Origin: Nitrospirota bacterium | GTDB lineage: Bacteria; Nitrospirota; Thermodesulfovibrionia; UBA6902; DSMQ01 | Reading direction: 5' to 3' | Length of the DNA stretch: 36,735 nucleotides | Assembly: GCA_016214355.1 (NCBI GenBank) | Contig: JACROO010000119.1 | Span: forward strand, 1 to 36,735 | Shown here: positions 1 to 36,735 of the stretch, piece by piece | How positions within the stretch are numbered: the first letter of the stretch is position 1 | Layout of the letters: each line of letters opens with the position of its first letter | Notes under the pieces: generated by a model | Told to the model about the DNA's origin: nothing | Database searches by the model: none | The model's input: only the letters and a program-made list of their open reading frames with translations | Position numbers and translations under genes: made by a program

Positions 1-1
1 T

Positions 2-154
2 GCGGGATATTTGGCTACCAACGACAAGGCGGTTATCGATGCTTCAAGCGAGGTTGGCGAATACATCGCTCAAATATTTATCGGGTTAATGACCCGCAAA
101 CTCGGTGAGGATAAATTCACCGTGGAAAGAATAAGGAGGAGTGAGGAACTATGA
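2..154 (+). CDS. 3' end of an upstream ORF (partial, hypothetical phage protein)
   Basis: Frame 2 is open from the window edge to TGA 152-154 (...KAVIDASSEVGEYIAQIFIGLMTRKLGEDKFTVERIRRSEEL*). The stop overlaps the next ATG (ATGA 151-154). No recognisable domain. Confidence 0.4.
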   Translation, partial: AGYLATNDKAVIDASSEVGEYIAQIFIGLMTRKLGEDKFTVERIRRSEEL

Positions 155-264
155 AAGTTACCAAGGGCTTAAAGAAGGTCTATAAAGGGCTTAGCTGGTA
201 TAACCGCAGGAAGTTAATTGAGGCCAACCGTTCTTTCGGAAAGAAGAAACCTAAGAAGAAATAA
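151..264 (+). CDS. small basic protein, 37 aa (below the ORF-track cutoff)
   Basis: ATG 151 is preceded by AGGAGGAGTGAGG. Product is MKVTKGLKKVYKGLSWYNRRKLIEANRSFGKKKPKKK. TAA 262-264 overlaps the next ATG (TAATG). Confidence 0.5.
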   Translation: MKVTKGLKKVYKGLSWYNRRKLIEANRSFGKKKPKKK

Positions 265-461
265 TGTGGTTTTTGACAGCTCTGTCAATCATCGGTGTCG
301 TCCTTAACATCAGGAAAGACCGGAGAGGTTTTCTGCTTTGGATGCTGACGAATACCGGGTGGGCAGTCGTTGATTTCAGGCACGGGCTTTATGCGCAGGG
401 AGTATTGTTTACGATCTATTTTGTTTTAAGTTTTTGGGGATGGATACGCTGGAAAAAATAA
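264..461 (+). CDS. small two-helix membrane protein; Trp-rich pattern weakly recalls one repeat of PnuC-type transporters
   Basis: 65-aa ORF with two hydrophobic segments (LTALSIIGVVLNI, GVLFTIYFVLSFWGW), start-stop coupled to the upstream ORF. The PnuC resemblance is from memory only. Confidence 0.55.
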   Translation: MWFLTALSIIGVVLNIRKDRRGFLLWMLTNTGWAVVDFRHGLYAQGVLFTIYFVLSFWGWIRWKK

Positions 462-1201
462 AAAGAACATTCATGGCAGAAGAACGCATAGATATTAGGG
501 ATTTAAGAGACGGCAAATTCCTTTGGGTAGGCAAGCCTGTCCTTGAGTTTATAAGCAAGAGGATAGGATCAACCGCAGTAACGGTGTATGTCTGGCTTTG
601 TTATTACGCCAATGTAAGGGGGCAGGATTGTTTTCCTTCGGTGACTACTTTAGCCCGGCATTGCGCGGTAAGCAGGCGCACTATCATCCGCATGCTTAAG
701 AGCCTAGAACAGATTAAGGTTATCTGCATTGACCGGACAAAGGGAAGGTCTAATATTTACACGCTTCTTAATGCGGAGTTATCCACAGAGGCAACTGGTG
801 ACATAGGTGTCACTAGTGACACCAAGGGCACTACACCAGTATCCCCCGTGTCACCGGTAGTAGTGACACCGGGGGCACCGGAACAATATAGAAGTAAACA
901 ATATTTACTTAACAATACGCAAAATGGTCTTTTAGACCTGTGGAAAACCCCTAAAAATCTGCCTTATACTAAGCCTACAGATGAGTGCGTAAAGCAATTG
1001 GAGGCTTGCTGTGCGGAGTTGCTTGAGGATGTTAACCTTTACAGCTTCATGTTTAGCTATCAGATGGATAAAGGCTATCCGCCTGATCCGGGGTTGATGA
1101 TCAGGCTATGCAAAGACTTTAAGAAAGATAAAAAGGATATTAAAAAACCTGCGGAGTGGTTTAAGAATGGTCTTGAGATGGAGGCAAAGCAGCTTGTTTA
1201 A
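440..1201 (+). CDS. HTH-domain protein of the phage replication/DnaD-N-like type
   Basis: The segment VYVWLCYYANVRGQDCFPSVTTLARHCAVSRRTIIRMLKSLEQIKVI is the typical winged-helix 'helix-turn-helix domain' seen at the N terminus of phage replication proteins. Start is ambiguous: TTG 434, ATG 440 or ATG 473. Confidence 0.6.
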   Translation: MDTLEKIKRTFMAEERIDIRDLRDGKFLWVGKPVLEFISKRIGSTAVTVYVWLCYYANVRGQDCFPSVTTLARHCAVSRRTIIRMLKSLEQIKVICIDRTKGRSNIYTLLNAELSTEATGDIGVTSDTKGTTPVSPVSPVVVTPGAPEQYRSKQYLLNNTQNGLLDLWKTPKNLPYTKPTDECVKQLEACCAELLEDVNLYSFMFSYQMDKGYPPDPGLMIRLCKDFKKDKKDIKKPAEWFKNGLEMEAKQLV

Positions 1202-1202
1202 T

Positions 1203-1257
1203 GGGTCCTTCCAGAGGGGGCTGGCAGCGCGGGTCGGGCGAGGCGCGGGCAGCCAGT
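1203..1257. other. GC-rich island, candidate cos/packaging recognition site
   Basis: GGGTCCTTCCAGAGGGGGCTGGCAGCGCGGGTCGGGCGAGGCGCGGGCAGCCAG stands out from AT-rich surroundings. It has GCGCGGG twice (1227-1233, 1243-1249) and flanking CTGGC/GCCAG (1221-25/1252-56). It lies just upstream of the operon that ends in the terminase genes. Confidence 0.3.
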
Positions 1258-1385
1258 GATACAAAATTTTAAAAAGGGATGTCGTGGTCGCAAAAGGGTA
1301 TTTTAGGGTAAGAATTTATTCAGCGTAGATAAAATTAAGCCTTTGTAGATGATAGAGTTACGCAGAAAAACGAAAGGAGTTTTGT

Positions 1386-2690
1386 ATGCCAAAGATTAAC
1401 GTCAAGCCAGACATTTGCGACATCAAGGTGTCCGATATAAAGCCGGCGCCTTATAACCCAAGAGAGATTTCCGAGGAAGCGCTTTTAGGTTTAAGGCATT
1501 CTCTTGAGAAGTTTGGTTTGGTGGATCTGTTAGTTATAAATAAGCGCACCATGCATATCATTTCCGGGCATCAGCGCTATAAGATACTTCAGGCTGATAA
1601 CGCTGAGACCGTCACCGCAATCATGGTTGACCTTGATGAGGCCTCTGAAATGGCTATGAACGTGACTTTAAACTCCCAGCAGATTGTCGGCGCTTGGACA
1701 GCCGCTTTAATTCCGGTCCTTGAAAAACTCAGGAAAAATATGCCTGATGATTATCTTAATCTTCGGCTCAAAGAACTACGGGAGGAGGTTTCCGAGCTTG
1801 AGATAGAGAATCTGGGAACTGGCAAAACTCTGCCTGATGATATCCCCGAGCCTCCCGAAGAAGCAATTACCAAAAAAGGAGACCTCTGGCTATTAGGCGA
1901 GCATAAGCTTCTCTGCGGAGATTCTACCAAAGATGAAGATGTGGCGCGCCTGATGAATGGAGAAAAAGCCAGCCTCTTTGCTACGGATCCGCCGTACTGT
2001 GTTGACTATACCGGAGCCGGCAGGCCTACAGGAGGACATGACTGGTCAGATGTTTATCATGAGGTGGATATTCCCGATGCCAGGGAATTCATGAAAAAGT
2101 TTTATACAGTCGGCCTTAAGCATATCAAAGAAAACACGGCACTTTATCTTTGGCATGCTTCAAGGCGCAGATCCATGATTGAGGGAATTTGCGATGAACT
2201 GGGTATTCTGATTCATCAGCAGATTGTCTGGGTCAAGCCTTGCGCAATATTAACCTATTCGTTCTATTCATGGCGGCATGAGCCTTGCCTTTTAATGTGG
2301 GTCAAAGGTAAAAAACCTTTCTATAAACCAAAAGATAAGTCTATCGGTACGGTCTGGACAATTGATTTATTAAGAACCGGGGATCCGGCTAATCCCGAAT
2401 ATTACAGCGATATCTGGGAGTTGGACTGGGAAGGCAAGAAACGCAATCCGGGCATTTTGCATCCTACAGTAAAACCCACCGAAGTTTTCGCAATACCTAT
2501 GCGCGTGCATACCGCAGTAGGCGAGATTTGTTTTGAGCCTTTTTGCGGATCAGGCTCGCAGATCATCGCTGCCGAAAGATTAAACCGTAGATGCTATGCT
2601 TTAGAACTTGAGCCGATATTCTGCGATGTGACAGTGCGCAGATGGGAAGAGTTTACCGGCAAGAAAGCGCAACTGGAAGGAAGAGTATGA
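1386..2690 (+). CDS. ParB-like nuclease domain fused to a beta-class N6-adenine/N4-cytosine DNA methyltransferase
   Basis: SD AAAGGAG precedes ATG 1386. N terminus is ParB-N-like (IKPAPYNPREIS...ISGHQRY). Motif IV is DPPY (LFATDPPYCVDY), followed later by the SAM motif FEPFCGSGS; that order is typical of beta-class MTases. Confidence 0.85.
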   Translation: MPKINVKPDICDIKVSDIKPAPYNPREISEEALLGLRHSLEKFGLVDLLVINKRTMHIISGHQRYKILQADNAETVTAIMVDLDEASEMAMNVTLNSQQIVGAWTAALIPVLEKLRKNMPDDYLNLRLKELREEVSELEIENLGTGKTLPDDIPEPPEEAITKKGDLWLLGEHKLLCGDSTKDEDVARLMNGEKASLFATDPPYCVDYTGAGRPTGGHDWSDVYHEVDIPDAREFMKKFYTVGLKHIKENTALYLWHASRRRSMIEGICDELGILIHQQIVWVKPCAILTYSFYSWRHEPCLLMWVKGKKPFYKPKDKSIGTVWTIDLLRTGDPANPEYYSDIWELDWEGKKRNPGILHPTVKPTEVFAIPMRVHTAVGEICFEPFCGSGSQIIAAERLNRRCYALELEPIFCDVTVRRWEEFTGKKAQLEGRV

Positions 2691-3292
2691 CCGAGCAGAA
2701 ACAAAACCTTGCTGAGATCGCCCGCAAGAAACGCCACCTGCATTTGATTGAAAAGCTTCAAGGCGGAAAATCCCTTACCAAGCAGGAGATTACTGAGCTT
2801 GAAGAATTTGAGGCAGAGCCTTTAGCGCCTACTATTGTCAAGACCATGGAAGAGGTAGCCAAGGTTATGGATGTAACCTGCCGGACCGTGCAGCGCTGGA
2901 AGCAGGACGGTATGCCCTCAACCAAAGACGGCTTCTATGATTTAGAAGAAATAAAAAGCTGGCATGTGCTCAGGAACCAGAAATACAAAGACCAGGACGG
3001 CAAGGCTTATTGGGATGAGAAAATACAGCAGTATAAAGCAGAGCTGTTAAAGATAGAGCTTAAAAAAGCAACCAGCGAACTCATTCCTTTTAGCGAACAC
3101 ACCTCAATTCTTAAGAATCAAATCAGAGGAATCAAAATGGGATTCTTAAGGCTTCCGCACTATATCGCGCCCAAGCTATACCAGCAGGAACCAAAGCTCA
3201 TCTGCGAAATTTTAGATAATGAAATAAGGGCAATTATCAGTCAATTTGCCGGAGTGCCTTATGCCGATAAAGATCGCAAAGAAAGCGCTTGA
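2687..3292 (+). CDS. terminase small subunit (HTH DNA-binding)
   Basis: ATG 2687 overlaps the MTase stop (ATGA 2687-2690) and is preceded by GGAAGGAAGAG. HTH is MEEVAKVMDVTCRTVQRWKQDGMP. It sits immediately upstream of the large terminase. Confidence 0.65.
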   Translation: MTEQKQNLAEIARKKRHLHLIEKLQGGKSLTKQEITELEEFEAEPLAPTIVKTMEEVAKVMDVTCRTVQRWKQDGMPSTKDGFYDLEEIKSWHVLRNQKYKDQDGKAYWDEKIQQYKAELLKIELKKATSELIPFSEHTSILKNQIRGIKMGFLRLPHYIAPKLYQQEPKLICEILDNEIRAIISQFAGVPYADKDRKESA

Positions 3293-5126
3293 GACCATTA
3301 AGCCTTATGTTCGCAGTGAATGGGCCTTGCCTGATAAGGTAACGGTTAGCGTTTGGGCGGATAAGTATCGGCGCTTAGATACTAAAACTTCAGCTGAGCC
3401 AGGCCAGTGGTCAACAGCCAGGACTCCTTATTTAAAAGGCATTATGGATGCGTTCACTGATCCTTTTGTGGATGAGATAACTGTAATGTCAGCAAGCCAA
3501 GTCGGTAAGACTGAAGCTATGTTGAATATGCTCGGCTATATCATTGATCAGGATCCCGGGCCTACGCTTATGGTCCTGCCTAGAGCTGATGACGCCAAGA
3601 GTATTTCTTATAATAGGATTAAACCTATGATTGAGGGCTCAGCTATTTTAGAAAGATACATCCCGCAGAATTCAGATGATATAACTAAATTAGAATATCA
3701 CTTTGACCGGATGGTTCTTTATTTTGCCGGGTCAAACTCGCCAGCAGATTTAGCCTCAAGGCCTATAAGGTATTTATTTTTAGATGAGGTGGATAAATAC
3801 CCAAGGTTTTCCGGTCGCGAGGCAGACCCGATAAAGCTTGCGCAGGAGAGGCAGAAAACTTTCTGGAATAAAAAGACAGTGAAAGTTTCAACGCCTACTA
3901 CAAGAGAAGGGTATATCTTCAGGGAGTATGAAAAATCCGATCAAGAGCGTTTTTATGTACCCTGTCCGCACTGCGGGAAAATGCAGGTATTAATCTTTGG
4001 GCAAATTAAATGGCCGAAAGAAGAAGCGTCAGCTGAGCGGATTAAAAACGAACGCCTTGCCTGGTATGAATGTGTGCATTGTAATAAACGCATAGAAGAC
4101 AGTCAAAAACCCAGGATGATGCAAAGCGGCGAGTGGATTGCCGATAAAAAAGAACCGAATAAAAACAGGGGGTTTTGGATCAGCTCTTTATATTCGCCTT
4201 GGCTGTCCTTTAGCGACATCGCGGCAGAGTTTTTGAAATCAAAGGATTACATAGAATTACTGATGAACTTTGTCAACTCTTGGCTGGCTGAAGTCTGGGA
4301 GGAAAATATCGGGAAAACTAAGCCGGAAGAATTATTAACTTTAGTACTTCCAAATCCAAGAGGAATTGTGCCGGATGGAGCAAGGGTTTTGACTGCCGGA
4401 GTAGATGTGCAGAAGGATCATTTTTATTTAAGTATCCGCGGCTGGGGTCTGCATCAGGAATCATGGTTGATTTTGGCCACGAGAGTTGAGGAGTGGGATG
4501 ATGTTATAGAAATTCTATTTAAAACTTATTACCCCTCTGAGACCGCAGGTGTAGAACCTTTTGGAGTAAGGCTTACTTGTATTGATACCGGATATCGTAC
4601 TGATGAAGTTTATGAAGTGGCCCGGCTTTGGCGCGATATTGCGCGCCCTATTAAAGGGCAAAGCTACATAAGCGGGGTGCCTTTTAGGGTCTCAAGCATT
4701 GATAAGTATCCTGCCACAGGACAAACCATTCCTGGAGGTCTTTTGTTATGGCATATCGACACCAGTTATTTTAAAGATAAAATCAGCCGGTTGGTAAAAA
4801 ATACTAAACTTGATTCACCCGGAGGCTGGCATCTGCACAAGGATCCATCTGATGAATATTTGAAGCAGTTTTGCGGGGAGCATAAGATTATCATCCGGGA
4901 TAAAAAAACAGGGCGCGCCAGGGAAGAATGGCGCACGGTTTCTGTACATGCGCAGAGTCATTTCTTTGATACGGAGTGTTACTCAATAGCAGCGGCAGAG
5001 ATGATTCGGGTATTTGCTATGCAGGAGGACGGCAGAAGAATTTATCCTAAACAGGATACTGAAAGCCTGCAGCACGGTATTACTAAGAACTGGCTTCCCA
5101 GGCGTCCGAATTGGATAAAAAGATAA
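3261..5126 (+). CDS. terminase large subunit, GpA (lambda A) family
   Basis: Length is about 620 aa. Walker A-like MSASQVGKTE, Walker B RYLFLDEVD, and the GpA-typical Zn motif CPHCG...CVHCN are present. ATG 3261 has GGAG 6 nt upstream. Confidence 0.9.
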   Translation: MPIKIAKKALETIKPYVRSEWALPDKVTVSVWADKYRRLDTKTSAEPGQWSTARTPYLKGIMDAFTDPFVDEITVMSASQVGKTEAMLNMLGYIIDQDPGPTLMVLPRADDAKSISYNRIKPMIEGSAILERYIPQNSDDITKLEYHFDRMVLYFAGSNSPADLASRPIRYLFLDEVDKYPRFSGREADPIKLAQERQKTFWNKKTVKVSTPTTREGYIFREYEKSDQERFYVPCPHCGKMQVLIFGQIKWPKEEASAERIKNERLAWYECVHCNKRIEDSQKPRMMQSGEWIADKKEPNKNRGFWISSLYSPWLSFSDIAAEFLKSKDYIELLMNFVNSWLAEVWEENIGKTKPEELLTLVLPNPRGIVPDGARVLTAGVDVQKDHFYLSIRGWGLHQESWLILATRVEEWDDVIEILFKTYYPSETAGVEPFGVRLTCIDTGYRTDEVYEVARLWRDIARPIKGQSYISGVPFRVSSIDKYPATGQTIPGGLLLWHIDTSYFKDKISRLVKNTKLDSPGGWHLHKDPSDEYLKQFCGEHKIIIRDKKTGRAREEWRTVSVHAQSHFFDTECYSIAAAEMIRVFAMQEDGRRIYPKQDTESLQHGITKNWLPRRPNWIKR

Positions 5127-5368
5127 TGACCAAATGGATAAACGCAAAAGGCTGGCTGAAAGGATACGTCTCAGAGAAAAAGTCTGGTATAAACAATGAC
5201 GTACTAAACAAAGAAACAGAAACAAAGGCGACTGTTGTGCGTTTAATCTTAAGATGCCCTAGATGCAGGTCATTAAAGTTAAAATGCTACGGCGCAGACC
5301 GGCCGGTTCTATATTACAAATGCAATGAGTGCGGCTGGAAATTTAAAGTCCTGGAAGTAGACAGGTAA
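5126..5368 (+). CDS. small zinc-ribbon protein (CxxC-17-CxxC)
   Basis: ATG 5126 overlaps the terminase stop (TAATG). Contains CPRCRSLKLKCYGADRPVLYYKCNECG. Function unknown. Confidence 0.6.
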   Translation: MTKWINAKGWLKGYVSEKKSGINNDVLNKETETKATVVRLILRCPRCRSLKLKCYGADRPVLYYKCNECGWKFKVLEVDR

Positions 5369-5399
5369 AAACTATTTTCAGCCACGCTGAACCGTTTCC

Positions 5400-5427
5400 T
5401 TGACTCAGGATATACAAATGATATAAA
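5400..5427 (+). promoter_or_regulatory. sigma70-like promoter candidate
   Basis: TTGACT (5400-5405), a 16-nt spacer, then TATAAA (5422-5427). Located in the 197-nt gap after the Zn-ribbon gene. Confidence 0.45.
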
Positions 5428-5483
5428 GTTTAATTGAACAGGCAGTTAGAAATAATTTAGGGGGGACGCTTCCTAAATTAATG

Positions 5484-5533
5484 AAGCGGCAGTTAAGGTG
5501 CCTTAACCATCTTACTGCCGCTTTCTTTTTTTT
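5484..5533 (+). terminator. rho-independent terminator, preceded by a second hairpin at 5453-5480
   Basis: AAGCGGCAGT (5484-5493) pairs perfectly with ACTGCCGCTT (5514-5523), followed by a T-run to 5533. Upstream, TAATTTAGG (5453-61) pairs with CCTAAATTA (5472-80). Confidence 0.75.
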
Positions 5534-5565
5534 AGCGAAGGAATTATTGGAAGAAAGGGTTAGCA

Positions 5566-5997
5566 ATGATTTTAGAAATTTTAAAAGCATTAAAAGATGC
5601 AGTAGGGCTCAAAAATATTGCGGGAACGCAAATCAATCCCGCTAAGGAAGACGGTAATTTAGCTCTTATTAAAGCAAGAACCGATAATTTAGATATTGCT
5701 TTATCAGAGATAAAAACCGGAACAGACAGAATATCTGCAAGTCCATCTACCGAAACCACCCTTAATGCTCTATTGGTAGTTCTCCAACATTTAATCAATT
5801 CTCCTTTAGGCAGGTTAGCTATCGACAGCGCTGGAAGATTAAGAATCCTAATTGATGCGGAGGGAACAGCTACTCCTGTTTCTCAATCAGGAGTTTGGAA
5901 TCTTGGTAATTTCCCGGTTGATCAGAGATGGGAAATGATACAGCGGGCGAATATAGAATATAACGAATGTCAAAGAAGCAAATTTACTTTCGCTTAA
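5566..5997 (+). CDS. hypothetical protein, 143 aa
   Basis: ORF with AAAGGG upstream. No domain recognised. Shares the IKA(R/K)TDNL motif with the 6982 ORF. Confidence 0.6.
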   Translation: MILEILKALKDAVGLKNIAGTQINPAKEDGNLALIKARTDNLDIALSEIKTGTDRISASPSTETTLNALLVVLQHLINSPLGRLAIDSAGRLRILIDAEGTATPVSQSGVWNLGNFPVDQRWEMIQRANIEYNECQRSKFTFA

Positions 5998-6025
5998 TCA
6001 GAATATGTATTCAGAGGAATAAAAT

Positions 6026-6973
6026 ATGCCGTTTAATCATAATTTAAAGCAAGGAATTGATTTACCGATATGGCAATGGCTGAGATTCTTACCTACAGCA
6101 AATGCCGCCGGCGCTTGTCAAGTCAACGATAAAAGAGGGGCTGACAGGTATATTTATTTTCTTTTTAGCATCTCTTCTTTTTGGCGGTATGACACGATAA
6201 CCGACGCCTGGATACAGTTAGCCTCTCCAGGTGCTTTAGGCGGATCAGGAACCTGGGGCGCAGGAACTTGCATGGTATTTGATCCTTCGCAAGGATCGGC
6301 CGGAAGGATCTGGCTTTTAAACGGATATACAACGCAATGCGGATTTGGATATTACGATATTGCCGCTAATACCTGGACTTCGCGGTCTGTAACTAATCTA
6401 CCGGCAGTCTGGGGGACTGACGGGGCGATGAGTCATACCTGCGCCAGCTACAATGCTGCAGGGAACGACGATTATATTTACCTGATAGGCAATAGTGCGA
6501 CACCCTTTTACAGATATTCGATTTCCGGCAATTCATGGTCAGCCATGGCAAATGCCTTAACCGGAGCGGCCGGCGCCGGCTGCGGAATCCATTGGATACA
6601 AGGCACTGACCCCGATAAGCTTTTTGTAATAAGAGGCGGCGCTAATTCAGCGGTATACCGGTATTCAATAGGAACGCCGGGGTGGACAACATTAACCTAT
6701 AATCCCAATTCGGAAACTTTCACGACCGGCACAGTATCTGCTTATGACTCTACCAATGGCAGAATTTGGATACAAAAAGACGCTACGCATAGGCTTTATT
6801 ATTACGATTTAGCAACGGATAAAATGATGAATGCCGGCGCAATCCCTTATACATCAGGCACGGCAGTAGCAGGCGACAGATTAAGCTATGTTAAAACAGC
6901 TGACGGAGCGCAGTATCTTTACTACACAAGGGCATCAGGCACGGAACTCTGGAGAACTTTAATTTTTTACTAA
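6026..6973 (+). CDS. six-bladed Kelch-type beta-propeller protein
   Basis: Six repeats of the pattern hydrophobic strand ... aromatic-(R/Y)-Y-(D/S) ... x-W: YIYFLF..FWRYDTITDAW; RIWLLNG..GYYDIAANTW; YIYLIGN..FYRYSISGNSW; LFVIRGG..VYRYSIGTPGW; RIWIQKD..LYYYDLATDKM; YLYYTRASGTELW. Confidence 0.7.
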   Translation: MPFNHNLKQGIDLPIWQWLRFLPTANAAGACQVNDKRGADRYIYFLFSISSFWRYDTITDAWIQLASPGALGGSGTWGAGTCMVFDPSQGSAGRIWLLNGYTTQCGFGYYDIAANTWTSRSVTNLPAVWGTDGAMSHTCASYNAAGNDDYIYLIGNSATPFYRYSISGNSWSAMANALTGAAGAGCGIHWIQGTDPDKLFVIRGGANSAVYRYSIGTPGWTTLTYNPNSETFTTGTVSAYDSTNGRIWIQKDATHRLYYYDLATDKMMNAGAIPYTSGTAVAGDRLSYVKTADGAQYLYYTRASGTELWRTLIFY

Positions 6974-6981
6974 GGACAGGG

Positions 6982-7440
6982 ATGGACACGCTAAGAATAC
7001 AGAACGGACAGACTGAGCGGATCAGGGCGTTTATTTTTGATAATGACGGCAATGCCGTTGCCGGGCTAAGCAGTGTTTTCTTAAAAATATACAGAAAGTC
7101 GGACGGGCAATTCTATACAGGTTCAGCGTGGCAATTCGGATCCGCAGCAATTGTTATGGTTGAAGAGGATGTAGTAAATAAACCCGGCTGGTATTATTAC
7201 GATTTTGATACGTCGGGGTTAAGTGATGATATTTATTATATGGAAGTCAGCTGTGTTTCAGCGATGGCAGGTTATCTGGCAGCCGGAGAATTAAAAGTGG
7301 GCGGCTATGTAGACAATATAGACGTAGCAGCATCAACGATTAAAGCCAAGACAGATAATTTACCGGCTGATCCTGCAAGCGAAACCGGTGTATTGGCAAA
7401 AGAGAGCGGAATGCCTACACCCTATGATGTAGGTCCTTAA
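6982..7440 (+). CDS. hypothetical protein, 152 aa (beta-rich; virion-associated role is a guess)
   Basis: ORF 8 nt after the propeller gene. No domain recognised. The C-terminal IKAKTDNLPADPA motif repeats the 5566 ORF motif. Confidence 0.6.
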   Translation: MDTLRIQNGQTERIRAFIFDNDGNAVAGLSSVFLKIYRKSDGQFYTGSAWQFGSAAIVMVEEDVVNKPGWYYYDFDTSGLSDDIYYMEVSCVSAMAGYLAAGELKVGGYVDNIDVAASTIKAKTDNLPADPASETGVLAKESGMPTPYDVGP

Positions 7441-7455
7441 AATTAGAGGTTATTT

Positions 7456-7836
7456 ATGTCGGTAGAAAGAGAAAATGCGGTAATTAATAATCAGATAATC
7501 TTGAGGAATAATTTTAGATTTTCCCAGACCTCCGATTTGTTTGATCCTTATGCTGTATCAAAGGTAGAGATTTTAGACAGCGATGGGTCTGGCGTTCTTC
7601 AAACTTTTACCGGTATTGAAATAATTAAGGACAGCACGGGCAAATACCATGTAGTTGCAGCCGCAATAACTATCGCAAAAACTATATATGATAAGTGGTA
7701 TTTTACTCCTGCTCCGGGCGCTGTAGAAATTACAAAACCGTTAATAATGCTATTGCGGCTAGGTTATCCGGAGGCGCAGTTGCTGCTTATAGCATTAACG
7801 GACGCAACATTCAGTATATTCCGCTTAGTGAGTTGA
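7456..7836 (+). CDS. hypothetical protein; only the first ~93 codons look like real coding sequence and may continue into the gpW frame
   Basis: Good SD (AGAGG, 7 nt) before ATG 7456. After ...AVEITK (about 7737) the frame reads like out-of-frame noise (LIMLLRLGYPEAQLLLIALTDATFSIFRLVS) while the -1 frame becomes gpW-like. Confidence 0.5.
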   Translation: MSVERENAVINNQIILRNNFRFSQTSDLFDPYAVSKVEILDSDGSGVLQTFTGIEIIKDSTGKYHVVAAAITIAKTIYDKWYFTPAPGAVEITKPLIMLLRLGYPEAQLLLIALTDATFSIFRLVS

Positions 7837-7922
7837 AGGAGATGCGTAAAGAATTACAGGCTCAAGTTTCAGCTGGAAAAGGCGGGGCAAGAACATTTGT
7901 ATCTTTTAAGAATCCGCAATGA
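7695..7922 (+). CDS. head-to-tail joining protein, lambda gpW-like
   Basis: NNAIAARLSGGAVAAYSINGRNIQYIPLSELKEMRKELQAQV...GGARTFVSF parallels lambda gpW (...[38 protein letters not shown]...GPAGFYV). The stop overlaps the portal ATG (ATGA 7919-7922), as in the lambda W-B order. GTG 7695 has no SD, so the true N terminus is uncertain. Confidence 0.7.
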   Translation: MVFYSCSGRCRNYKTVNNAIAARLSGGAVAAYSINGRNIQYIPLSELKEMRKELQAQVSAGKGGARTFVSFKNPQ

Positions 7923-9520
7923 AAAATAAAGACACTAACAAAATTACTTTTTCGGAACGCCTCGACAGCTTGATCGGTTTTTTCTCGCCAAGATTATCTT
8001 TGCAGCGAAAACTCTACCGTCTGGCCTTAAGGCAGTTCTCAAGCTACCGCGGAGCAGACAGATCCCGTCTGCGCGATTCATGGATCCCGGGAAGAGGATC
8101 TGCTGATTCGGATTTATTATTTGAGCTTCCGACTTTGCGCGAAAGAAGCCGTGACCTAAACCGCAACGACGCGCACGCATCCGGGATTACTTCAACTATT
8201 GTTACTAATGTTATCGGCACAGGCATTAGGCCTCAAAGCCGTATTGACCGAGACGGTTTAAATATTACTGAAGAAGCAGCAGATCTCTTTCAGAAAAAAG
8301 CAGAACGCGCCTGGCAGAAATGGATTCCTTTTGCGGATGCCGGAGAGCGTATGGATTTCTACGAAATCCAGCAGTTAGTTGAGCGGCAGATTCTAGAAAA
8401 CGGCGAAGTTTTAATTATTCCTCTGATGGTCGATACTCCCAGCAGACCTTACATGCTCGCTCTAGAAATTGTCGAGGCAGACAGATTAGCCACACCTTAC
8501 GATTTAATGCAAAACAAAAATATAAGAAGCGGTGTTGAGATTGGAGAGCGCGGCGAGCCGGTTGCTTATTACATTAGGAAGTCTCATCCCGGAGATGTCT
8601 ATTTTAACTACAGGGCGCTTGATTCTAGTTACTACATCCGCTATCCGGCTAAGAATGAATTAGGTAGACCGAATGTCCTGCATCTTTACTGGCTGAAACG
8701 CCCGGGTCAGACCCGAGGCGAGCCGTTCTTTGCGCCAATCTTAACTTACTTTAAAGATTTGTCAGATTATATGGAAGCTGAACTTGTGGCAGCGCGCGTG
8801 GCTGCCTGTTTTGCTGCCTTTGTAAAAAAGACAGACCCGATAAATGCTGCTTTTGGCAGGGCAGATTCAACTAATGCTGCAAATCAGAAGATAGAAGCCT
8901 TGGAGCCGGGAATGATTGAATACTTGGCACCAGGGGAAGAGATTTCGCAGTTGAGTCCGAACCGTCCTGGAGGAACGTTTGAGCCGTTTGTAGAGAGGAT
9001 CCTTAGGGCAATATCTGCAGGCCTGAATCTTCCTTATGAAGTGGTGGCAAAAGATTTCAGCAAATCCAGTTATTCCAGCGCCCGGGCTGCGCTCTTAGAA
9101 GCACGCAGGTTCTTTAAAGCGCGTCAGGAATGGCTGTCAAAAAGATTATGCCAGCCGGTATACGAGATGTTCTTGGAAGAAGCGTATTTATTAGGGGAGC
9201 TGCCGATACAAAACTTTTATGATAACCGGCTTGACTTAACCCGTGCCCGCTGGATTGCTCCCGGCTGGGGCTGGGTGGATCCCACAAAAGAAGTTGAGGC
9301 CTCTCGCAGTTCAGTAGACGGCAATCTTTCCACTTTGGCTGATGAGTGTGCAGCACTCGGCAAAGACTGGGAAGAGGTCATGGAGCAGAAGGCGCGCGAG
9401 GAAAAGAAGCGCAAAGAATTGGGTTTAGAAGACAAGCCGTTAGTTAAGAAAACCGATCCAAATAAGGAGAAAGACGAAAGTGGCAAAACCGTTCAAGAAG
9501 AAGCAGGGGTTAAGCAATAA
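7919..9520 (+). CDS. portal protein, lambda gpB family
   Basis: 533 aa, as I recall also the length of lambda gpB. Blocks recalled from gpB: DSWIPGRGSADSDLL...RERSRDLNRNDAHASG; GQTRGEPFFAPIL; SYSSARAALLEARRFFKARQEWLSKRLCQPVYEMFLEEA; WIAPGWGWVDPTKEVEA. Confidence 0.9.
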   Translation: MKNKDTNKITFSERLDSLIGFFSPRLSLQRKLYRLALRQFSSYRGADRSRLRDSWIPGRGSADSDLLFELPTLRERSRDLNRNDAHASGITSTIVTNVIGTGIRPQSRIDRDGLNITEEAADLFQKKAERAWQKWIPFADAGERMDFYEIQQLVERQILENGEVLIIPLMVDTPSRPYMLALEIVEADRLATPYDLMQNKNIRSGVEIGERGEPVAYYIRKSHPGDVYFNYRALDSSYYIRYPAKNELGRPNVLHLYWLKRPGQTRGEPFFAPILTYFKDLSDYMEAELVAARVAACFAAFVKKTDPINAAFGRADSTNAANQKIEALEPGMIEYLAPGEEISQLSPNRPGGTFEPFVERILRAISAGLNLPYEVVAKDFSKSSYSSARAALLEARRFFKARQEWLSKRLCQPVYEMFLEEAYLLGELPIQNFYDNRLDLTRARWIAPGWGWVDPTKEVEASRSSVDGNLSTLADECAALGKDWEEVMEQKAREEKKRKELGLEDKPLVKKTDPNKEKDESGKTVQEEAGVKQ

Positions 9521-9650
9521 GGAAGAGGGTCTTAAGAATAAACGCTGCCTGATTCTTACTTCAAATGATTTTCCGATTAAGGTTACAGTCGTGCCAAAGG
9601 GCATGTTAGTTAAGCCTCAAGAGTTAATTATTGATATACAGCAAAAATAA
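9480..9650 (+). CDS. possible small ORF (56 aa) filling the portal-protease gap
   Basis: GTG 9480 lies 10 nt after AAGGAG (9464-69). Product is MAKPFKKKQGLSNKEEGLKNKRCLILTSNDFPIKVTVVPKGMLVKPQELIIDIQQK. It is below the ORF-track cutoff. The gap is otherwise unexplained in a tightly packed operon. Confidence 0.3.
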   Translation: MAKPFKKKQGLSNKEEGLKNKRCLILTSNDFPIKVTVVPKGMLVKPQELIIDIQQK

Positions 9651-9665
9651 GAAAAGTAGCGTTGT

Positions 9666-10754
9666 ATGCAGGATGCATTAAAACATAAAAACACTTTTCG
9701 GGCAGATGTAGCAAGAGGCATCCGTGACGGTAAAGGCGGCATTGATAAGAAAACCGGCATCATCTATGGTTTTGCAGTGATCACCAAGGGCGAAGCGCGC
9801 GGCCACGGCTTGGAGATTGACGAGACTACTTTGGATCAGGCAGTTGAGCTGGGAGCAAAGTCAAGTATCGGCCTAAAATCACGTTTCGGTCATCCCAATA
9901 TGAGCAATTCTGCAGTCGGCACATTCTTAGGCAGGGCAAAGAATTTCAGAAAAGAAATCGGAGTAGTGCGCGCCGACCTTTATTTTGACAAGACTGCCTA
10001 CAATACTCCAAACGGAGATTTAGCAGGCTATGTTTTGGATTTAGCCGAAAGCGACCCCGATGCCTTCGGCTCATCCATCGTCTTTGACGGAGAGCCCGAA
10101 TACCGGCTCAATGAAGACGGCACGCGCAAAAAGGATCCGGCTACCGGCAAGGATCTTTTGCCTTTAGCGCGTATTACAAAGCTATGGGCAGTAGATGTGG
10201 TGGATGACCCTGCAGCCAACAACGGAATGTTCGGCGCATTCTTTTCTGAGACGGTTAAGCCTTCGGCTGAGATGACTGTCTTTTTAGATAAATTTTTATC
10301 AAATCCGGAAGCAGTAGAAAAGACAATTGCGTTTTTAGAGCGTTATTCACTAACCAAGGAGGAGGTGACAAAAATGGAATTAAAGGATTTGACTTTGGAA
10401 ATACTTAAAAAAGAAAGGTCTGACCTTACAGCCGGTTTAAGCGGCGAAGGGTTAAATCAGGAAAGAGAGCGCATTATCAGCCTCTTAGATACTGCCAAGG
10501 CCTTCCCGGGAACAGAGGCGCTTGTTTATGAGGCAGCAAAAAACGGCGATACCTCGGCAGTTCTCTTAGAAAAACTAAAGCAGGTGCGCTTGGGGGATTT
10601 AAAGACAAAATCCCCGGCTTCAGCAGGACCGGGGCAGGATCCGGCTCAAGGCGCAGCTAAGACTCACCTTGAAAGGGCAAGGGAATATCAGAAGCAGTTC
10701 GGTGGCACAATCACCGAGGCATTAAGGGTAACCGCAGAAAAAAGGAAACAGTAA
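9666..10754 (+). CDS. prohead protease (HK97/S78-like) with C-terminal scaffold-like coiled coil
   Basis: Sits between portal and capsid genes. Has RFGHPNMSNSAVGTFLG and AFGSSIVFDGE blocks resembling the His and Ser regions of prohead serine proteases. C-terminal charged helices follow (LKDLTLEILKKERSDL...ERERIISLLD). Confidence 0.6.
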   Translation: MQDALKHKNTFRADVARGIRDGKGGIDKKTGIIYGFAVITKGEARGHGLEIDETTLDQAVELGAKSSIGLKSRFGHPNMSNSAVGTFLGRAKNFRKEIGVVRADLYFDKTAYNTPNGDLAGYVLDLAESDPDAFGSSIVFDGEPEYRLNEDGTRKKDPATGKDLLPLARITKLWAVDVVDDPAANNGMFGAFFSETVKPSAEMTVFLDKFLSNPEAVEKTIAFLERYSLTKEEVTKMELKDLTLEILKKERSDLTAGLSGEGLNQERERIISLLDTAKAFPGTEALVYEAAKNGDTSAVLLEKLKQVRLGDLKTKSPASAGPGQDPAQGAAKTHLERAREYQKQFGGTITEALRVTAEKRKQ

Positions 10755-10772
10755 CCATAAGGAGGGCTAATC

Positions 10773-11126
10773 ATGTCACAGTTTAATATCGGCTCAAAGG
10801 CTTTTATCGCAGGGGAAAACCTTGAGGCATTCCGCAGGGTAAAGCTTTCCGCTGGAAGTGGAACACAAGTTGAATATGCAGATGCAGGCGAGGCCTTTAT
10901 CGGCTTTACCGCGGCCAAGGCTCTATCCGGTGAAATGGTATCAGTGGATTTAAAGACCAGCGGCAGAACATTTAAAGTCGTGGCAGCCGGTGCCATAACC
11001 GTAGGAGGGAGTTTCTACGGAGCAGTTGACGGAAAGGTGAGTGCTACTGTAAGCGGCTCAATTCAGGGCGTGGTGCTTGAGGCCTCGGCTTCAGACGGCG
11101 AAATCGTAGAAGGGTTGTTATCGTAA
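10773..11126 (+). CDS. head decoration/cement protein, DUF2190-like
   Basis: 117 aa, Gly/Ala/Val-rich beta protein (FIAGENLEAFRRVKLS...GEMVSVDLKTSGRTFKVVAAGAI..G..FYGAVDGKV), directly upstream of the major capsid gene. SD AAGGAGG. Confidence 0.65.
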   Translation: MSQFNIGSKAFIAGENLEAFRRVKLSAGSGTQVEYADAGEAFIGFTAAKALSGEMVSVDLKTSGRTFKVVAAGAITVGGSFYGAVDGKVSATVSGSIQGVVLEASASDGEIVEGLLS

Positions 11127-11158
11127 ATTAACTATTTTTAATAACAGGAGGAAATCAA

Positions 11159-12118
11159 ATGGGAGTTGAATATCAGGGTACTAGGGCAGTTCCGCGCTTA
11201 GAACTGGGAGTAGCAGCTTTGGAATTTATCCAGCAGCAGGACGAGTTTATCGGCACGCGGGTTTTGCCGATATTCCAGACTAAGAAGAAAGCCTCGATTT
11301 TTCCGGCAATCACTAGGGAAAGCATTACCCGCGATGCAGATACCAAACGCGCGCCCCGCGGCAATTACAACCGGGACGGTTTTCAGGCAAAGGATAAGCA
11401 GTATAACTGCGAGGAGTATGGTCTTGAGGGTCCTTTAGATGACGGCGAGCGCAATATGTATGCCTCGGATTTTGATGCAGAGCTCACCACCGTGCAGATT
11501 GTCACGCGCCGTGTCCTGCAGGCGCAGGAAAAGCGTATTGTGGCGCAGGTTTTTAACACTGGTGTTTTTACGGGAGCTGCGCTTTTTACCGATAATTCAG
11601 CCGCGCCTTGGGATAACGCAGCAACAGATGTTGTAGCACAGGTGCGCGCTGCCAGAGAGAAGGTGCGCTCAAATTCCGGCATTGACCCTCAGAACTTGAT
11701 CTGCAGCAAGGCAAACATTGACCGGCTGCTCTTAAATACCGGCATCAAAGATGCAATTAAGTACGTGGCCCGTCTTACCGAGGCAGAAATCTTAAATGCC
11801 CTGGCAGACATCTTGGGTGTCAAGAATATCATCGTCGGCAAGGCTATTTACAACAGCGCAAAAGAAGGCAAGACCTTTATCAGCGCTGATGTTTGGAGCG
11901 ATGACTTTGCCATGGTGGCAGTGATTGGAGCCAGCGAGCGGCTTTCGGATCCGAGCATGGGCAGGACTTTCCTCTGGACTCAGGATTCTCCTGAGAATGC
12001 CACGGTTGAGCAGTACCGTGACGATGCGGCAAGAAGCGATATCTTCCGGGTCAGGCAGCACGTGGATGAGATTGTCATTGATCCTTATTTTGCGCATCTA
12101 ATGAAGGTCGATGCTTAA
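11159..12118 (+). CDS. major capsid protein (HK97-fold class inferred)
   Basis: 319 aa with strong SD (CAGGAGG). It follows the protease and decoration genes and is followed by a strong hairpin, the usual layout for a highly expressed capsid gene. Confidence 0.8.
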   Translation: MGVEYQGTRAVPRLELGVAALEFIQQQDEFIGTRVLPIFQTKKKASIFPAITRESITRDADTKRAPRGNYNRDGFQAKDKQYNCEEYGLEGPLDDGERNMYASDFDAELTTVQIVTRRVLQAQEKRIVAQVFNTGVFTGAALFTDNSAAPWDNAATDVVAQVRAAREKVRSNSGIDPQNLICSKANIDRLLLNTGIKDAIKYVARLTEAEILNALADILGVKNIIVGKAIYNSAKEGKTFISADVWSDDFAMVAVIGASERLSDPSMGRTFLWTQDSPENATVEQYRDDAARSDIFRVRQHVDEIVIDPYFAHLMKVDA

Positions 12119-12142
12119 AAGTAGTTTTTAAGCAGACATAAA

Positions 12143-12174
12143 ATCAGGGAGGCCCTTTAAAAGGCCTCCCTGAT
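12143..12174 (+). terminator. strong hairpin after the capsid gene (partial terminator or mRNA stabiliser)
   Basis: ATCAGGGAGGCC (12143-54) pairs perfectly with GGCCTCCCTGAT (12163-74). There is no long T-run downstream, so it is probably leaky. Confidence 0.6.
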
Positions 12175-12191
12175 ATAAAAGAGGACTAATC

Positions 12192-12536
12192 ATGACCTTC
12201 AAGAGCCAGCTAAAGGGAGATGCTCTTAACTGTCTCCTCAATACAAATGAATTTGCCGAAAACATCACTTATATTCCCGCCGGAGGCTCTAGCCGGCTTA
12301 TCAAGGCCCTTGTTAACCGGGGGCAGATCAAGCCAAGCAGGGAAGACAGCCTGCGCACCCTCCAAAATCAGGCAGAGCTTTTTGTTTTAAACGACGAAGC
12401 TTCCGGAATATCCTTAATCAGTAAAAAAGACGACAAGATTATTTTAATTGACATTGAAGGCGACACCAAAGAATGCCGTATTGCTGAGGTTTTAAATAAA
12501 GACGATGCTCTCTGGCATTTGCTGGCGGAGTGGTAA
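12192..12536 (+). CDS. head-tail connector/adaptor protein (by position)
   Basis: 114-aa ORF, first gene after the capsid hairpin, SD AAGAGG. Assigned by synteny only. Confidence 0.45.
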   Translation: MTFKSQLKGDALNCLLNTNEFAENITYIPAGGSSRLIKALVNRGQIKPSREDSLRTLQNQAELFVLNDEASGISLISKKDDKIILIDIEGDTKECRIAEVLNKDDALWHLLAEW

Positions 12537-12538
12537 TA

Positions 12539-13153
12539 ATGAGCGATTTTATAGACGTAAAAATTGATAAGGAAAAATTAGACCGGGCAATAAGGATTAT
12601 CCCGCAGGCATTAAAGTTTGAACTTGGGGATGCCTTTGATCATGTCGGAAGGAGTTTCCTTGGCGCCTTTAGAAAAGAAAGGCTTCAGGGCCCGCCGGGA
12701 GTTTACGGAGACGGTCAATACGGCCTTTACGGGACATTCAGAAGGGCAAGTTTGGTATCGAAGACAATTGAGGGGATGGGGCTGGAGATATTTTCGGAGT
12801 CAAAGGTTTCCAAAAGGCATGAGTTCGGAGAGAGAGTCTTGCCGGCTCAATCAGCTTTGGCTGTGCCGATAAAGGCGTTTAGCTTTAATCAAGCAGAGAT
12901 GTATACCGCAGGCCACCGCTTAAAGAAAAAATATAAATATCCTGCAGAACTCAAGAAAACCTTTGTGATTACTTCAAGAGGGAAATCGTATTTAGTGAAA
13001 TGGATCACCGGCAGACTTAGATTTTTATACGTGTTTAAGCCTTACGTAGATGTCCGGGCGCGTTTGGAGTTTTATCATACTTGGGATGAGATGCAGGGTA
13101 AGATTTTTACTTACATTAATCAGGCAGTGGATAAGGCTTTGGCCAAGGTTTAA
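12539..13153 (+). CDS. head-closure/tail-completion type protein (by position)
   Basis: ATG 12539 lies 2 nt after the upstream stop (the track's GTG 12530 would overlap it). 204 aa. Assigned by synteny only. Confidence 0.45.
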   Translation: MSDFIDVKIDKEKLDRAIRIIPQALKFELGDAFDHVGRSFLGAFRKERLQGPPGVYGDGQYGLYGTFRRASLVSKTIEGMGLEIFSESKVSKRHEFGERVLPAQSALAVPIKAFSFNQAEMYTAGHRLKKKYKYPAELKKTFVITSRGKSYLVKWITGRLRFLYVFKPYVDVRARLEFYHTWDEMQGKIFTYINQAVDKALAKV

Positions 13154-13155
13154 AT

Positions 13156-13620
13156 ATGGAAACCATCCGGGAAAGAATTTTAGCTAATATTAAAACCACC
13201 CTGGAGGGAATTACTCAAGGCAATGGCTATAACTTTGATTTCGCGTCTCAAACCGTGCAGCGCTGGTCAATGCACGGGAACACCCCTGTAGATATCCCGA
13301 TGATTATCATAACACCAGGCGATGAGTTGGAAGAGCCGTCAGTGCATCCGTTTTCAGAATGCACTTTGAGTATTTTTTTAAGCGTCTTTTATATCAATGA
13401 CAAAAATGATGCTGTACCGACGGATACCTACTTAAACCGCCTGCAGGGAGATATAAAAAAAGTAGTGCTGCTTGATCACACAAGAGGAGGCGAGGCTATA
13501 GATACGGATATTGTTTCCACGTCCCCTTTTGTCACCACAGAAGGCCAGCACTATGCAGGTTTAGTTATAGAGTTAAAAGTCAAATACCGGCATTTAAGGA
13601 ATGACCCGACAAGGAGGTAA
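13156..13620 (+). CDS. tail terminator/tail-completion type protein (by position)
   Basis: 154-aa ORF 2 nt after the previous stop and immediately upstream of the major tail gene. Confidence 0.45.
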   Translation: METIRERILANIKTTLEGITQGNGYNFDFASQTVQRWSMHGNTPVDIPMIIITPGDELEEPSVHPFSECTLSIFLSVFYINDKNDAVPTDTYLNRLQGDIKKVVLLDHTRGGEAIDTDIVSTSPFVTTEGQHYAGLVIELKVKYRHLRNDPTRR

Positions 13621-13625
13621 TAAAT

Positions 13626-14777
13626 ATGAGTAAGTTATCGAGGATTAGGCAGTTGGTGGCAAGACCCGAGGTGCAGGAAGGCGTGGCAGAGAGTTTAAAT
13701 TCTGCCGATGCAGGATTCTTAGTTGACTATATCCCCAAGGTAAGTTTTGAGCCGGAGATGTACCAGCGGGATCCGGTAAGGGAATCTTTGACTAAAATCG
13801 GCAAGATCAGCGGCAAGCGTATTGCCGGGTTTGATTTCAACATGAAATTAAGAGGTTCGGGCTCAATTTCAACGATGCTTAAAGAAGCCCCTTTGATTAA
13901 AGCCTGCGGCCACGAAATCAATGTTTTAAAGAAGATCTCAATCGGTGCGGTATCAGGCGGGCCTTTTAAGCACGGCGAGACAATTACCGGAGGAACTTCT
14001 GAGGCGCAAGGCAGAGTAGTTGTTGATACTCCTAACGGCATAACTACTCTTTATTACGTTGCAATAAGCGGAGTAATTGAGAATAGCGAAACCATCACCG
14101 GGCAGATTTCCGGCGCAAGCGCGCAGACTGCATCAGTCGTTTCCAATGCCGGCCATGAAATAAAGCCTGTCTCTAAAAATGCGCCTTCTTTAACCATGGC
14201 CTCTTATGAGGACGGAGTGAGAAAACTCTTAAGGGGCTGTCGCGGCTCTTTAAAGTTTAACCTTAAGCTGGGCTCGCCTATCGGTATGGATTTTAAGTTT
14301 ATGGGCGTTGATGCGGGGGTGATTGATGCTGCAATACTGGAAGGTGTTGACTATGGCACAACCGAAGAGCCGGTTGTTTTGGGAGCGAATTTTTCTATTG
14401 AGGGAGTTTCGCTTAATGTAGGTTCAATTGACATCGACATCGTCAATAAACTCTCTCCCAGAGACAAAATCGACGACCCCAGCGGCATTCTTTCTTACAT
14501 GATCACTGACCGCCAGCCTGCAGGCAATATGGATCCTGAGATGTGCTCTGTTGCCGAGCATGATTTTCACGGTAAGTGGTTAAATAACTCAAAGATGCCT
14601 TTTGATTTTTCCTACGGAACAGCCGACGGAAATAAGTTTCGCTTCTATGCTTCGGCAATTCAATACACGAAAGTCGAGGATGCGGATAAAGAAGGTATAC
14701 AAATCGCTCAGGTAGCCTTTGATTTAACCGGATCATTCGCGCCCGGAGACGATGAGTATTGTATCTTATGTCTTTAA
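13626..14777 (+). CDS. major tail (tube) protein
   Basis: 383-aa ORF directly upstream of the G/GT chaperone pair and tape measure. This is the conserved siphovirus order. Confidence 0.6.
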   Translation: MSKLSRIRQLVARPEVQEGVAESLNSADAGFLVDYIPKVSFEPEMYQRDPVRESLTKIGKISGKRIAGFDFNMKLRGSGSISTMLKEAPLIKACGHEINVLKKISIGAVSGGPFKHGETITGGTSEAQGRVVVDTPNGITTLYYVAISGVIENSETITGQISGASAQTASVVSNAGHEIKPVSKNAPSLTMASYEDGVRKLLRGCRGSLKFNLKLGSPIGMDFKFMGVDAGVIDAAILEGVDYGTTEEPVVLGANFSIEGVSLNVGSIDIDIVNKLSPRDKIDDPSGILSYMITDRQPAGNMDPEMCSVAEHDFHGKWLNNSKMPFDFSYGTADGNKFRFYASAIQYTKVEDADKEGIQIAQVAFDLTGSFAPGDDEYCILCL

Positions 14778-14801
14778 CTTTTAAACCAAAAGGAGGACTC
14801 T

Positions 14802-15227
14802 ATGTTTACAGGAATTGATATTAACTCAACCCGGAAATTTATCTCAAAGCTCGACCCTGACCAGAATAACCCGACGGTGTTTCATATCGGCATACTTGAT
14901 CCGGTCTTACGCGCAGAGGTTGACGATGAAAGCTCAACTTATGAGTTAAGTTCCCGCAACCCCAATGACAAAGCCAAGGTGCGACTTAACTGGAATAAGC
15001 GTCAGATTACCGCCATAAAGTTCGGGCTTAAAGGTTTGGAAAACTTTCTTGATCCGCAAACCAATAAGCCGGTTGATTTAAGTTTTGACACCATTCAATA
15101 TGCAGGCAAAATGCGCCAGGCTGTGCCTGACCGGATCATTGCCATGTTCTCCAATGAACTGCGTCAGGAACTGGCAGAAGCGGTCCTTAATGAGTCAAAG
15201 CTTTCGGAGGAAGAACGAAAAAACTGA
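14802..15227 (+). CDS. tail assembly chaperone (gpG analogue)
   Basis: 141 aa, SD AAGGAGG, located between the major tail and tape measure genes. Slippery heptamer A_AAA_AAC lies at 15218-15224, just before its TGA. Confidence 0.75.
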   Translation: MFTGIDINSTRKFISKLDPDQNNPTVFHIGILDPVLRAEVDDESSTYELSSRNPNDKAKVRLNWNKRQITAIKFGLKGLENFLDPQTNKPVDLSFDTIQYAGKMRQAVPDRIIAMFSNELRQELAEAVLNESKLSEEERKN

Positions 15228-15553
15228 TCCTGGCAGTTCACGTAAGCGAATTTACCGTGAATTGCCGCGGATGTCTGGAAGGGAAAAAGAAGCTTTGCGA
15301 ATTTGAGGTTTCGGGACAGGAAGCCTGGAAGTTTGAAGGCAAGGAATATAAAGGATGCCCTTTTGAGCAGGTTGCCAGTTTATCAGCAAATTTTTTAAGG
15401 GCATACAATTTTTATAAGAACGGGTTTCTGCCGAATGAAGGCAGTTGGCTTGAGCAGCCGGCAAAGTTTATTGAGGCAGTGGAAGTAATCGAAAACGAGC
15501 TTGCGGAAATAAAACAAGAGCAAGTCAGAAAGCAAAGGAATGCCTACAAATAG
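14802..15553 (+). CDS. tail assembly chaperone frameshift product (gpGT analogue; -1 shift at 15218-15224)
   Basis: The -1 frame is open from 15194 to 15553 and overlaps the end of G. After slippage the product reads ...EEERKK LILAVHVSEFTVNCRGCLEG.... The track's GTG 15257 ORF has no SD of its own. Confidence 0.65.
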
Positions 15554-17090
15554 GGAAGTTTCCATAATCATGCGGTTAAAAGACGAGGTGACAAAACAGC
15601 TTCAAGGCGTAGAAGCCGGCCTGCAAAAGTTTGCCAACTCAACCCATAAGCTGGGGCTTAATATGCGCCAGGTAGGCAGGGAGATTTCGCAGGTTGGTCA
15701 GACTTTAGCTTTTATGGGCGCAGCCATAACCGGCCCTTTGGCTTTGGCCTTTAAATCCTCGGAGAAATACTCGCTTTCCGTCTCAAACGAGCTTAAGCGT
15801 TTGGATAATGCCTTTATTGCTTTGCGCTTGAGCATCGCGGAGGCATTAGTACCGGTAGTCCACAACTTGGCCAACGTCTTTGGCAATTTATTAAATGCCT
15901 GGAATAGTATTCCTGCGGCAACCCAGCAGATGATTATTCAGGGAATAGCTATCACCGGTATTTTCTTAACCTTAGGCGGTGTTACTGTAGCACTAATCGG
16001 CCGCTTGGTGAGGGTAGGCGGGATAATCTTAGATTTAGTGAGCAAGTTTGCCTTGTTTGCACTGGCTAACCCATGGCTGGTAGGAATTATCGCGGTAGTT
16101 GCCGGTTTAATTATTATCTTTCTTAAGTTTAGAGATGTGGCTGTGCCGGTCCTTAATGCAGTTGAAATCGGCGCGGAGATGGTCTACATCGGTTTTGTAA
16201 AACTCATCAAATATCTATTGGTGGGGTTTGACCAGTTGTGTTTGGGCTTGCATAAATTCTACGAGCTTCTTGGCAAGATCCCGGGCAAACTAGGCGAGCC
16301 TTACAGAGAGGCTTCGGAAAATATCCAGAAATTCAGGGAGAACCTAGAGGGCCTGATCAAGGCTTCGGATACCGAGATAGACAAGGTAGGCAGTAAGATC
16401 TCGGATATTTTAGCCACCGGCGAGGGAAGCCTAGTTAAGGGTTATGACAAGGCGCGCGCTGCTATCGGCAACTTTATCAATTCGCTTAAAAATTTAGGCA
16501 AGGATGTAAAAATAAATGAGGTTGCGCAGTCGTTTGACGCCATAAAATCTATAGGTGAAGGTACAGCCAGATCTTTGGGGTCTAGTTTTAAGCATTTCTT
16601 TAGCGATGCCTTCCGCGGCCAGATTGATGATGCCAAAGACTATTTTGCTGAATTCGGCAACATGATGCTGGATGTCTTGGCTGAGGTTTTGGCAAAAATA
16701 CTTTTGATTAAAACTATAGGTGCAGTATTCCCGGGGATGATTTCGTTTTTCCACCAGGGCGGTATGGTTTATCACTCAGGGGGTCTGATTAGGCCTATAT
16801 ATGCGCATCAGGGTTTTTTGCTTGATGAGGTGCCGATAATTGCCCAGTCCGGAGAAGGCGTTGTTTCCCGCAGGGGCATGTCAGCCTTAGGCGTAAATAA
16901 TCTGCGGAAGCTTAACCGCGGAGAAAGTGTCGGCGAGGGCAGCCAAATCTTTAATGTTTACATTAATGCCAACGACGCGAAATCTTTCCGGGACATGCTG
17001 GTGCAGCATCCGGATATCTTTGAGAATGCAATTATCGATGCCTTAAACAAGAATAAACCTATAAGAAGCGCAATCCGCAACCGTATATGA
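15540..17090 (+). CDS. tape measure protein
   Basis: 516 aa. Helical N terminus, internal hydrophobic block (IIQGIAITGIFLTLGGVTVALIG...LVGIIAVVAGLIIIFL). Follows G/GT. Confidence 0.8.
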   Translation: MPTNREVSIIMRLKDEVTKQLQGVEAGLQKFANSTHKLGLNMRQVGREISQVGQTLAFMGAAITGPLALAFKSSEKYSLSVSNELKRLDNAFIALRLSIAEALVPVVHNLANVFGNLLNAWNSIPAATQQMIIQGIAITGIFLTLGGVTVALIGRLVRVGGIILDLVSKFALFALANPWLVGIIAVVAGLIIIFLKFRDVAVPVLNAVEIGAEMVYIGFVKLIKYLLVGFDQLCLGLHKFYELLGKIPGKLGEPYREASENIQKFRENLEGLIKASDTEIDKVGSKISDILATGEGSLVKGYDKARAAIGNFINSLKNLGKDVKINEVAQSFDAIKSIGEGTARSLGSSFKHFFSDAFRGQIDDAKDYFAEFGNMMLDVLAEVLAKILLIKTIGAVFPGMISFFHQGGMVYHSGGLIRPIYAHQGFLLDEVPIIAQSGEGVVSRRGMSALGVNNLRKLNRGESVGEGSQIFNVYINANDAKSFRDMLVQHPDIFENAIIDALNKNKPIRSAIRNRI

Positions 17091-17668
17091 GTACTGAAAT
17101 TTTAACCTTTACTCCGGCATTCGGCTTGAAAGAGGATATTGAGTTCTCAACGCTGATTTTTCAGGCAGACTCAGGCAGGGAAAAACGCCGGTCTAAATGG
17201 TCAAAGCCGATACGTACTCTCGACACTTGGCTTGAGAATGAAAATGATGCGGCAGTAAATTTAATCTGGGAATTCTTTAAAGCGCGTAAGGGCAAGTTCG
17301 ATACTTTTTGGGTAAAGTTCCCGACGAGCTTTAAGGTTACAGGTGAGGCGGTCGGAGCAGGCGATGGAGAGCAGACAGTTTTTAATCTGGATTTTTTTCC
17401 GGTTGATACTGCAGCAGCTAAGGTCTACTTAAACGGCATCTTGCAGGTATCCGGTTATACAATTAGCAATGATCTTACAAATGAAATTGCCAAGATAACT
17501 TTTAGCATGGCTCCGGGTGAGGGTGTTGTAATTACAGCAGATTATGAATACTACATCCAGGTGCGCTTTGATGATGACAAGCTCTCGCGGGAGCTTGTGC
17601 AGTATAAGCTGTATAACACCACTTTAAAATTTAAAGAGGTGCTTTGGAATATTTATCAGGCGCCCTAA
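17087..17668 (+). CDS. distal tail protein, DUF2460/GTA g12-like
   Basis: ATGA overlap with the tape measure stop. FFKARKGKFDTFWVKFP resembles the conserved block of the DUF2460 family. Position matches. Confidence 0.5.
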   Translation: MSTEILTFTPAFGLKEDIEFSTLIFQADSGREKRRSKWSKPIRTLDTWLENENDAAVNLIWEFFKARKGKFDTFWVKFPTSFKVTGEAVGAGDGEQTVFNLDFFPVDTAAAKVYLNGILQVSGYTISNDLTNEIAKITFSMAPGEGVVITADYEYYIQVRFDDDKLSRELVQYKLYNTTLKFKEVLWNIYQAP

Positions 17669-17674
17669 AAAACA

Positions 17675-18553
17675 ATGCAGGATTTGACGGTTCAATATAA
17701 AGACGAAGCGCAGAAACAGGAAAACCGGCCTATTGAGCTGTATGATTTTTATTTAGGCTCGCAAGGATCCTGCGATGCCAATACGTTTTATTTTTGCACG
17801 GACAATAAAAGGTGCCAGTTCTGGAATTTAGACGGAGTCTTACAGTATTACATTCCGCTGGGAATAAAGCGCTCGGCTGTACCGGCAAGCAACCAGTTAG
17901 AGATTGAGGCAGTGTCAGGCGAGTTTGACAATGTGGACCGGGCATGGAGCAATTGGCTGAACACGATTGATCTAAGAGGCAGGCGGGTAGTTATTAGAAA
18001 GGTTTTTCTCGACCTGCTTACAGACCAGACGCATGCCAAGGTGATGTTTGACGGTATTGTTAATGCAGTTGCCGAGCTTACCGAGATCAGTATCAAGATT
18101 GAATGCAAATCAAAACTTAAGTCCTTGGCAGTGGAGACCGGCCGGATGCAGCAGCTTTACTGTAATTATATCTTCGGAGACGAGTTCTGCCAGTTTAATG
18201 TGGCAGCTACGAGAATAAACGGTCAGACAGCGGATGCAGGTTCAGCTACAGGGTTTGTTATCGATGCGGCAAGAAGCGAGGCTGATGACTTTTGGAATGA
18301 CGGCGTGATTCAGTTTACCTCAGGTGCTAATAACGGCCTCAAGCGCAAGGTAGTGGATTTCATTGCTGCCGAATACAAGCTTATTTTAGATTATGCTTTA
18401 CCGCAGGCACCAGCTGCAGGGGACACTTATTCAGTTGAGAAGGGATGCGATAAGTCTTTTGATGTCTGCAAAAATAGGCACAATAACCATGCAAATTTCG
18501 GCGGTTTTAAACACATTCCGCAACTGATAAATCCGATTAGCAAGGAAGAATGA
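17675..18553 (+). CDS. tail/baseplate protein with C-terminal BR0599-type domain (DUF2163-like, GTA g13-like)
   Basis: C terminus KGCDKSFDVCKNRHNNHANFGGFKHIP matches the remembered BR0599 signature (C..s...C...f.N..NFGGF..iP). Confidence 0.65.
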   Translation: MQDLTVQYKDEAQKQENRPIELYDFYLGSQGSCDANTFYFCTDNKRCQFWNLDGVLQYYIPLGIKRSAVPASNQLEIEAVSGEFDNVDRAWSNWLNTIDLRGRRVVIRKVFLDLLTDQTHAKVMFDGIVNAVAELTEISIKIECKSKLKSLAVETGRMQQLYCNYIFGDEFCQFNVAATRINGQTADAGSATGFVIDAARSEADDFWNDGVIQFTSGANNGLKRKVVDFIAAEYKLILDYALPQAPAAGDTYSVEKGCDKSFDVCKNRHNNHANFGGFKHIPQLINPISKEE

Positions 18554-21500
18554 AAAAGCTAGACAATGAACTCTTAAATAAACTGGTAGGCATTAAATGG
18601 CTTGAGGATGGCAGGGACTTTAATGGCACAGACTGCGTGGGCCTGATGCAGCTTTATTTTAACGCCAAAGGAGTTAAGGGAATTGCGCCTAAAATCAGCG
18701 AGGTTGAGCAAAGCAAGCAGGATGAAATCCTCAAAAAAGTTATTGAGACTAACACCATTGTAAGTAAAGACGATCTTCAGACAGAGGATGTTTTAGTTTT
18801 TAAGATTAATGATGAACTGCATGTAGGGCTTTATTTAGGCTACGGCAGGATGCTGCATGCGCGTAAAGACGGCAAGTCTAGGATTTCCCGGCTCACGCCC
18901 TCCTGGGAAAAATACTTTTTATTTGGGATTAGAGAAAAAGACGGACAAATCTATATCCCGCCTGCAGGCCCGCCGGCTGCTATTGCTGTTGCTCTGGTAA
19001 TTGCAGATTACGCTGCTGCCTCATTTATCGCCGGAGGCTTAATTTCCTTATCCTTAACGACTATAGGCTGTCTTATCGGAACGGCCATGATCGGCTATTC
19101 GATAGGCTTGGCGATTCAAGCGCGTCAGCAGTCGCAATCAGGCGGATCATCGGCATCGCCCCGCTATCAGTTCGGCGAACTTCAGACTACCTCAAGCAAT
19201 CAATATCCGGTGCCTGTGCTTTACGGAGAGGCGCGCTTAGCCGGGAATATTGTGTTTCAAAATCCGGTGATGGGTGGGGAGCAGATAGATTTATTAATCG
19301 TTCTTTGTCAGGGCGAAATTGAAAGTATCACCGACGTGCGCTTAAACGGCGAGCCGATTGGGAGTTTCCCGGGGTGTTCTTGTCATGAATTCTTGGGTAC
19401 GCCGACACAGAATGTGGAGGATGTCTCCGGTCTTGATTTAGACGGCATCCAGTACCGTAACACCGCCATGCTGCACGTGCATCTTGAGACTTCAGATAAG
19501 TTAAAAGGCGGCAGGCCGAATATTACCTGTATCTGCAGAGGAAGAAAAGTTTCAACCTGGACAGGCGCAAACTGGACAACATTAAAGGCATACTCAGATA
19601 ATCCTTCAGCTTGTATCCGCGATTATCTTTTAATGAAACTGCAGATAGGCGGGTGCGGATATTTAGGAGGCGACATCGATGATCTGCCATTTGCTGAAGT
19701 TTATGACTTTTGTCAGGAATTGGTTTCGGACGGTATCGGAGGTCAGGAGCCGAGATATACGGTTTCCTTCTGCATAGACCAAAAGCGCACGGCCTCGGAT
19801 AACTTAAGCGAGATGCTGGTGGGCTTTGCAGGGGCGCTTATTAGGAGCGGTTCAAAACTAAAGCTGATTGTCGCCAAGTCGCAGGCAGCAGTGGCATCAT
19901 TTGATGAAGACGATATCCGGGACTTAAGGATTATTCAAAAAGGCTTGGATCAGAAGATTAACCGTTTCGGCATTGAATACTTTGACCCCACACAGGATGA
20001 TGCGCGCATTTTAGCTTGGGGAGCAGAGGATAAGGTGGATCAGGATGAGCGCGGTTTAGTTGAGCAGACCCTAACTATTCCCTCAATTAATAGGAAGACG
20101 CAGGCCTCAAGGTTAAGCAACCAGTATTTTTATGAGCTGAAGCTTTGTCCTTTGTCAGTTGAGTTTACTACTTCATTAAATGCCGTAGGCCAAGAGATAG
20201 GCGATGTGATTGAGGTCACGCATTCGCTCATGGGCTGGACGAATAAACAGTTTATCATCCAGCGCATTGAGGAGGATGAAAAGGATGTCTATAAAATCAC
20301 CGCGCAAGAATACAATTCATCTATTTACAATGATCGGCATGGAGCGACTATCGAGACATTTGATTACGGCACTCCCGCAAACCCCTATGCCGCGGTTACA
20401 GATGTAGGCAATCTCGTTATCTCAGAAAGCGATTATTATCTGCATAAAGATGGTACCGTGGGTTCTGATATCTTAGTTTCATTCGACGCTCCGGCAGATG
20501 ATTCCCGCGTGTTTTTAAGTCATTATCAAATTGAACTCAAAAAGGGTTCAGGAGATTATAACGTTATAGGAACCACGAATAATACTAATTTTACGATCTA
20601 TGGGGTGGAGGATGAGCAGACTTATTATGTAAAAGTCAGAACCGTCTCAGTAAATGGAATTATATCAGATGGGACAGTTTCTTTATCTTTAACGGTGCTC
20701 GGAAAACTTTCCCCTCCGGCAAATGTAAGTAATTTTGGTTATACCTTCACAAGTGAAATCGTATTTAAATGGGACAGGAATACGGAGAAAGACCTGGCAG
20801 GATATGAGATAAGGTTGGAGGATGCAGATTGGGGAGTGCAAAACAGTAACCTCATATATAACGGATTAAGCAATAAATTCACCATTGTTTCTCCCTCATC
20901 CAGGACGCCGGGGACTTACTATATCAGGGCTTTTGATACTTCCGGGAATTATTCTGCAGCTTCACAAAGTGTTACGCCTACCAACGCCGCGCCGGGAGCC
21001 CCTGTCATTTCCGTTCTGCAGTGGTTTGGTTTCGCTAAGATAGAATGGTCGGACGTCTCAGATGCTGATCTTAAATATTACTCAGTCTACAAATCGAACA
21101 CAAACGCATGGGCCGGAGAGGAAATATTAGCCTACAAGACCCCCGGCACTGCAGTAATTGTTCAGGGAAATGCTCCTGTAGACGCCGTAGCCGACAGTGT
21201 AGGCGCTACGGGCATGACAGATGCAACACTGATAGGTAAGGGCGTAAATTATTTTGTCGGAGATATAATCACTCAAACGAGCGGTACGCATAAAGGGCAA
21301 TTTGCTACAGTTACCGCATTTAATAGCTCTACGGGAGAAGTATCTGTAGCCTCTTGGCCATCAGGGACCCCGGATGAAGGCGACCAATTTGTGCTTAAGG
21401 ATCGGGCTTATTATAAAGTTAGAGCTGTAGACAGTTTTGGTCCCGGAGCAGACTCTTCCGCAGTCACAATAGATTTTACTCCCTTAGCAGAATCTGAGAT

Positions 21501-22632
21501 CAGCGATGAAGTAATAACTGCCAGGAAATTGATAGTCGGTGAGTTGATAACATTATCAGCACAGATTAAGGATCTTGTAGTTACAAATGCCAAAATTCTT
21601 AGTCTCGATGGCAGTAAAATCACGGCTGAATCCATAACGCTTTCAAAACTAGCGGCCGATGCCATCCCCCCTAAAACATATTATCAAGATAACGAACCCG
21701 CGACAGGGATGAATGAGGGAGATTATTGGATTGATACAAATGACAGCAATAAACTTTATGTCTATCAGAGTTCGGCGTGGGTAGTAATATCACAAAGTGG
21801 AGGCGGAGGCGGTGTAACTACATTTAGGCAATCTTCTTGTCCAACAGCTACATCCGCAGGAGATCTATGGATAGATAGTGATGATAGTAAATTATATAGA
21901 GCAACGAATGCCGGTGACGATGAGGTAAAAGCCGGAGAATGGGTTCTGATAGACGCTGCCGTAGCAACGGGATGGGCGCACGGCTCTGATATAACCAAGA
22001 TTGACGGCGGAAAGATTTATACGGATTCTATTGACGCTGACAAGATAAATGTGAATCAATTGGATGCATTGGCAGTCAATACAGGCAGCCTGACGGTAGA
22101 TGAATATATAAAAAGCTCTGATTATGTGGCTGGTACCACAGGCTATAAATTGAGTTCAGGGTCAGGGTTAGAAATAAATACCGGCGTAATAAAAGGACAG
22201 GTTCTAGAAACCAATGCCATTTCAGAAATAATAACAGCTACTGAGACGAATAAGTCTACAGGCAGCACTAGTTATGTCAATTTGATTAGCGCGCAGATTA
22301 CGACCCCGGACGCAACTAAACTTTTAATATTATTTCAAGCAGGCGATTTAAGATTAAACTATCAGGAAGACCCATCCGATTGGATAGATATTCAAGTTTT
22401 AATTAATGGCGTAGAGAAAACCGGAGCCAGAGTAGGCGGGCTTTTTGCCGATATCGAAGGAGGCATACTTTTTTACAACCAAAGACTCCCAACTCAAATC
22501 CATCATTGGGAAGCCGTTAGCGCAGGAACATATACGGTCCTTGTCCGCTGGAAGATCGGAAGATCAGGTATAACCGCTTATGCGGGCGACTCTTTCGCTA
22601 TAAAACTTTCATTGATGCAAAATAAAAAATAA
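18550..22632 (+). CDS. fusion of NlpC/P60 peptidase, a hydrophobic Gly/Ala segment and a gpJ-like host-specificity/central fibre protein with FN3 repeats
   Basis: N terminus has the NlpC/P60 Cys (DCVGLMQLYF) and His (HVGLYLGYGRMLHA). Residues about 140-195 are hydrophobic (AAIAVALVIADYAAASFIAGGLISLSLTTIGCLIGTAMIGYSIGLAI). Then come a gpJ-like body (YPVPVLYGEARLAGNIVF...NPSACIRDYL), FN3-like repeats (YYVKVRTVSVNG; YYIRAFDTSGN) and W.D....LY repeats. Confidence 0.8.
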   Translation: MKKLDNELLNKLVGIKWLEDGRDFNGTDCVGLMQLYFNAKGVKGIAPKISEVEQSKQDEILKKVIETNTIVSKDDLQTEDVLVFKINDELHVGLYLGYGRMLHARKDGKSRISRLTPSWEKYFLFGIREKDGQIYIPPAGPPAAIAVALVIADYAAASFIAGGLISLSLTTIGCLIGTAMIGYSIGLAIQARQQSQSGGSSASPRYQFGELQTTSSNQYPVPVLYGEARLAGNIVFQNPVMGGEQIDLLIVLCQGEIESITDVRLNGEPIGSFPGCSCHEFLGTPTQNVEDVSGLDLDGIQYRNTAMLHVHLETSDKLKGGRPNITCICRGRKVSTWTGANWTTLKAYSDNPSACIRDYLLMKLQIGGCGYLGGDIDDLPFAEVYDFCQELVSDGIGGQEPRYTVSFCIDQKRTASDNLSEMLVGFAGALIRSGSKLKLIVAKSQAAVASFDEDDIRDLRIIQKGLDQKINRFGIEYFDPTQDDARILAWGAEDKVDQDERGLVEQTLTIPSINRKTQASRLSNQYFYELKLCPLSVEFTTSLNAVGQEIGDVIEVTHSLMGWTNKQFIIQRIEEDEKDVYKITAQEYNSSIYNDRHGATIETFDYGTPANPYAAVTDVGNLVISESDYYLHKDGTVGSDILVSFDAPADDSRVFLSHYQIELKKGSGDYNVIGTTNNTNFTIYGVEDEQTYYVKVRTVSVNGIISDGTVSLSLTVLGKLSPPANVSNFGYTFTSEIVFKWDRNTEKDLAGYEIRLEDADWGVQNSNLIYNGLSNKFTIVSPSSRTPGTYYIRAFDTSGNYSAASQSVTPTNAAPGAPVISVLQWFGFAKIEWSDVSDADLKYYSVYKSNTNAWAGEEILAYKTPGTAVIVQGNAPVDAVADSVGATGMTDATLIGKGVNYFVGDIITQTSGTHKGQFATVTAFNSSTGEVSVASWPSGTPDEGDQFVLKDRAYYKVRAVDSFGPGADSSAVTIDFTPLAESEISDEVITARKLIVGELITLSAQIKDLVVTNAKILSLDGSKITAESITLSKLAADAIPPKTYYQDNEPATGMNEGDYWIDTNDSNKLYVYQSSAWVVISQSGGGGGVTTFRQSSCPTATSAGDLWIDSDDSKLYRATNAGDDEVKAGEWVLIDAAVATGWAHGSDITKIDGGKIYTDSIDADKINVNQLDALAVNTGSLTVDEYIKSSDYVAGTTGYKLSSGSGLEINTGVIKGQVLETNAISEIITATETNKSTGSTSYVNLISAQITTPDATKLLILFQAGDLRLNYQEDPSDWIDIQVLINGVEKTGARVGGLFADIEGGILFYNQRLPTQIHHWEAVSAGTYTVLVRWKIGRSGITAYAGDSFAIKLSLMQNKK

Positions 22633-22649
22633 TCCAACTGGAGGATAAA

Positions 22650-22844
22650 ATGCTGGAAGAATTGAAGCAGCAGTTAAAGCGGCTGGAAGGTACGGCCATA
22701 CAGTTGAAGGAATCACAAGAAAAGGCAAAGATAGCCTATTGGCAAGCCGTAGGCCGGATAGCGCAGCTGGAAGAGGTTATCGAAATGTTGAAACAAGGGG
22801 CGGAGAAAAACAAGACCGAGAATCCGGAGGGAGAGAAGAAATGA
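22650..22844 (+). CDS. small coiled-coil protein, 64 aa
   Basis: SD TGGAGGA upstream. Sequence is all heptad-like helix. Confidence 0.5.
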   Translation: MLEELKQQLKRLEGTAIQLKESQEKAKIAYWQAVGRIAQLEEVIEMLKQGAEKNKTENPEGEKK

Positions 22845-23056
22845 ATGGCGAAACCAAAACGAGATTAAAAGCCGGGTTTGTAGGTGCGATCATTACTTTA
22901 ATCCTTACTCTTACCGGGATTGCCTTTGGATATGGGCAATTGAATAACAGGGTGGACGCGATGGAATCAAGGGTAAGCTGTATCGAGGAGATCAGGGAGC
23001 GCCTGGTAAGGGTCGAGACGCTTGTAGAGCGGATAGATAAGAAAATCGGAAATTAA
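22841..23056 (+). CDS. single-pass membrane protein with coiled-coil tail (holin/spanin-like candidate)
   Basis: ATG 22841 overlaps the upstream stop (ATGA). TM segment is GFVGAIITLILTLTGIAFGY. The track's longer 22739 start would overlap the preceding gene. Confidence 0.5.
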   Translation: MNGETKTRLKAGFVGAIITLILTLTGIAFGYGQLNNRVDAMESRVSCIEEIRERLVRVETLVERIDKKIGN

Positions 23057-23068
23057 GGGGGTGGAAAA

Positions 23069-23179
23069 ATGAAGGTATTGATAGCTTTTATTCTCGGGAA
23101 CATTGTTGGCGGGCTGGGGATGTTTTTCTATCTGTGGCTGAAAGGCAAGGTGCAGGATGTCGGAAACAGAAAAATTTAG
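23069..23179 (+). CDS. 36-aa single-pass membrane peptide (below track cutoff)
   Basis: SD AAGGGGGTGG precedes ATG 23069. Product is MKVLIAFILGNIVGGLGMFFYLWLKGKVQDVGNRKI. Confidence 0.4.
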   Translation: MKVLIAFILGNIVGGLGMFFYLWLKGKVQDVGNRKI

Positions 23180-23489
23180 TTTACTCAAATTCGCCGGAAG
23201 TTTCTTTCAATTCTTGCCATGGGCAAAGACCCTACGTTATGCGGCCGGAATTGCACTTATCGGCTTTGTGGGCCTGACAATTTACCGGGCGTTCTTTATG
23301 CCTACGCAGACCACTAAACAGATCACACATATCATCGCTCAGCCAGGCGCGCAGGTGACAGTAGATCAGAAACGCGAAGAGAAAAAGCCAGGCGTCGAAG
23401 TTCATCCTTTCGTTGAGGGATATGGTTTTGCGGAATCTGACAATCGGAAGGGTGTAGGTGCTAAGGCAGGGGTGCAGGTTAATTTCTGA
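23157..23489 (+). CDS. membrane-anchored protein, 110 aa
   Basis: One TM segment (YAAGIALIGFVGLTIYRAFF). No domain recognised. Confidence 0.5.
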   Translation: MSETEKFSLLKFAGSFFQFLPWAKTLRYAAGIALIGFVGLTIYRAFFMPTQTTKQITHIIAQPGAQVTVDQKREEKKPGVEVHPFVEGYGFAESDNRKGVGAKAGVQVNF

Positions 23490-23551
23490 AAAATGCCTTG
23501 CCAACCATGAAACTCTATGGCTTACTCACCGCTTGAAAGGAGACCATAGAG

Positions 23552-23731
23552 ATGAATAGAGAAGAAATCGTCGCGAAAATCAAAAACAAATTGCAATATC
23601 CCAAGACGACACTGCAGTTGTTTGCGGAATTGAAAGCAGGTAGAAGGAAGCGGGTACCGGATTATTTTATCGCGGATGCGTTGAAAGAACTCGATAGAGT
23701 GGTTCGGCTTTTGAACAAGCTTGTGAAATAG
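23552..23731 (+). CDS. small helical protein, 59 aa (below track cutoff)
   Basis: SD GAAAGGAG (23535-42). Product is MNREEIVAKIKNKLQYPKTTLQLFAELKAGRRKRVPDYFIADALKELDRVVRLLNKLVK. Followed by a hairpin plus T-run. Confidence 0.45.
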   Translation: MNREEIVAKIKNKLQYPKTTLQLFAELKAGRRKRVPDYFIADALKELDRVVRLLNKLVK

Positions 23732-23757
23732 GAGCGCAAAGATATTAATATTCCATG

Positions 23758-23793
23758 GACCTCTGTTAGTTTTAATGACTGACGGAGGTTTTA
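23758..23793 (+). terminator. terminator candidate at the phage-host transition
   Basis: GACCTCTGTT (23758-67) pairs with GACGGAGGTT (23781-90): 10 bp including 3 G.U pairs, running into TTTT. Confidence 0.4.
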
Positions 23794-23806
23794 GCGTAGA
23801 AAACCC

Positions 23807-23835
23807 TTGCAGATAAAATGTTATTGGATTAAAAT
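23807..23835 (+). promoter_or_regulatory. sigma70-like promoter candidate for the two-component operon
   Basis: TTGCAG (23807-12), a 17-nt spacer, then TAAAAT (23830-35). Confidence 0.4.
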
Positions 23836-23847
23836 AAGACCTGTATA

Positions 23848-23940
23848 AGGGTCTGAGGAGAATAACTTTCCTCGGAGGTGAAATTCATTGATGGTCGGGC
23901 CGCCATCTTGCAGTTTTGCTGCAGGATGGCGTTTTACTTT
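23848..23940 (+). promoter_or_regulatory. conserved leader element, copy 1 (SD hairpin + invariant 21-mer + terminator)
   Basis: AGGGTC. Hairpin 23853-59/23869-75 overlaps GGAGG (23874-78). 21-mer TTGATGGTCGGGCCGCCATCT is at 23888-23908. A 12-bp stem (23902-13/23919-30) is followed by GTTTTACTTT. The same architecture is found at 29453-29543. Confidence 0.6.
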
Positions 23941-23977
23941 AAGAGTAACCACACAATCACGATGCGTATACTATTAG
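23891..23977 (+). CDS. candidate leader peptide MVGPPSCSFAAGWRFTLRVTTQSRCVYY
   Basis: ATG lies 12 nt after GGAGG. The first six codons are identical in nucleotides to the copy-2 mini-ORF. The ORF runs through the terminator and ends 16 nt inside the response-regulator gene. Confidence 0.35.
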   Translation: MVGPPSCSFAAGWRFTLRVTTQSRCVYY

Positions 23978-24630
23978 TAGAAGACGAAAAAAATATGGCA
24001 AGTTTTATCAAGCGCGGGCTTGAAGAGGAGCGCTATGTAGTCGATGTTGCCTCTAACGGGGAGAAGGCGCTTTTCTTGGCGGAAACAAATCCCTACGATT
24101 TGATAATTCTTGATGTAATGCTTCCGGATACTACCGGTCTTGTTATTTGTAAGGATTTGCGGGCTAAGAAAATAGACACTTTCATTCTCATGCTTACTGC
24201 TCGCGATGACGTTAAAGATAAAGTATTGGGCCTTGAGACTGGAGCGGACGACTATTTGGCTAAACCGTTTGATTTCGATGAGCTTCTAGCGCGGATTGCC
24301 GCGCTTTTACGCAGGAAACGCCTAGATAAAAGCCCTATTCTTAAGGTCGCGGATCTTGAATTAAACCAACTTACCCATAAAATCATACGGGCTAAAAAAG
24401 AGATAGTCTTGACCGGTAAGGAATATAGCTTACTTGAGTATCTCATGCTCCATGCCAATCAAGTAGTAACGAGGACTGAGATATCGGAACACGTTTGGAA
24501 CGAGGATTTTGACAGCTTGACCAATGTCATAGATGTATTTATAAACCGGTTGCGTAACAAGATTGACCAAGGTTTTAAGAAAAAGCTTATTCATTCTCTT
24601 CGCGGTACGGGCTACATACTTAAGGAATAA
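23962..24630 (+). CDS. OmpR/PhoB-family response regulator
   Basis: The receiver domain starts at MRILLVEDEK, with the ...DLIILDVMLPD phospho-acceptor region. C-terminal winged helix: LTGKEYSLLEYLM...VIDVFINRLRNKI...IHSLRGTGY. Confidence 0.9.
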   Translation: MRILLVEDEKNMASFIKRGLEEERYVVDVASNGEKALFLAETNPYDLIILDVMLPDTTGLVICKDLRAKKIDTFILMLTARDDVKDKVLGLETGADDYLAKPFDFDELLARIAALLRRKRLDKSPILKVADLELNQLTHKIIRAKKEIVLTGKEYSLLEYLMLHANQVVTRTEISEHVWNEDFDSLTNVIDVFINRLRNKIDQGFKKKLIHSLRGTGYILKE

Positions 24631-24632
24631 CG

Positions 24633-26087
24633 ATGCAAAAATCTTTTCGCCGAAAAGTTATGACCGGATTTTGGGTAATGGTATTCCTGTGCGCATTTAC
24701 GGTCCTATTTGCTTTTATAACTACGCGTAACATGCAGAGGGTTTTCTTGAGTACCATGAGAGATAATGTTGCGGCCCTTAAGGCAGCAGAGGAGTTGGAA
24801 CTGGCTTTGCTTAGCCAAAAAGGCTTTTTATCAAATTATTTTTTAGACGGCAATCCAACCTGGATAAAAAAACTCGAAGAAAAGAAAACTATCTTCTTGG
24901 ATTGGCTTAACAAGGCGTCAGATGCCGCTTTGACTCCGCCGGAAAAAGACATCATTGAAGACATTAAACGTCTTTACAAAATATATGAGACCGAGCGCTA
25001 TAAGGCTAAGCATCTTTATGATTCGGGGAATGTTCGGGGCGCTAAAAACGTACTTCTTAAAGACATGTGGGAGGCTTTCGAGGCCCTATATCAAAAGTGC
25101 GAGGATTTTATTCGTATTAACGAATCGATTATTGACAAATCAGAGGTTTCTTTACAAAGAAAAATCATAGGTATGATGGTCTTGATCACGGTTCCTGCGT
25201 TGGTTATAATTGCATTAGTCGGCTCCATGTTCTTTTTGTTAACGAGAAGAATTCTCGCTTCCGTTAAGGACATTACAATAACAACTCGTAATATTAATCT
25301 TAAAAGCCTAAGCGGGCGGGTGAGCACCGCAAATTTGGAAACGGAAATGGAGTATCTGGCTAAATCAATCAACATGATGCTTGAACGTCTGGAACGGTCT
25401 TTTGAATATATTAAGGAATTCAGCTCAAGTATCGGCCATGAATTAAAGAGTCCGCTTGCGATTATTAAAGGAGAGTCCGAGGTTGCATTACGCAAAGAAA
25501 GACAAGTTGAGGATTATCGAAAAGCCTTGAGCGTCAATATCGAAGAAGCAAATAGAATGATCCGCATTGTCGAAGATTTGGTTTTTTTGGCAAAACTCGA
25601 TTACAATCCGGATAATATCAAGAAAGAAGTTTTTGATTTTATTCCGTTTTTTGCGGATATACAGAAACGCGCTCAAACGCTTGTTGCGCAAAAACAAATA
25701 GAGCTTACAGCCACGATTCCCGAAGTCGCCGTTACTTTAGAGGGTAACAAATTGCATTTGAGCCGCCTGTTTTTTAATCTTATTCAGAACGCCGTTAAAT
25801 TTACGTCTTCAGGAGGAAGAATCAATCTATCCGTTCATCCGGAAAACGGCGTATTAAAGGTTTCTATATCGGATACGGGCCTAGGAATCAGCGAAGAAGA
25901 TTTACCCAGGATATTTCAGCGGTTTTTCCAAAAAGGAAAATCCGAATCGGAAAGCAGCGACAGTATCGGCCTGGGTCTAAGCATTGCCAAATCAATTGCA
26001 AAGTTTCATAGTGGCGACATTGAGGTAAAAAGCAAGCCCGGAGAAGGCTCAACTTTTTCCGTAATCCTGCCTATTTTTCACCCCTGA
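24633..26087 (+). CDS. membrane sensor histidine kinase (2 TM, HAMP, HisKA, HATPase_c)
   Basis: Starts 2 nt after the regulator stop. H-box is FSSSIGHELKSPLAII, N-box NLIQNAVKFT, G-boxes DTGLGI / GLGLSIAK. Confidence 0.9.
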   Translation: MQKSFRRKVMTGFWVMVFLCAFTVLFAFITTRNMQRVFLSTMRDNVAALKAAEELELALLSQKGFLSNYFLDGNPTWIKKLEEKKTIFLDWLNKASDAALTPPEKDIIEDIKRLYKIYETERYKAKHLYDSGNVRGAKNVLLKDMWEAFEALYQKCEDFIRINESIIDKSEVSLQRKIIGMMVLITVPALVIIALVGSMFFLLTRRILASVKDITITTRNINLKSLSGRVSTANLETEMEYLAKSINMMLERLERSFEYIKEFSSSIGHELKSPLAIIKGESEVALRKERQVEDYRKALSVNIEEANRMIRIVEDLVFLAKLDYNPDNIKKEVFDFIPFFADIQKRAQTLVAQKQIELTATIPEVAVTLEGNKLHLSRLFFNLIQNAVKFTSSGGRINLSVHPENGVLKVSISDTGLGISEEDLPRIFQRFFQKGKSESESSDSIGLGLSIAKSIAKFHSGDIEVKSKPGEGSTFSVILPIFHP

Positions 26088-26254
26088 TTTTTTCTTCATA
26101 TCCCAGCAATTAAAGTGATAAAAGATTACAAAAAATTAATTTAATGTTAATCTTCGGTTCATTGTCGGTCTGCTATCCTAAAGCATTATACAAGCAAGTG
26201 TATCTTTAGGCGAAAAGGAAAGCAAAACTTGGCAGTTTTTAAAGGGAGCTAGGC

Positions 26255-26641
26255 ATGAAAAGAATTCTTATTATCGATGATGAGCGAAGAATTGGCCAAT
26301 CTTATACGGTCTTACTTTCGGAAGAAGGATTTGAAGTTAAGTATGCCTCAAGCGCGCAAGAGGCAACCAATTTTTTGATCCGTGAACACTTCGATTTAGT
26401 GCTGCTGGATATTAACATGCCGGAAGTAGACGGCAAAGGAATGTACGAAGTTATTAGAGAGTATGATCGGAACATGAAAGTCATCGTTTCAAGCGTTTAT
26501 CCTATTGAAGAACAGGTTCAAAGCATCTTAGGGGCTTCTGCGTATCACAATAAGTCGCAAGGAGTAGATATTCTCGTTGCCAAGGTAAAAGAAGTATTAG
26601 ATGGTGGGGATGCCAGTAAAGATTCTCATAGTCCAAGATGA
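26255..26641 (+). CDS. stand-alone CheY-like receiver protein
   Basis: SD AAGGGAG. MKRILIIDDE...DLVLLDINMPEVDG...KVIVSS pattern. No output domain. Confidence 0.85.
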   Translation: MKRILIIDDERRIGQSYTVLLSEEGFEVKYASSAQEATNFLIREHFDLVLLDINMPEVDGKGMYEVIREYDRNMKVIVSSVYPIEEQVQSILGASAYHNKSQGVDILVAKVKEVLDGGDASKDSHSPR

Positions 26642-26865
26642 AGCAGGGATATCTGATGAAAAGCATAATCGGAATGAAACTTATATTTGCAATCTTGATA
26701 GCAATACTATTAGACGGATGCACGTTTATTGTTAAAGACGACCATGCCGCAAAATATTACGGTATAGACGAACAGCGGGGTGGTGAGTATTTGAATCAAA
26801 TCCTTGAGAAGCAGCAGCAAGTATATCAGACCGAAAAGGTTTCTGTTGGTTCCAAAAGGCCATAA
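26638..26865 (+). CDS. small lipoprotein candidate
   Basis: ATGA overlap with the receiver gene. Signal sequence with lipobox LLDGC. Confidence 0.5.
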   Translation: MKQGYLMKSIIGMKLIFAILIAILLDGCTFIVKDDHAAKYYGIDEQRGGEYLNQILEKQQQVYQTEKVSVGSKRP

Positions 26866-26878
26866 ACGGGGTGATTAT

Positions 26879-27826
26879 ATGAAAAAAATAATATTGGCGG
26901 TTGTTCTTGTTTTAACATTCTCCAATTTAAGCTATGCGGATTTTAAGCAGGAAAGAGAAGCAAAAAGAGAAAGCGAATTAAAAGAGCTTCAGAAGCGTTT
27001 TGAATGGTGGCCAACAGATGCAAAGCCGGGGCCGGTTAAGGATCCCGAGCGCGGCGGCTACTGGTGGTGGCCTAATGAGCCGGGTAAGGCGCGCCCCTGG
27101 GGTAATCGAGGATATGTGTATGTTTACAAGATTATTTTTGATTACAAGGAAGAAGAATTACCTCCTCCTAAGCCGCAGGAGCTCCGTCCTTCGTTACTTA
27201 TTAAGAAGATAATTAAGAACGTGAAAGTATATTTCGACTACGATAAAGCGGTCCTGCGAGATGATGCGGTAAGAATTCTTAAGAGCGCTATTGGAACTCT
27301 TAAGCGCAACCCGGAAACAAGCATTCTTGTTACCGGCAATTGCGATCGCCGCGGGTCGGAAGTCTATAATGAAAAATTAGGGAAACGCCGGGGAGAGGCG
27401 GTAAAGCGTTTTATGCTGGAGAATGGTATTGATGAATCCCGAGTAAAGATTATCAGCCGCGGTAAGTTGGATGCTATTGCTCGCGTTACAGATTTGGAGG
27501 GGATGCAAAAGGAAAGAAATGCCCAGTTTATGATCGCCGAAGTTGAGGAAGTTATGCTGCCGTATCCGGGAGTACCGCAGGAAGCTGAAGCAAAACCGGT
27601 AGAAGAAGGCAAGTATATTATTGAGAAGGAAGAGAAAGTCGAGGCAGAAGTCAAGGTAAGCACCAGAGAGTACACGGTTAAAAAAGGCGATACCCTTTCA
27701 AAAATAGCCAAAGAGCAGCTCGGCGCAGCGCATCGTTGGAAATATCTGTACGAATTAAACAAAAATGTTATTAAGGATCCCAATAAACTTAGGCCGGGGA
27801 AGAAAATAGTTATTCCGATTGAGTAG
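26879..27826 (+). CDS. OmpA-family peptidoglycan-associated protein with C-terminal LysM
   Basis: Signal peptide MKKIILAVVLVLTFSNLSYA. OmpA-like block is VYFDYDKAVLRDDA...LVTGNCDRRGSEVYNEKLGKRRGEAVKRFM. LysM is YTVKKGDTLSKIAKEQLG...LRPGKKIVIP. The track's upstream start 26804 is rejected. Confidence 0.85.
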   Translation: MKKIILAVVLVLTFSNLSYADFKQEREAKRESELKELQKRFEWWPTDAKPGPVKDPERGGYWWWPNEPGKARPWGNRGYVYVYKIIFDYKEEELPPPKPQELRPSLLIKKIIKNVKVYFDYDKAVLRDDAVRILKSAIGTLKRNPETSILVTGNCDRRGSEVYNEKLGKRRGEAVKRFMLENGIDESRVKIISRGKLDAIARVTDLEGMQKERNAQFMIAEVEEVMLPYPGVPQEAEAKPVEEGKYIIEKEEKVEAEVKVSTREYTVKKGDTLSKIAKEQLGAAHRWKYLYELNKNVIKDPNKLRPGKKIVIPIE

Positions 27827-27842
27827 CGGAGCCTTTTTAAGC

Positions 27843-28418
27843 ATGCTTAAGACACTGTTTTATATATTACCCCTCTTGCTGGTCGTGGTTATGTTTTTTG
27901 CGCCAGCGCGTAACTATGTAAATGGTCTATTGCATCGGGATAAGAAGGAATTACGCGAGGAAGAGGTTATCGGCAGAGTTTCCGGTTATAATCCGCGAGT
28001 CGGAGAAATACAGAAAGTCCTGAAGGAAGCCGGTTTTGACCCCGGTCCGGCGGATGGAATCATGGGAGCGCAGACAAGGACGGCAATTAAGGGGTTTCAG
28101 AAGGCGAAGGGATTGAAGTCTACCGGCAAGATAGATTCGGTAACTCGGCTTGCCTTAAATAGGACAGAGGAAGTCAAAAAGCCCGAGTTTAAGGAAGAGC
28201 CAGAACCTGATTCATGGGGAAATACTTCCTCCGATAAGTCAAAGCAGATTCAGATGGCTCTTAAGAGCTCCGGATTTTATAAAGGGGAGATAGACGGAAA
28301 AATAGGGCCTCGAACTAAAACCGCGTTAAGAGCTTTTCAAAAGGCAAACAATCTTAATCCAGACGGGGTAATAGGGTCTAAAACGTGGGAAGCACTAAAA
28401 AAATACCTGAAGAACTGA
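27843..28418 (+). CDS. membrane-anchored protein with two PG_binding_1 domains
   Basis: N-terminal TM segment, then IQKVLKEAGFDPGPADGIMGAQTRTAIKGFQKAKGL and IQMALKSSGFYKGEIDGKIGPRTKTALRAFQKANNL. No catalytic domain visible. Confidence 0.8.
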   Translation: MLKTLFYILPLLLVVVMFFAPARNYVNGLLHRDKKELREEEVIGRVSGYNPRVGEIQKVLKEAGFDPGPADGIMGAQTRTAIKGFQKAKGLKSTGKIDSVTRLALNRTEEVKKPEFKEEPEPDSWGNTSSDKSKQIQMALKSSGFYKGEIDGKIGPRTKTALRAFQKANNLNPDGVIGSKTWEALKKYLKN

Positions 28419-28447
28419 ATATCTTTTATTAAACAGGAGGAGAAGCT

Positions 28448-28843
28448 ATGTTTACAAGAATGATTTTGGTTGTTTTTCTTGCTTTTGCTTTAGCGGGGTG
28501 CGCAACGAATTCTAAAAAGCCGGCTACGCAATCACAGCCCGTAATGTCACAAAAAACATATCAGCAGGAATCGTATTTCAAGGGTTATGATGATAATGAT
28601 ACACGGTCGTCAGATAGCTATGAAAAACCGACTAAGAAAAATTATTCTGAACCCGTAATAGAATTAAGTCCAAAACAGATTCAGCGGACGTTGAAAAAAG
28701 CCGGTTTCTACAAGGGCGAGATTGACGGAAAAGTCGGATCTAAGACAAAAGAAGCTATTATGAGGTTTCAAAAAGCACACGGTCTCAAGGCTGACGGTAT
28801 TGTAGGTAAGAGAACAAGCGAAGAACTACGTAAATATCTTTAA
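28448..28843 (+). CDS. lipoprotein with one PG_binding_1 domain
   Basis: SD AGGAGGAG. Lipobox LAGC. IQRTLKKAGFYKGEIDGKVGSKTKEAIMRFQKAHGLKADGIVG. Confidence 0.8.
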   Translation: MFTRMILVVFLAFALAGCATNSKKPATQSQPVMSQKTYQQESYFKGYDDNDTRSSDSYEKPTKKNYSEPVIELSPKQIQRTLKKAGFYKGEIDGKVGSKTKEAIMRFQKAHGLKADGIVGKRTSEELRKYL

Positions 28844-28939
28844 GTCAAAGGCGTTTAAATAGAAGGAGGTGAGAAAATAAGAATACCAAAATTGGTGGTA
28901 GTATTTTATCGTAAATTATAAACTTAACCGGAGGATAAT

Positions 28940-29338
28940 ATGAGGAAGAGAATTTTTTGTTTAGCAATCGTTGCTTTGTTGATGTTAGGATTGACCAGTC
29001 AAGGTTTTTGCATGGCCAATAGGCCGCCTGCTTCAAAGAAATCTACAAGTAAACAGGTAGAACCTATCCAAAAAATTTCGGGAAAGGTTTCCGGTTATAG
29101 CTGGACAAATTCCACAATTACAATAACAACGGTAAGCGGTACTTCCATTACGGTTGAGATTGACAAGGTAACTAAGATTTCTAAATCGGGAAAATGGATA
29201 AAAATGGCCGATATCAAAACGGGTGATGCAGTGAATGCTGACTACGAAACAAAAGGCGGGAAAAGGGTAGCCAGGACAATTGTAGTGCAGGAGAAGGTTT
29301 CTCCTAAGGTCACAATTCCAGAGAAAAAGAAAAGATAA
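28940..29338 (+). CDS. secreted beta-rich protein, unknown function
   Basis: SD CGGAGGA. Has a signal peptide (MRKRIFCLAIVALLMLGLTSQGFC). No domain recognised. Confidence 0.6.
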   Translation: MRKRIFCLAIVALLMLGLTSQGFCMANRPPASKKSTSKQVEPIQKISGKVSGYSWTNSTITITTVSGTSITVEIDKVTKISKSGKWIKMADIKTGDAVNADYETKGGKRVARTIVVQEKVSPKVTIPEKKKR

Positions 29339-29395
29339 TTTTATCTACATTGCTATAGCTTACCGTATAAGGAGTTCTAAATGAATTGCAATTTT

Positions 29396-29424
29396 TTGAC
29401 ATTGCTATATAATGACACTAATGT
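29396..29424 (+). promoter_or_regulatory. sigma70-like promoter candidate for the OmpA/trehalose operon
   Basis: TTGACA (29396-401), a 17-nt spacer, then TAATGT (29419-24). Overlapped by the second copy of the 11-nt repeat ACATTGCTATA. Confidence 0.45.
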
Positions 29425-29452
29425 AAATACCTTTCTCGTAAATCTATATTTT

Positions 29453-29543
29453 AGGGTCCGGGAATACTTAAATATTCCCGGAGGAATTTTTGATGGTCGG
29501 GCCGCCATCTGAGTTAATCTCGGGTGGTGGCTTTTTATTTTTT
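29453..29543 (+). promoter_or_regulatory. conserved leader element, copy 2 (SD hairpin + invariant 21-mer + terminator)
   Basis: AGGGTC. A 9-bp hairpin (29458-66/29473-81) overlaps GGAGG (29480-84). The 21-mer is at 29490-29510. An 11-bp stem (29501-11/29521-31, 3 G.U pairs) is followed by TTTTTATTTTTT. Confidence 0.6.
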
Positions 29544-29564
29544 ACAACCAAGGGAAAAACATGA
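29493..29564 (+). CDS. candidate leader peptide MVGPPSELISGGGFLFFTTKGKT
   Basis: ATG lies 8 nt after GGAGG. The stop TGA 29562-64 overlaps the ATG of the next gene (ATGA). Confidence 0.4.
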   Translation: MVGPPSELISGGGFLFFTTKGKT

Positions 29565-29686
29565 AAACATTTTTTCAGGTGTTCAAAGAAGAGAAAGAAA
29601 TGAGATTTATTTTTGCAATTTTTACTGTCATGATTTTATTGGGCATAGGCTGCGTTATATTCGCCGTCGCTCATCCAGCAAGCTAA
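29561..29686 (+). CDS. 41-aa single-pass membrane protein (below track cutoff)
   Basis: MKTFFQVFKEEKEMRFIFAIFTVMILLGIGCVIFAVAHPAS. Start is coupled to the leader mini-ORF stop. Confidence 0.45.
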   Translation: MKTFFQVFKEEKEMRFIFAIFTVMILLGIGCVIFAVAHPAS

Positions 29687-29699
29687 TGGAGGATTACTC

Positions 29700-30371
29700 A
29701 TGAAGGCCCGGGTAACAATTTCTGCGATTCTAATAGTATCTATGTTATCTGGGTGCGCCTATATCCAGAAAGCCAAGAGAACCGATGAGCTTGAAGCTGA
29801 AAATGCCAGCCTAAGAAATAAGATTGGCCAACTTCAGAAAGAAAAAACAAAGGAAGTCCGGCGGATTTATGAGGAAAAAGATAAAGAGCTCTCCGAGCTT
29901 GAGCGGGCAAAACGCGAACTGGAAGAATCGTTAAAACAGGAAATCGGAGAATATAAGGCAAAGCTACAAATGACCGAGCGGGGCCTGGTGATTACTTTTG
30001 TTTCCGAAATATTCTTTGATTCAGGCAAAGACAAATTGAAATCTGACGGCATGATGACGCTTAATAAAGTCGCCGAAGTTTTGAATAAAGAAGTTCCTAA
30101 TTCAAATATGGCTGTCGAAGGTCATACCGATAACGATCCTATAAAACATTCTGGATGGAAGTCAAATTGGGAGCTCTCTTCTGCCCGGGCACTGGCAGTA
30201 TTGCACTATCTTATTAGCGAAGGCAAAATTAGGCCGCAGCGTCTTTCTGCAAACGGCTATGGAGAATTTCATCCTGTAGCGCCAAATGATACAGTGCAGA
30301 ATAAGCAGAACAATAGAAGGGTGGAAATCGTAATTCTGCCTTCCAAATTAAGCAAAGTGAAACTGCAGTAG
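29700..30371 (+). CDS. OmpA/MotB-domain lipoprotein with N-terminal coiled coil
   Basis: SD GGAGG. Lipobox LSGC. Coiled coil covers about residues 30-90. OmpA-like C-terminal domain: VEGHTDNDPI...NWELSSARALAVLHYL...GYGEFHPVAPNDT..NRRVEIVI. Confidence 0.85.
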   Translation: MKARVTISAILIVSMLSGCAYIQKAKRTDELEAENASLRNKIGQLQKEKTKEVRRIYEEKDKELSELERAKRELEESLKQEIGEYKAKLQMTERGLVITFVSEIFFDSGKDKLKSDGMMTLNKVAEVLNKEVPNSNMAVEGHTDNDPIKHSGWKSNWELSSARALAVLHYLISEGKIRPQRLSANGYGEFHPVAPNDTVQNKQNNRRVEIVILPSKLSKVKLQ

Positions 30372-30388
30372 GAAAGGAGCGTGCCGTT

Positions 30389-30586
30389 ATGTTTGATAAA
30401 ATGAACGAGAGATTAAGAAAATTAACGGTAATGGACATAGGGTTGGTAAAATGGTCGGCTTTTTTTGCAGCTGTTATAATTGTTAAACTTTTCCCGCAGC
30501 TTTTGAAAATTAACTACGGGGTTCTTATATTATTAACGATAGCTTGCGGTGCCAGGCCACTATACAAGTTTTGGATTAAAAAATAA
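30389..30586 (+). CDS. small two-TM membrane protein
   Basis: SD AAAGGAG. 65 aa with two hydrophobic segments. Confidence 0.55.
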   Translation: MFDKMNERLRKLTVMDIGLVKWSAFFAAVIIVKLFPQLLKINYGVLILLTIACGARPLYKFWIKK

Positions 30587-30605
30587 GTTAAAAGCCATTA
30601 ATTAA

Positions 30606-32843
30606 ATGAGAAGAGTATTTTTATTTATCCTACCCATTCTAATTATTGTTTCCGCGGCCTTTACGCTTTTTGGCTTCTTTCAGGTGCGCTTTGAAGAAGA
30701 GAAGCTTATTGATGATTTGAAAAGAAAAGCCAAAAGCGTTGCCGAAAGCATGGAATTGTCGGTACAGCATGTGCTTTCAGCCAATGATTTAAAAAATGCC
30801 AATTATCTTGCCGAGAAATTTGAGACTAGGGAAAGATTGCAGGGTTGTGTTATTTACGATAAAGACGGCAACATAATAGCGCTTACCAAAAGATTCGGTG
30901 ATTGGAAAGAAAAAGACAAGCCGTATATTAAAGATATTATAGCGAATAAGACTCCGCGGGGAGAGTTGGAGAAATTCAAAGATTATCAGGTTTATAGTTA
31001 TATTCTCCCTATAGTTGATGATGCGGGGCAGTTTTTGGGAATGGTTGAGGTTATACATGATACTTCCTATGTCTTCGCGAGATTGACTGAACTTTGGAAG
31101 CGCATTAGCTCAACGTTAATAATCTTAGTAGTAGTAATTTTTATTATCTCCATTTTTCTTCACAGGCAGATTTTTGCTCTGCCAGTACAGCGTTTAACAG
31201 ATTGGTTTAAGCATTTCCAGAAAGGCGAAACTGACGAAGCGCATCCAATAAGGGAAAAAGGAGATCTGGGTAAGCTTGCCAGCGAAGTCGAGCAGGTAGC
31301 ATTATCTTTAAGGGTTGCCCGAAGGACGATTTCAGATGAAGCGCAGGCACGCATGGAAAAAGAAGAAATATGGACAGAGGCAAAATTAAAGGATCTAGTC
31401 CATGCGAAGTTAGGAGAGAATGCCTTATTTATAGTGTCCAACCGTGAGCCTTATATGCATACAATAGATGAGGCAACTGGTTTAGAACAATGCATCAGGC
31501 CGGCAAGCGGCGTTGTTACTGCGATTCACCCGGTTCTATGCGCTTGTGGCGGCACATGGGTTGCTCATGGTGCTGGCAATGCGGATAAGAAATTCGTAAA
31601 TTCAAAGGATAAGCTCGGTGTTCCGCCTAAAGATATACGTTATATTCTTAAAAGAGTCTGGCTGGATAAAGAAGAAGAGGATGGCTACTATTACGGATTT
31701 TCCAACGAGGGCTTATGGCCGTTATGCCACAATACGCATACGAGGCCGGTTTTTCGGGAGTTGGACTGGCAGGCTTACAAAAAGGTGAATCAGAAGTTTG
31801 CGGATTCCGTTTTGGAGGAATTACCCGTCAAACATCCTTTTGTATTTATTCAAGATTATCATTTCACTCTGCTCGGGAAGATGATTAAAGAAAGGCGCCC
31901 CGATGCTACAATTGCGCTTTTTTGGCATATTCCCTGGCCTACACCGGAGGCATTCTCCATCTGCCCTTACCGCAAAGAGATTCTTGAAGGCATGCTTGGG
32001 TGCGATTTGATAGGTTTTCATGTCCAGAATCATTGCAACAATTTTCTTGATACAGCCAACAGACTCCTTGAATCAAGGGTTGATATAGAAAAATTCAGCA
32101 TTGTCCGTTCTGAAAAGGAAACTTTTGTTAGAGCATTTCCGATTAGCGTTAACGGGCATTTTAACCAAGCTGCGAAGGACGCGGACATAAAACGAGAGAT
32201 AGATAAAATTAAAAAAGAGTTTGACTTGGAAGGTAAAATTATAGGTTTGGGGGTTGACAGGATTGACTATACAAAGGGTATCGTTGAGAGAGTGCTTGCT
32301 ATAGACAGGTTTTTAGAGAAATACCCTCAATACAAGAAAAAATTCGTTTTTATTCAGCTTGCCGCTCCAAGCCGTGTGCATATAAAGCGTTATCATGACC
32401 TTATGGCAGAAATTGACGAATTAATCGAGAAGAAAAACTGGAAGTATTCTGATTCTGGCTGGAAGCCGATTGTTTATCTTAAAAGGCATTTTTCTTTGGA
32501 TGAAATCGAGCCTTTCTATAAAATGGCTGATCTTTGTATTGTAAGCTCGCTTCATGACGGCATGAACCTTGTGGCCAAAGAATATGTGGCAGCCAGAAAA
32601 GATTTGTCAGGGAGCCTTATATTAAGCCAATTTACCGGCGCAGCAAGAGAGCTTGTCGATGCTATTCAGGTAAACCCGTATTCAATAGAGGAGTTTGCCG
32701 ATAGCATACAATTAGTTCTTCAGATGCCACAGGATGAGAAAACAAAACGCATGGAAAAAATGCGGAAAGTTATTTCGGAGAATAATGTTTATCGCTGGGC
32801 AGGAAATATCATCACTGAGCTAGCGGCACTAAAGAAAGTATAA
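30606..32843 (+). CDS. otsA: membrane sensor-HAMP domain fused to trehalose-6-phosphate synthase (GT20)
   Basis: TM1 is at residues 4-25. An extracytoplasmic region of about 140 aa has Cache/PDC-like strands (GCVIYDKDGNIIALT; YSYILPIVDDAGQFLGMVEVIHD). TM2 (LIILVVVIFIISIFL) and a HAMP-like linker follow. GT20 motifs: FIVSNREPY, YYYGFSNEGLWPLCH, FIQDYHFTLL, FWHIPWP, DLIGFH, SLHDGMNLVAKEY. Confidence 0.85.
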   Translation: MRRVFLFILPILIIVSAAFTLFGFFQVRFEEEKLIDDLKRKAKSVAESMELSVQHVLSANDLKNANYLAEKFETRERLQGCVIYDKDGNIIALTKRFGDWKEKDKPYIKDIIANKTPRGELEKFKDYQVYSYILPIVDDAGQFLGMVEVIHDTSYVFARLTELWKRISSTLIILVVVIFIISIFLHRQIFALPVQRLTDWFKHFQKGETDEAHPIREKGDLGKLASEVEQVALSLRVARRTISDEAQARMEKEEIWTEAKLKDLVHAKLGENALFIVSNREPYMHTIDEATGLEQCIRPASGVVTAIHPVLCACGGTWVAHGAGNADKKFVNSKDKLGVPPKDIRYILKRVWLDKEEEDGYYYGFSNEGLWPLCHNTHTRPVFRELDWQAYKKVNQKFADSVLEELPVKHPFVFIQDYHFTLLGKMIKERRPDATIALFWHIPWPTPEAFSICPYRKEILEGMLGCDLIGFHVQNHCNNFLDTANRLLESRVDIEKFSIVRSEKETFVRAFPISVNGHFNQAAKDADIKREIDKIKKEFDLEGKIIGLGVDRIDYTKGIVERVLAIDRFLEKYPQYKKKFVFIQLAAPSRVHIKRYHDLMAEIDELIEKKNWKYSDSGWKPIVYLKRHFSLDEIEPFYKMADLCIVSSLHDGMNLVAKEYVAARKDLSGSLILSQFTGAARELVDAIQVNPYSIEEFADSIQLVLQMPQDEKTKRMEKMRKVISENNVYRWAGNIITELAALKKV

Positions 32844-32847
32844 CAGT

Positions 32848-33639
32848 ATGGAATATTTATTTGATCAGTGGGGGCAAGTCAAAAGGAAGCTAAACAATAA
32901 GCACATTGTGTTCTTTTTTGACTACGATGGGACTTTAACTCCGATTGCGGAAACTCCGCAGCAAGCGGTAATTCCTAGACAGGTGAAAGAATTGTTGAGG
33001 AAGTTATCACGAAAACCTAATTGTGCATTAGCCATTATCAGCGGGAGGGCGCTGGAAGATATAAAAGATCTCGTTAGGTTAAAAGGTATTATTTATGCCG
33101 GTAATCATGGGCTGGAAATTGAAGGCCCGAAAATTAAATTTGAAAGCCAGGTTTCACCGAGATTAAAGTCAGTTATACGCAATATTTATGAAGATATGGT
33201 TAACAAGCTTTCAAAAATCAAAGGAGTTTTAATAGAAGATAAAGGATTAGCTATCGGCGTGCACTATCGTTTGGTGGATGCAACAGATATCCAGGAGTTT
33301 TTGAACATCTTTTCCGAGATTACCGAGTCTTTTACGGTACGCGATAAGATTAAAATTAATGAAGGTAAAAAGGTGTATGAAATTAGGCCTCCGGTTGCTT
33401 GGGATAAAGGTAAAACAGTATTATGGCTTTTAGCAAGGCAGCAATTTTTAGTAGGCGAAGATAAAATTTTTCCCATCTACTTTGGGGATGATATAACCGA
33501 CGAAGACGGCTTCAGGGCATTAAAGAATAAAGGGTTAACAATATTTGTAGGCGAGCCAAAAGCCTCAGAAGCGGCTTATTATGTAAGGAATACAGAAGAG
33601 ATTACTCAGTTTATAAAGAAAGTTTTGGAGTTAGAATAG
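32848..33639 (+). CDS. otsB: trehalose-6-phosphate phosphatase (HAD family)
   Basis: Starts 4 nt after otsA. HAD motif I is FFFDYDGTLTP. ISGR, GNHG and the C-terminal GDDITDEDGF motifs are present. Confidence 0.85.
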   Translation: MEYLFDQWGQVKRKLNNKHIVFFFDYDGTLTPIAETPQQAVIPRQVKELLRKLSRKPNCALAIISGRALEDIKDLVRLKGIIYAGNHGLEIEGPKIKFESQVSPRLKSVIRNIYEDMVNKLSKIKGVLIEDKGLAIGVHYRLVDATDIQEFLNIFSEITESFTVRDKIKINEGKKVYEIRPPVAWDKGKTVLWLLARQQFLVGEDKIFPIYFGDDITDEDGFRALKNKGLTIFVGEPKASEAAYYVRNTEEITQFIKKVLELE

Positions 33640-33641
33640 CT

Positions 33642-34316
33642 ATGGCGCTAATATTAAAAGCAAAAGAGCCGTTTAGGTTTTACACACGTCTGCATTTATC
33701 AGAATTAACCGGTTTAAGAGCCACTACCTTAGATCAGCTGGTTAAGCTTATTAAGGATGTACCGGGATCTTGCATTTATCATCATACTCATAGGTTTTTG
33801 CAGCAACATCAGTTTTTTTCGCCCGAACCTCCAAACGACTTTGCCTATTGGGTTAGCGAAATATTAGGAGAGAAAGAGCTTGGCGAGCGGCTTGCAAGTA
33901 TAGATATAATGCAGTTCGCGAAAATTCATGATCTACGAGAGAGAATTATTTCAGTGATTGAAGAGTATTTAAAGGAGGGGCGTTTTGCCCAGCTTAAATT
34001 TGCCCGGGAAGGCGAAGAATTTTATTTTATAAAATCAGTGAGTTTTGTTATCCCGACAAATCACGTTGCCGACAACTTGGCAGATTTCGTTGAGATTATA
34101 AAGAAAATTACCTTTGATTCGATATATTTTCATATCTTTGAAGCGCGTCTGCGGCTTGAAAAGAAAGCAAACGACTTTTCTAACTGGATAGAGAATTCTG
34201 TTGGAAATAAGGAGCTTGCGGATGAGCTTGCGGCTTTAGATCCTTATACACGGACTCTTGATGACTTACGAAGCGCGATTATCAGCATTATCAATAAGAA
34301 ATTATTTGAGCAATGA
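33642..34316 (+). CDS. conserved hypothetical protein linked to trehalose genes (possibly DUF5752-like)
   Basis: 224-aa ORF, 2 nt after otsB and overlapping treT by 4 nt. The family assignment is only a recollection. Confidence 0.6.
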   Translation: MALILKAKEPFRFYTRLHLSELTGLRATTLDQLVKLIKDVPGSCIYHHTHRFLQQHQFFSPEPPNDFAYWVSEILGEKELGERLASIDIMQFAKIHDLRERIISVIEEYLKEGRFAQLKFAREGEEFYFIKSVSFVIPTNHVADNLADFVEIIKKITFDSIYFHIFEARLRLEKKANDFSNWIENSVGNKELADELAALDPYTRTLDDLRSAIISIINKKLFEQ

Positions 34317-35524
34317 TAAAACTTGAAGAATACATACCGATTGTAGGCCAATCCGTAATTGACGATTTAAGATTGATTGCAACCCGCCTTAAAGGCAAAA
34401 CCATACAGCACATTAACTCAACTTCTGTTGGAGGCGGAGTAGCTGAGATTCTTAGCCGTATGGTGCCTTTATTACAGGAATTAGGTGTTGGCGCGCGTTG
34501 GGATTTGATTAAGGGAGGGGAGCAGTTTTTTGAAGTTACTAAAAAATTCCATAATGCGCTGCATGGTTATCCAGGCGAAATAACAAAAAGAGACTTCGAG
34601 ATCTTCCTTGAAACAAGTCAGCAAAATATCAATGAGGTAGATACGTGCGGAAATATTGTGTTCATCCATGATCCCCAGCCGATTGCGCTGGTCAAGAGAA
34701 GACAGGGCAATAAGTGGCTTTGGCGTTGCCATGTTGATGTGTCTGATCCCAATGAAAAGGTTTGGAATTTTCTTATGGAATATATCGTGCGCTATGATGC
34801 AGCGGTATTTTCCGCTCCTAGTTTTTCGCGCAGGCTGCCGATTCGCCAGTTTCTGATTTCGCCATCAATTGATCCTTTAAGCGATAAGAATAAAGAATTG
34901 TCGCAGGAAACCATAGATAGAGTGTTGCTAAAATACCAAATTCCTAAAGATAAGCCTATTGTTACCCAGATATCGCGTTTTGACCGTTTAAAGGATCCTT
35001 TAGGAGTGATTGAAGCATACAGAGAAGTTAAAAAGTATATTAATTGCCGATTAGTTTTAGCAGGCGGCGGCGCTTCTGACGACCCAGAAGGGACAATGGT
35101 ATTTACGCAGGCGATGGAAATGGCAAAAAAAGACAAAGATATCCATGTTTTGCTTCTTCCGCAGAACGATATAGAAATCAATGCCTTGCAGCGGGCATCT
35201 ACGGTAATTATCCAGAAATCAATCCGGGAAGGCTTTGGTCTTACGGTTTCGGAGGCTCTATGGAAAGCAAAGCCGGTTGTAGCTTCTAATGTCGGTGGTA
35301 TTCCTTTACAGGTAAAACATAAATATTCTGGCCTATTATGTCATTCTATTCAGGGAGCTTCTTTCGCAATTAAGCAGCTCTTAAATAGCCCAGCATACGC
35401 GAAGAAATTAGGGGAGAATGGCAAAGAACATATTCGGAATAATTTTCTGATCACTCGGCATTTAAGGGATTATATGCTTTTGTTCCTTTCGCTATATCAT
35501 GGAGAGGATGTCGTTTATTTGTAA
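34313..35524 (+). CDS. treT: trehalose glycosyltransferring synthase, TreT-type (GT4)
   Basis: Blocks matching remembered archaeal TreT: INSTSVGGGVAEIL, FHNALHG, HDPQP, WLWRCHVD, SPSIDPLSDKN, VTQISRFD, DDPEG, NALQRAS, IREGFGLTVSEA, NFLITRH. Confidence 0.8.
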   Translation: MIKLEEYIPIVGQSVIDDLRLIATRLKGKTIQHINSTSVGGGVAEILSRMVPLLQELGVGARWDLIKGGEQFFEVTKKFHNALHGYPGEITKRDFEIFLETSQQNINEVDTCGNIVFIHDPQPIALVKRRQGNKWLWRCHVDVSDPNEKVWNFLMEYIVRYDAAVFSAPSFSRRLPIRQFLISPSIDPLSDKNKELSQETIDRVLLKYQIPKDKPIVTQISRFDRLKDPLGVIEAYREVKKYINCRLVLAGGGASDDPEGTMVFTQAMEMAKKDKDIHVLLLPQNDIEINALQRASTVIIQKSIREGFGLTVSEALWKAKPVVASNVGGIPLQVKHKYSGLLCHSIQGASFAIKQLLNSPAYAKKLGENGKEHIRNNFLITRHLRDYMLLFLSLYHGEDVVYL

Positions 35525-35536
35525 GAAGGAGATCGC

Positions 35537-35674
35537 ATGAAGCCTAGTGGTTGGATTTTTATGATTATTTCGTGGAGTTTTATTATCGGCATGCTTATAT
35601 TTTGCTATAGTCGAATATTCAGAAAAGACCTTGGCGGGGAAGATTCCAAAACATTAAAACGGCTTAGGAAATAG
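35537..35674 (+). CDS. tiny single-pass membrane protein 1 (45 aa)
   Basis: SD AAGGAG. Product is MKPSGWIFMIISWSFIIGMLIFCYSRIFRKDLGGEDSKTLKRLRK. Below the track cutoff. Confidence 0.45.
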   Translation: MKPSGWIFMIISWSFIIGMLIFCYSRIFRKDLGGEDSKTLKRLRK

Positions 35675-35683
35675 GAGGGGTTT

Positions 35684-35812
35684 GTGTCAACAAGTATATT
35701 ACAACAGTTAGGAGTTCTTGCTCTTGCAGTTTTGTTTTCGGTGTTATTTACTTCTATGAATAATAGAGAATCAAAAAATAAAAAAGAACGATTAAATAGC
35801 ATGAAAGAATAA
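35684..35812 (+). CDS. tiny single-pass membrane protein 2 (42 aa, GTG start)
   Basis: SD AGGAGGGG precedes GTG 35684. Product is MSTSILQQLGVLALAVLFSVLFTSMNNRESKNKKERLNSMKE. Confidence 0.4.
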   Translation: MSTSILQQLGVLALAVLFSVLFTSMNNRESKNKKERLNSMKE

Positions 35813-35910
35813 GAAAATGAACTAGACAGGGCAGGTGTTTGCTATGAGTATGGCAGTTACGTTTGTAGCTGCGGCATCTCCTATTTTGTTTGATTAACGA
35901 GAGGTTAAAA

Positions 35911-36033
35911 TTGGAAGACATCTTGCGTTCTTTAGCACCTATTATTGTTGTTTTAACGCTCATAATTTTCTCTGTAGCTTTTTCACATAAGATTAAAGAA
36001 GAAAATAAGCGTGATAAAGAAGATAAAAATTAA
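35911..36033 (+). CDS. tiny single-pass membrane protein 3 (40 aa, TTG start)
   Basis: GAGG lies 6 nt before TTG 35911. Product is (M)EDILRSLAPIIVVLTLIIFSVAFSHKIKEENKRDKEDKN. Confidence 0.35.
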   Translation: MEDILRSLAPIIVVLTLIIFSVAFSHKIKEENKRDKEDKN

Positions 36034-36051
36034 AAAAAGGAGAAATAAAAT

Positions 36052-36195
36052 ATGACTGGTAACTTATGGCAGGATTGGCCGGTGTATGTCCTTTTGGGAG
36101 CAGTAGTATTCTTTTTTGGGTATGTGATTATAAAAGGAAACATGCCGGATAAGCAAAGTAAGGGAAAAGATGATAATGAGGAAGTTAAGAAATAA
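36052..36195 (+). CDS. tiny single-pass membrane protein 4 (47 aa)
   Basis: SD AAAGGAG. Product is MTGNLWQDWPVYVLLGAVVFFFGYVIIKGNMPDKQSKGKDDNEEVKK. Confidence 0.45.
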   Translation: MTGNLWQDWPVYVLLGAVVFFFGYVIIKGNMPDKQSKGKDDNEEVKK

Positions 36196-36207
36196 AGAGG
36201 CGTTAAG

Positions 36208-36735
36208 ATGATTATTGTTTGGTTAAAATTTATCGTTTGTGCTGCTTTGATACTATTTGCTGGTAAGCGCGTCGCCAAATATGGAGATGCCATAGCAGAG
36301 AAAACGGGTCTGAGCGGTCTTTGGATTGGCGTGATATTGGTATCACTCGCCACAAGCCTTCCCGAATTATTTACAGGAGTGGGCAGCACAGTTTTTGTTA
36401 ATGCTCCTAATTTGACAACTGGTAATCTGTTTGGGGCGAATACCTACAATCTCATAAATATTGCTGTGTTAGATTTTATGCATAAGGGATCACCCTTATT
36501 AAGCTTAGTTTCTGCCGGGCAATTGTTAACCGCAGGATTAAGCCTTATTCCATTGACGATAGCTGCCGTTGGAATATTTCTAAGCCATCAATTTCCACAG
36601 TTAGCTTTTGCAAATATTAGCCTTTTTAGTATTTTAATTCTTGCTTCGTATCTTATTTGCGTAAGAATTATTTTTGGGTTTGAGCAAAAGCAACAGCAAA
36701 TTCTTAAAGAGCTACGCAAAGAAGAAAAAATTTTA
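36208..36735 (+). CDS. CaCA-family (Na+/Ca2+ exchanger-type) cation antiporter, 5' partial
   Basis: SD AAGAGG. The frame is open to the window end (176 codons) and is absent from the ORF track because it has no stop. Alpha-repeat motif is GVILVSLATSLPELFTG. Several TM segments. Confidence 0.75.
   Translation, partial: MIIVWLKFIVCAALILFAGKRVAKYGDAIAEKTGLSGLWIGVILVSLATSLPELFTGVGSTVFVNAPNLTTGNLFGANTYNLINIAVLDFMHKGSPLLSLVSAGQLLTAGLSLIPLTIAAVGIFLSHQFPQLAFANISLFSILILASYLICVRIIFGFEQKQQQILKELRKEEKIL

Follow-up and report, generated by a model that had tools for sequence, protein, structure and literature searches.

In lambda-type phages, the head genes run in the order Nu1-A-W-B. In the window (the whole 36,735-nt stretch of DNA analysed here), three foreign genes interrupt this order between the terminase and a gpW-like sequence. 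What do these genes encode, and why do they occupy this position? The window carries a temperate siphovirus with TerS, TerL and portal of the lambda type, and the phage host is assigned to Candidatus Omnitrophota. We know of almost no descriptions of Omnitrophota phages, and of none of their host recognition. A DNA search of the GenBank phage collection with the window gave no match, nor did a search of the same collection with the adaptor protein. For the Kelch protein, the match there was only partial, to Pseudanabaena phage Pam2. The features of the locus are listed below.

3246-5126: TerL, gpA-type terminase (Pfam and PHROG searches)
5111..5368, + strand: Zn-ribbon ORF, 85 aa, overlapping the TerL stop
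5369..5565, + strand: non-coding leader, 197 nt
5566..5997, + strand: ORF1, 143 aa
6026..6973, + strand: ORF2, 315 aa, Kelch-type
6982..7440, + strand: ORF3, 152 aa
6982-7305, + strand: Ig-like beta-sandwich of ORF3, aa 1-108
aa ~104-145 of ORF3: one copy of a KTDNLP fibre repeat
7411-7437, + strand: C-terminal peptide of ORF3, MPTPYDVGP
7456-7836: ORF of 126 aa, its first 93 codons before the gpW-like frame 7695-7922
7456..7737, + strand: adaptor N-terminal domain (N-domain), ~94 aa kept, frame 1; the 'fourth ORF' of the original prediction
7734..7740, + strand: deletion junction; 82 nt removed at 7737, putting the gpW domain in the -1 frame
7737..7922, + strand: gpW-like head-tail joining domain, frame 0, overlapping the portal start at 7919
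7919..9520, + strand: lambda-family portal (PF05136, 1.8e-110, Pfam), the right-hand backbone gene

A variable slot with a structured leader

The Zn-ribbon ORF matches Pfam Zn-ribbon families weakly, and homologues lie directly after TerL in five related loci (L002, L008, L018, L004 and L005; phmmer 1e-12 to 1e-55). This gene belongs to the conserved backbone and forms the left border of a variable slot. At the other end, only 15 nt separate the end of ORF3 from the adaptor gene; this junction contains a Shine-Dalgarno site and no terminator. An insulated moron of the classic kind, one of the options first considered for the block, is therefore unlikely in the window lineage.

The leader contains a promoter-like TTGACT-18-TAAAGT (5400-5429), a hairpin (~5445-5480), a long hairpin (5486-5521) and a T-run to 5533. 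Its predicted RNA folds into two strong hairpins with a U-run after the second (-39.4 kcal/mol, z = -4.9; 0 of 200 shuffles as stable), and the leader is conserved in three relatives, L002, L008 and L018. Because it follows an extra 236-aa gene in L002, the leader is to be assigned to ORF1 rather than to the Zn-ribbon gene. The block had been credited with promoter and terminator signals of its own. The 197-nt gap and a structured leader with a terminator-like fold are indeed present, but generic scans of the region do not rise above chance for either promoters (8 found versus 6.9 expected) or terminators (5 versus 3.1). GC content falls to 0.36-0.40 at 5200-6000.

Among four members of the window lineage, dN/dS is 0.12-0.21 for ORF1, 0.06-0.14 for ORF2 and 0.12-0.28 for ORF3, with 0.03-0.05 for TerL and portal. 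By these low ratios, ORF1, ORF2 and ORF3 are real genes under purifying selection. Recent transfer of the cassette within the lineage, hinted at by a dS lower than that of TerL and portal, was rejected; nucleotide identity is uniform across the region.

The original prediction was an insertion of four genes into an otherwise lambda-ordered block. The interruption of Nu1-A-W-B stands; the count drops to three, and the block is not a one-off insertion. Instead of being present in some close relatives and absent from others, ORF1-ORF3 are carried by all of them, and across the wider clade the same slot holds a variable cassette, filled in distant relatives with quite different genes. Cassette genes of relatives carry CBM96, Laminin_G_3 and DUF5123 domains, and glycosyltransferase-like genes adjoin the cassette or the adaptor in L013, L015 and L016. 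In distant relatives, 18 of 21 cassette proteins start with Sec-type signal-peptide-like segments, the tail-bearing fibre included. Throughout the clade, the last gene of the slot keeps an Ig-like N-terminal domain, fibre repeats and a C-terminal peptide.

Proteins encoded in the slot

ORF1 carries the fibre-type repeat IKARTDNL... and, at its C-terminus, the strongly conserved module ...GRLAID-SAGRLRI...QSGxW...DQRWEMIQRANIEYNECQRSKFTFA. Its 37 homologues vary at the N-terminus and are conserved over the C-terminal 70 aa. The AF2 model is of low confidence (pLDDT 66, pTM 0.25), with helices at 29-54, 60-78 and 118-139 and a hairpin at 84-94; as modelled, ORF1 is a short, elongated, stalk-like helical protein.

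ORF2 exceeds the Pfam cut-offs for Kelch_1 (24.4 bits, cut-off 20.1) and Kelch_3 (23.6 bits, cut-off 22) and matches phrog_12615 at 1.8e-12. Kelch_1 is matched by 16 of 34 members of its family, the best at 2e-9. The family is large (965 homologues) and constant in length (~315 aa). Profile searches of solved structures gave weak matches to the KLHL12 and KLHL20 propellers (E 0.02-0.04) and found no solved relative of ORF2; the same searches with ORF1 and ORF3 returned nothing useful. By its profile matches, ORF2 is a Kelch-type beta-propeller of a large phage family.

The two genes occur as a pair. The ORF1 family HMM matches the gene directly 5' of the Kelch homologue in L023 (1e-28), L046 (2e-7) and L021 (1e-6), so that ORF1 and ORF2 constitute a conserved, previously unannotated two-gene phage module. 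In unrelated phages, the ORF2 homologue adjoins very large tail-region genes, with downstream products of 1310 aa (Peptidase_S74), 1826 aa and 1319 aa. Specifically, the pair lies after the tape measure and before a 1319-1826-aa protein in L022 and L045, and 5' of the 1310-aa Peptidase_S74 fibre in L021.

ORF3 has 935 related clusters at E <= 1e-3 and belongs to an unnamed phage fibre family with a METxRIQNG-type N-terminal domain. The equivalent of its aa 1-120 sits at residue 1 of relatives ~140-1270 aa long, and long fibres carry as many as 33 copies of the KTDNLP unit found here at aa 104-145. The AF2 model is confident at aa 11-90 (pLDDT 88-92) and falls below 50 at aa 112-121 and 128-152, as for a flexible tail. 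ORF3 is the minimal form of the last cassette gene. Foldseek against BFVD returned 'tail fiber' and 'minor tail' proteins of Microbacterium phages, and the fold search against the PDB gave generic Ig-like matches only. The only other fibre encoded by the phage is the central J-type fibre.

The tail of ORF3 is conserved at the protein level while its synonymous sites vary freely, which points to selection on the amino acids of the C-terminal peptide ...MPTPY(D/N)VGP. A role for this peptide as a host sorting signal was ruled out, since ORF3 has the sole such C-terminus among 3121 MAG ORFs. Signal-peptide-like starts are absent from ORF1, ORF2 and ORF3 and from all ten window-lineage proteins. 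ORF3-type genes lie inside the head module in L028 and L029 as well. The ~100-aa Ig-like proteins encoded 3' of ORF3-like genes elsewhere were considered as homologues of the adaptor N-domain and dismissed (hhalign probability 1%).

An extended gpW-type adaptor linked to the slot

The 143-, 315- and 152-aa ORFs counted ahead of gpW are confirmed, but the fourth, of ~93 codons, is not a gene of its own: comparison with relatives identifies it as the N-terminal domain of an extended gpW-type adaptor of 182 aa. In relatives, the N-domain, linker and gpW domain form a single ORF of 178-185 aa, in which the N-domain (1-102) is followed by an Ala/Gly-rich linker. The joined reading of the window adaptor is 81% identical to this single ORF over 99-100% of its length, and the window N-domain shares 94-95% of residues with the first 94 aa of the L002 and L008 adaptors, which are intact at 182 aa. 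The dN/dS of the N-domain is 0.04-0.07. The gpW-like frame at 7695-7922 matches phrog_5774 'head-tail joining' (6e-7) and phrog_118 (1e-4).

The break in the window is an 82-nt deletion. DNA alignments to L002, L008 and L011 show that the deleted stretch contains ...NTCIVWETAAAAGEVALATDPAALLTA.... The deletion is private to the window: the adaptor is intact in L002, L008, L011, L048, L051 and L052, and no intact allele was found elsewhere in the MAG. Since the adaptor is broken, this copy is a defective prophage or variant, or else a mis-assembly. A programmed -1 frameshift at A-AAA-C (7734-7738) is unlikely to rescue the adaptor: no canonical heptamer is present there, and a near-invariant Cys and Trp (...NTCVVWE...) are lost with the deletion, as is the beginning of the first gpW helix. 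The gpW fragment and the 'fourth ORF' should be annotated together, as one disrupted adaptor gene.

The adaptor appears to share its two-part architecture, a gpW domain preceded by an extra N-terminal domain of ~100 aa, with the adaptor of roseophage vB_DshS-R4C (vBDshSR4C_004, PDB 8GTD; RcGTA-type adaptor nomenclature is used). The R4C adaptor is 178 aa long, compared with 182 aa here, and likewise consists of a ~105-aa N-terminal domain, a linker, a gpW-like helical tube domain and a C-terminal hook, encoded directly 5' of the portal. The two C-terminal halves align over corresponding coordinates (profile of intact relatives versus 8GTD chain M, 107-171 / 105-168, E 1e-3; hhalign probability 89%). 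In contrast, sequence similarity between the N-domains is undetectable by hhalign; their length and position match. R4C further differs in having one unrelated 149-aa gene and no fibre cassette between TerL and the adaptor (its gene 003 was compared with ORF3 and rejected as a relative), in that its descriptions name no partner bearing a conserved C-terminal peptide, and in that the adaptor gene is broken in the window. In R4C, the N-domain is Ig-like and is placed at the outer surface of the neck, where it touches the capsid (PDB 8GTD).

Similarly, the locus resembles lambda in its gpA-type terminase, in a gpW-like domain matching head-tail adaptor PHROGs and in the lambda-family portal that follows. 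Lambda W, however, has 68 aa, lacks an N-domain and directly follows A, whereas here the Zn-ribbon gene and three extra genes intervene.

The N-domain is linked to the cassette. Among 29 distinct loci with an adaptor N-domain, the gene directly upstream ends in a Y(D/N)(V/I)GP-type peptide in 27, and the gap between this tail-bearing gene and the adaptor is 9-16 nt in nearly all loci (228 nt in L005). N-domain homologues elsewhere are fused to non-gpW adaptors of 233-308 aa. Between L004, with a lambda-type backbone, and L013, with a gp6-type adaptor, two cassette genes are 55-63% identical, a fibre gene is shared and the N-domain is 76% identical; the backbone genes are 24-30% identical or unmatched. 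These comparisons show that N-domain and cassette have been transferred jointly onto unrelated head modules, the N-domain being fused to different adaptor families.

Proposed role and competing explanations

We give roughly an even chance to the reading that the block is a swappable, virion-bound accessory module for host recognition, probably docked on the adaptor. In genetic terms, the cassette goes with the adaptor's extra N-terminal domain, and ORF1-ORF3 would be made late together with the head genes, by transcription from or through the structured leader at 5369-5565. The three proteins would be virion-associated. The flexible C-terminal peptide of ORF3 may dock on the exposed N-domain to give short neck or collar fibres, an attachment that we infer from the genetic linkage, and the Kelch propeller with ORF1 may form a glycan- or surface-binding head that aids adsorption. 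Among the roles first proposed for the block, fibres or host interaction are favoured by the evidence.

The signal-peptide-like starts in distant relatives suit export to the envelope better than virion assembly in the cytoplasm. The products may accordingly act outside the virion as exported cell-surface cargo, moron-like lysogenic-conversion or release factors such as adhesins, receptor-masking proteins or glycan-binding proteins at the host envelope, with the linkage to the adaptor marking only a favoured recombination slot. The 18 of 21 signal-peptide-like N-termini, the lectin-type domains and the glycosyltransferase-like neighbours in L013, L015 and L016 fit this reading, as do the promoter-like site and structured leader of the window cassette itself and the GC dip to 0.36-0.40 at 5200-6000. 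We nevertheless consider it unlikely, if the strongest of the competitors. Such N-termini are found in 0 of 10 window-lineage proteins, and the ORF1, ORF2 and ORF3 N-domain families sit in phage structural regions where they also lack signal peptides. The adaptor gene begins 15 nt after ORF3 with no terminator between them, and a C-terminal peptide that is selected at the protein level, and is no host sorting tag, accompanies the adaptor N-domain on unrelated backbones. Lambda-type morons include lom and bor, which lie within or next to the late genes of lambda; the block resembles such morons in that it consists of accessory genes within a late structural operon, has signals like those of promoters and terminators, and in relatives encodes products that look exported. 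It differs from them in the tight adaptor junction with no terminator after the block, in its structural families and in the missing signal peptides of the lineage.

Also against the preferred reading, the R4C N-domain, with which that of the window adaptor has no detectable sequence similarity, is described as contacting the capsid, not as holding fibres. The ORF1 and Kelch pair occurs elsewhere in tail-tip regions, so that these two proteins may sit on the tail instead of the neck. ORF1 and the Kelch protein, perhaps with ORF3, would then be accessory proteins of the baseplate or central fibre, and their position next to the adaptor would have no structural meaning. The placement of the pair in L022, L045 and L021 and the 'minor tail' neighbours of ORF3 in BFVD are in keeping with this, but it leaves unexplained why the tail-bearing gene is almost always paired with the N-domain, and why cassette and N-domain moved jointly onto different adaptors. 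ORF3-type genes also lie in the head module of L028 and L029, and we regard a tail-tip role as quite improbable. The location within the head module, and the capsid contact of the R4C-type N-domain, would also suit helpers of head assembly, decoration or scaffolding with no part in host recognition. The first reading of the block had seen no likeness to head-assembly proteins; this holds for ORF1-ORF3, unmatched to decoration, scaffold or protease families in Pfam and PHROGs, and fails for the fourth ORF, the front half of the extended gpW adaptor. Cement-type and protease genes are already present downstream in relatives, and the hypervariable lectin- and fibre-like content is typical of host-range genes, not assembly factors, so that such helpers are very unlikely. 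Still less credible is defence or anti-defence cargo, the latter also among the options first listed, for which the accessory and variable nature of the genes is the sole argument: PADLOC gave no match at E <= 0.01 for ORF1-ORF3, the Zn-ribbon ORF or the cassette proteins of relatives, the families are fibre- or propeller-like, and the neighbours are structural genes.

For the preferred reading, a virion-bound host-recognition module, other phages offer parallels in location and logic. Neck fibres are described for Anabaena myophage A-1(L) (PMC10966104). These fibres, the fibritin whiskers of T4 and the collar-whiskers of lactococcal phages are alike in being neck-anchored and aiding adsorption; the module here has no sequence or fold relation to them, and its anchoring is deduced from genes. 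Short peptide, adaptor domain and variable cassette together form a testable unit, one that resembles a host-range module at the head-tail junction rather than at the tail tip. Docking of a C-terminal peptide on an adaptor N-domain is, to our knowledge, not the anchoring mechanism of the T4, A-1(L) or lactococcal neck fibres.

A bolder proposal, which we hold doubtful, is a portable neck anchor: an Ig-like domain carried by unrelated adaptors together with a fibre or lectin cassette, whose last protein would plug in through ...MPTPYDVGP. If this were true, the apparent Sec export of the cassette proteins in most members would imply that virions receive their decoration outside the cytoplasm, either in the periplasm or upon lysis, or alternatively that Omnitrophota phages encode a secreted adhesin set coevolving with a virion protein. 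We know of neither being described for tailed phages. The signal-peptide-like fibre-family proteins in the structural operons of relatives, if real, would bear on where and when tailed-phage particles can gain accessory proteins.

The receptor-binding protein Gp45 of Staphylococcus aureus phage phi11 contains a beta-propeller platform domain. ORF2 is comparable in being a propeller in a putative phage host-recognition protein, probably binding a surface glycan; it differs in that the propeller, of Kelch type, is a 315-aa protein by itself and is paired with a small helical protein encoded separately.

Layout of the terminase–portal block

The window is an entire 36.7-kb contig from a 1.85-Mb MAG that is 85% complete. 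ORF calling and sequence reading reproduced the layout given in the original prediction for the terminase–gpW–portal block.

Features of the terminase–portal block
2642-3292, TerS
3246-5126, TerL, gpA-type (PF05876 and PF20454)
5111-5368, Zn-ribbon ORF overlapping TerL
5369-5565, leader, a gap of 197 nt between the Zn-ribbon ORF and ORF1
5566-5997, ORF1, 143 aa
6026-6973, ORF2, 315 aa
6982-7440, ORF3, 152 aa
7456-7836, ORF4, 126 aa, end portion overlapping the gpW-like frame
7695-7922, gpW-like frame
7919-9520, lambda-family portal (PF05136, 1.8e-110)

The remaining contig is that of a siphovirus, with a major head protein (Mu-gpT-like or phrog_1005), a tape measure, tail assembly proteins and a J-type central fibre of 1360 aa. 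DNA and protein comparison found no close match to the window among cultured phages. A near-identical prophage sits within a 1.19-Mb contig labelled Candidatus Omnitrophota bacterium, so the host belongs to Omnitrophota and the phage is temperate. Compared with L002, a prophage relative from Omnitrophota, the portal–protease junction (window 9500-9800) is the least conserved backbone stretch (57% identity, 132-column indel), and the gene after portal encodes 412 aa in L002 and 362 aa in the window. Large proteins encoded 3' of the tail genes (23878-26087 and 30606-32843) match PHROG families of unknown function (phrog_731, 857 and 22613; one relative is annotated as a kinase) and may be accessory or defence-type cargo.

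ORF1, ORF2 and ORF3 are found in identical order in the related loci L002/L007, L008, L018, L048, L051 and L052. Pairwise dN/dS is 0.12-0.21 for ORF1, 0.06-0.14 for ORF2 and 0.12-0.28 for ORF3, with 0.03-0.05 for TerL and portal. The three inserted genes are real and conserved across the lineage. The leader is conserved in L008, L018 and L002; in L002 it comes after an extra 236-aa gene, so it belongs to ORF1. Pfam and PADLOC assign no family to that extra gene (L002 5106-5816), which separates the Zn-ribbon gene from the leader. The leader is predicted to form two strong hairpins (-39.4 kcal/mol, z = -4.9), and a U-run comes after the second. Its promoter-like hexamers are not above chance in a consensus scan. 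An antitermination-controlled late leader and a small RNA are both possible readings.

The split adaptor gene and its R4C-like architecture

When the first 94 codons of ORF4 are joined to the gpW frame, the product matches 178-185-aa proteins over 99-100% of the length, with 81% identity. In the alignment, relatives carry the N-domain (an extra N-terminal domain of about 100 aa), a linker of ~27 residues and the gpW domain all in one frame. ORF4 is half of the adaptor, a gpW-type head-tail joining protein, and no separate gene. The original prediction was correct overall except in its gene count: three of its four inserted ORFs are genuine genes, and the fourth is the front half of an adaptor encoded by a single frame in relatives.

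DNA comparison recovered 82 nt missing from the window in L002, L008 and another related locus, L011 (junction window 7734-7740); apart from this loss, identity to the window is 91-98% for L008 and 85-94% for L002. The deletion is private to the window; the adaptor gene is intact in all relatives, and no intact copy was found elsewhere in the MAG. A slip at A-AAA-C was rejected as a rescue of the adaptor: it would not restore a normal protein, since the deletion takes out residues that hardly vary among relatives together with the beginning of the first gpW helix. The adaptor gene is disrupted on this contig, which could represent a defective prophage, a minority variant or an assembly error.

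The profile of intact adaptors matches one solved structure, 8GTD chain M, the adaptor of roseophage R4C (E 1e-3; hhalign 89%). In the R4C adaptor (178 aa), residues 1-106 form an Ig-like "attachment domain" at the N-terminus, which lies on the neck exterior and touches the capsid, followed by a helical tube domain and a C-terminal hook; its gene is directly 5' of the portal gene (PMC10276861), as confirmed from the R4C gene order. In view of this match and description, the extended two-part architecture of the window-lineage adaptor is therefore already known, although its N-domain shares no detectable sequence similarity with that of R4C. R4C (MK882925) also has one 149-aa gene between TerL and the extended adaptor (2810-3259), annotated as a single-stranded DNA-binding protein; it was rejected as an ORF3 relative, being unrelated to ORF3.

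A variable slot linked to the adaptor N-domain

Distant relatives, with TerL and portal 50-57% identical to those of the window, retain TerL, the Zn-ribbon gene, the extended adaptor and portal, and differ in the slot genes: 196, 104, 476 (CBM96) and 671 aa in L004, 220 and 618 aa in L005, and 414 and 676 aa in L010. The comparison with related phages suggested earlier for the block found it present throughout the lineage, L002/L007, L008, L018, L048, L051 and L052 carrying the same genes, with other genes in the slot of distant relatives. The block is no one-off insertion but the local content of a variable slot belonging with an R4C-like extended adaptor.

The N-domain is also found on phages with other head modules, where its fusion partners are gp6-type and other adaptors, 233-308 aa in length (Phage_connect_1, phrog_442). 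The gene directly 5' of it ends in ...(E)MPTPY(D/N)VGP or a close variant in 27/29 distinct loci; in one exception the junction is interrupted by an HNH endonuclease gene, and in the other the N-domain is the most divergent of all (43% identity). Synonymous sites in the codons of the peptide vary freely, so the peptide itself is under selection. A general host signal was ruled out, as no other ORF among the 3121 in the MAG has such a C-terminus. L004 and L013 match each other in two cassette genes at 55-63% identity, in the fibre gene and, at 76%, in the N-domain; their other shared genes are 24-30% identical or unmatched, so cassette and N-domain have moved jointly between backbones.

At L059 (3374-3988), an HNH-endonuclease-like gene (CxxCN..K motif) lies exactly at the fibre–adaptor junction and ends in ...VIGP, as if the last fibre-gene codons were retained. 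L028, an unrelated phage with other TerL and portal families, has a block between TerL and portal (3208-10876; 61, 113, 118, 717, 237 (ORF3-like), 57 and 101 aa), so the clade of the window is not alone in having fibre-type insertions here.

Cassette proteins and their possible function

ORF2 scores above the Pfam cut-offs for Kelch_1 and Kelch_3. Its family has 965 detected relatives of almost fixed length, with a Kelch_1 match in 16/34 members sampled; searches of solved structures found none of a relative. The Kelch gene was examined in five unrelated genomic contexts. In L022 and L045, the tape measure and then two or three small genes precede it, and an 1826- or 1319-aa protein follows; in L021, a Deinococcus prophage, it is 5' of a gene whose 1310-aa product carries a Peptidase_S74 fibre chaperone domain; the L023 copy is 3' of the capsid gene and duplicated in tandem (7001-8852; 315 and 280 aa); L046 is another phage-like region. 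The 37 relatives of ORF1 vary at the N-terminus, while their last 70 residues are strongly conserved, ending ...QRANIEYNECQRSKFTF. The ORF1 family HMM matches the gene directly 5' of the Kelch gene in L023, L046 and L021, and L022 and L045 have a gene of ORF1 size with a similar C-terminal pattern upstream, so ORF1 and ORF2 make up a two-gene module that is conserved in the structural, mostly tail, regions of phages. Structure prediction gives ORF1 an elongated helical shape at low confidence, which is what a subunit of an oligomeric stalk would be expected to show.

ORF3 has 935 clusters of relatives, and its residues 1-120 align to the first 120 residues of proteins ~140-1270 aa long. In these proteins the N-terminal domain is followed by repeats such as SSRSSHSAADVW..TRTLT; ORF3 residues 104-145 (IKAKTDNLPADPASE...) correspond to a unit of which long proteins contain up to 33 copies and ORF1 a single one. 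The AF2 model is a confident beta-sandwich at 1-108, with the C-terminal 40 residues at low confidence. Its fold neighbours in the PDB are generic Ig-like domains; those among viral proteins include "tail fiber" and "minor tail" proteins of Microbacterium phages.

The cassette proteins belong to phage fibre, propeller and Ig-domain families. The earlier view that none resembles a standard head-assembly protein holds for ORF1-3, and the option of anti-defence cargo is disfavoured, as these are not defence families. Accessory host recognition through short fibres bound to the virion is the most likely function, with the C-terminal peptide of ORF3 as the probable link to the adaptor N-domain; every step past the genetic linkage of cassette and N-domain is one that we infer. 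A rival reading, exported envelope cargo, draws its main support from the distant relatives, in which 18/21 cassette proteins, the tail-bearing fibre included, start with an n-region, a hydrophobic core and an AXA-type site, and the "mature" start aligns to ORF3 residue 1. Such starts were found in 0/10 proteins of the window lineage, and proteins that leave the cytoplasm fit poorly with virion assembly inside it. Signal-peptide-like starts within structural operons are an oddity in a tailed phage, and they are also the basis of a separate, more novel reading of the cassette.

Sec-type signal-peptide-like starts are carried by fibre-family and lectin-domain cassette proteins encoded 5' of the adaptor inside phage structural operons (L004, L005, L010, L013, L015, L016, L017, L019, L055, L057 and L062). 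Genes labelled from sequence motifs only as glycosyltransferase-, epimerase- and deacetylase-like adjoin the cassette or adaptor in L013 (66-4632), L015 (10797-11801) and L016 (10228-11241), which suggests that fibres or the host surface undergo glycan modification.

Follow-up and report, generated by a model that had tools for sequence, protein, structure and literature searches.

Two leaders of the nhaA-I riboswitch family head an envelope operon and a trehalose operon

Two near-identical leaders in the window (the whole stretch of DNA analysed, 36,735 nucleotides) are members of the nhaA-I motif (Rfam RF03057; Li+-I / Na+-II riboswitches). Each is very likely an nhaA-I family riboswitch with an intrinsic terminator as its expression platform, acting as an ON switch. 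A preliminary description of this DNA had taken the sensor to be a ribosome stalled at consecutive prolines of a leader peptide, whereas the stretch conserved between the leaders corresponds to P2 of the aptamer, hairpin and loop. Pro-Pro stalling is thus replaced by a documented riboswitch mechanism, and the two leaders are an ordinary new example of an already described system.

Family membership, fold and terminators

Both leaders align to the full length of the RF03057 model (positions 1-55 of 55), with scores of 48.3 bits (E = 1e-6) for copy 1 and 56.8 bits (E = 9e-9) for copy 2, membership being defined as a score at or above the gathering score of 37 over the full model. There is no match to RF03057 in the genome other than these two. 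The GGGU segment, helix P1, the AGG linker and helix P2 with its CGGGCC loop were all found in the alignment to the Rfam consensus (Table 1). A 21-mer, TTGATGGTCGGGCCGCCATCT, is identical in the two leaders (23888-23908 and 29490-29510), while the P1 helices of the two copies differ through compensatory changes. Both helices covary in a set of 103 homologues, in which 95.8% of cells are paired versus 84.2% in shuffles, and changes on both sides occur in 198 cells versus 37 in shuffles; sliding the partners by one to three columns lowers the paired cells to 31-59%.

Folding of the leaders with RNAfold gives z-scores of -4.9 (leader 1) and -5.8 (leader 2). Folded alone, the aptamer forms P1 and P2; once the downstream arm is added, P2 is displaced by a terminator of 14-15 bp (-40.8 and -42.9 kcal/mol). 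P2 and the terminator are therefore mutually exclusive in both leaders. The terminator-like hairpins span 23901-23931 in leader 1 (14 bp, then TTTT) and 29499-29533 in leader 2 (15 bp, then TTTTTATTTTTT), and a consensus scan ranked them as the top terminators of the region. The earlier view that both operons are headed by copies of a single cis-acting antitermination leader is borne out. The terminator of copy 1 has only four U before ACUUU, and may be leaky.

We propose that each leader would fold during transcription, P1 forming first and then P2 (GAUGGU-CGGGCC-GCCAUC). An alkali cation bound by the aptamer would hold P2, so that its 3' arm would be unavailable to the stronger terminator, which needs it as a 5' arm, and RNA polymerase would read through into the operon; with no cation, the terminator would form and transcription would end at the U tract. 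The previously suggested principle that occupation of the terminator 5' arm favours read-through is kept in this scheme. Ligand binding and antitermination by the window leaders are predicted by analogy with the Desulfobulbus propionicus member. Terminator-bearing nhaA-I variants are known, and the one from D. propionicus antiterminates with Na+ in purified transcription, a response abolished by a GG-to-AA change in the AGG linker and by changes in the CGGGCC loop (PMC9646797).

Table 1. Features of the two leaders and their operons (positions in the window).
Feature	Position	Strand	Basis or remark
Promoter-like TTGCAG-17-TAAAAT, upstream of leader 1	23807-23835	+	Putative; read from sequence, weak match below consensus-scan threshold
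nhaA-I family aptamer, copy 1	23849-23908	+	RF03057 match
Copy 1, GGGU and AGG linker		+
Copy 1, P1	23853-23861/23867-23875	+
Copy 1, P2	23890-23895/23902-23907	+
Copy 1, loop CGGGCC	23896-23901	+
Intrinsic terminator 1	23901-23935	+	14-bp stem + UUUU; 3' arm of P2 doubles as its 5' arm
OmpR-type response regulator, first gene of operon 1	23962-24630	+	Response_reg + Trans_reg_C domains
Sensor histidine kinase	24633-26087	+	4HB/HAMP/HisKA/HATPase_c domain matches
Receiver-only response regulator	26255-26641	+	Domain match
69-aa lipoprotein-like small gene	26656-26865	+	LLDGC lipobox; absent from ORF list; separate 67-aa ORF in L135
OmpA + LysM envelope protein	26879-27826	+	Pfam
Two PG_binding_1 proteins	27819-28418 and 28448-28843	+	Pfam
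132-aa hypothetical protein, last gene of operon 1	28940-29338	+	ORF only
Promoter-like TTGCAA-16-TATAAT, upstream of leader 2	29386-29413	+	Consensus scan, 10/12 matches
nhaA-I family aptamer, copy 2	29454-29510	+	RF03057 match
Copy 2, P1	29458-29466/29473-29481	+
Copy 2, P2	29492-29497/29504-29509	+
Copy 2, loop	29498-29503	+
Intrinsic terminator 2	29499-29545	+	15-bp stem + UUUUUAUUUUUU; overlaps P2 loop and 3' arm
41-aa membrane ORF	29561-29686	+	49% identical homologue behind riboswitch in L185
OmpA-family lipoprotein	29700-30371	+	Pfam
65-aa membrane ORF	30389-30586	+	ORF
Sensor-fused OtsA (GT20 OtsA fusion)	30606-32843	+	Pfam
OtsB	32848-33639	+	Pfam
DUF5752 protein	33642-34316	+	Pfam
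TreT	34313-35524	+	Pfam

Relation to known riboswitches and the likely cation

The nhaA-I RNAs bind Li+ (PMC9646797, White et al. 2022). Within this family, the closest comparison is with the Na+-II riboswitch, the 'hypo' RNA of D. propionicus (PMC9646797), with which the window copies share GGGU, P1, the AGG linker, P2 and the CGGGCC loop, a P1 base of the form GGGUCC...GGAGG, and an ON-switch platform in which the 3' arm of P2 doubles as the terminator 5' arm; neither is linked to nhaA. The P2 stem differs, however, being GAUGG/CCAUC in the window and GUUAG/CUAAC in D. propionicus, and at the loop-closing position 54, diagnostic of the validated Na+-II RNA (GG[U/C]CGGGCC; GGUCGGGCC in the window, AGCCGGGCC in D. 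propionicus), both copies have U where that RNA has C, with a U-G instead of a C-G pair, in which they are like its C54U mutant. Furthermore, Na+-II variants were reported only from Deltaproteobacteria, ahead of hypothetical genes (PMC9646797), whereas the window copies precede two-component/envelope and trehalose operons in a host that is probably not a deltaproteobacterium.

With the Li+-I riboswitches (RF03057; the nhaA leaders of P. monteilii and R. eutropha), the window copies share membership of the covariance model and the complete Li+-I consensus core UGGUCGGGCCGCCA, U54 included, and both are ON switches for a monovalent cation, as predicted in the case of the window. Canonical Li+-I RNAs have a G-C P1 base (GGGUGC...GCAGGU) and mostly act through ribosome-binding-site control ahead of nhaA, all three features being present in a Caballeronia copy used as a control, which precedes NhaA (E = 6e-141). 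The window copies instead have a P1 base of UCU/UCC...GGAGG, terminators and no nhaA. A third class, the Na+-I riboswitch (DUF1646 motif, White et al. 2022, PMC9337991), resembles the window elements in its two-hairpin layout, its terminator-type ON switches and its salt-stress type of neighbours (DUF1646, oad genes, osmolyte synthesis), but its consensus differs from them in lower P1 and in the P2 loop, and a comparison of the window elements with the Na+-I (DUF1646) model gave no match even at E <= 10.

If the element is indeed a riboswitch, we lean towards Na+, or Na+ and Li+ without discrimination, as its physiological trigger. It is unlikely that these are canonical Li+-selective riboswitches and that the operons respond to lithium toxicity and not to sodium or osmotic conditions, even though the U at the diagnostic position and the Li+-I core in both copies fit such a response, and Li+ control of trehalose synthesis has been raised as one possibility (PMC9646797). 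With C54U, the Na+-II RNA is responsive to Na+, Li+ and NH4+ (PMC9646797), and therefore U54 alone does not confer Li+ selectivity. The terminator platform also speaks against Li+ selectivity, and so does the P1 base, where C-G/GGAGG matches the Na+-responsive RNA of D. propionicus and departs from G-C/GCAGG, the form in the Li+-I consensus.

The gene neighbours point the same way. We collected 102 metagenome homologues with a GGAGG-type P1 base, using a search pattern that required GGAGG. NhaA was found in none of the 86 first downstream ORFs of this subtype, calls that are crude in metagenome loci, where many ORFs have no Pfam match, while nhaA-type antiporters account for at least 486 of 944 associations in the whole family. 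Downstream genes of the subtype instead comprise OtsA operons, MscS, DUF1646, CitMHS, OAD_beta, Na_H_Exchanger, Mrp and Na_Ca_ex, of which OAD_beta, DUF1646, MscS and compatible-solute synthesis are Na+/osmotic functions. A terminator overlapping P2 is present in 53 of 101 subtype homologues, and terminator-type copies also occur in a named Elusimicrobia MAG.

The reading frame within the aptamer

Each leader contains a mini-ORF, opened by ATG 23891 in leader 1 and ATG 29493 in leader 2, and both begin MVGPPS. The in-frame CCG CCA codons (23900-23905 and 29502-29507) do lie inside the 5' arms of the terminator hairpins, their coordinates and frame being confirmed. Yet "ATG GTC GGG CCG CCA TC" is what the invariant P2 hairpin of the aptamer gives when written as codons. 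We conclude that the MVGPPS frame is very likely a by-product of reading the invariant aptamer core in this way, and not a functional leader peptide.

A dual control, in which the cation is sensed by the aptamer while terminator formation is also modulated, either by translation of the short ORF or by binding of the 30S subunit at GGAGG-AUG, is very unlikely. Both window copies and 70 of the 102 subtype homologues (a sample chosen for GGAGG) have a Shine-Dalgarno-like GGAGG followed by AUG, but GGAGG is half buried in P1, AGG is required for aptamer function in vitro (mutant M2, PMC9646797), the spacing from GGAGG to NUG varies from 5 to 15 nt, and neither ORF length nor the position of the stop codon is constrained. 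The comparative arguments against a leader peptide, set out below, hold equally here.

That a translated MVGPPS... peptide stalls the ribosome at Pro-Pro and masks the terminator 5' arm, linking proline, EF-P or osmotic status to read-through, we regard as improbable in the extreme. Such a design would account for the AUG 8-12 nt downstream of GGAGG in the window, the proline codons within the terminator arm, and the stop codon of the copy 2 mini-ORF, which overlaps the next start codon (ATGA); it would also fit the AUG, GUG or UUG found at the start place in 100 of 102 homologues. However, GGAGG, NUG and GGGCCGCCA are conserved aptamer nucleotides of the Rfam consensus. Three of the four bases that can stand at N make NUG a start codon, and therefore 98% start codons are expected by chance; the remaining 2 of 102 homologues have CUG. 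The N of NUG (the A of ATG) covaries with its partner (AU 63, GU 13, GC 9, CG 2, UA 2).

The ORF itself is not maintained among relatives that keep the RNA structure, an outcome that the preliminary description had itself named as counting against a peptide. No start codon is present at that place in the P. monteilii and Caballeronia RNAs or in homologue L247, which has an in-frame TGA and then ATA. ORF length across homologues (6-734 codons, median 27.5) does not stand out from that of the other two frames, whose medians are 22.5 and 17. The frame closes at 8 codons in L176; L135 keeps the hairpin but has an unrelated sequence in the middle of the peptide; and in L185 the stop codon lies clear of the start codon that follows. 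The Gly-Pro-Pro start holds for both window copies and gives way to Gly-Pro-Leu in D. propionicus, L123 and L247. Moreover, the D. propionicus member antiterminates in the purified system without ribosomes (PMC9646797). The leaders mgtL and mgtP of Salmonella resemble those of the window in combining a 5' leader and terminator with in-frame proline codons by the read-through structure, but they need a conserved translated ORF, whereas in the window family the ORF, start codon and Pro-Pro are not conserved and the helices covary. An invariant riboswitch core can thus mimic a conserved leader peptide, Shine-Dalgarno sequence included.

The two operons and their predicted control

Pfam matches agree with the earlier assignment of operon 1 as a two-component system with OmpA-LysM and peptidoglycan-binding proteins. 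The response regulator has orthologues of 94% (L135) and 91% (L176) identity, both preceded by the same riboswitch. Comparison with L135 indicates that the OmpA + LysM protein most likely starts at ATG 26879, which opens a signal peptide, and not at TTG 26804. Pfam searches with the 69-aa lipoprotein-like protein and the 132-aa hypothetical protein gave no match. A gap of 167 nt follows the kinase gene, and later genes of operon 1 may therefore have their own promoter.

For operon 2, the OmpA lipoprotein and OtsA/OtsB/TreT stand as first assigned, but the cation antiporter may lie outside it: the Na_Ca_ex gene starts at 36208, 680 nt past treT and beyond 23807-35524. The 41-aa ORF, the lipoprotein and the 65-aa ORF (29561-30586) are tightly packed, with gaps of 13-18 nt. 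Homologous riboswitches precede the same string of trehalose genes in at least 17 metagenome loci. We infer that both operons are co-transcribed over their full length, the antiporter not counted in. The link between this riboswitch and otsA is already published, with otsA in 16 of 944 listed nhaA-I associations (PMC9646797); the riboswitch ahead of an OmpR-type two-component/peptidoglycan-binding operon adds a modest new example.

The salt or osmotic stress theme seen earlier as common to both operons is upheld. One intracellular ion signal would turn on both units, the first providing peptidoglycan-binding envelope proteins together with an OmpR-type two-component system and the second an OmpA lipoprotein with two routes of trehalose synthesis. 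Most likely, rising salt leads to transcription into both operons, and the predicted salt regulon thus joins trehalose synthesis to OmpA/LysM/peptidoglycan-binding envelope proteins under a two-component system.

The combination of U54, a terminator and Na+-type neighbours blurs the published boundary between Li+-I and Na+-II. We tentatively suggest that the subtype with a C-G P1 base (GGGUCC...GGAGG) and U54, often with a terminator, could form a widespread class responding to Na+ or broadly to cations. If so, the P1 base and the gene neighbours would define this class better than C54 does, and it would be found well outside Deltaproteobacteria. In the organism studied here, an RNA sensor of the cytoplasmic cation would then license a protein sensor, the two-component system, which would control peptidoglycan-tethering envelope proteins in parallel to trehalose synthesis.

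Two nhaA-I riboswitches ahead of the operons

An Rfam scan of the whole window gave exactly two matches above threshold, both to RF03057, the nhaA-I motif (gathering score 37); each covers the whole model, and the genome holds no other copies. The consensus of this family runs GGGU, P1, AGG, a linker and cGaUGGU-CGGGCC-GCCAuCg. As it carries the core of the second aptamer hairpin, P2, the stretch "ATG GTC GGG CCG CCA TC" in the leaders of operon 1 (two-component and envelope genes) and operon 2 (trehalose genes) is the stem and loop of P2, whose nucleotides are conserved throughout the family. The core lies within a 21-mer, TTGATGGTCGGGCCGCCATCT, that is the same in both leaders (23888-23908 and 29490-29510), and the "GGAGG Shine-Dalgarno" of the leaders consists of the final two G of P1 and the conserved AGG.

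Both leaders fold far more stably than shuffled sequence (z-scores -4.9 and -5.8). Folded in isolation, both aptamers form P1 (9-10 bp) and P2 (6 bp, loop CGGGCC). When downstream sequence is added, a terminator of 14-15 bp captures the P2 loop together with the 3' arm of this hairpin, and P2 and the terminator are therefore mutually exclusive. Stabilisation of P2 by any means would thus prevent termination, and the layout predicted by these folds is that of an ON switch. Both leaders are a clear new example of a riboswitch family already described.

Features of the two leaders and their operons (window coordinates)
Feature	Position	Strand	Remarks
RF03057 copy 1	23849-23908	+	48.3 bits, whole model covered
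Terminator-like hairpin 1	23901-23931, then TTTT	+	one of the top two terminator matches in the region
RF03057 copy 2	29454-29510	+	56.8 bits, whole model covered
Terminator-like hairpin 2	29499-29533, then TTTTTATTTTTT	+	one of the top two terminator matches in the region
Operon 1: OmpR-type response regulator, histidine kinase, receiver-only regulator, OmpA+LysM protein, two PG_binding_1 proteins		+	Pfam
69-aa lipoprotein-like gene, LLDGC lipobox	26656-26865	+	separate 67-aa gene in L135
Operon 2: OmpA lipoprotein, sensor-fused GT20 OtsA, OtsB, DUF5752, TreT		+	Pfam
65-aa membrane ORF	30389-30586	+	missing from ORF list; SD-like GGAAAGGAG

The MVGPPS frame among homologues

The preliminary description read the leaders as Pro-Pro attenuators, in which a ribosome pausing on a mini-ORF masks the 5' arm of the terminator. 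An MVGPPS frame is indeed opened once per leader, by ATG 23891 and ATG 29493, and the CCG CCA codons are present at 23900-23905 and 29502-29507; the leader peptide is nevertheless an artefact that arises when the core of the aptamer is read as codons. RF03057 was found in none of 100 sampled relatives and in one of 150 other sampled genomes of the phylum, which left no close genome-level comparison, and metagenome loci therefore served as relatives. A pattern fixing only GGGU, GGAGG and UGGYCGGGCCGCCA gathered 120 such loci, 102 of them with a proper P1. In an alignment of 103 sequences that included the window copies, 95.8% of pairs were standard, as against 84.2% in shuffles, and 198 cells were changed on both sides (37 in shuffles), while sliding the pairing partners dropped paired cells to 31-59%. 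Covariation extends to the A of the ATG, whose column changes together with that of its pairing partner (AU 63, GU 13, GC 9, CG 2, UA 2).

The frame, by comparison, ranges from 6 to 734 codons among homologues (median 27.5, with medians of 22.5 and 17 in the two other frames), and its stop has no fixed relation to the terminator. The closest relatives, metagenome loci L135 and L176 (response regulators 94% and 91% identical to that of the window), both keep aptamer and terminator; the "peptide" of L135 is unrelated in its middle part and that of L176 ends after 8 codons. Independent matches from Rfam scans and published sequences show that the RNA structure is also kept where the ORF is lost: in L247, a copy discussed below, an in-frame TGA precedes ATA, leaving no start codon, and the start codon is likewise absent from the P. 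monteilii Li+-I RNA and one Caballeronia copy. Gly-Pro-Leu replaces Gly-Pro-Pro in D. propionicus, L247 and another locus (L123), and the ATGA stop/start overlap of copy 2 is absent from metagenome locus L185.

Distribution, neighbours and ligand

White et al. 2022 validated nhaA-I RNAs as Li+-I riboswitches and described rare variants with terminator stems, named Na+-II, reported only from Deltaproteobacteria (PMC9646797). A loose-pattern scan of genome contigs gave mostly chance matches in high-GC actinobacteria; among the matches listed, the only true copies were L046 (Caballeronia) and L095 (Elusimicrobia). The latter belongs to the Elusimicrobia MAG RIFOXYB2_FULL_48_7, which has two terminator-type nhaA-I copies (L095 1730-1830, identical to L244, and L245), one with C at position 54. 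Around it, 4 of 31 genomes have an RF03057 match, L246-L248 being among these relatives' copies. As this MAG and its relatives carry terminator-type copies, the published limit to Deltaproteobacteria is too narrow.

The Na+-II representative of D. propionicus has a KD for Na+ of about 1.4 mM and showed Na+-driven antitermination in purified single-round transcription, a response abolished by mutations in the AGG linker or CGGGCC loop (PMC9646797). Position 54, which the supplementary sequences place at the start of GG[U/C]CGGGCC, is C in this RNA, and its C54U mutant answered to Li+, Na+ and NH4+ (PMC9646797). Both window copies have U here, at 23895 and 29497, which sets them apart from Na+-II and aligns them with Li+-I RNAs and the C54U mutant. 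In common with Na+-II, however, they have a terminator as their platform and GGGUC(C/U)...GGAGG at the base of P1, where the Li+-I consensus has GGGUGC...GCAGG.

Aptamers with the GGAGG-type P1 base precede OtsA operons in at least 17 metagenome loci and, in L135, envelope genes. Further salt-stress neighbours of this subtype are MscS, DUF1646, CitMHS, OAD_beta, Na_H_Exchanger, Mrp, Na_Ca_ex and Band_7. NhaA appears among the first ORFs behind none of 86 subtype aptamers in the metagenome loci (L124-L243), whereas antiporters of the nhaA type account for half or more of the associations in the family overall (PMC9646797). The Li+-I control comprises one Caballeronia locus, whose copy lies upstream of NhaA, and the table of PMC9646797; Caballeronia relatives added one sub-threshold match. 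The same authors list otsA among the family's associations (16/944) and discuss salt-linked trehalose control (PMC9646797).

Terminators accompany about half of the subtype aptamers in L124-L243, and position 54 is U in nearly all of these aptamers. Given these features and the lack of NhaA behind them, the P1 base may mark a Na+/osmotic subtype better than C54 does. A single gene separates riboswitch and sensor-fused otsA in several loci, encoding MscS (L141, L162), DUF1646 (L148) or a Na_H_Exchanger protein (L224). Several contigs carry two riboswitch copies (L158, L221, L241); in L158 (840-1044, - strand) they form a tandem with a spacing of about 100 nt, and both have a terminator of their own, which matches tandem arrangements mentioned in PMC9646797.

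The ligand evidence is mixed. Based on the terminator platform, the P1 base and the salt-stress neighbours without NhaA, and despite U54, we favour Na+ as the trigger, either by itself or along with Li+.

The operons under predicted riboswitch control

Pfam confirms the gene content previously noted for both operons. In operon 1, a gap of 167 nt follows the kinase gene, and no sigma-54 promoter match was found anywhere in the operon, including ahead of OmpA-LysM. The start of the OmpA-LysM gene is most likely ATG 26879, which would open a signal peptide, rather than the ORF finder's TTG 26804. A frameshift here was ruled out by this start and by the 69-aa ORF being a separate conserved gene in L135, where the order of riboswitch, two-component genes and OmpA-LysM matches the window. 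The stretch 29339-29453, which separates the last gene of operon 1 (ending at 29338) from riboswitch 2, yielded no + strand terminator, and operon 1 transcripts could therefore run into this second switch.

In operon 2, a 41-aa ORF, the OmpA lipoprotein, the 65-aa membrane ORF and OtsA are separated by gaps of 13-18 nt, a tight packing that supports a shared transcript with the trehalose genes. The membrane ORF has no Pfam match and fills the interval between lipoprotein and otsA, leaving no real intergenic gap there; a third structured element in 30372-30605 was ruled out, as the stretch encodes this ORF and its fold z-score is +1.0. Of the cation antiporter attributed to operon 2, a Na_Ca_ex gene exists, but it starts at 36208, 680 nt past treT and beyond the extent first described. 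Judged from sequence, a salt-stress control common to operons 1 and 2 is plausible.

Follow-up and report, generated by a model that had tools for sequence, protein, structure and literature searches.

Two operons are preceded by a shared leader element

The DNA under study, referred to here as the window, is a stretch of 36,735 nucleotides from a Nitrospirota bacterium (contig JACROO010000119.1). The leaders and operons described below are encoded on its forward (+) strand. The first of two operons covers positions 23962–29338, an extent predicted from Pfam assignments and from synteny with the metagenomic loci L130, L169 and L165. It begins with an OmpR-type response regulator (23962–24630), followed by a histidine kinase with 4HB_MCP and HAMP domains (24633–26087), a stand-alone receiver (26255–26641), an OmpA-LysM protein (26804–27826) and two PG_binding_1 proteins (27819–28418 and 28448–28843), all identified by Pfam, and by a 132-aa ORF (28940–29338). 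The second operon (29561–35524, Pfam) opens with a 41-aa membrane peptide (29561–29686), and a second small membrane ORF of 65 aa is located at 30389–30586. Its Pfam-assigned products are an OmpA-family lipoprotein (29700–30371), an sCache-fused trehalose-6-phosphate synthase OtsA (30606–32843), the trehalose phosphatase OtsB (32848–33639), a DUF5752 protein (33642–34316) and a TreT-type trehalose synthase (34313–35524). The region from 434 to approximately 23500 is a prophage-like block encoding terminase gpA, a lambda-type portal and tail proteins, and both operons lie in the host DNA flanking it. A search for a prophage attachment site revealed neither a tRNA gene in the window nor any att-like trace of the tRNA present at locus L169.

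Both leaders are situated in the 5' UTR, between a promoter-like site and the operon on the same strand. Upstream of copy 1, the sequence TTGCAG-17-TAAAAT (23807–23835) is present as read in the initial annotation, and is a putative promoter with a predicted transcription start at approximately 23842, a few nucleotides 5' of the element. By consensus this promoter is weak, its -35 hexamer matching only three of six positions, which is why it was missing from a consensus promoter scan. Over the promoter region (23798–23853), copy 1 and the orthologous locus L165 share 96% identity. Copy 2 is preceded by TTGCAA-16-TATAAT (29386–29413), likewise a candidate promoter, which agrees with the consensus at 10 of 12 positions.

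Both leaders are built alike: AGGGTC comes first, then a hairpin that ends with GGAGG, then a 21-mer, and finally a strong hairpin of terminator type followed by a T-run. In copy 1, AGGGTC (23848–23853) and GGAGG (23874–23878) were found where the initial annotation had placed them. Its observation that the order recurs together with an identical 21-mer was confirmed by checking the coordinates: TTGATGGTCGGGCCGCCATCT is located at 23888–23908 and its exact second copy at 29490–29510. In 100 shuffled sequences TTGATGGTCGGGCCGCCATCT was not found at all, even with three mismatches allowed, compared to the two matches in the window. A repeat, a mobile element or a recent duplication was also considered as the origin of the pair and rejected; the copies differ outside the invariant core and have distinct orthologues.

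Both leaders belong to the nhaA-I riboswitch family

The whole window was compared to Rfam 15 at curated thresholds. Only two matches reached the gathering score, one at each copy, and both were to RF03057 (nhaA-I; gathering threshold 37 bits), a motif described in 2017 as a candidate sodium-related cis-regulatory RNA. Copy 1 (23849–23908) scored 48.3 bits and copy 2 (29454–29510) 56.8 bits, each covering model positions 1–55 of 55. A permissive scan of 23700–29700 (E ≤ 10) revealed no competing family on either copy and only noise elsewhere. The covariance model of the DUF1646 motif (Na+-I), a system that resembles the window copies in its two-hairpin architecture, its terminator platforms and its overlapping osmotic and Na+ regulon (DUF1646, Na+ transporters), gave no match in the same region at E ≤ 10; its lower P1 and P2 loop carry a set of conserved nucleotides distinct from theirs. 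The hallmarks of nhaA-I are found in both copies: a 5' GGGU, a variable but covarying P1, the AGG junction, a P2 closed by a U.G pair and the invariant CGGGCC loop. Thus, the two leaders are copies of the already described cation-sensing riboswitch nhaA-I (Li+-I/Na+-II class). The initial annotation had called the element unclassified and had let its novelty depend on an Rfam scan; with confident, full-length matches to RF03057 above the curated threshold, that label no longer applies. The element is real, but since it belongs to a known family there is little new in it, and nhaA-I (Li+/Na+) riboswitch is the appropriate annotation for both leaders.

The Rfam alignment assigns each part of the leaders to the aptamer. 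In copy 1 (23849–23908), the aptamer consists of the 5' GGGU, stem P1, the AGG junction, a linker and hairpin P2. P1 (23853–23875) comprises nine pairs (23853–61/23867–75) around a 5-nt loop, as supported by folding, the Rfam alignment and covariation in 65 relatives, and an optional tenth pair can be formed between U23852 and A23876. The hairpin previously placed at this site is therefore present, its length however being 9–10 pairs rather than 7. What had been interpreted as a hairpin presenting a Shine–Dalgarno (SD) sequence is the aptamer stem P1, and GGAGG (23874–23878) marks the transition between P1 and P2, combining the last two bases of P1 with the conserved AGG junction, the columns of which are invariant or nearly so in the alignment of 65 terminator-type sequences. 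GGAGG is hence a part of the aptamer and not primarily a ribosome-binding site. Similarly, the 21-mer, listed earlier as a part in its own right, is hairpin P2 with its family-invariant CGGGCC loop (cGaUGGU-CGGGCC-GCCAuCg), which is near-invariant across the nhaA-I family. In copy 1, folding and the Rfam alignment place P2 at 23890–23907 (GAUGGU, CGGGCC loop, GCCAUC). Copy 2 (29454–29510), again defined by Rfam and folding, has P1 at 29458–66/29473–81, the AGG junction at 29482–84 and P2 at 29492–97/29504–09.

A comparison of P1 between the two copies revealed that six of ten pairs are identical, one differs on one side and three differ on both sides. The three doubly changed pairs are true compensatory changes. 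The earlier description of the two hairpins as unrelated sequence that still pairs was correct with respect to compensation, but overstated, given the six identical pairs.

Relatives of the leaders show strong covariation and a recurrent set of downstream genes

Metagenomes were scanned with the pattern GGTC-N10-30-GGAGG-N4-16-TGGTCGGGCCGCCA, which yielded at least 120 loci with at least 122 instances, at least 120 of them unique. In a scan of 13 metagenomic and viral loci with RF03057 all matched; L047, L116 and L150 gave no match above threshold. Among the matches listed, a terminator overlapping P2 was observed in 65 of 122 evaluable instances, and P1 was represented by 117 distinct sequences in 120 instances. 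Terminator-type relatives occur in metagenome-assembled genomes of Syntrophaceae (L047, L116) and Omnitrophica (L042). A genome scan with the 14-mer TGGTCGGGCCGCCA contained about 20 real motifs among the 119 matches listed, the remainder being mostly chance matches in GC-rich coding DNA. The scan of viral contigs identified a single copy on one unrelated contig.

For the analysis of covariation, 65 terminator-type sequences were aligned, including both window copies and the riboswitch of Desulfobulbus propionicus. P1 and P2 were paired in 95.9% of the cells of this alignment, with 107 double-sided changes distributed over 10 of 14 pairs. None of 500 shuffles reached the observed covariation values, and when the partner was slid by 1–3 columns only 33–59% remained paired.

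Orthologues of the copy 1 operon are present at L130, L165 and L169, with 81–85% nucleotide identity; the L165 regulator is 91% identical at the amino acid level. In all three loci the riboswitch is kept, each time with a different P1, indicating that riboswitch control of the two-component operon is conserved.

The first gene downstream of terminator-type relatives was evaluated in 46 cases among the matches listed. In nine of these it encodes a GT20/OtsA protein, mostly as the same fusion of about 745 aa, while OmpR-type regulators (3), MscS (3) and DUF1646 proteins (2) were found repeatedly. Single cases among the same matches comprise a histidine kinase, a Na+/H+ exchanger, a P-type cation ATPase, a citrate-family transporter and a PG-binding protein. 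Of 17 control members of the GGGUG..CAGG type collected from genomes, 10 have NhaA downstream and 16 are devoid of a T-run.

Hairpin P2 overlaps an intrinsic terminator

Both aptamers run into an intrinsic terminator. The terminator of copy 1 (23901–23935) consists of a 14-pair stem (23901–14/23918–31) followed by TTTT, with a folding energy of -24 kcal/mol. In copy 2 (29499–29543), a stem of 15 pairs and its 5-nt loop (29499–29533) precede a T-rich tail (-22.8 kcal/mol). A hairpin with a T-run after each copy had already been recognized in the initial annotation, although the stem of copy 1 was given there as 12 pairs instead of 14. In both copies, the 3' arm of P2 (23902–07 and 29504–09) lies wholly within the 5' arm of the terminator, hence only one of the two structures can form at a time. 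The alternative GATGG/CCATC pairing suggested earlier is the P2 stem of the aptamer itself, and it is indeed in competition with the 5' arm of the terminator. When leaders ending after the 21-mer were folded, P1 and P2 (GAUGG/CCAUC) were obtained, while the full leaders formed P1 and the terminator. The full leaders fold considerably better than shuffled sequences (z = -4.9 and -5.6). The proposal of a functional cis-regulatory RNA, with stems that covary and a terminator as its expression platform, was supported.

These features suggest how the leaders might operate. The nascent RNA would fold into P1, the conserved AGG junction and hairpin P2 (GAUGGU-CGGGCC-GCCAUC). Binding of a small monovalent cation would keep P2 closed, its 3' arm would be withheld from the terminator, and RNA polymerase could enter the operon. 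In the ligand-free RNA, the terminator would form as the more stable structure, and transcription would be expected to stop at approximately 23935 (copy 1) or 29540 (copy 2). As the 3' arm of P2 doubles as the 5' arm of the terminator, a ligand-stabilized P2 would block termination, resulting in an ON switch, and by analogy this is the best-supported mechanism for both copies. We infer response and ligand of the two copies; ligand-dependent antitermination is known for their D. propionicus relative. For switching of this RNA in single-round transcription, E. coli RNA polymerase is sufficient, without ribosomes, and its response is lost upon exchange of the last two G's of GGAGG (GG-to-AA, M2) or mutation of the loop (M3) (White et al., 2022, PMC9646797). 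We consider it about 85% probable that each element is an nhaA-I transcriptional ON riboswitch, with Na+ as the most likely and Li+ as a possible signal.

The MVGPPS frame is most likely a by-product of P2

As stated in the initial annotation, the ATG at 23891 opens a frame of 28 codons (23891–23977) that stops at TAG (23975–77), and the regulator ATG (23962) has no SD sequence of its own. The stop lies 13 nt past the A of the regulator ATG. The corresponding frame of copy 2 (29493–29564) has 23 codons, and its TGA overlaps the ATG of the following ORF. We judge both frames, the second of which appears incidental, to arise most likely from the conserved RNA hairpin P2: AUG GUC GGG CCG CCA is the P2 consensus read as codons. 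In about 70% of the relatives among the matches listed the base preceding UGG is A, and in about 20% it is G. This base pairs with the base after CCA, and among 120 of the listed matches the pair is A-U in 78, G.U in 18, G-C in 5, C-G in 4, U.G in 2 and U-A in 1. Residues past MVGPP vary (S, F, P, A and others), tracking the covarying stem, and some frames stop at codon 7–8. Among the relatives listed, the median distance to a stop is 23.5 codons in the MVGPPS frame and 20 codons in frame +1, hence the length of the frame is not outstanding and lends no support to coding. A stop near the start of the next gene was observed in 8 of 44 cases for the MVGPPS frame, versus 6 of 45 and 6 of 46 for the other two, again among the matches listed. 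Among the four orthologous leaders, the window and L130 have a 28-codon frame whose stop lies 13 nt into the regulator, L165 has a stop after 8 codons in the terminator loop, and in L169 the frame is fused in frame to the regulator. Conservation of start, peptide or stop position relative to the terminator or the following gene, as expected of a leader peptide, was thus not observed. The mini-ORF had been listed as a part of the element, but its codons are dictated by the RNA consensus of the family and its end is not conserved. In an annotation, the MVGPPS frames should be left out of the gene list.

Two other types of control had to be weighed against a riboswitch. In a leader-peptide attenuator, ribosomes would translate MVGPPS and pause at Pro-Pro, thereby deciding between termination and read-through, and/or they would couple into the regulator, which lacks an SD sequence. 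The leaders do resemble leader-peptide attenuators, including polyproline or antibiotic stalling leaders, in that a short ORF and an SD-like sequence overlap a terminator and an alternative hairpin. In nearly all terminator-type relatives listed, GGAGG is located 6–10 nt 5' of an AUG (approximately 70%) or GUG (approximately 20%), so that the short frame may be translated, and the SD-less regulator start as well as the overlap of TGA and ATG in copy 2 would suit translational coupling. However, the linker of the aptamer is itself conserved at this length of 6–10 nt, the codons coincide with family-invariant RNA sequence, and the A of the AUG takes part in a covarying pair of P2. Unlike in such attenuators, neither the peptide nor its length nor its stop position is conserved here: the peptide diverges after MVGPP, some frames end within eight codons, the end differs even among four orthologous leaders, and distances to the stop and to the next gene do not differ from those of the other frames. 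The sequence is instead fixed by pairing and by the invariant loop. Moreover, the D. propionicus homologue carries UUAGCC at this site, without AUG or Pro-Pro, and still switches with purified polymerase alone. Control by a leader peptide is therefore very improbable. Even less credible, to the point of being negligible, is a DNA operator, in which the GATGG...CCATC palindrome of the 21-mer would be bound by the encoded response regulator, controlling both operons and itself. The 21-mer does contain an inverted repeat and is placed ahead of the regulator's own gene and of the second operon. Sites of OmpR-family regulators, however, are usually direct repeats; the 21-mer lies 3' of the promoters, inside a transcribed structure, and its flanking pairs covary as RNA. 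In addition, the same core is present in many phyla before unrelated genes with no such regulator nearby.

The window copies combine features of Na+-II and Li+-I riboswitches

Most members of nhaA-I are Li+-selective ON switches (Li+-I) located ahead of nhaA (White et al., 2022, PMC9646797). Rare terminator-bearing variants are activated by Na+ (Na+-II) and had been seen only in Deltaproteobacteria, before hypothetical genes (PMC9646797). We note that this restriction probably stems from the database then searched. Within that study, terminators were confined to the group of Na+-responsive variants (PMC9646797). In the D. propionicus riboswitch the exchange C54U (M4) widens the response to Li+, Na+ and NH4+ (PMC9646797). 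From the published wild-type and M4 template sequences, position 54 is the base directly before CGGGCC; it corresponds to U23895 in copy 1, as mapped from the M4 template, and to U29497 in copy 2.

The window copies share with the D. propionicus 'hypo' riboswitch (Na+-II, PMC9646797) the 5' GGGUC, P1, the GGAGG junction and a P2 with a CGGGCC loop. Furthermore, in both cases the 3' arm of P2 serves as the terminator 5' arm, an arrangement that gives an ON logic, and the genes downstream are not nhaA. They differ from it in the P2 stem, which is GAUGG/CCAUC here and GUUAG/CUAAC in D. propionicus, and at position 54, where U replaces C and a U.G pair closes the loop instead of C-G. Of the marks of the Na+-II subclass, an intrinsic terminator overlapping P2 is present in both copies, and C54, the base that confers selectivity for Na+ over Li+, is present in neither. 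The lower P1 of GGGUC...GGAGG is likewise that of D. propionicus, a comparison that is our own and not a published criterion. Typical Li+-I members match the window copies in the P2 consensus, including U54, and in the two-hairpin architecture, and the window copies match RF03057 over its full length. In contrast to the window copies, however, they carry GGGUG...CAGG at the base of P1, precede nhaA and appear to occlude the ribosome-binding site rather than to use a terminator; in the window the base of P1 is GGGUC...GGAGG, both leaders carry terminators and nhaA is absent. Lower P1 sequence, terminator platform and regulated non-nhaA genes match the Na+-II type. A loose regular expression for C54 variants returned only noise among the collected relative loci.

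Which cation is sensed can thus be approached from the scaffold, from position 54 and from the regulated genes. The envelope and compatible-solute gene sets favor Na+, and we regard a raised level of cytoplasmic Na+ during salt or osmotic stress as the somewhat more probable physiological signal. Na+ selectivity is not to be assumed, since both copies carry at position 54 the U of Li+-selective members instead of the C of the validated Na+-II riboswitch; for the same reason Li+ may also trigger the switch. The only data for U54 in a scaffold of the Na+-II type come from mutant M4, which responded broadly, and it is this C54U mutant with lost Na+ selectivity that the window copies, with their natural U54, resemble at that position. 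In a strictly Li+-selective variant of the same mechanism (Li+-I proper), envelope and trehalose functions would form a response to lithium toxicity. The U at the specificity position would be explained by this, otsA is occasionally associated with Li+-I, and Li+ affects eukaryotic trehalose metabolism (White et al., PMC9646797). The lower P1 and junction, on the other hand, are GGGUC...GGAGG and not the GGGUG...CAGG of NhaA-linked members, and a terminator platform was seen in 2022 only among Na+-responsive variants. The regulon of the subtype is also osmotic and Na+-related (trehalose, MscS, DUF1646, P-type ATPase, Na+/H+ exchanger) with no NhaA (PF06965), and Li+ is scarce in nature. Li+ selectivity is therefore unlikely. 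Still more doubtful, in our view, is that the subtype with GGGUC/GGAGG, U54 and a terminator, abundant in metagenomes and linked to trehalose synthesis, MscS channels and two-component systems, might constitute a specificity class distinct from Na+-II and Li+-I, a broad sensor of small cations or ionic strength (Na+/Li+/NH4+) like C54U, in which the near-universal GGAGG-N6-10-AUG/GUG, as a genuine initiation site, could add a translational layer. The combination itself is of interest: a common natural subtype joins the scaffold of Na+-II to the base of Li+-I at the only mapped specificity position.

A putative cation-sensing RNA heads both a signaling and a trehalose operon

Signaling and peptidoglycan-related genes were noted in 2017 as rare associations of nhaA-I. 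White et al. (2022) list otsA among the associated genes (16 of 944) and left undecided whether otsA-associated members sense Na+ (PMC9646797). In the window, one cation-sensing RNA heads two operons, one for a two-component system and envelope proteins and one for the synthesis of trehalose, a compatible solute. Given the two-component system behind copy 1, the riboswitch is placed upstream of a protein signaling cascade. The arrangement at copy 2 has counterparts elsewhere, the same OtsA fusion being located directly behind the riboswitch also in L150/L042, L239, L181 and others. Among named relatives, the one closest to the OtsA fusion of the window (71% amino acid identity) is encoded in an Omnitrophica metagenome-assembled genome and has the riboswitch directly upstream.

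Trehalose genes behind the second riboswitch copy

In the operon headed by the second nhaA-I riboswitch copy, trehalose-6-phosphate synthase (OtsA; 30606-32843, + strand, 745 aa) is a fusion protein, in which an N-terminal single-Cache domain (sCache_3_2) and a membrane segment precede the GT20 domain. The same sCache-GT20 fusion was found in an Omnitrophica metagenome-assembled genome (L042/L150, 71% identical) and in a further locus, L239. Among the matches listed, it is the commonest first gene after terminator-type relatives of the riboswitch, occupying this position in 9 of 46 (724-767 aa). As a sensor-enzyme fusion for compatible-solute synthesis, it may merit separate study. Two routes of trehalose synthesis, OtsAB and TreT, are encoded in the operon, with a DUF5752 protein (33642-34316, + strand) between OtsB and the TreT-type trehalose synthase. 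Between the riboswitch and otsA, the gene of an OmpA-family lipoprotein is flanked by two small predicted membrane ORFs of 41 aa (29561-29686) and 65 aa (30389-30586, both + strand), neither of which had a Pfam match.

Regulator start and expression platforms

The response-regulator gene behind the first copy lacks a Shine-Dalgarno sequence (window 23940-23964). At two loci carrying orthologues of this operon, the regulator ATG lies just 3 nt past the terminator T-run (L165, 880-925) or the P2-derived frame, a short 'MVGPPS' ORF read from the aptamer hairpin, is fused in frame with the regulator (L169, 480-560). A GC-richer subgroup of aptamers with GGUC/GGAGG and U54, the specificity position, has no T-run (metagenome loci, e.g. 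L125, L129, L159, L173, L179, L190 and L226). On the 3' side of the aptamer these instead carry a long conserved hairpin (UCCGAAGAACUGAAUUGC...GCAAUGAAGCUUCGGAU), which is a different, putative expression platform.

Multiple copies and the prophage-like block

As in the window, nhaA-I copies are clustered at several loci: two or more lie within a few kb of one another, and every copy precedes one or more genes of its own. Two copies lie at 731-783 and 4297-4347 of L200, and two on opposite strands in L218. One copy is found on an IMG/VR 'viral' contig, UViG_3300009538_000029, perhaps again in host DNA beside a prophage; the copy at L241 (518-568) is listed with this contig and the multi-copy loci. 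The window contains a prophage-like block (434-23500, + strand) encoding an HTH_36 protein, ParB_N with an N6/N4 DNA methylase, terminase gpA, a lambda-family portal and a 1360-aa NlpC/P60 and Phage-tail_3 protein. Its tail genes (tail tube, DUF2460, BR0599) resemble those of gene transfer agents. No tRNA gene was found within the window. The window is similar to L165, the orthologous host locus, only from 23798 onward, so the phage/host junction probably falls inside 23500-23798.

At the other end, a Logan contig (L240, run SRR12113407; 1-4635 versus window 33141-36735) is 100% identical to the window 3' end, and the public metagenome it comes from probably contains the organism of the window. 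Past the window end it carries several short ORFs, followed by a Na+/Ca2+ exchanger gene (PF01699).

Follow-up and report, generated by a model that had tools for sequence, protein, structure and literature searches.

A probable nhaA-I-family transcriptional ON switch ahead of a trehalose operon in a Nitrospirota bacterium

The window considered here, i.e., the whole analysed stretch of 36,735 nucleotides from a Nitrospirota bacterium, carries a short structured leader ahead of an operon for trehalose synthesis (copy 2), and a related leader precedes a two-component system further upstream (copy 1). This raises the question of what the element is, what it senses and how it acts on the genes that follow. 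The first-pass annotation had called it unclassified, a label that can be withdrawn since it is a full-length member of the Rfam family nhaA-I. In copy 2, positions 29454-29510 (+) match RF03057 (nhaA-I) over model positions 1-55/55 with 56.8 bits, the gathering score being 37 (E = 8.8e-09 over the whole window), and copy 1, at 23849-23908 (+), matches the full model (1-55/55, same gathering score) with 48.3 bits. With Rfam 15 at gathering thresholds, these two RF03057 hits are all the matches in the whole window; a comparison of 23700-29800 with Rfam by E-value gave no family besides nhaA-I, in both copies, and neither a tRNA nor a tmRNA was found in the window. A variant model of our own (R1) scores copy 2 at 69.2 bits and copy 1 at 60.0 bits. 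As judged by these matches, both leaders are copies of the curated riboswitch family that comprises the Li+-I and Na+-II classes. The earlier view that the element is present twice in the window, and that it acts in cis as a 5' leader, its parts being a hairpin, a conserved 21-mer and a terminator, agrees with these results and with those below, and we consider that copy 2 is very probably an nhaA-I-family riboswitch acting as a transcriptional ON switch ahead of the trehalose operon.

The nhaA-I motif was described upstream of Na+/H+ antiporter genes by Weinberg et al. 2017 (PMC5737381), who noted that it "very rarely" precedes signalling, peptidoglycan-related or DUF1646 genes, and that one nhaA-I RNA is sometimes located near another. 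Its validation as the Li+-I riboswitch came with White et al. 2022 (PMC9646797), who reported ON-switch behaviour and a KD of ~20-30 mM, and who found that rare variants harbouring an intrinsic terminator respond to Na+ instead. These variants, named Na+-II, were reported only in Deltaproteobacteria, ahead of hypothetical genes, and their Desulfobulbus propionicus representative (the 'hypo' RNA) displays a KD of ~1.4 mM and antiterminates with Na+ in single-round transcription, in a purified system devoid of ribosomes (PMC9646797). The sole specificity determinant given is position 54, where Na+-II has C and most nhaA-I RNAs have U, and a C54U mutant of the Na+-II RNA responds to Li+, Na+ and NH4+ (PMC9646797). 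Validated members lost their function with mutants M2 (AGG to AAA) and M3 (loop CG to UU) (PMC9646797). In the same study, otsA is the downstream gene for 16/944 nhaA-I representatives (Supplementary Table I), and the authors suggest that the otsA-linked copies are possibly Na+-sensing variants with a role in osmotic stress, Li+ control of trehalose synthesis being raised as one possibility (PMC9646797). The association of this aptamer with otsA is thus already listed in the literature (White et al. 2022).

With regard to the parts of copy 2, every feature that the first-pass annotation had described is present in the sequence where it was placed, and each takes on a meaning in the alignment with RF03057. 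AGGGTC (29453-58) holds the conserved unpaired GGGU (29454-57, +), and the 9-bp hairpin CCGGGAATA/TATTCCCGG (29458-66/29473-81) corresponds to helix P1, aligned as 29458-65 with 29474-81 (+). The following GGAGG (29480-84) consists of the last two nucleotides of P1 and the invariant AGG (29482-84, +). The 21-mer TTGATGGTCGGGCCGCCATCT (29490-29510) is the P2 hairpin GAUGGU-CGGGCC-GCCAUC, with the strands GAUGGU/GCCAUC at 29492-97 and 29504-09 (+) and the CGGGCC loop at 29498-29503 (+); the diagnostic nucleotide of position 54 is a U at 29497 (+). The residues critical for function are in place, i.e., AGG at 29482-84, the site of M2, and the loop CG at 29498-99, the site of M3. An exact second copy of the 21-mer occurs at 23888-23908, with 0 matches expected (100 shuffles). 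Its identity in both copies, even at "synonymous" positions, follows from P2 being almost the family consensus, in line with the earlier argument for selection on the nucleic acid itself; what is selected is the sequence of the RNA and not a peptide.

The terminator had been drawn as an 11-bp stem (29501-11/29521-31) followed by TTTTTATTTTTT; this stem and its tract are there, but the real stem is longer, with 15 pairs over 29499-29533, eight of them G-C. The complete intrinsic terminator (29499-29543, +) comprises a 5' arm (29499-29513), a loop (29514-18), a 3' arm (29519-29533) and a T-tract (29532-29543), and has alone a folding energy of -25.5 kcal/mol (z = -6.7 vs shuffles). Its 5' arm includes GGGCC of the P2 loop and the whole P2 3' strand. 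Folded alone, 29453-29510 forms P1 and P2 (-22.7 kcal/mol), and the minimum-free-energy fold of the full leader has the terminator in place of P2. Copy 1 shows the same behaviour, with a terminator of 14 pairs followed by TTTTACTTTA (23901-23941, +) that overlaps the P2 3' strand (stem 23901-23931, -26.8 kcal/mol, z = -5.1). Nucleotides of the P2 loop and 3' strand are thus claimed by both structures, so that aptamer and terminator are mutually exclusive, and a ligand holding P2 would lead to read-through, that is, to an ON switch, the arrangement demonstrated for the D. propionicus RNA (PMC9646797).

The following mechanism can be proposed. Transcription would start a few tens of nucleotides 5' of the aptamer; a promoter-like TTGCAA-16 nt-TATAAT (29386-29413, +), identified by consensus match with 10/12 positions, would put the start ~30 nt upstream of it, promoter-like sites being no more numerous in the region than expected from shuffles. 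The copy 2 leader could also be transcribed by read-through from the upstream operon. The nascent RNA would fold into GGGU-P1-AGG-linker-P2, and binding of a small monovalent cation would hold the P2 hairpin and its CGGGCC loop, leaving the 15-bp terminator (29499-29533) unable to nucleate. RNA polymerase would then enter the operon, which codes for a small membrane peptide, OmpA, OtsA, OtsB, DUF5752 and TreT. In the absence of the ion, the loop of P2 and its 3' strand would be captured by the terminator, and RNA polymerase would stop at the T-tract. If the ligand signals salt or osmotic stress, the output would be the synthesis of trehalose, a compatible solute, and of envelope proteins, copy 1 applying the same switch to the two-component system. 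Most likely, a rise in salt switches on this stress-protection operon through copy 2.

Relatives of the element were collected by scanning GTDB genomes with the pattern GGAGG-N4-14-GNUGGYCGGGCCGCCANC, which gave at least 119 loci. Among the matches listed, GGGU and a P1 helix are found in 106 aptamers, including the two window copies, and 63 of these 106 (61 outside the window) carry a P2-overlapping terminator. According to the visible record titles of the matches listed, terminator-type hosts belong to Omnitrophota, Elusimicrobiota, Planctomycetota and "Deltaproteobacteria"; the hosts of the non-terminator type, among the same matches, are mostly Verrucomicrobiota and Acidobacteriota. Judging from this survey, the distribution of terminator-type variants is much wider than the "only in Deltaproteobacteria" of 2022. 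The closest relatives of the window among the matches listed carry the labels Candidatus Omnitrophota (L067, 81.7% nucleotide identity) and Planctomycetales (L033, 80%), the former showing the same order of aptamer, response regulator, histidine kinase and response regulator as copy 1, with a response regulator 96.8% identical.

The alignment of these relatives shows changes on both sides in 5/7 P1 pairs, and 98.9% of its P1 cells are paired vs 30-64% with the partner slid, a percentage that is partly circular as the relatives were picked by pattern and pre-filtered for P1 pairing, the pattern having also fixed most of P2. A model built from 50 copies gives at least 42 bits to true aptamers and at most 26 bits to chance pattern matches, and finds extra copies, with two in several loci and three within ~310 nt in L095. 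Multiple aptamers, each with its own terminator, were observed in L095 (2880-3188, -), L143 (4077-4248) and L206 (1439-1902), the tandem pair of L143, with C at position 54 (C-type), being located ahead of CitMHS. In other respects, a further aptamer lies directly 3' of treT in L053 (3333-3383) and L082 (7844-7897), at the start of the operon that follows; like copies 1 and 2 in the window, operons under riboswitch control thus lie in clusters in these relatives.

To describe the genes downstream, we retained ORFs of at least 90 aa, a set of at least 50 aa having held many spurious short ORFs. The first two large ORFs of the 61 terminator-type loci outside the window, among the matches listed, include GT20/OtsA (15), MscS (10), pentapeptide repeats (6), OtsB (5), Na+/H+ exchangers (3), Band_7 (3) and CitMHS (2). 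The order aptamer-OtsA-OtsB occurs in ~25 other loci among the matches listed, often followed by DUF5752 and TreT (tblastn). From its predicted products, this gene set looks like a salt/osmotic-stress regulon.

In the window itself, the first ORF after copy 2 codes for a small membrane peptide of 41 aa (29561-29686, +), starting at ATG 29561 and with a core MRFIFAIF...IFAVAHPAS that begins at ATG 29600; a comparison with Pfam gave no match for it. In L091 and L116, the ORF that comes first after the aptamer codes for a similar peptide of 28-32 aa, judged homologous by eye (MDNSMRFIFVVFGICILAGIICIVFAVSHGIR and MKFVYWTLGTCVFLGILCIIFAITHGVQ, respectively, compared with ...MRFIFAIFTVMILLGIGCVIFAVAHPAS in the window), and L116 also gives a tblastn match to the window peptide (E = 4.6e-4). 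More generally, small hydrophobic peptides (28-57 aa) are encoded by the first RBS-preceded ORF after the terminator in 10/63 leaders among the matches listed. By eye they fall into two families or more, one seen in the window, L091 and L116 and another in L049 and L053, and L206 has a similar peptide of 30 aa. Genes of this kind could account for the 'hypothetical' ones reported downstream of Na+-II riboswitches.

Next comes an OmpA-family gene (29700-30371, +; Pfam OmpA, E = 2.3e-19), with homologs sharing 69-76% identity ~2 kb downstream of the aptamer in L052 and L118, two loci where tblastn found both peptidoglycan-binding and OmpA homologs. The trehalose-6-phosphate synthase (GT20/OtsA) of 745 aa (30606-32843, +; Pfam Glyco_transf_20, E = 1.7e-124) has an extra N-terminal part of ~270 aa, in which we recognise by eye a hydrophobic segment, a Cache-like region, a second hydrophobic segment and a charged linker ahead of the GT20 domain. 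This part gives a weak Cache-like match to sCache_3_2 (24.6 bits, below the cutoff) and would provide OtsA with a fused input module like those of sensor kinases. Downstream ORFs of 18 other loci of the genome scan, among the matches listed, match the window OtsA, 17 of them over ~700 aa or more; these long matches, all from riboswitch-linked loci, show 41-73% identity, and one is also present in L212.

OtsA is followed by the trehalose phosphatase OtsB (32848-33639, +), DUF5752 (33642-34316, +) and a TreT-type trehalose synthase (34313-35524, +), all assigned by Pfam, and the operon therefore combines two trehalose routes, OtsAB and TreT. The order OtsA-OtsB-DUF5752-TreT also follows the aptamer in L082, L057, L011, L036, L039, L064, L103 and others. 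The position of DUF5752 between otsB and treT, conserved in many related operons, suggests that this domain may have an unrecognised role in trehalose metabolism.

Downstream of copy 1 are encoded an OmpR-type response regulator (23962-24630, +; Pfam Response_reg and Trans_reg_C) and a histidine kinase (24633-26087, +; Pfam HisKA/HATPase_c/HAMP/4HB_MCP), and the genes after them specify a receiver-only protein, an OmpA-LysM protein and two peptidoglycan-binding proteins. On the left, two-thirds of the window (434-22632), ending ~1 kb upstream of copy 1, look like a prophage or a tailed-phage-derived cluster, with genes for an HTH protein, a ParB-N6/N4 methylase, the terminase large subunit gpA, a lambda-family portal, a tail tube protein, DUF2460, Phage_BR0599 and a 1360-aa protein combining NlpC/P60, Phage-tail_3 and fn3.

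With the family and the architecture in hand, the nature of the ligand has to be considered. Mapped from the published construct sequences, position 54 closes the 5' strand of P2 as its last nucleotide; this strand reads, up to the loop, GUUAGC/CGGGCC in D. propionicus, GUUAGU/CGGGCC in the M4 mutant and GAUGGU/CGGGCC in both window copies. The latter therefore have the U of Li+-I type (U29497 and U23895) and not the C of Na+-II. They share with Na+-II the combination of an nhaA-I-like aptamer and a P2-competing terminator, and with the Li+-I family a location ahead of cation-transport or related genes, in their 5' leader (the otsA operon, OmpA and the two-component system). By their nucleotides, the window copies are mosaics, with a U54 of Li+-I type and a lower P1 and terminator of Na+-II type. 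By the position-54 rule alone, they would be filed as sensors of Li+ or of broadened specificity.

A Li+-selective (Li+-I) sensor of the same family, using the same terminator mechanism, would make the induction of trehalose synthesis and of the two-component system a response to lithium toxicity. This reading accounts for U29497, the equivalent of position 54 in most Li+-I RNAs, and for a P2 sequence (GAUGGUCGGGCCGCCAUC) that is the Rfam consensus, and Li+-controlled trehalose synthesis was considered in PMC9646797. It fits less well with the lower P1, which reads GGGUC...GGAGG as in Na+-II (the three validated Li+-I RNAs have GGGUG...CAGG), with the terminator platform, a feature reported for the Na+-responsive variants (PMC9646797), and with the terminator-type regulon (OtsA/B, MscS, Na+/H+ exchangers, Band_7), which has the look of osmotic adaptation and not of Li+ export. 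Copies with C and with U at equivalent positions also speak against it. L206 harbours two near-identical aptamers 400 nt apart, with U at position 54 in one and C in the other, and L212 has a C-type (Na+-II-like) aptamer with a terminator ahead of an orthologous OtsA, 71% identical to the OtsA of the window. Other C-type aptamers precede NhaA in L132 and L181 and a sodium:solute symporter in L145; the metagenome pattern scan for C-type aptamers was too permissive (15/123 matches true) and yields examples, not statistics. Furthermore, Li+ is normally far scarcer than Na+. On balance, we regard a lithium sensor as unlikely, and favour Na+, as a signal of salt or osmotic stress, as the physiological ligand, because U- and C-type copies hold equivalent regulatory positions, together with the C54U result.

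The window copies could belong, as we tentatively propose, to a large subclass of nhaA-I defined by a C-G first P1 pair (GGAGG), U54 and a terminator, widespread outside Proteobacteria (Omnitrophota, Elusimicrobiota and Planctomycetota, but also Desulfobacterota) and controlling an osmotic-stress regulon. The latter appears to include N-terminally extended OtsA in OtsA/B-TreT operons, MscS, small membrane peptides and, in the window, a two-component system. Should U54 RNAs indeed sense Na+ or monovalent cations broadly, the published single-nucleotide Li+/Na+ rule would fail, and copy 1 would represent a riboswitch gating a protein signalling system. The mosaic copies are in any case good test cases for the basis of Li+ vs Na+ selectivity.

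A different mechanism had been put forward for the leader of copy 2, namely a translated leader peptide, MVGPPSELISGGGFLFFTTKGKT, whose ribosome would melt the terminator and be handed over to the first operon gene via ATGA. The mini-ORF (29493-29564, +) is present, from ATG 29493 to TGA 29562-64, with its stop overlapping ATG 29561; its AUG stands 8 nt after GGAGG, the ORF spans the terminator, and an AUG is found at the same position in 59/63 terminator-type leaders among the matches listed. However, GGAGG (the end of P1 and AGG) and the AUG (in the P2 stem) are conserved aptamer nucleotides, paired or structured in the folded aptamer. Counted from the P2 AUG position, the ORF ranges in these 63 listed leaders from 7 to 769 codons (median 22) and ends before the terminator T-run in 13 of them, and the mini-ORFs have only MVGPPS in common, which is P2 itself; the conserved leader ORF of a leader-peptide attenuator, be it in presence, extent or regulatory codons, was not found among them. 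The second P2 pair, in the 106 copies among the matches listed, is A-U in 74, G-C in 6, U-A in 3 and G-U in 10, compensatory variants that fit pairing and not coding. Moreover, the validated D. propionicus member has no AUG at the mini-ORF start position and switches without ribosomes (PMC9646797).

As for the ATGA overlap, chance alone should often produce it, since an ATGA(AA) start provides a stop for any ORF in the +1 frame; it is absent in L091 and L116, the two loci with a homologous small peptide gene; and ATG 29561 may not be the real start of a peptide whose conserved core begins at ATG 29600. We judge the mini-ORF to be a by-product of the aptamer and terminator sequence, and leader-peptide attenuation, which has become very improbable, was dropped on the comparison of the 63 listed leaders and the ribosome-free switching of the validated relative.

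Finally, the idea that the adjacent OmpR-type response regulator uses the 21-mer as its DNA operator, linking both operons, can draw on the identity of the 21-mer at the two window sites, one of which precedes the regulator gene, but it is hardly tenable and was dropped, since the 21-mer forms the covarying P2 hairpin of an Rfam family, sits 3' of the likely promoter within the transcribed leader, and has its core conserved across phyla ahead of unrelated genes (Omnitrophota, Elusimicrobiota, Planctomycetota, Verrucomicrobiota, Acidobacteriota and Desulfobacterota-type MAGs), a response regulator being the first gene after the aptamer only in L067 among the other listed loci.

For the annotation of the locus, this means that the apparent novelty of the leader is removed and that its leader-peptide mechanism should be abandoned in favour of an nhaA-I-family riboswitch. 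What retains interest is the mosaic Li+-I/Na+-II signature, the control of a two-component system and a taxonomic spread beyond earlier reports. The analysis also suggests that poorly studied lineages, such as Omnitrophota, may rely on a cation riboswitch to switch on, under salt stress, the synthesis of trehalose together with envelope proteins and a two-component system.

Compared with the known cation riboswitches, the window copies share with Na+-I (the DUF1646 motif; White et al. 2022, Nat Chem Biol) a two-hairpin architecture and an association of ON switches with salt-related genes, but differ from it by the conserved nucleotides of the lower P1 and of the P2 loop. The resemblance to Li+-I is closer and includes the succession of GGGU, P1, AGG and a P2 whose CGGGCC loop is closed by a U-G pair, the full-length covariance-model match above the gathering score, the ON-switch logic, and otsA, signalling and peptidoglycan-related genes, which are among the rare associations of Li+-I. 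In contrast, the first P1 pair is C-G here (GGGUC...GGAGG) and G-C there (GGGUG...CAGG), an intrinsic terminator stands here in place of a presumed RBS control, and compatible-solute synthesis and a two-component system follow here rather than nhaA, Li+-I hosts being Proteobacteria. With Na+-II, represented by the D. propionicus RNA, the window copies have in common the lower P1 (GGGUCC...GGAGG), a terminator with a 5' arm that begins in the loop of P2 and a T-tract directly after the stem, as well as small or hypothetical genes downstream and low-GC anaerobe-type hosts. They depart from the validated RNA by U instead of C at position 54 and by a P2 stem GAUGGU instead of GUUAGC, and from the reported host range, Deltaproteobacteria, by closest listed relatives labelled Omnitrophota and Planctomycetales, host range not being a functional criterion.

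Follow-up and report, generated by a model that had tools for sequence, protein, structure and literature searches.

By analysing a whole 36,735-nucleotide stretch of DNA (hereafter the window), we could confirm that the gene at 30606-32843 encodes, in this order, a first transmembrane helix (TM1), a periplasmic PDC/sCache domain, a second transmembrane helix (TM2), a HAMP domain, a helical linker and a complete OtsA-type GT20 domain (Table 1). Our favoured reading, held with moderate confidence, is that the product is a transmembrane receptor-enzyme adjusting the synthesis of trehalose-6-phosphate (T6P) post-translationally, in an operon for salt or osmotic stress. Among the functional readings, direct gating of the glycosyltransferase by an envelope or periplasmic signal has the best support, and we infer it from the homology of the input module to those of kinases and diguanylate cyclases, from the invariant length of the linker and from the osmotic and ionic stress context of the gene.

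Table 1. Positions in the window of the fused gene, its parts and its surroundings
Feature	Position	Strand	Evidence or remark
Second RF03057 match	23849-23908		48.3 bits vs gathering 37
Promoter-like site TTGCAA-16-TATAAT, upstream of riboswitch	29386..29413	+	consensus match only
nhaA-I (Li+-I / Na+-II class) riboswitch aptamer	29454..29510	+	Rfam RF03057, 56.8 bits vs gathering 37
Intrinsic terminator	29499..29543	+	hairpin 29499-29533, then T-run
OmpA-family lipoprotein-like gene, between riboswitch and fused gene	29700..30371	+	Pfam OmpA E 2.3e-19
65-aa hydrophobic ORF	30389..30586	+	strong SD; stop codon 19 nt before ATG 30606
Whole fused gene, sensor-HAMP-GT20, 745 aa	30606..32843	+	stop codon included; single frame
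TM1, ~residues 4-26	30615..30683	+	hydropathy; length 22 in 81/81 members; helix 2-48 in AF2 model
Extracytoplasmic PDC/sCache sensor, ~residues 27-166	30684..31103	+	profiles, model, Foldseek, conservation
TM2, ~residues 167-190	31104..31175	+	hydropathy; length 23 in 81/81 members; continuous helix 154-205 in model
HAMP, ~residues 191-240	31176..31325	+	AS1 with P193, connector from G207, AS2 with E227
Fixed-length linker, residues 241-273	31326..31424	+	alignment A2, AF2 secondary structure, spacing in 81 members
GT20 (OtsA-type) catalytic domain, residues 274-745	31425..32840	+	Pfam, NCBIfam, structure match, motifs
otsB, trehalose-6-phosphate phosphatase	32848..33639	+	Pfam Trehalose_PPase E 2e-46; TIGR00685 182.3 bits vs cut-off 68.05
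DUF5752 protein, Thermoproteus tenax OrfY homologue	33642..34316	+	Pfam DUF5752 E 4e-72
TreT-type trehalose synthase (GT4)	34313..35524	+	Pfam TreT_GT1 and Glycos_transf_1

Frame, start codon and domains of the fused protein

The initial annotation had taken ATG 30606 as a start to be verified, and it proved to be correct: an in-frame TAA lies immediately 5' of it, it is the sole start that keeps TM1, and the N-terminus is kept in relatives. In most of 83 related loci, translation from the first start codon gives an M-[KR]-x N-terminus; in the remaining ones the first start lies further upstream or a contig end cuts the gene. A GGAG-type Shine-Dalgarno sequence (SD) precedes the gene in many of these loci, chiefly in Omnitrophota, and ATG 30606 itself is without SD. 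The TAA together with the conserved N-terminus rules out an alternative start for the fused gene. The same analysis disposes of the possibility, raised at the outset, that the N-terminal ~270 residues are a separate gene or a frameshift artefact, since the frame is unbroken in the window and in all related loci save those truncated at a contig end, with the junction at a fixed position.

Hydropathy with a 19-residue window gave two peaks, at about residues 4-26 and 167-190, and the MRR before TM1 is consistent with an N-terminus-in topology. The sensor domain enclosed by these helices is about 140 aa long and carries the conserved motifs RERLxG and HDxSY. Modelling of residues 26-168 (pLDDT 89.6, pTM 0.82) yielded a PDC/Cache fold, with a long N-terminal helix, a central antiparallel sheet with flanking helices and, at the C-terminal end, a helix that continues as TM2. 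The top Foldseek match was the extracellular domain of WalK/YycG (4ywz/7dud, TM-score 0.76-0.78, rmsd 2.8 A), followed by DcuS (3by8, TM-score 0.70-0.75), CitA (2j80) and DctB, and the NCBIfam model of the WalK N-terminus also matches this region (E 2.7e-11). The Pfam family sCache_3_2 (PF17203) scores below its gathering threshold of 28.4 in the window protein, reaching 24.6 bits when the whole sequence is scanned and 27.0 bits when only the N-terminus is used. It is a precomputed match in several relatives of 76-86% identity and was found at E <= 0.001 in 8 of 48 N-terminal homologues.

Directly after TM2, the AF2 secondary structure shows a helix-connector-helix arrangement (helix 154-205, loop 206-219, helix 220-249). 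The Pfam HAMP family (PF00672) is the sole Pfam match within residues 185-245 and aligns over profile positions 9-52 of 53, at a score that is sub-threshold in the window protein (13.1 bits, E 0.13, against a gathering threshold of 25). At the same position, HAMP exceeds the threshold in the fused relatives P0219 (26.5 bits, residues 188-236) and P0295 (25.8 bits), and kinase paralogues reach 55-58 bits at residues 187-236. When the family profile was compared with the HAMP histidine kinase P0194 by hhalign, both aligned over 287 columns with HAMP in register (99.2% probability, E 1.7e-19). The proposed HAMP-like helix pair is thereby supported by relatives and by hhalign; for both HAMP and sCache, the assignment was made via relatives, profile-profile comparison and fold, the direct Pfam scores being sub-threshold. 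Within the domain, P193 is nearly invariant and E227 invariant (alignment A2), G207 is at least 90% conserved (alignment A3), and AS1 is constant, with 14 residues from P193 to G207 in all 81 members.

The linker consists of an extension of AS2, a loop with an invariant W256-T257 and a helix (258-269) leading into GT20 strand 1. Because the model breaks at residues 250-257, between AS2 and helix 258-269, the linker would not be one continuous signalling helix. Its length is fixed: E227 in HAMP helix 2 and N279 in the catalytic NREP loop are 52 residues apart in 77 of the 81 members, and the distance from W256 to N279 is 23 residues in every one of them. E227, L235, W256, L261 and NREP are invariant in alignment A2, which comprises 17 sequences.

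The catalytic part matches Pfam Glyco_transf_20 (PF00982) with 416.6 bits (gathering 32.5, E 1.7e-124), residues 274-740 covering positions 3-472 of the 473 in the profile. Among solved structures, the best sequence match is OtsA of M. thermoresistibile (5jij), aligned from residue 270. In the AF2 model, the GT-B fold with its two Rossmann domains superposes on solved OtsA structures (5l3k, 5hut, 1uqu and 1gz5), with target-normalised TM-scores of 0.85-0.90 in Foldseek; this model of the fused protein is a monomer (pLDDT 83.2), a form that by its nature can reveal neither a HAMP four-helix bundle nor a contact between linker and active site. All acceptor, donor and catalytic OtsA motifs that we checked are retained, namely SNREP at 278, PASG at 299, YYYGFSNEGLWP at 361, QDYH at 416, WHIPWP at 440, VDRIDYTKG at 550, APSR at 587 and DGMNLVAKEY at 651. 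The motif residues of E. coli OtsA are R9, G22, Y76/W85, D130, H154, R262/K267, R300 and D361/E369, and the arginine of the NREP loop corresponds to the glucose-6-phosphate-binding Arg9. The best single-function NCBIfam model is OtsA (TIGR02400), with 428.9 bits against an equivalog cut-off of 564.85; bifunctional TPS/TPP (492 vs 634) and GgpS (314.9 vs 569) are also below their cut-offs. Since TIGR02400 does not reach its cut-off, the exact substrate specificity is not fixed by HMM. On the evidence of its motifs and of otsB 4 nt downstream, the GT20 domain is intact and is predicted to be catalytically competent. Taken together, profiles, hydropathy, the model and relatives bear out every part of the architecture first read from the letters, that is TM, Cache/PDC, TM, HAMP and complete GT20.

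Distribution of the fusion and relatives of its input module

The rarity that the initial annotation had implied turned out to be wrong, as we count at least 78 species-level genomes with an intact orthologue and the fusion is common in several phyla. Omnitrophota, Elusimicrobiota and Acidobacteriota, in the last case those from soil, are groups in which it is widespread; it was also found in Nitrospirales, Gemmatimonadota, Desulfobacterota, Ignavibacteriota and Verrucomicrobiota. As to whether this is a common and already characterised architecture, it is common but apparently never studied: a full-text literature search on T6P synthase fusions with HAMP, transmembrane or sensor parts, on DUF5752 and on Omnitrophota trehalose returned no description of the fusion, and one Omnitrophota paper only lists trehalose synthesis genes. 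Annotation pipelines label the fusion "trehalose-6-phosphate synthase", sometimes "/HAMP domain-containing protein". Among the best 240 full-length matches and 80 genome loci no cultured host is named, all of them being MAGs or metagenomes.

Across 81 full-length proteins from many phyla, sensor identity is about 26% among distant members, and the transmembrane sequences are the least conserved parts (0.17-0.19 identity). The lengths of TM1, TM2, AS1 and the segment from W256 to N279 are invariant in the same set. By scanning 48 N-terminal homologues, we found GT20 in 17, HisKA in 9, GGDEF in 2 and Pfam HAMP in 11; among the 49 representatives that extend past the module, 35 run into GT20 at the same junction. 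In the kinase P0194, HisKA begins at residue 266, near the GT20 start at residue 274 of the fused protein. Judged by sequence, histidine kinases and diguanylate cyclases have input modules homologous to that of the fused protein. One member, P0139, has an enlarged or duplicated periplasmic region.

Neighbouring genes and the nhaA-I riboswitch

The gene for the phosphatase OtsB begins 4 nt after the fused gene, a downstream position kept in most related loci. Of the two genes that follow, the DUF5752 protein matches PDB 4cso ("OrfY protein, transcription factor", E 5.9e-24) and the TreT-type protein matches 6zj4 (E 1e-127) and 2x6q (E 2e-103). At least 16 loci have MscS genes beside the fused gene, MscS being immediately upstream of it in many Omnitrophota relatives, and a Na/Ca exchanger accompanies it in two Elusimicrobiota loci. 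Two genes upstream in the window were considered as conserved partners and rejected, since the OmpA-like gene is not at this position in relatives and the 65-aa ORF is without homologue in the 83 related loci. The only role of the latter may be translational coupling for the SD-less ATG 30606.

The strongest clue to the physiological role, overlooked in the initial annotation, is the Li+/Na+ riboswitch lying upstream of a gene string that ends in the trehalose genes. In the 48 related loci scanned with RF03057, the aptamer was found above the gathering threshold, on the same strand and upstream of the fused gene, in 27, and was absent in 21. The two closest relatives have it as well, some 45 nt ahead of the ATG, which brings the related loci to 29 altogether, many of them with MscS channels or a Na/Ca exchanger in addition. 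By pattern search, no riboswitch was found in the majority of the more distant loci, among them all those of Acidobacteriota. The terminator shares bases 29499-29509 with aptamer stem P2, its 5' arm being formed by the loop and 3' arm of P2, and relatives have the same layout. From the sequence, this overlap is the geometry predicted for an ON switch. PMC9646797 reports that terminator-type nhaA-I variants respond to Na+, that position 54 is the diagnostic nucleotide for Li+/Na+ specificity and that the riboswitch is "occasionally associated" with genes for T6P synthase.

In the window, 1.1 kb with three ORFs separates the riboswitch from the fused gene downstream, and both are presumably co-transcribed. 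Independent expression of the fused gene could start from a promoter-like site at 30503-30531, the count of such sites in the region being not above shuffle expectation.

Proposed signal route, alternative readings and known systems

In the route that we propose, the WalK-like PDC/sCache domain would take up a periplasmic cue, most likely linked, given the gene context, with the ionic or osmotic surroundings of the cell or with the condition of its envelope. The signal would then pass through TM2 into HAMP, and from there along the fixed-length linker to the first strand of the cytoplasmic GT20 domain, which bears the NREP loop. T6P synthesis would be raised or lowered in response, and OtsB, the product of the adjacent gene, would turn T6P into trehalose. 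As with other HAMP receptors, the protein probably forms homodimers. The nhaA-I riboswitch, which senses cytoplasmic Li+/Na+, would separately govern transcription of the gene string; with an RNA sensor inside and a protein sensor facing outward, control of trehalose production would thus act at two levels. We see an even chance that the fusion represents an undescribed class of HAMP receptor with a GT-B biosynthetic glycosyltransferase as output, set directly and reversibly by an extracytoplasmic cue without phosphorelay or transcription and layered on the Na+/Li+ riboswitch, such that trehalose production would need both an internal and an external stress signal.

It is unlikely, in our judgement, that the module serves only to tether and dimerise OtsA at the inner membrane, for example beside MscS channels or transporters, and transmits no signal, regulation being purely transcriptional via the riboswitch. 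Such an anchor would fit the low sensor identity between distant members (0.26), the sub-threshold Pfam matches of sensor and HAMP in the window protein and the fact that we identified no ligand pocket or ligand-binding residues in the sensor, and riboswitch control alone could account for salt induction. However, a plain tether needs neither a folded PDC domain nor HAMP nor a linker length that is invariant across phyla; RERLxG, HDxSY, P193, G207, E227, W256 and L261 are conserved, and the same module serves as input for histidine kinases and diguanylate cyclases. The conserved periplasmic motifs also argue against sensing from within the membrane or the cytoplasm, where the transmembrane bundle and HAMP would read lateral pressure or ionic strength and the periplasmic domain would be structural. 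We find this quite improbable, as the transmembrane sequences are the least conserved parts and the enlarged or duplicated periplasmic region of P0139 suggests that the input domain matters, although the lengths of TM1 and TM2 are strictly constant, genes for mechanosensitive channels and cation exchangers accompany the fused gene, and osmotic sensing via transmembrane or cytoplasmic parts has been reported for PhoQ and EnvZ.

As for the output, we give hardly any credence to a GT20 domain that makes another product (e.g. glucosylglycerol-phosphate) or that is a non-catalytic sugar-phosphate binder like plant class II TPS. OtsA models score highest, the best 18 solved-structure matches are deposited as T6P synthases bar one labelled phosphatase, and the donor, acceptor and catalytic motifs that we checked are kept; moreover, a T6P phosphatase above its equivalog cut-off is conserved just downstream. 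What speaks for another activity is that the scores lie under the NCBIfam equivalog cut-offs for OtsA, TPS/TPP and GgpS alike.

With soluble OtsA/Tps1 (E. coli 1gz5/1uqt, M. thermoresistibile 5jij, Candida 5hut) the fused protein shares the GT-B fold, 30-34% identity, the motifs that we checked and the otsB partner. The solved enzymes, deposited with about 455-515 residues per chain, begin a few positions ahead of the NR(x)P loop, and the N-terminal module has no match in any of them, whereas the fused protein has 273 extra N-terminal residues made of TM-PDC-TM-HAMP-linker. According to PMC6879718 and PMC3634074, the known regulation of OtsA is allosteric or by complex formation, not transmembrane. 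HAMP kinases of the WalK/YycG type, with the paralogues P0194 and P0201, have an identical input layout, homologous sequence and an output at about the same distance after HAMP; in the fusion, however, a GT-B glycosyltransferase replaces the DHp/CA core, and neither a phosphorelay nor a response regulator is involved. Adenylyl cyclases, GGDEF diguanylate cyclases and PP2C phosphatases are other HAMP-coupled receptor-enzymes. They likewise carry receptor, HAMP, rigid linker and catalytic domain on one polypeptide, as we propose for the fusion, but their outputs make or remove signalling molecules. The output of the fusion is a step of compatible-solute metabolism, so that the "signal" would be metabolic flux itself.

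A genetic link between T6P synthesis and a mechanosensitive channel is known from the TPSP-GT-MSC operon of T. tenax, whose synthase is activated post-translationally (PMC3634074). This resembles the MscS genes just upstream of the fused gene in many Omnitrophota, and the OrfY-TreT pair has T. tenax counterparts. The T. tenax synthase is fused to a phosphatase and activated by a separate glycosyltransferase (PMC3634074), whereas the one in the window has a membrane sensor of its own in the same polypeptide. As in the nhaA-I regulons of PMC9646797, the aptamer in the window passes the Rfam threshold, and its expression platform is a terminator, which it shares with the variants that respond to Na+. 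In PMC9646797, terminator-type nhaA-I is reported from Deltaproteobacteria only; here, we found it upstream of the fusion family in genomes labelled Omnitrophota and Elusimicrobiota and in one labelled Verrucomicrobiia.

After an osmotic or ionic shock, bacteria begin to make compatible solutes within seconds, a response understood chiefly in terms of transcription and allosteric ion effects. If our reading is true, a synthase with its own transmembrane sensor would be a direct answer to this problem of rapid switching. A metabolic glycosyltransferase would also join the HAMP outputs, and UDP release would offer a simple in vitro read-out of HAMP. Soil Acidobacteriota and groundwater Omnitrophota carry the family in abundance, so that it may have a part in how uncultured majority taxa withstand drought and salt. 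Together, the Na+/Li+ riboswitch, MscS, sensor-OtsA, OtsB, OrfY and TreT form a conserved cluster that would be a compact salt-stress module. The part of PMC9646797 that treats the riboswitch-linked synthase does not describe it as a membrane sensor fusion, and the fusion gives the "occasional" association noted there a concrete gene family.

The N-terminal module and the catalytic domain of the fused protein

Domain models, solved structures and hydropathy show that the description given in the initial annotation was accurate. Glyco_transf_20 matches at full length at residues 274-740 (416.6 bits), and the top-ranked NCBIfam models are trehalose-6-phosphate synthases, yet under their equivalog cut-offs (OtsA, 428.9 bits for a cut-off of 564.85; bifunctional TPS/TPP, 492 bits for 634). 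The nearest solved structure by sequence is OtsA of M. thermoresistibile (E 1.9e-84), with an alignment starting at residue 270; the first 267 residues are unmatched by any solved OtsA chain, those chains being 455-515 residues long. All the OtsA motifs that we checked are present (SNREP, PASG, YYYGFSNEGLWP, QDYH, WHIPWP, VDRIDYTKG, APSR and DGMNLVAKEY), and the active-site motifs of the GT20 domain are, as judged from the sequence, intact. In the AF2 model of the whole protein (97-sequence alignment, pLDDT 83.2, pTM 0.69), GT20 superposes on OtsA/Tps1 structures with a target-normalised TM-score of 0.85-0.90.

Two strong 19-residue hydropathy peaks lie at residues ~4-26 and ~167-190. In NCBIfam, the first 246 residues align with the N-terminal part of the WalK sensor kinase model (E 2.7e-11), and single-Cache and double-Cache models match the N-terminus just below threshold. 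A separate model of residues 26-168 (pLDDT 89.6, pTM 0.82) has its best PDB matches in the extracellular domain of S. aureus WalK/YycG (4ywz, 7dud and 5is1; TM 0.76-0.78, rmsd 2.8 A), followed by the sensor domains of DcuS, CitA, DctB and KinD, and the modelled domain is thus predicted to have a PDC/Cache fold. In P0139, a homologous metagenomic protein of 913 aa, the periplasmic region ahead of HAMP-GT20 is enlarged or duplicated, with SMP_2/CHASE8-like matches; therefore the input module has been remodelled within the receptor family.

Pfam HAMP is the lone match to residues 185-245, at 13.1 bits (E 0.13), under the gathering score of 25. Of the three domains called in the N-terminus, two stay below threshold when the window protein is scored by itself. 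The HAMP assignment rests on the scores of relatives, a profile alignment and conserved residues. HAMP is above threshold at the same position in the fused relatives P0219 (26.5 bits, residues 188-236) and P0295 (25.8 bits), and reaches 55-58 bits there in histidine kinases with the same N-terminal module. A profile of 17 fused N-termini aligns with one such kinase, the paralogue P0194, over 287 columns (99.2% probability, E 1.7e-19) with the HAMP segments in register; HisKA starts at residue 266 in P0194, near the GT20 start at residue 274 in the fused protein. As for the HAMP hallmarks, the 17-sequence alignment has E227 in every member and P193 in nearly all, and G207 is at least 90% conserved in another family alignment.

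The 745 codons form one reading frame. The initial annotation had pointed to the absence of a Shine-Dalgarno sequence before ATG 30606, which we confirm for the window, and had asked for the start to be verified; the start is upheld by an in-frame TAA directly 5' of it and by its being the sole start that retains TM1. The orthologous ORF was compared across 83 related loci. Counted from the first possible start, the frame runs unbroken over 741-882 aa in all loci where no contig end cuts it, so the N-terminal residues are neither a separate gene nor the product of a frameshift. In most of these loci the first possible start leads into M-[KR]-x and then TM1, elsewhere the first in-frame start being further upstream, and many, chiefly the Omnitrophota ones, have a GGAG-type Shine-Dalgarno sequence. 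Since ATG 30606 lacks one and sits 19 nt past the stop of a 65-aa ORF with a strong one, translational coupling would be a reasonable explanation; this ORF has no homologue among the 83 loci.

Features of the window and AF2 segments of the fused protein
Feature	Position	Strand	Remarks
HTH_36 protein; ParB_N plus N6/N4 DNA methylase	within 1-23000	+	putative phage block
gpA-type large terminase	3246-5126	+	
lambda-family portal	7919-9520	+	
1360-aa tail protein	18550-22632	+	NlpC/P60, Phage-tail_3, fn3
nhaA-I riboswitch (RF03057), second copy	23849-23908	+	Rfam 48.3 bits, gathering score 37
OmpR-type response regulator	23878-24630		
Histidine kinase	24633-26087		4HB_MCP, HAMP, HisKA, HATPase
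OmpA plus LysM protein, two small proteins	26804-28843	+	
Promoter-like site	29386-29413		precedes the next riboswitch
nhaA-I riboswitch (RF03057)	29454-29510	+	Rfam 56.8 bits, gathering score 37
Intrinsic terminator	29499-29533, T-run to 29543		overlaps the preceding aptamer
41-aa ORF	29561-29686	+	small, hydrophobic
65-aa ORF	30389-30586	+	hydrophobic
Promoter-like site	30503-30531		
Fused gene	30606-32843	+	
DUF5752 plus TreT-type pair	33642-35524	+	
Very small ORFs	35525-36200	+	
AF2 helix	residues 2-48		TM1 running on into periplasmic helix
AF2 alpha/beta domain	up to residue 152		
AF2 single helix	residues 154-205		sensor through TM2 into HAMP helix 1
AF2 loop	residues 206-219		
AF2 helix	residues 220-249		HAMP helix 2 plus extension
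AF2 short break	residues 250-257		
AF2 helix	residues 258-269		
AF2 strand	residues 274-278		GT20 domain

Linker conservation, distribution and proposed coupling

We aligned 81 full-length members for identity and segment lengths. Identity between the window protein and distant members is highest for GT20 (0.54) and drops to 0.29 for the linker, 0.28 for HAMP and only ~0.26 for the sensor. Length variation is confined to the HAMP connector (18-25 residues) and sensor loops, the other segments being almost frozen: TM1 (22), TM2 (23), P193 to G207 (14) and W256 to N279 (23) have the same length in 81/81 members, and E227 to W256 (29) in 77/81. The 17-sequence alignment shows no substitution at E227, L235, W256, L261 or the NREP motif. 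Arg9 of E. coli OtsA binds the phosphate of glucose-6-phosphate and lies only eight residues from the enzyme's N-terminus; the Arg of the NREP motif corresponds to this Arg9, and the fusion point therefore adjoins the acceptor site. Such a conserved, fixed-length link from HAMP to a catalytic loop would be expected of a mechanically coupled receptor-enzyme and not of a passive tether, and is the main, though indirect, argument for gating.

The fusion is found in many phyla and hence is no curiosity of one genome, the case of a common architecture having been raised in the initial annotation. The 120 best database matches to the full protein are nearly all ~745 aa long (719-864) and 73-94% identical at 92-100% query coverage; the named ones are mostly Omnitrophota MAGs, and one is called 'trehalose-6-phosphate synthase/HAMP domain-containing protein'. 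When residues 1-272 alone were searched exhaustively against 1.84 billion cluster representatives, 701 matched at E <= 1e-3, and 164 of these also at E <= 1e-10. When the match reached the module end with at least 45 residues beyond (49 representatives), GT20 continues at the same junction in 35, and the remainder include histidine kinases; GGDEF proteins are also among the N-terminal homologues. Taking a single genome for each GTDB species, we found the motif of the junction, [LFI]x[VI]V[SA]NREPY, at more than 599 sites, 492 of them confirmed by tblastn. All of the best 80 loci bear the N-terminal module, two being cut by contig ends, and by their MAG labels, some probably mis-binned, they span Omnitrophota, Elusimicrobiota, Acidobacteriota (Terriglobia, Acidiferrum, Sulfotelmatobacter and Bryobacteraceae), Nitrospirales, Gemmatimonadota, Syntrophaceae/Syntrophus, Thermodesulfobacteriota, Ignavibacteriota and Verrucomicrobiia. 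Mis-binning is probable for loci bearing the labels 'Planctomycetia', 'Patescibacteria' and 'Proteobacteria', whose first 310 residues are 61-66% identical, and for a 'Spirochaetes' locus with 79% full-length identity. An acidobacterial query retrieved at least 120 more full-length proteins from soil metagenomes. No cultured organism is named among the listed matches and loci.

Locus L001 ('Spirochaetes bacterium RBG_16_49_21', GCA_001829495.1) carries, next to flaA genes, a ~79% identical fused gene with the riboswitch but without otsB, orfY or treT; the gene was either acquired horizontally by a spirochaete or wrongly binned.

The best-supported reading is that of a dimeric transmembrane receptor-enzyme, in which a signal would pass from the periplasmic PDC domain via TM2, HAMP and the fixed linker to the GT20 N-lobe and tune trehalose-6-phosphate synthesis, the operon being one that a cytoplasmic Li+/Na+ riboswitch would switch on. 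The analysis shows the architecture, its conservation, intact active-site motifs, the riboswitch and the operon partners; dimerisation, input-dependent activity, the direction of the response and the nature of the cue are points that we infer. An N-terminus serving purely as anchor or scaffold is less likely, since HAMP is conserved, the linker length is frozen and the module is common to kinases. Sensing inside the membrane rather than in the periplasm is another less likely reading, and a different or absent GT20 activity is unlikely given the catalytic motifs and the neighbouring otsB.

The receptor-enzyme would work like other HAMP-coupled ones (histidine kinases, adenylyl/diguanylate cyclases, phosphatases), sharing its input module with kinases, but it differs by its output, a GT-B biosynthetic glycosyltransferase, for which we found no description as a HAMP receptor output among about 8.3 million full texts. 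In contrast, the trehalose synthase of T. tenax is activated via a separate protein (PMC3634074). Because the family already has database entries with a generic name, what is new is the recognition and explanation of its architecture and regulon, not the sequence.

Cation riboswitches and the trehalose operon

The 5' arm of the terminator behind the upstream riboswitch belongs to aptamer stem P2, an overlap with the geometry of a putative ON-switch. This riboswitch may be co-transcribed with the fused gene in the window, but it sits 1.1 kb upstream and a further promoter-like site lies in between. Among the relatives examined, the two closest (90-91% protein identity) have riboswitch and terminator ~45 nt before the fused-gene ATG. 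Of 48 further loci, 27 have RF03057 above the Rfam threshold upstream of the fused gene and in its orientation, 12 of them directly upstream (within 200 nt); in Omnitrophota, any gene in between usually encodes an MscS mechanosensitive channel. White et al. (PMC9646797) showed that nhaA-I RNAs are Li+ riboswitches and that rare terminator-bearing variants ('Na+-II') answer to Na+, and described trehalose-6-phosphate synthase genes as 'occasionally associated' with them, possibly for osmotic response; the portions of that article drawn on here make no mention of the synthase being a membrane sensor fusion.

All genes 3' of this riboswitch have + orientation and are 0-50 nt apart, in the order 41-aa ORF, OmpA-family gene, 65-aa ORF, fused gene, otsB, DUF5752 gene and TreT-type gene. 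The trehalose-6-phosphate phosphatase gene, whose product exceeds its equivalog cut-off, begins 4 nt after the fused gene and is downstream of it in most related loci. Among solved structures, the DUF5752 protein matches its T. tenax homologue OrfY (PDB 4cso, a transcription factor according to its deposition; E 5.9e-24), and the product of the last gene is closely related to TreT (6zj4, E 1e-127). With otsB and both homologues downstream, the OtsAB and TreT routes are joined in one operon. The DUF5752/TreT pair accompanies fused otsA in ~50 loci of several phyla, and in five Acidobacteriota loci where it does so, no otsB was detected by tblastn.

At least 16 loci have an MscS gene adjoining the fused gene, often between it and the riboswitch; the MscS gene is directly upstream in L006, L008, L010, L012, L014, L022, L025, L028-L030, L035 and L036, and between otsA and otsB in L023 and L033. 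The fused-gene locus of the window has no MscS gene. Two loci of Elusimicrobiota have a Na/Ca exchanger gene (Pfam Na_Ca_ex) between the nhaA-I riboswitch and fused otsA (L078 4883-5866, L080 5020-5949). Together, these surroundings point to a role of the fused gene in salt stress.

Other observations in the window and related loci

The second nhaA-I copy has its own terminator-like hairpin at the 5' end of the OmpR-type regulator, which is followed by a histidine kinase. A cation riboswitch over a two-component system seems unusual, and the listed GTG start of the regulator, overlapping the aptamer, is probably too far upstream. Further on, the two small proteins encoded after the OmpA plus LysM protein look secreted and contain repeats that by eye resemble peptidoglycan-binding domains. 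Locus L011 has a similar OmpA/LysM gene and a small protein ending in the same repeat downstream of an nhaA-I riboswitch; therefore, these envelope proteins may be part of the same cation-responsive regulon.

The very small ORFs after treT (~31-59 aa) are hydrophobic where read in the window. In the two closest relatives, another nhaA-I riboswitch precedes the corresponding run (L084 12940-13561; L085 12942-13696), and an ArsB/CitMHS-type transporter gene comes after it; no riboswitch was found at the run in the window. Other Rfam matches, to a group I intron, an FMN riboswitch and a 2dG-II purine riboswitch (L002 11803-12042, -; L011 9072-9206, +; L038 1622-1739, +), appear unrelated to the fusion. 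Finally, positions 1-23000 (+) of the window look like a prophage or phage-derived block.
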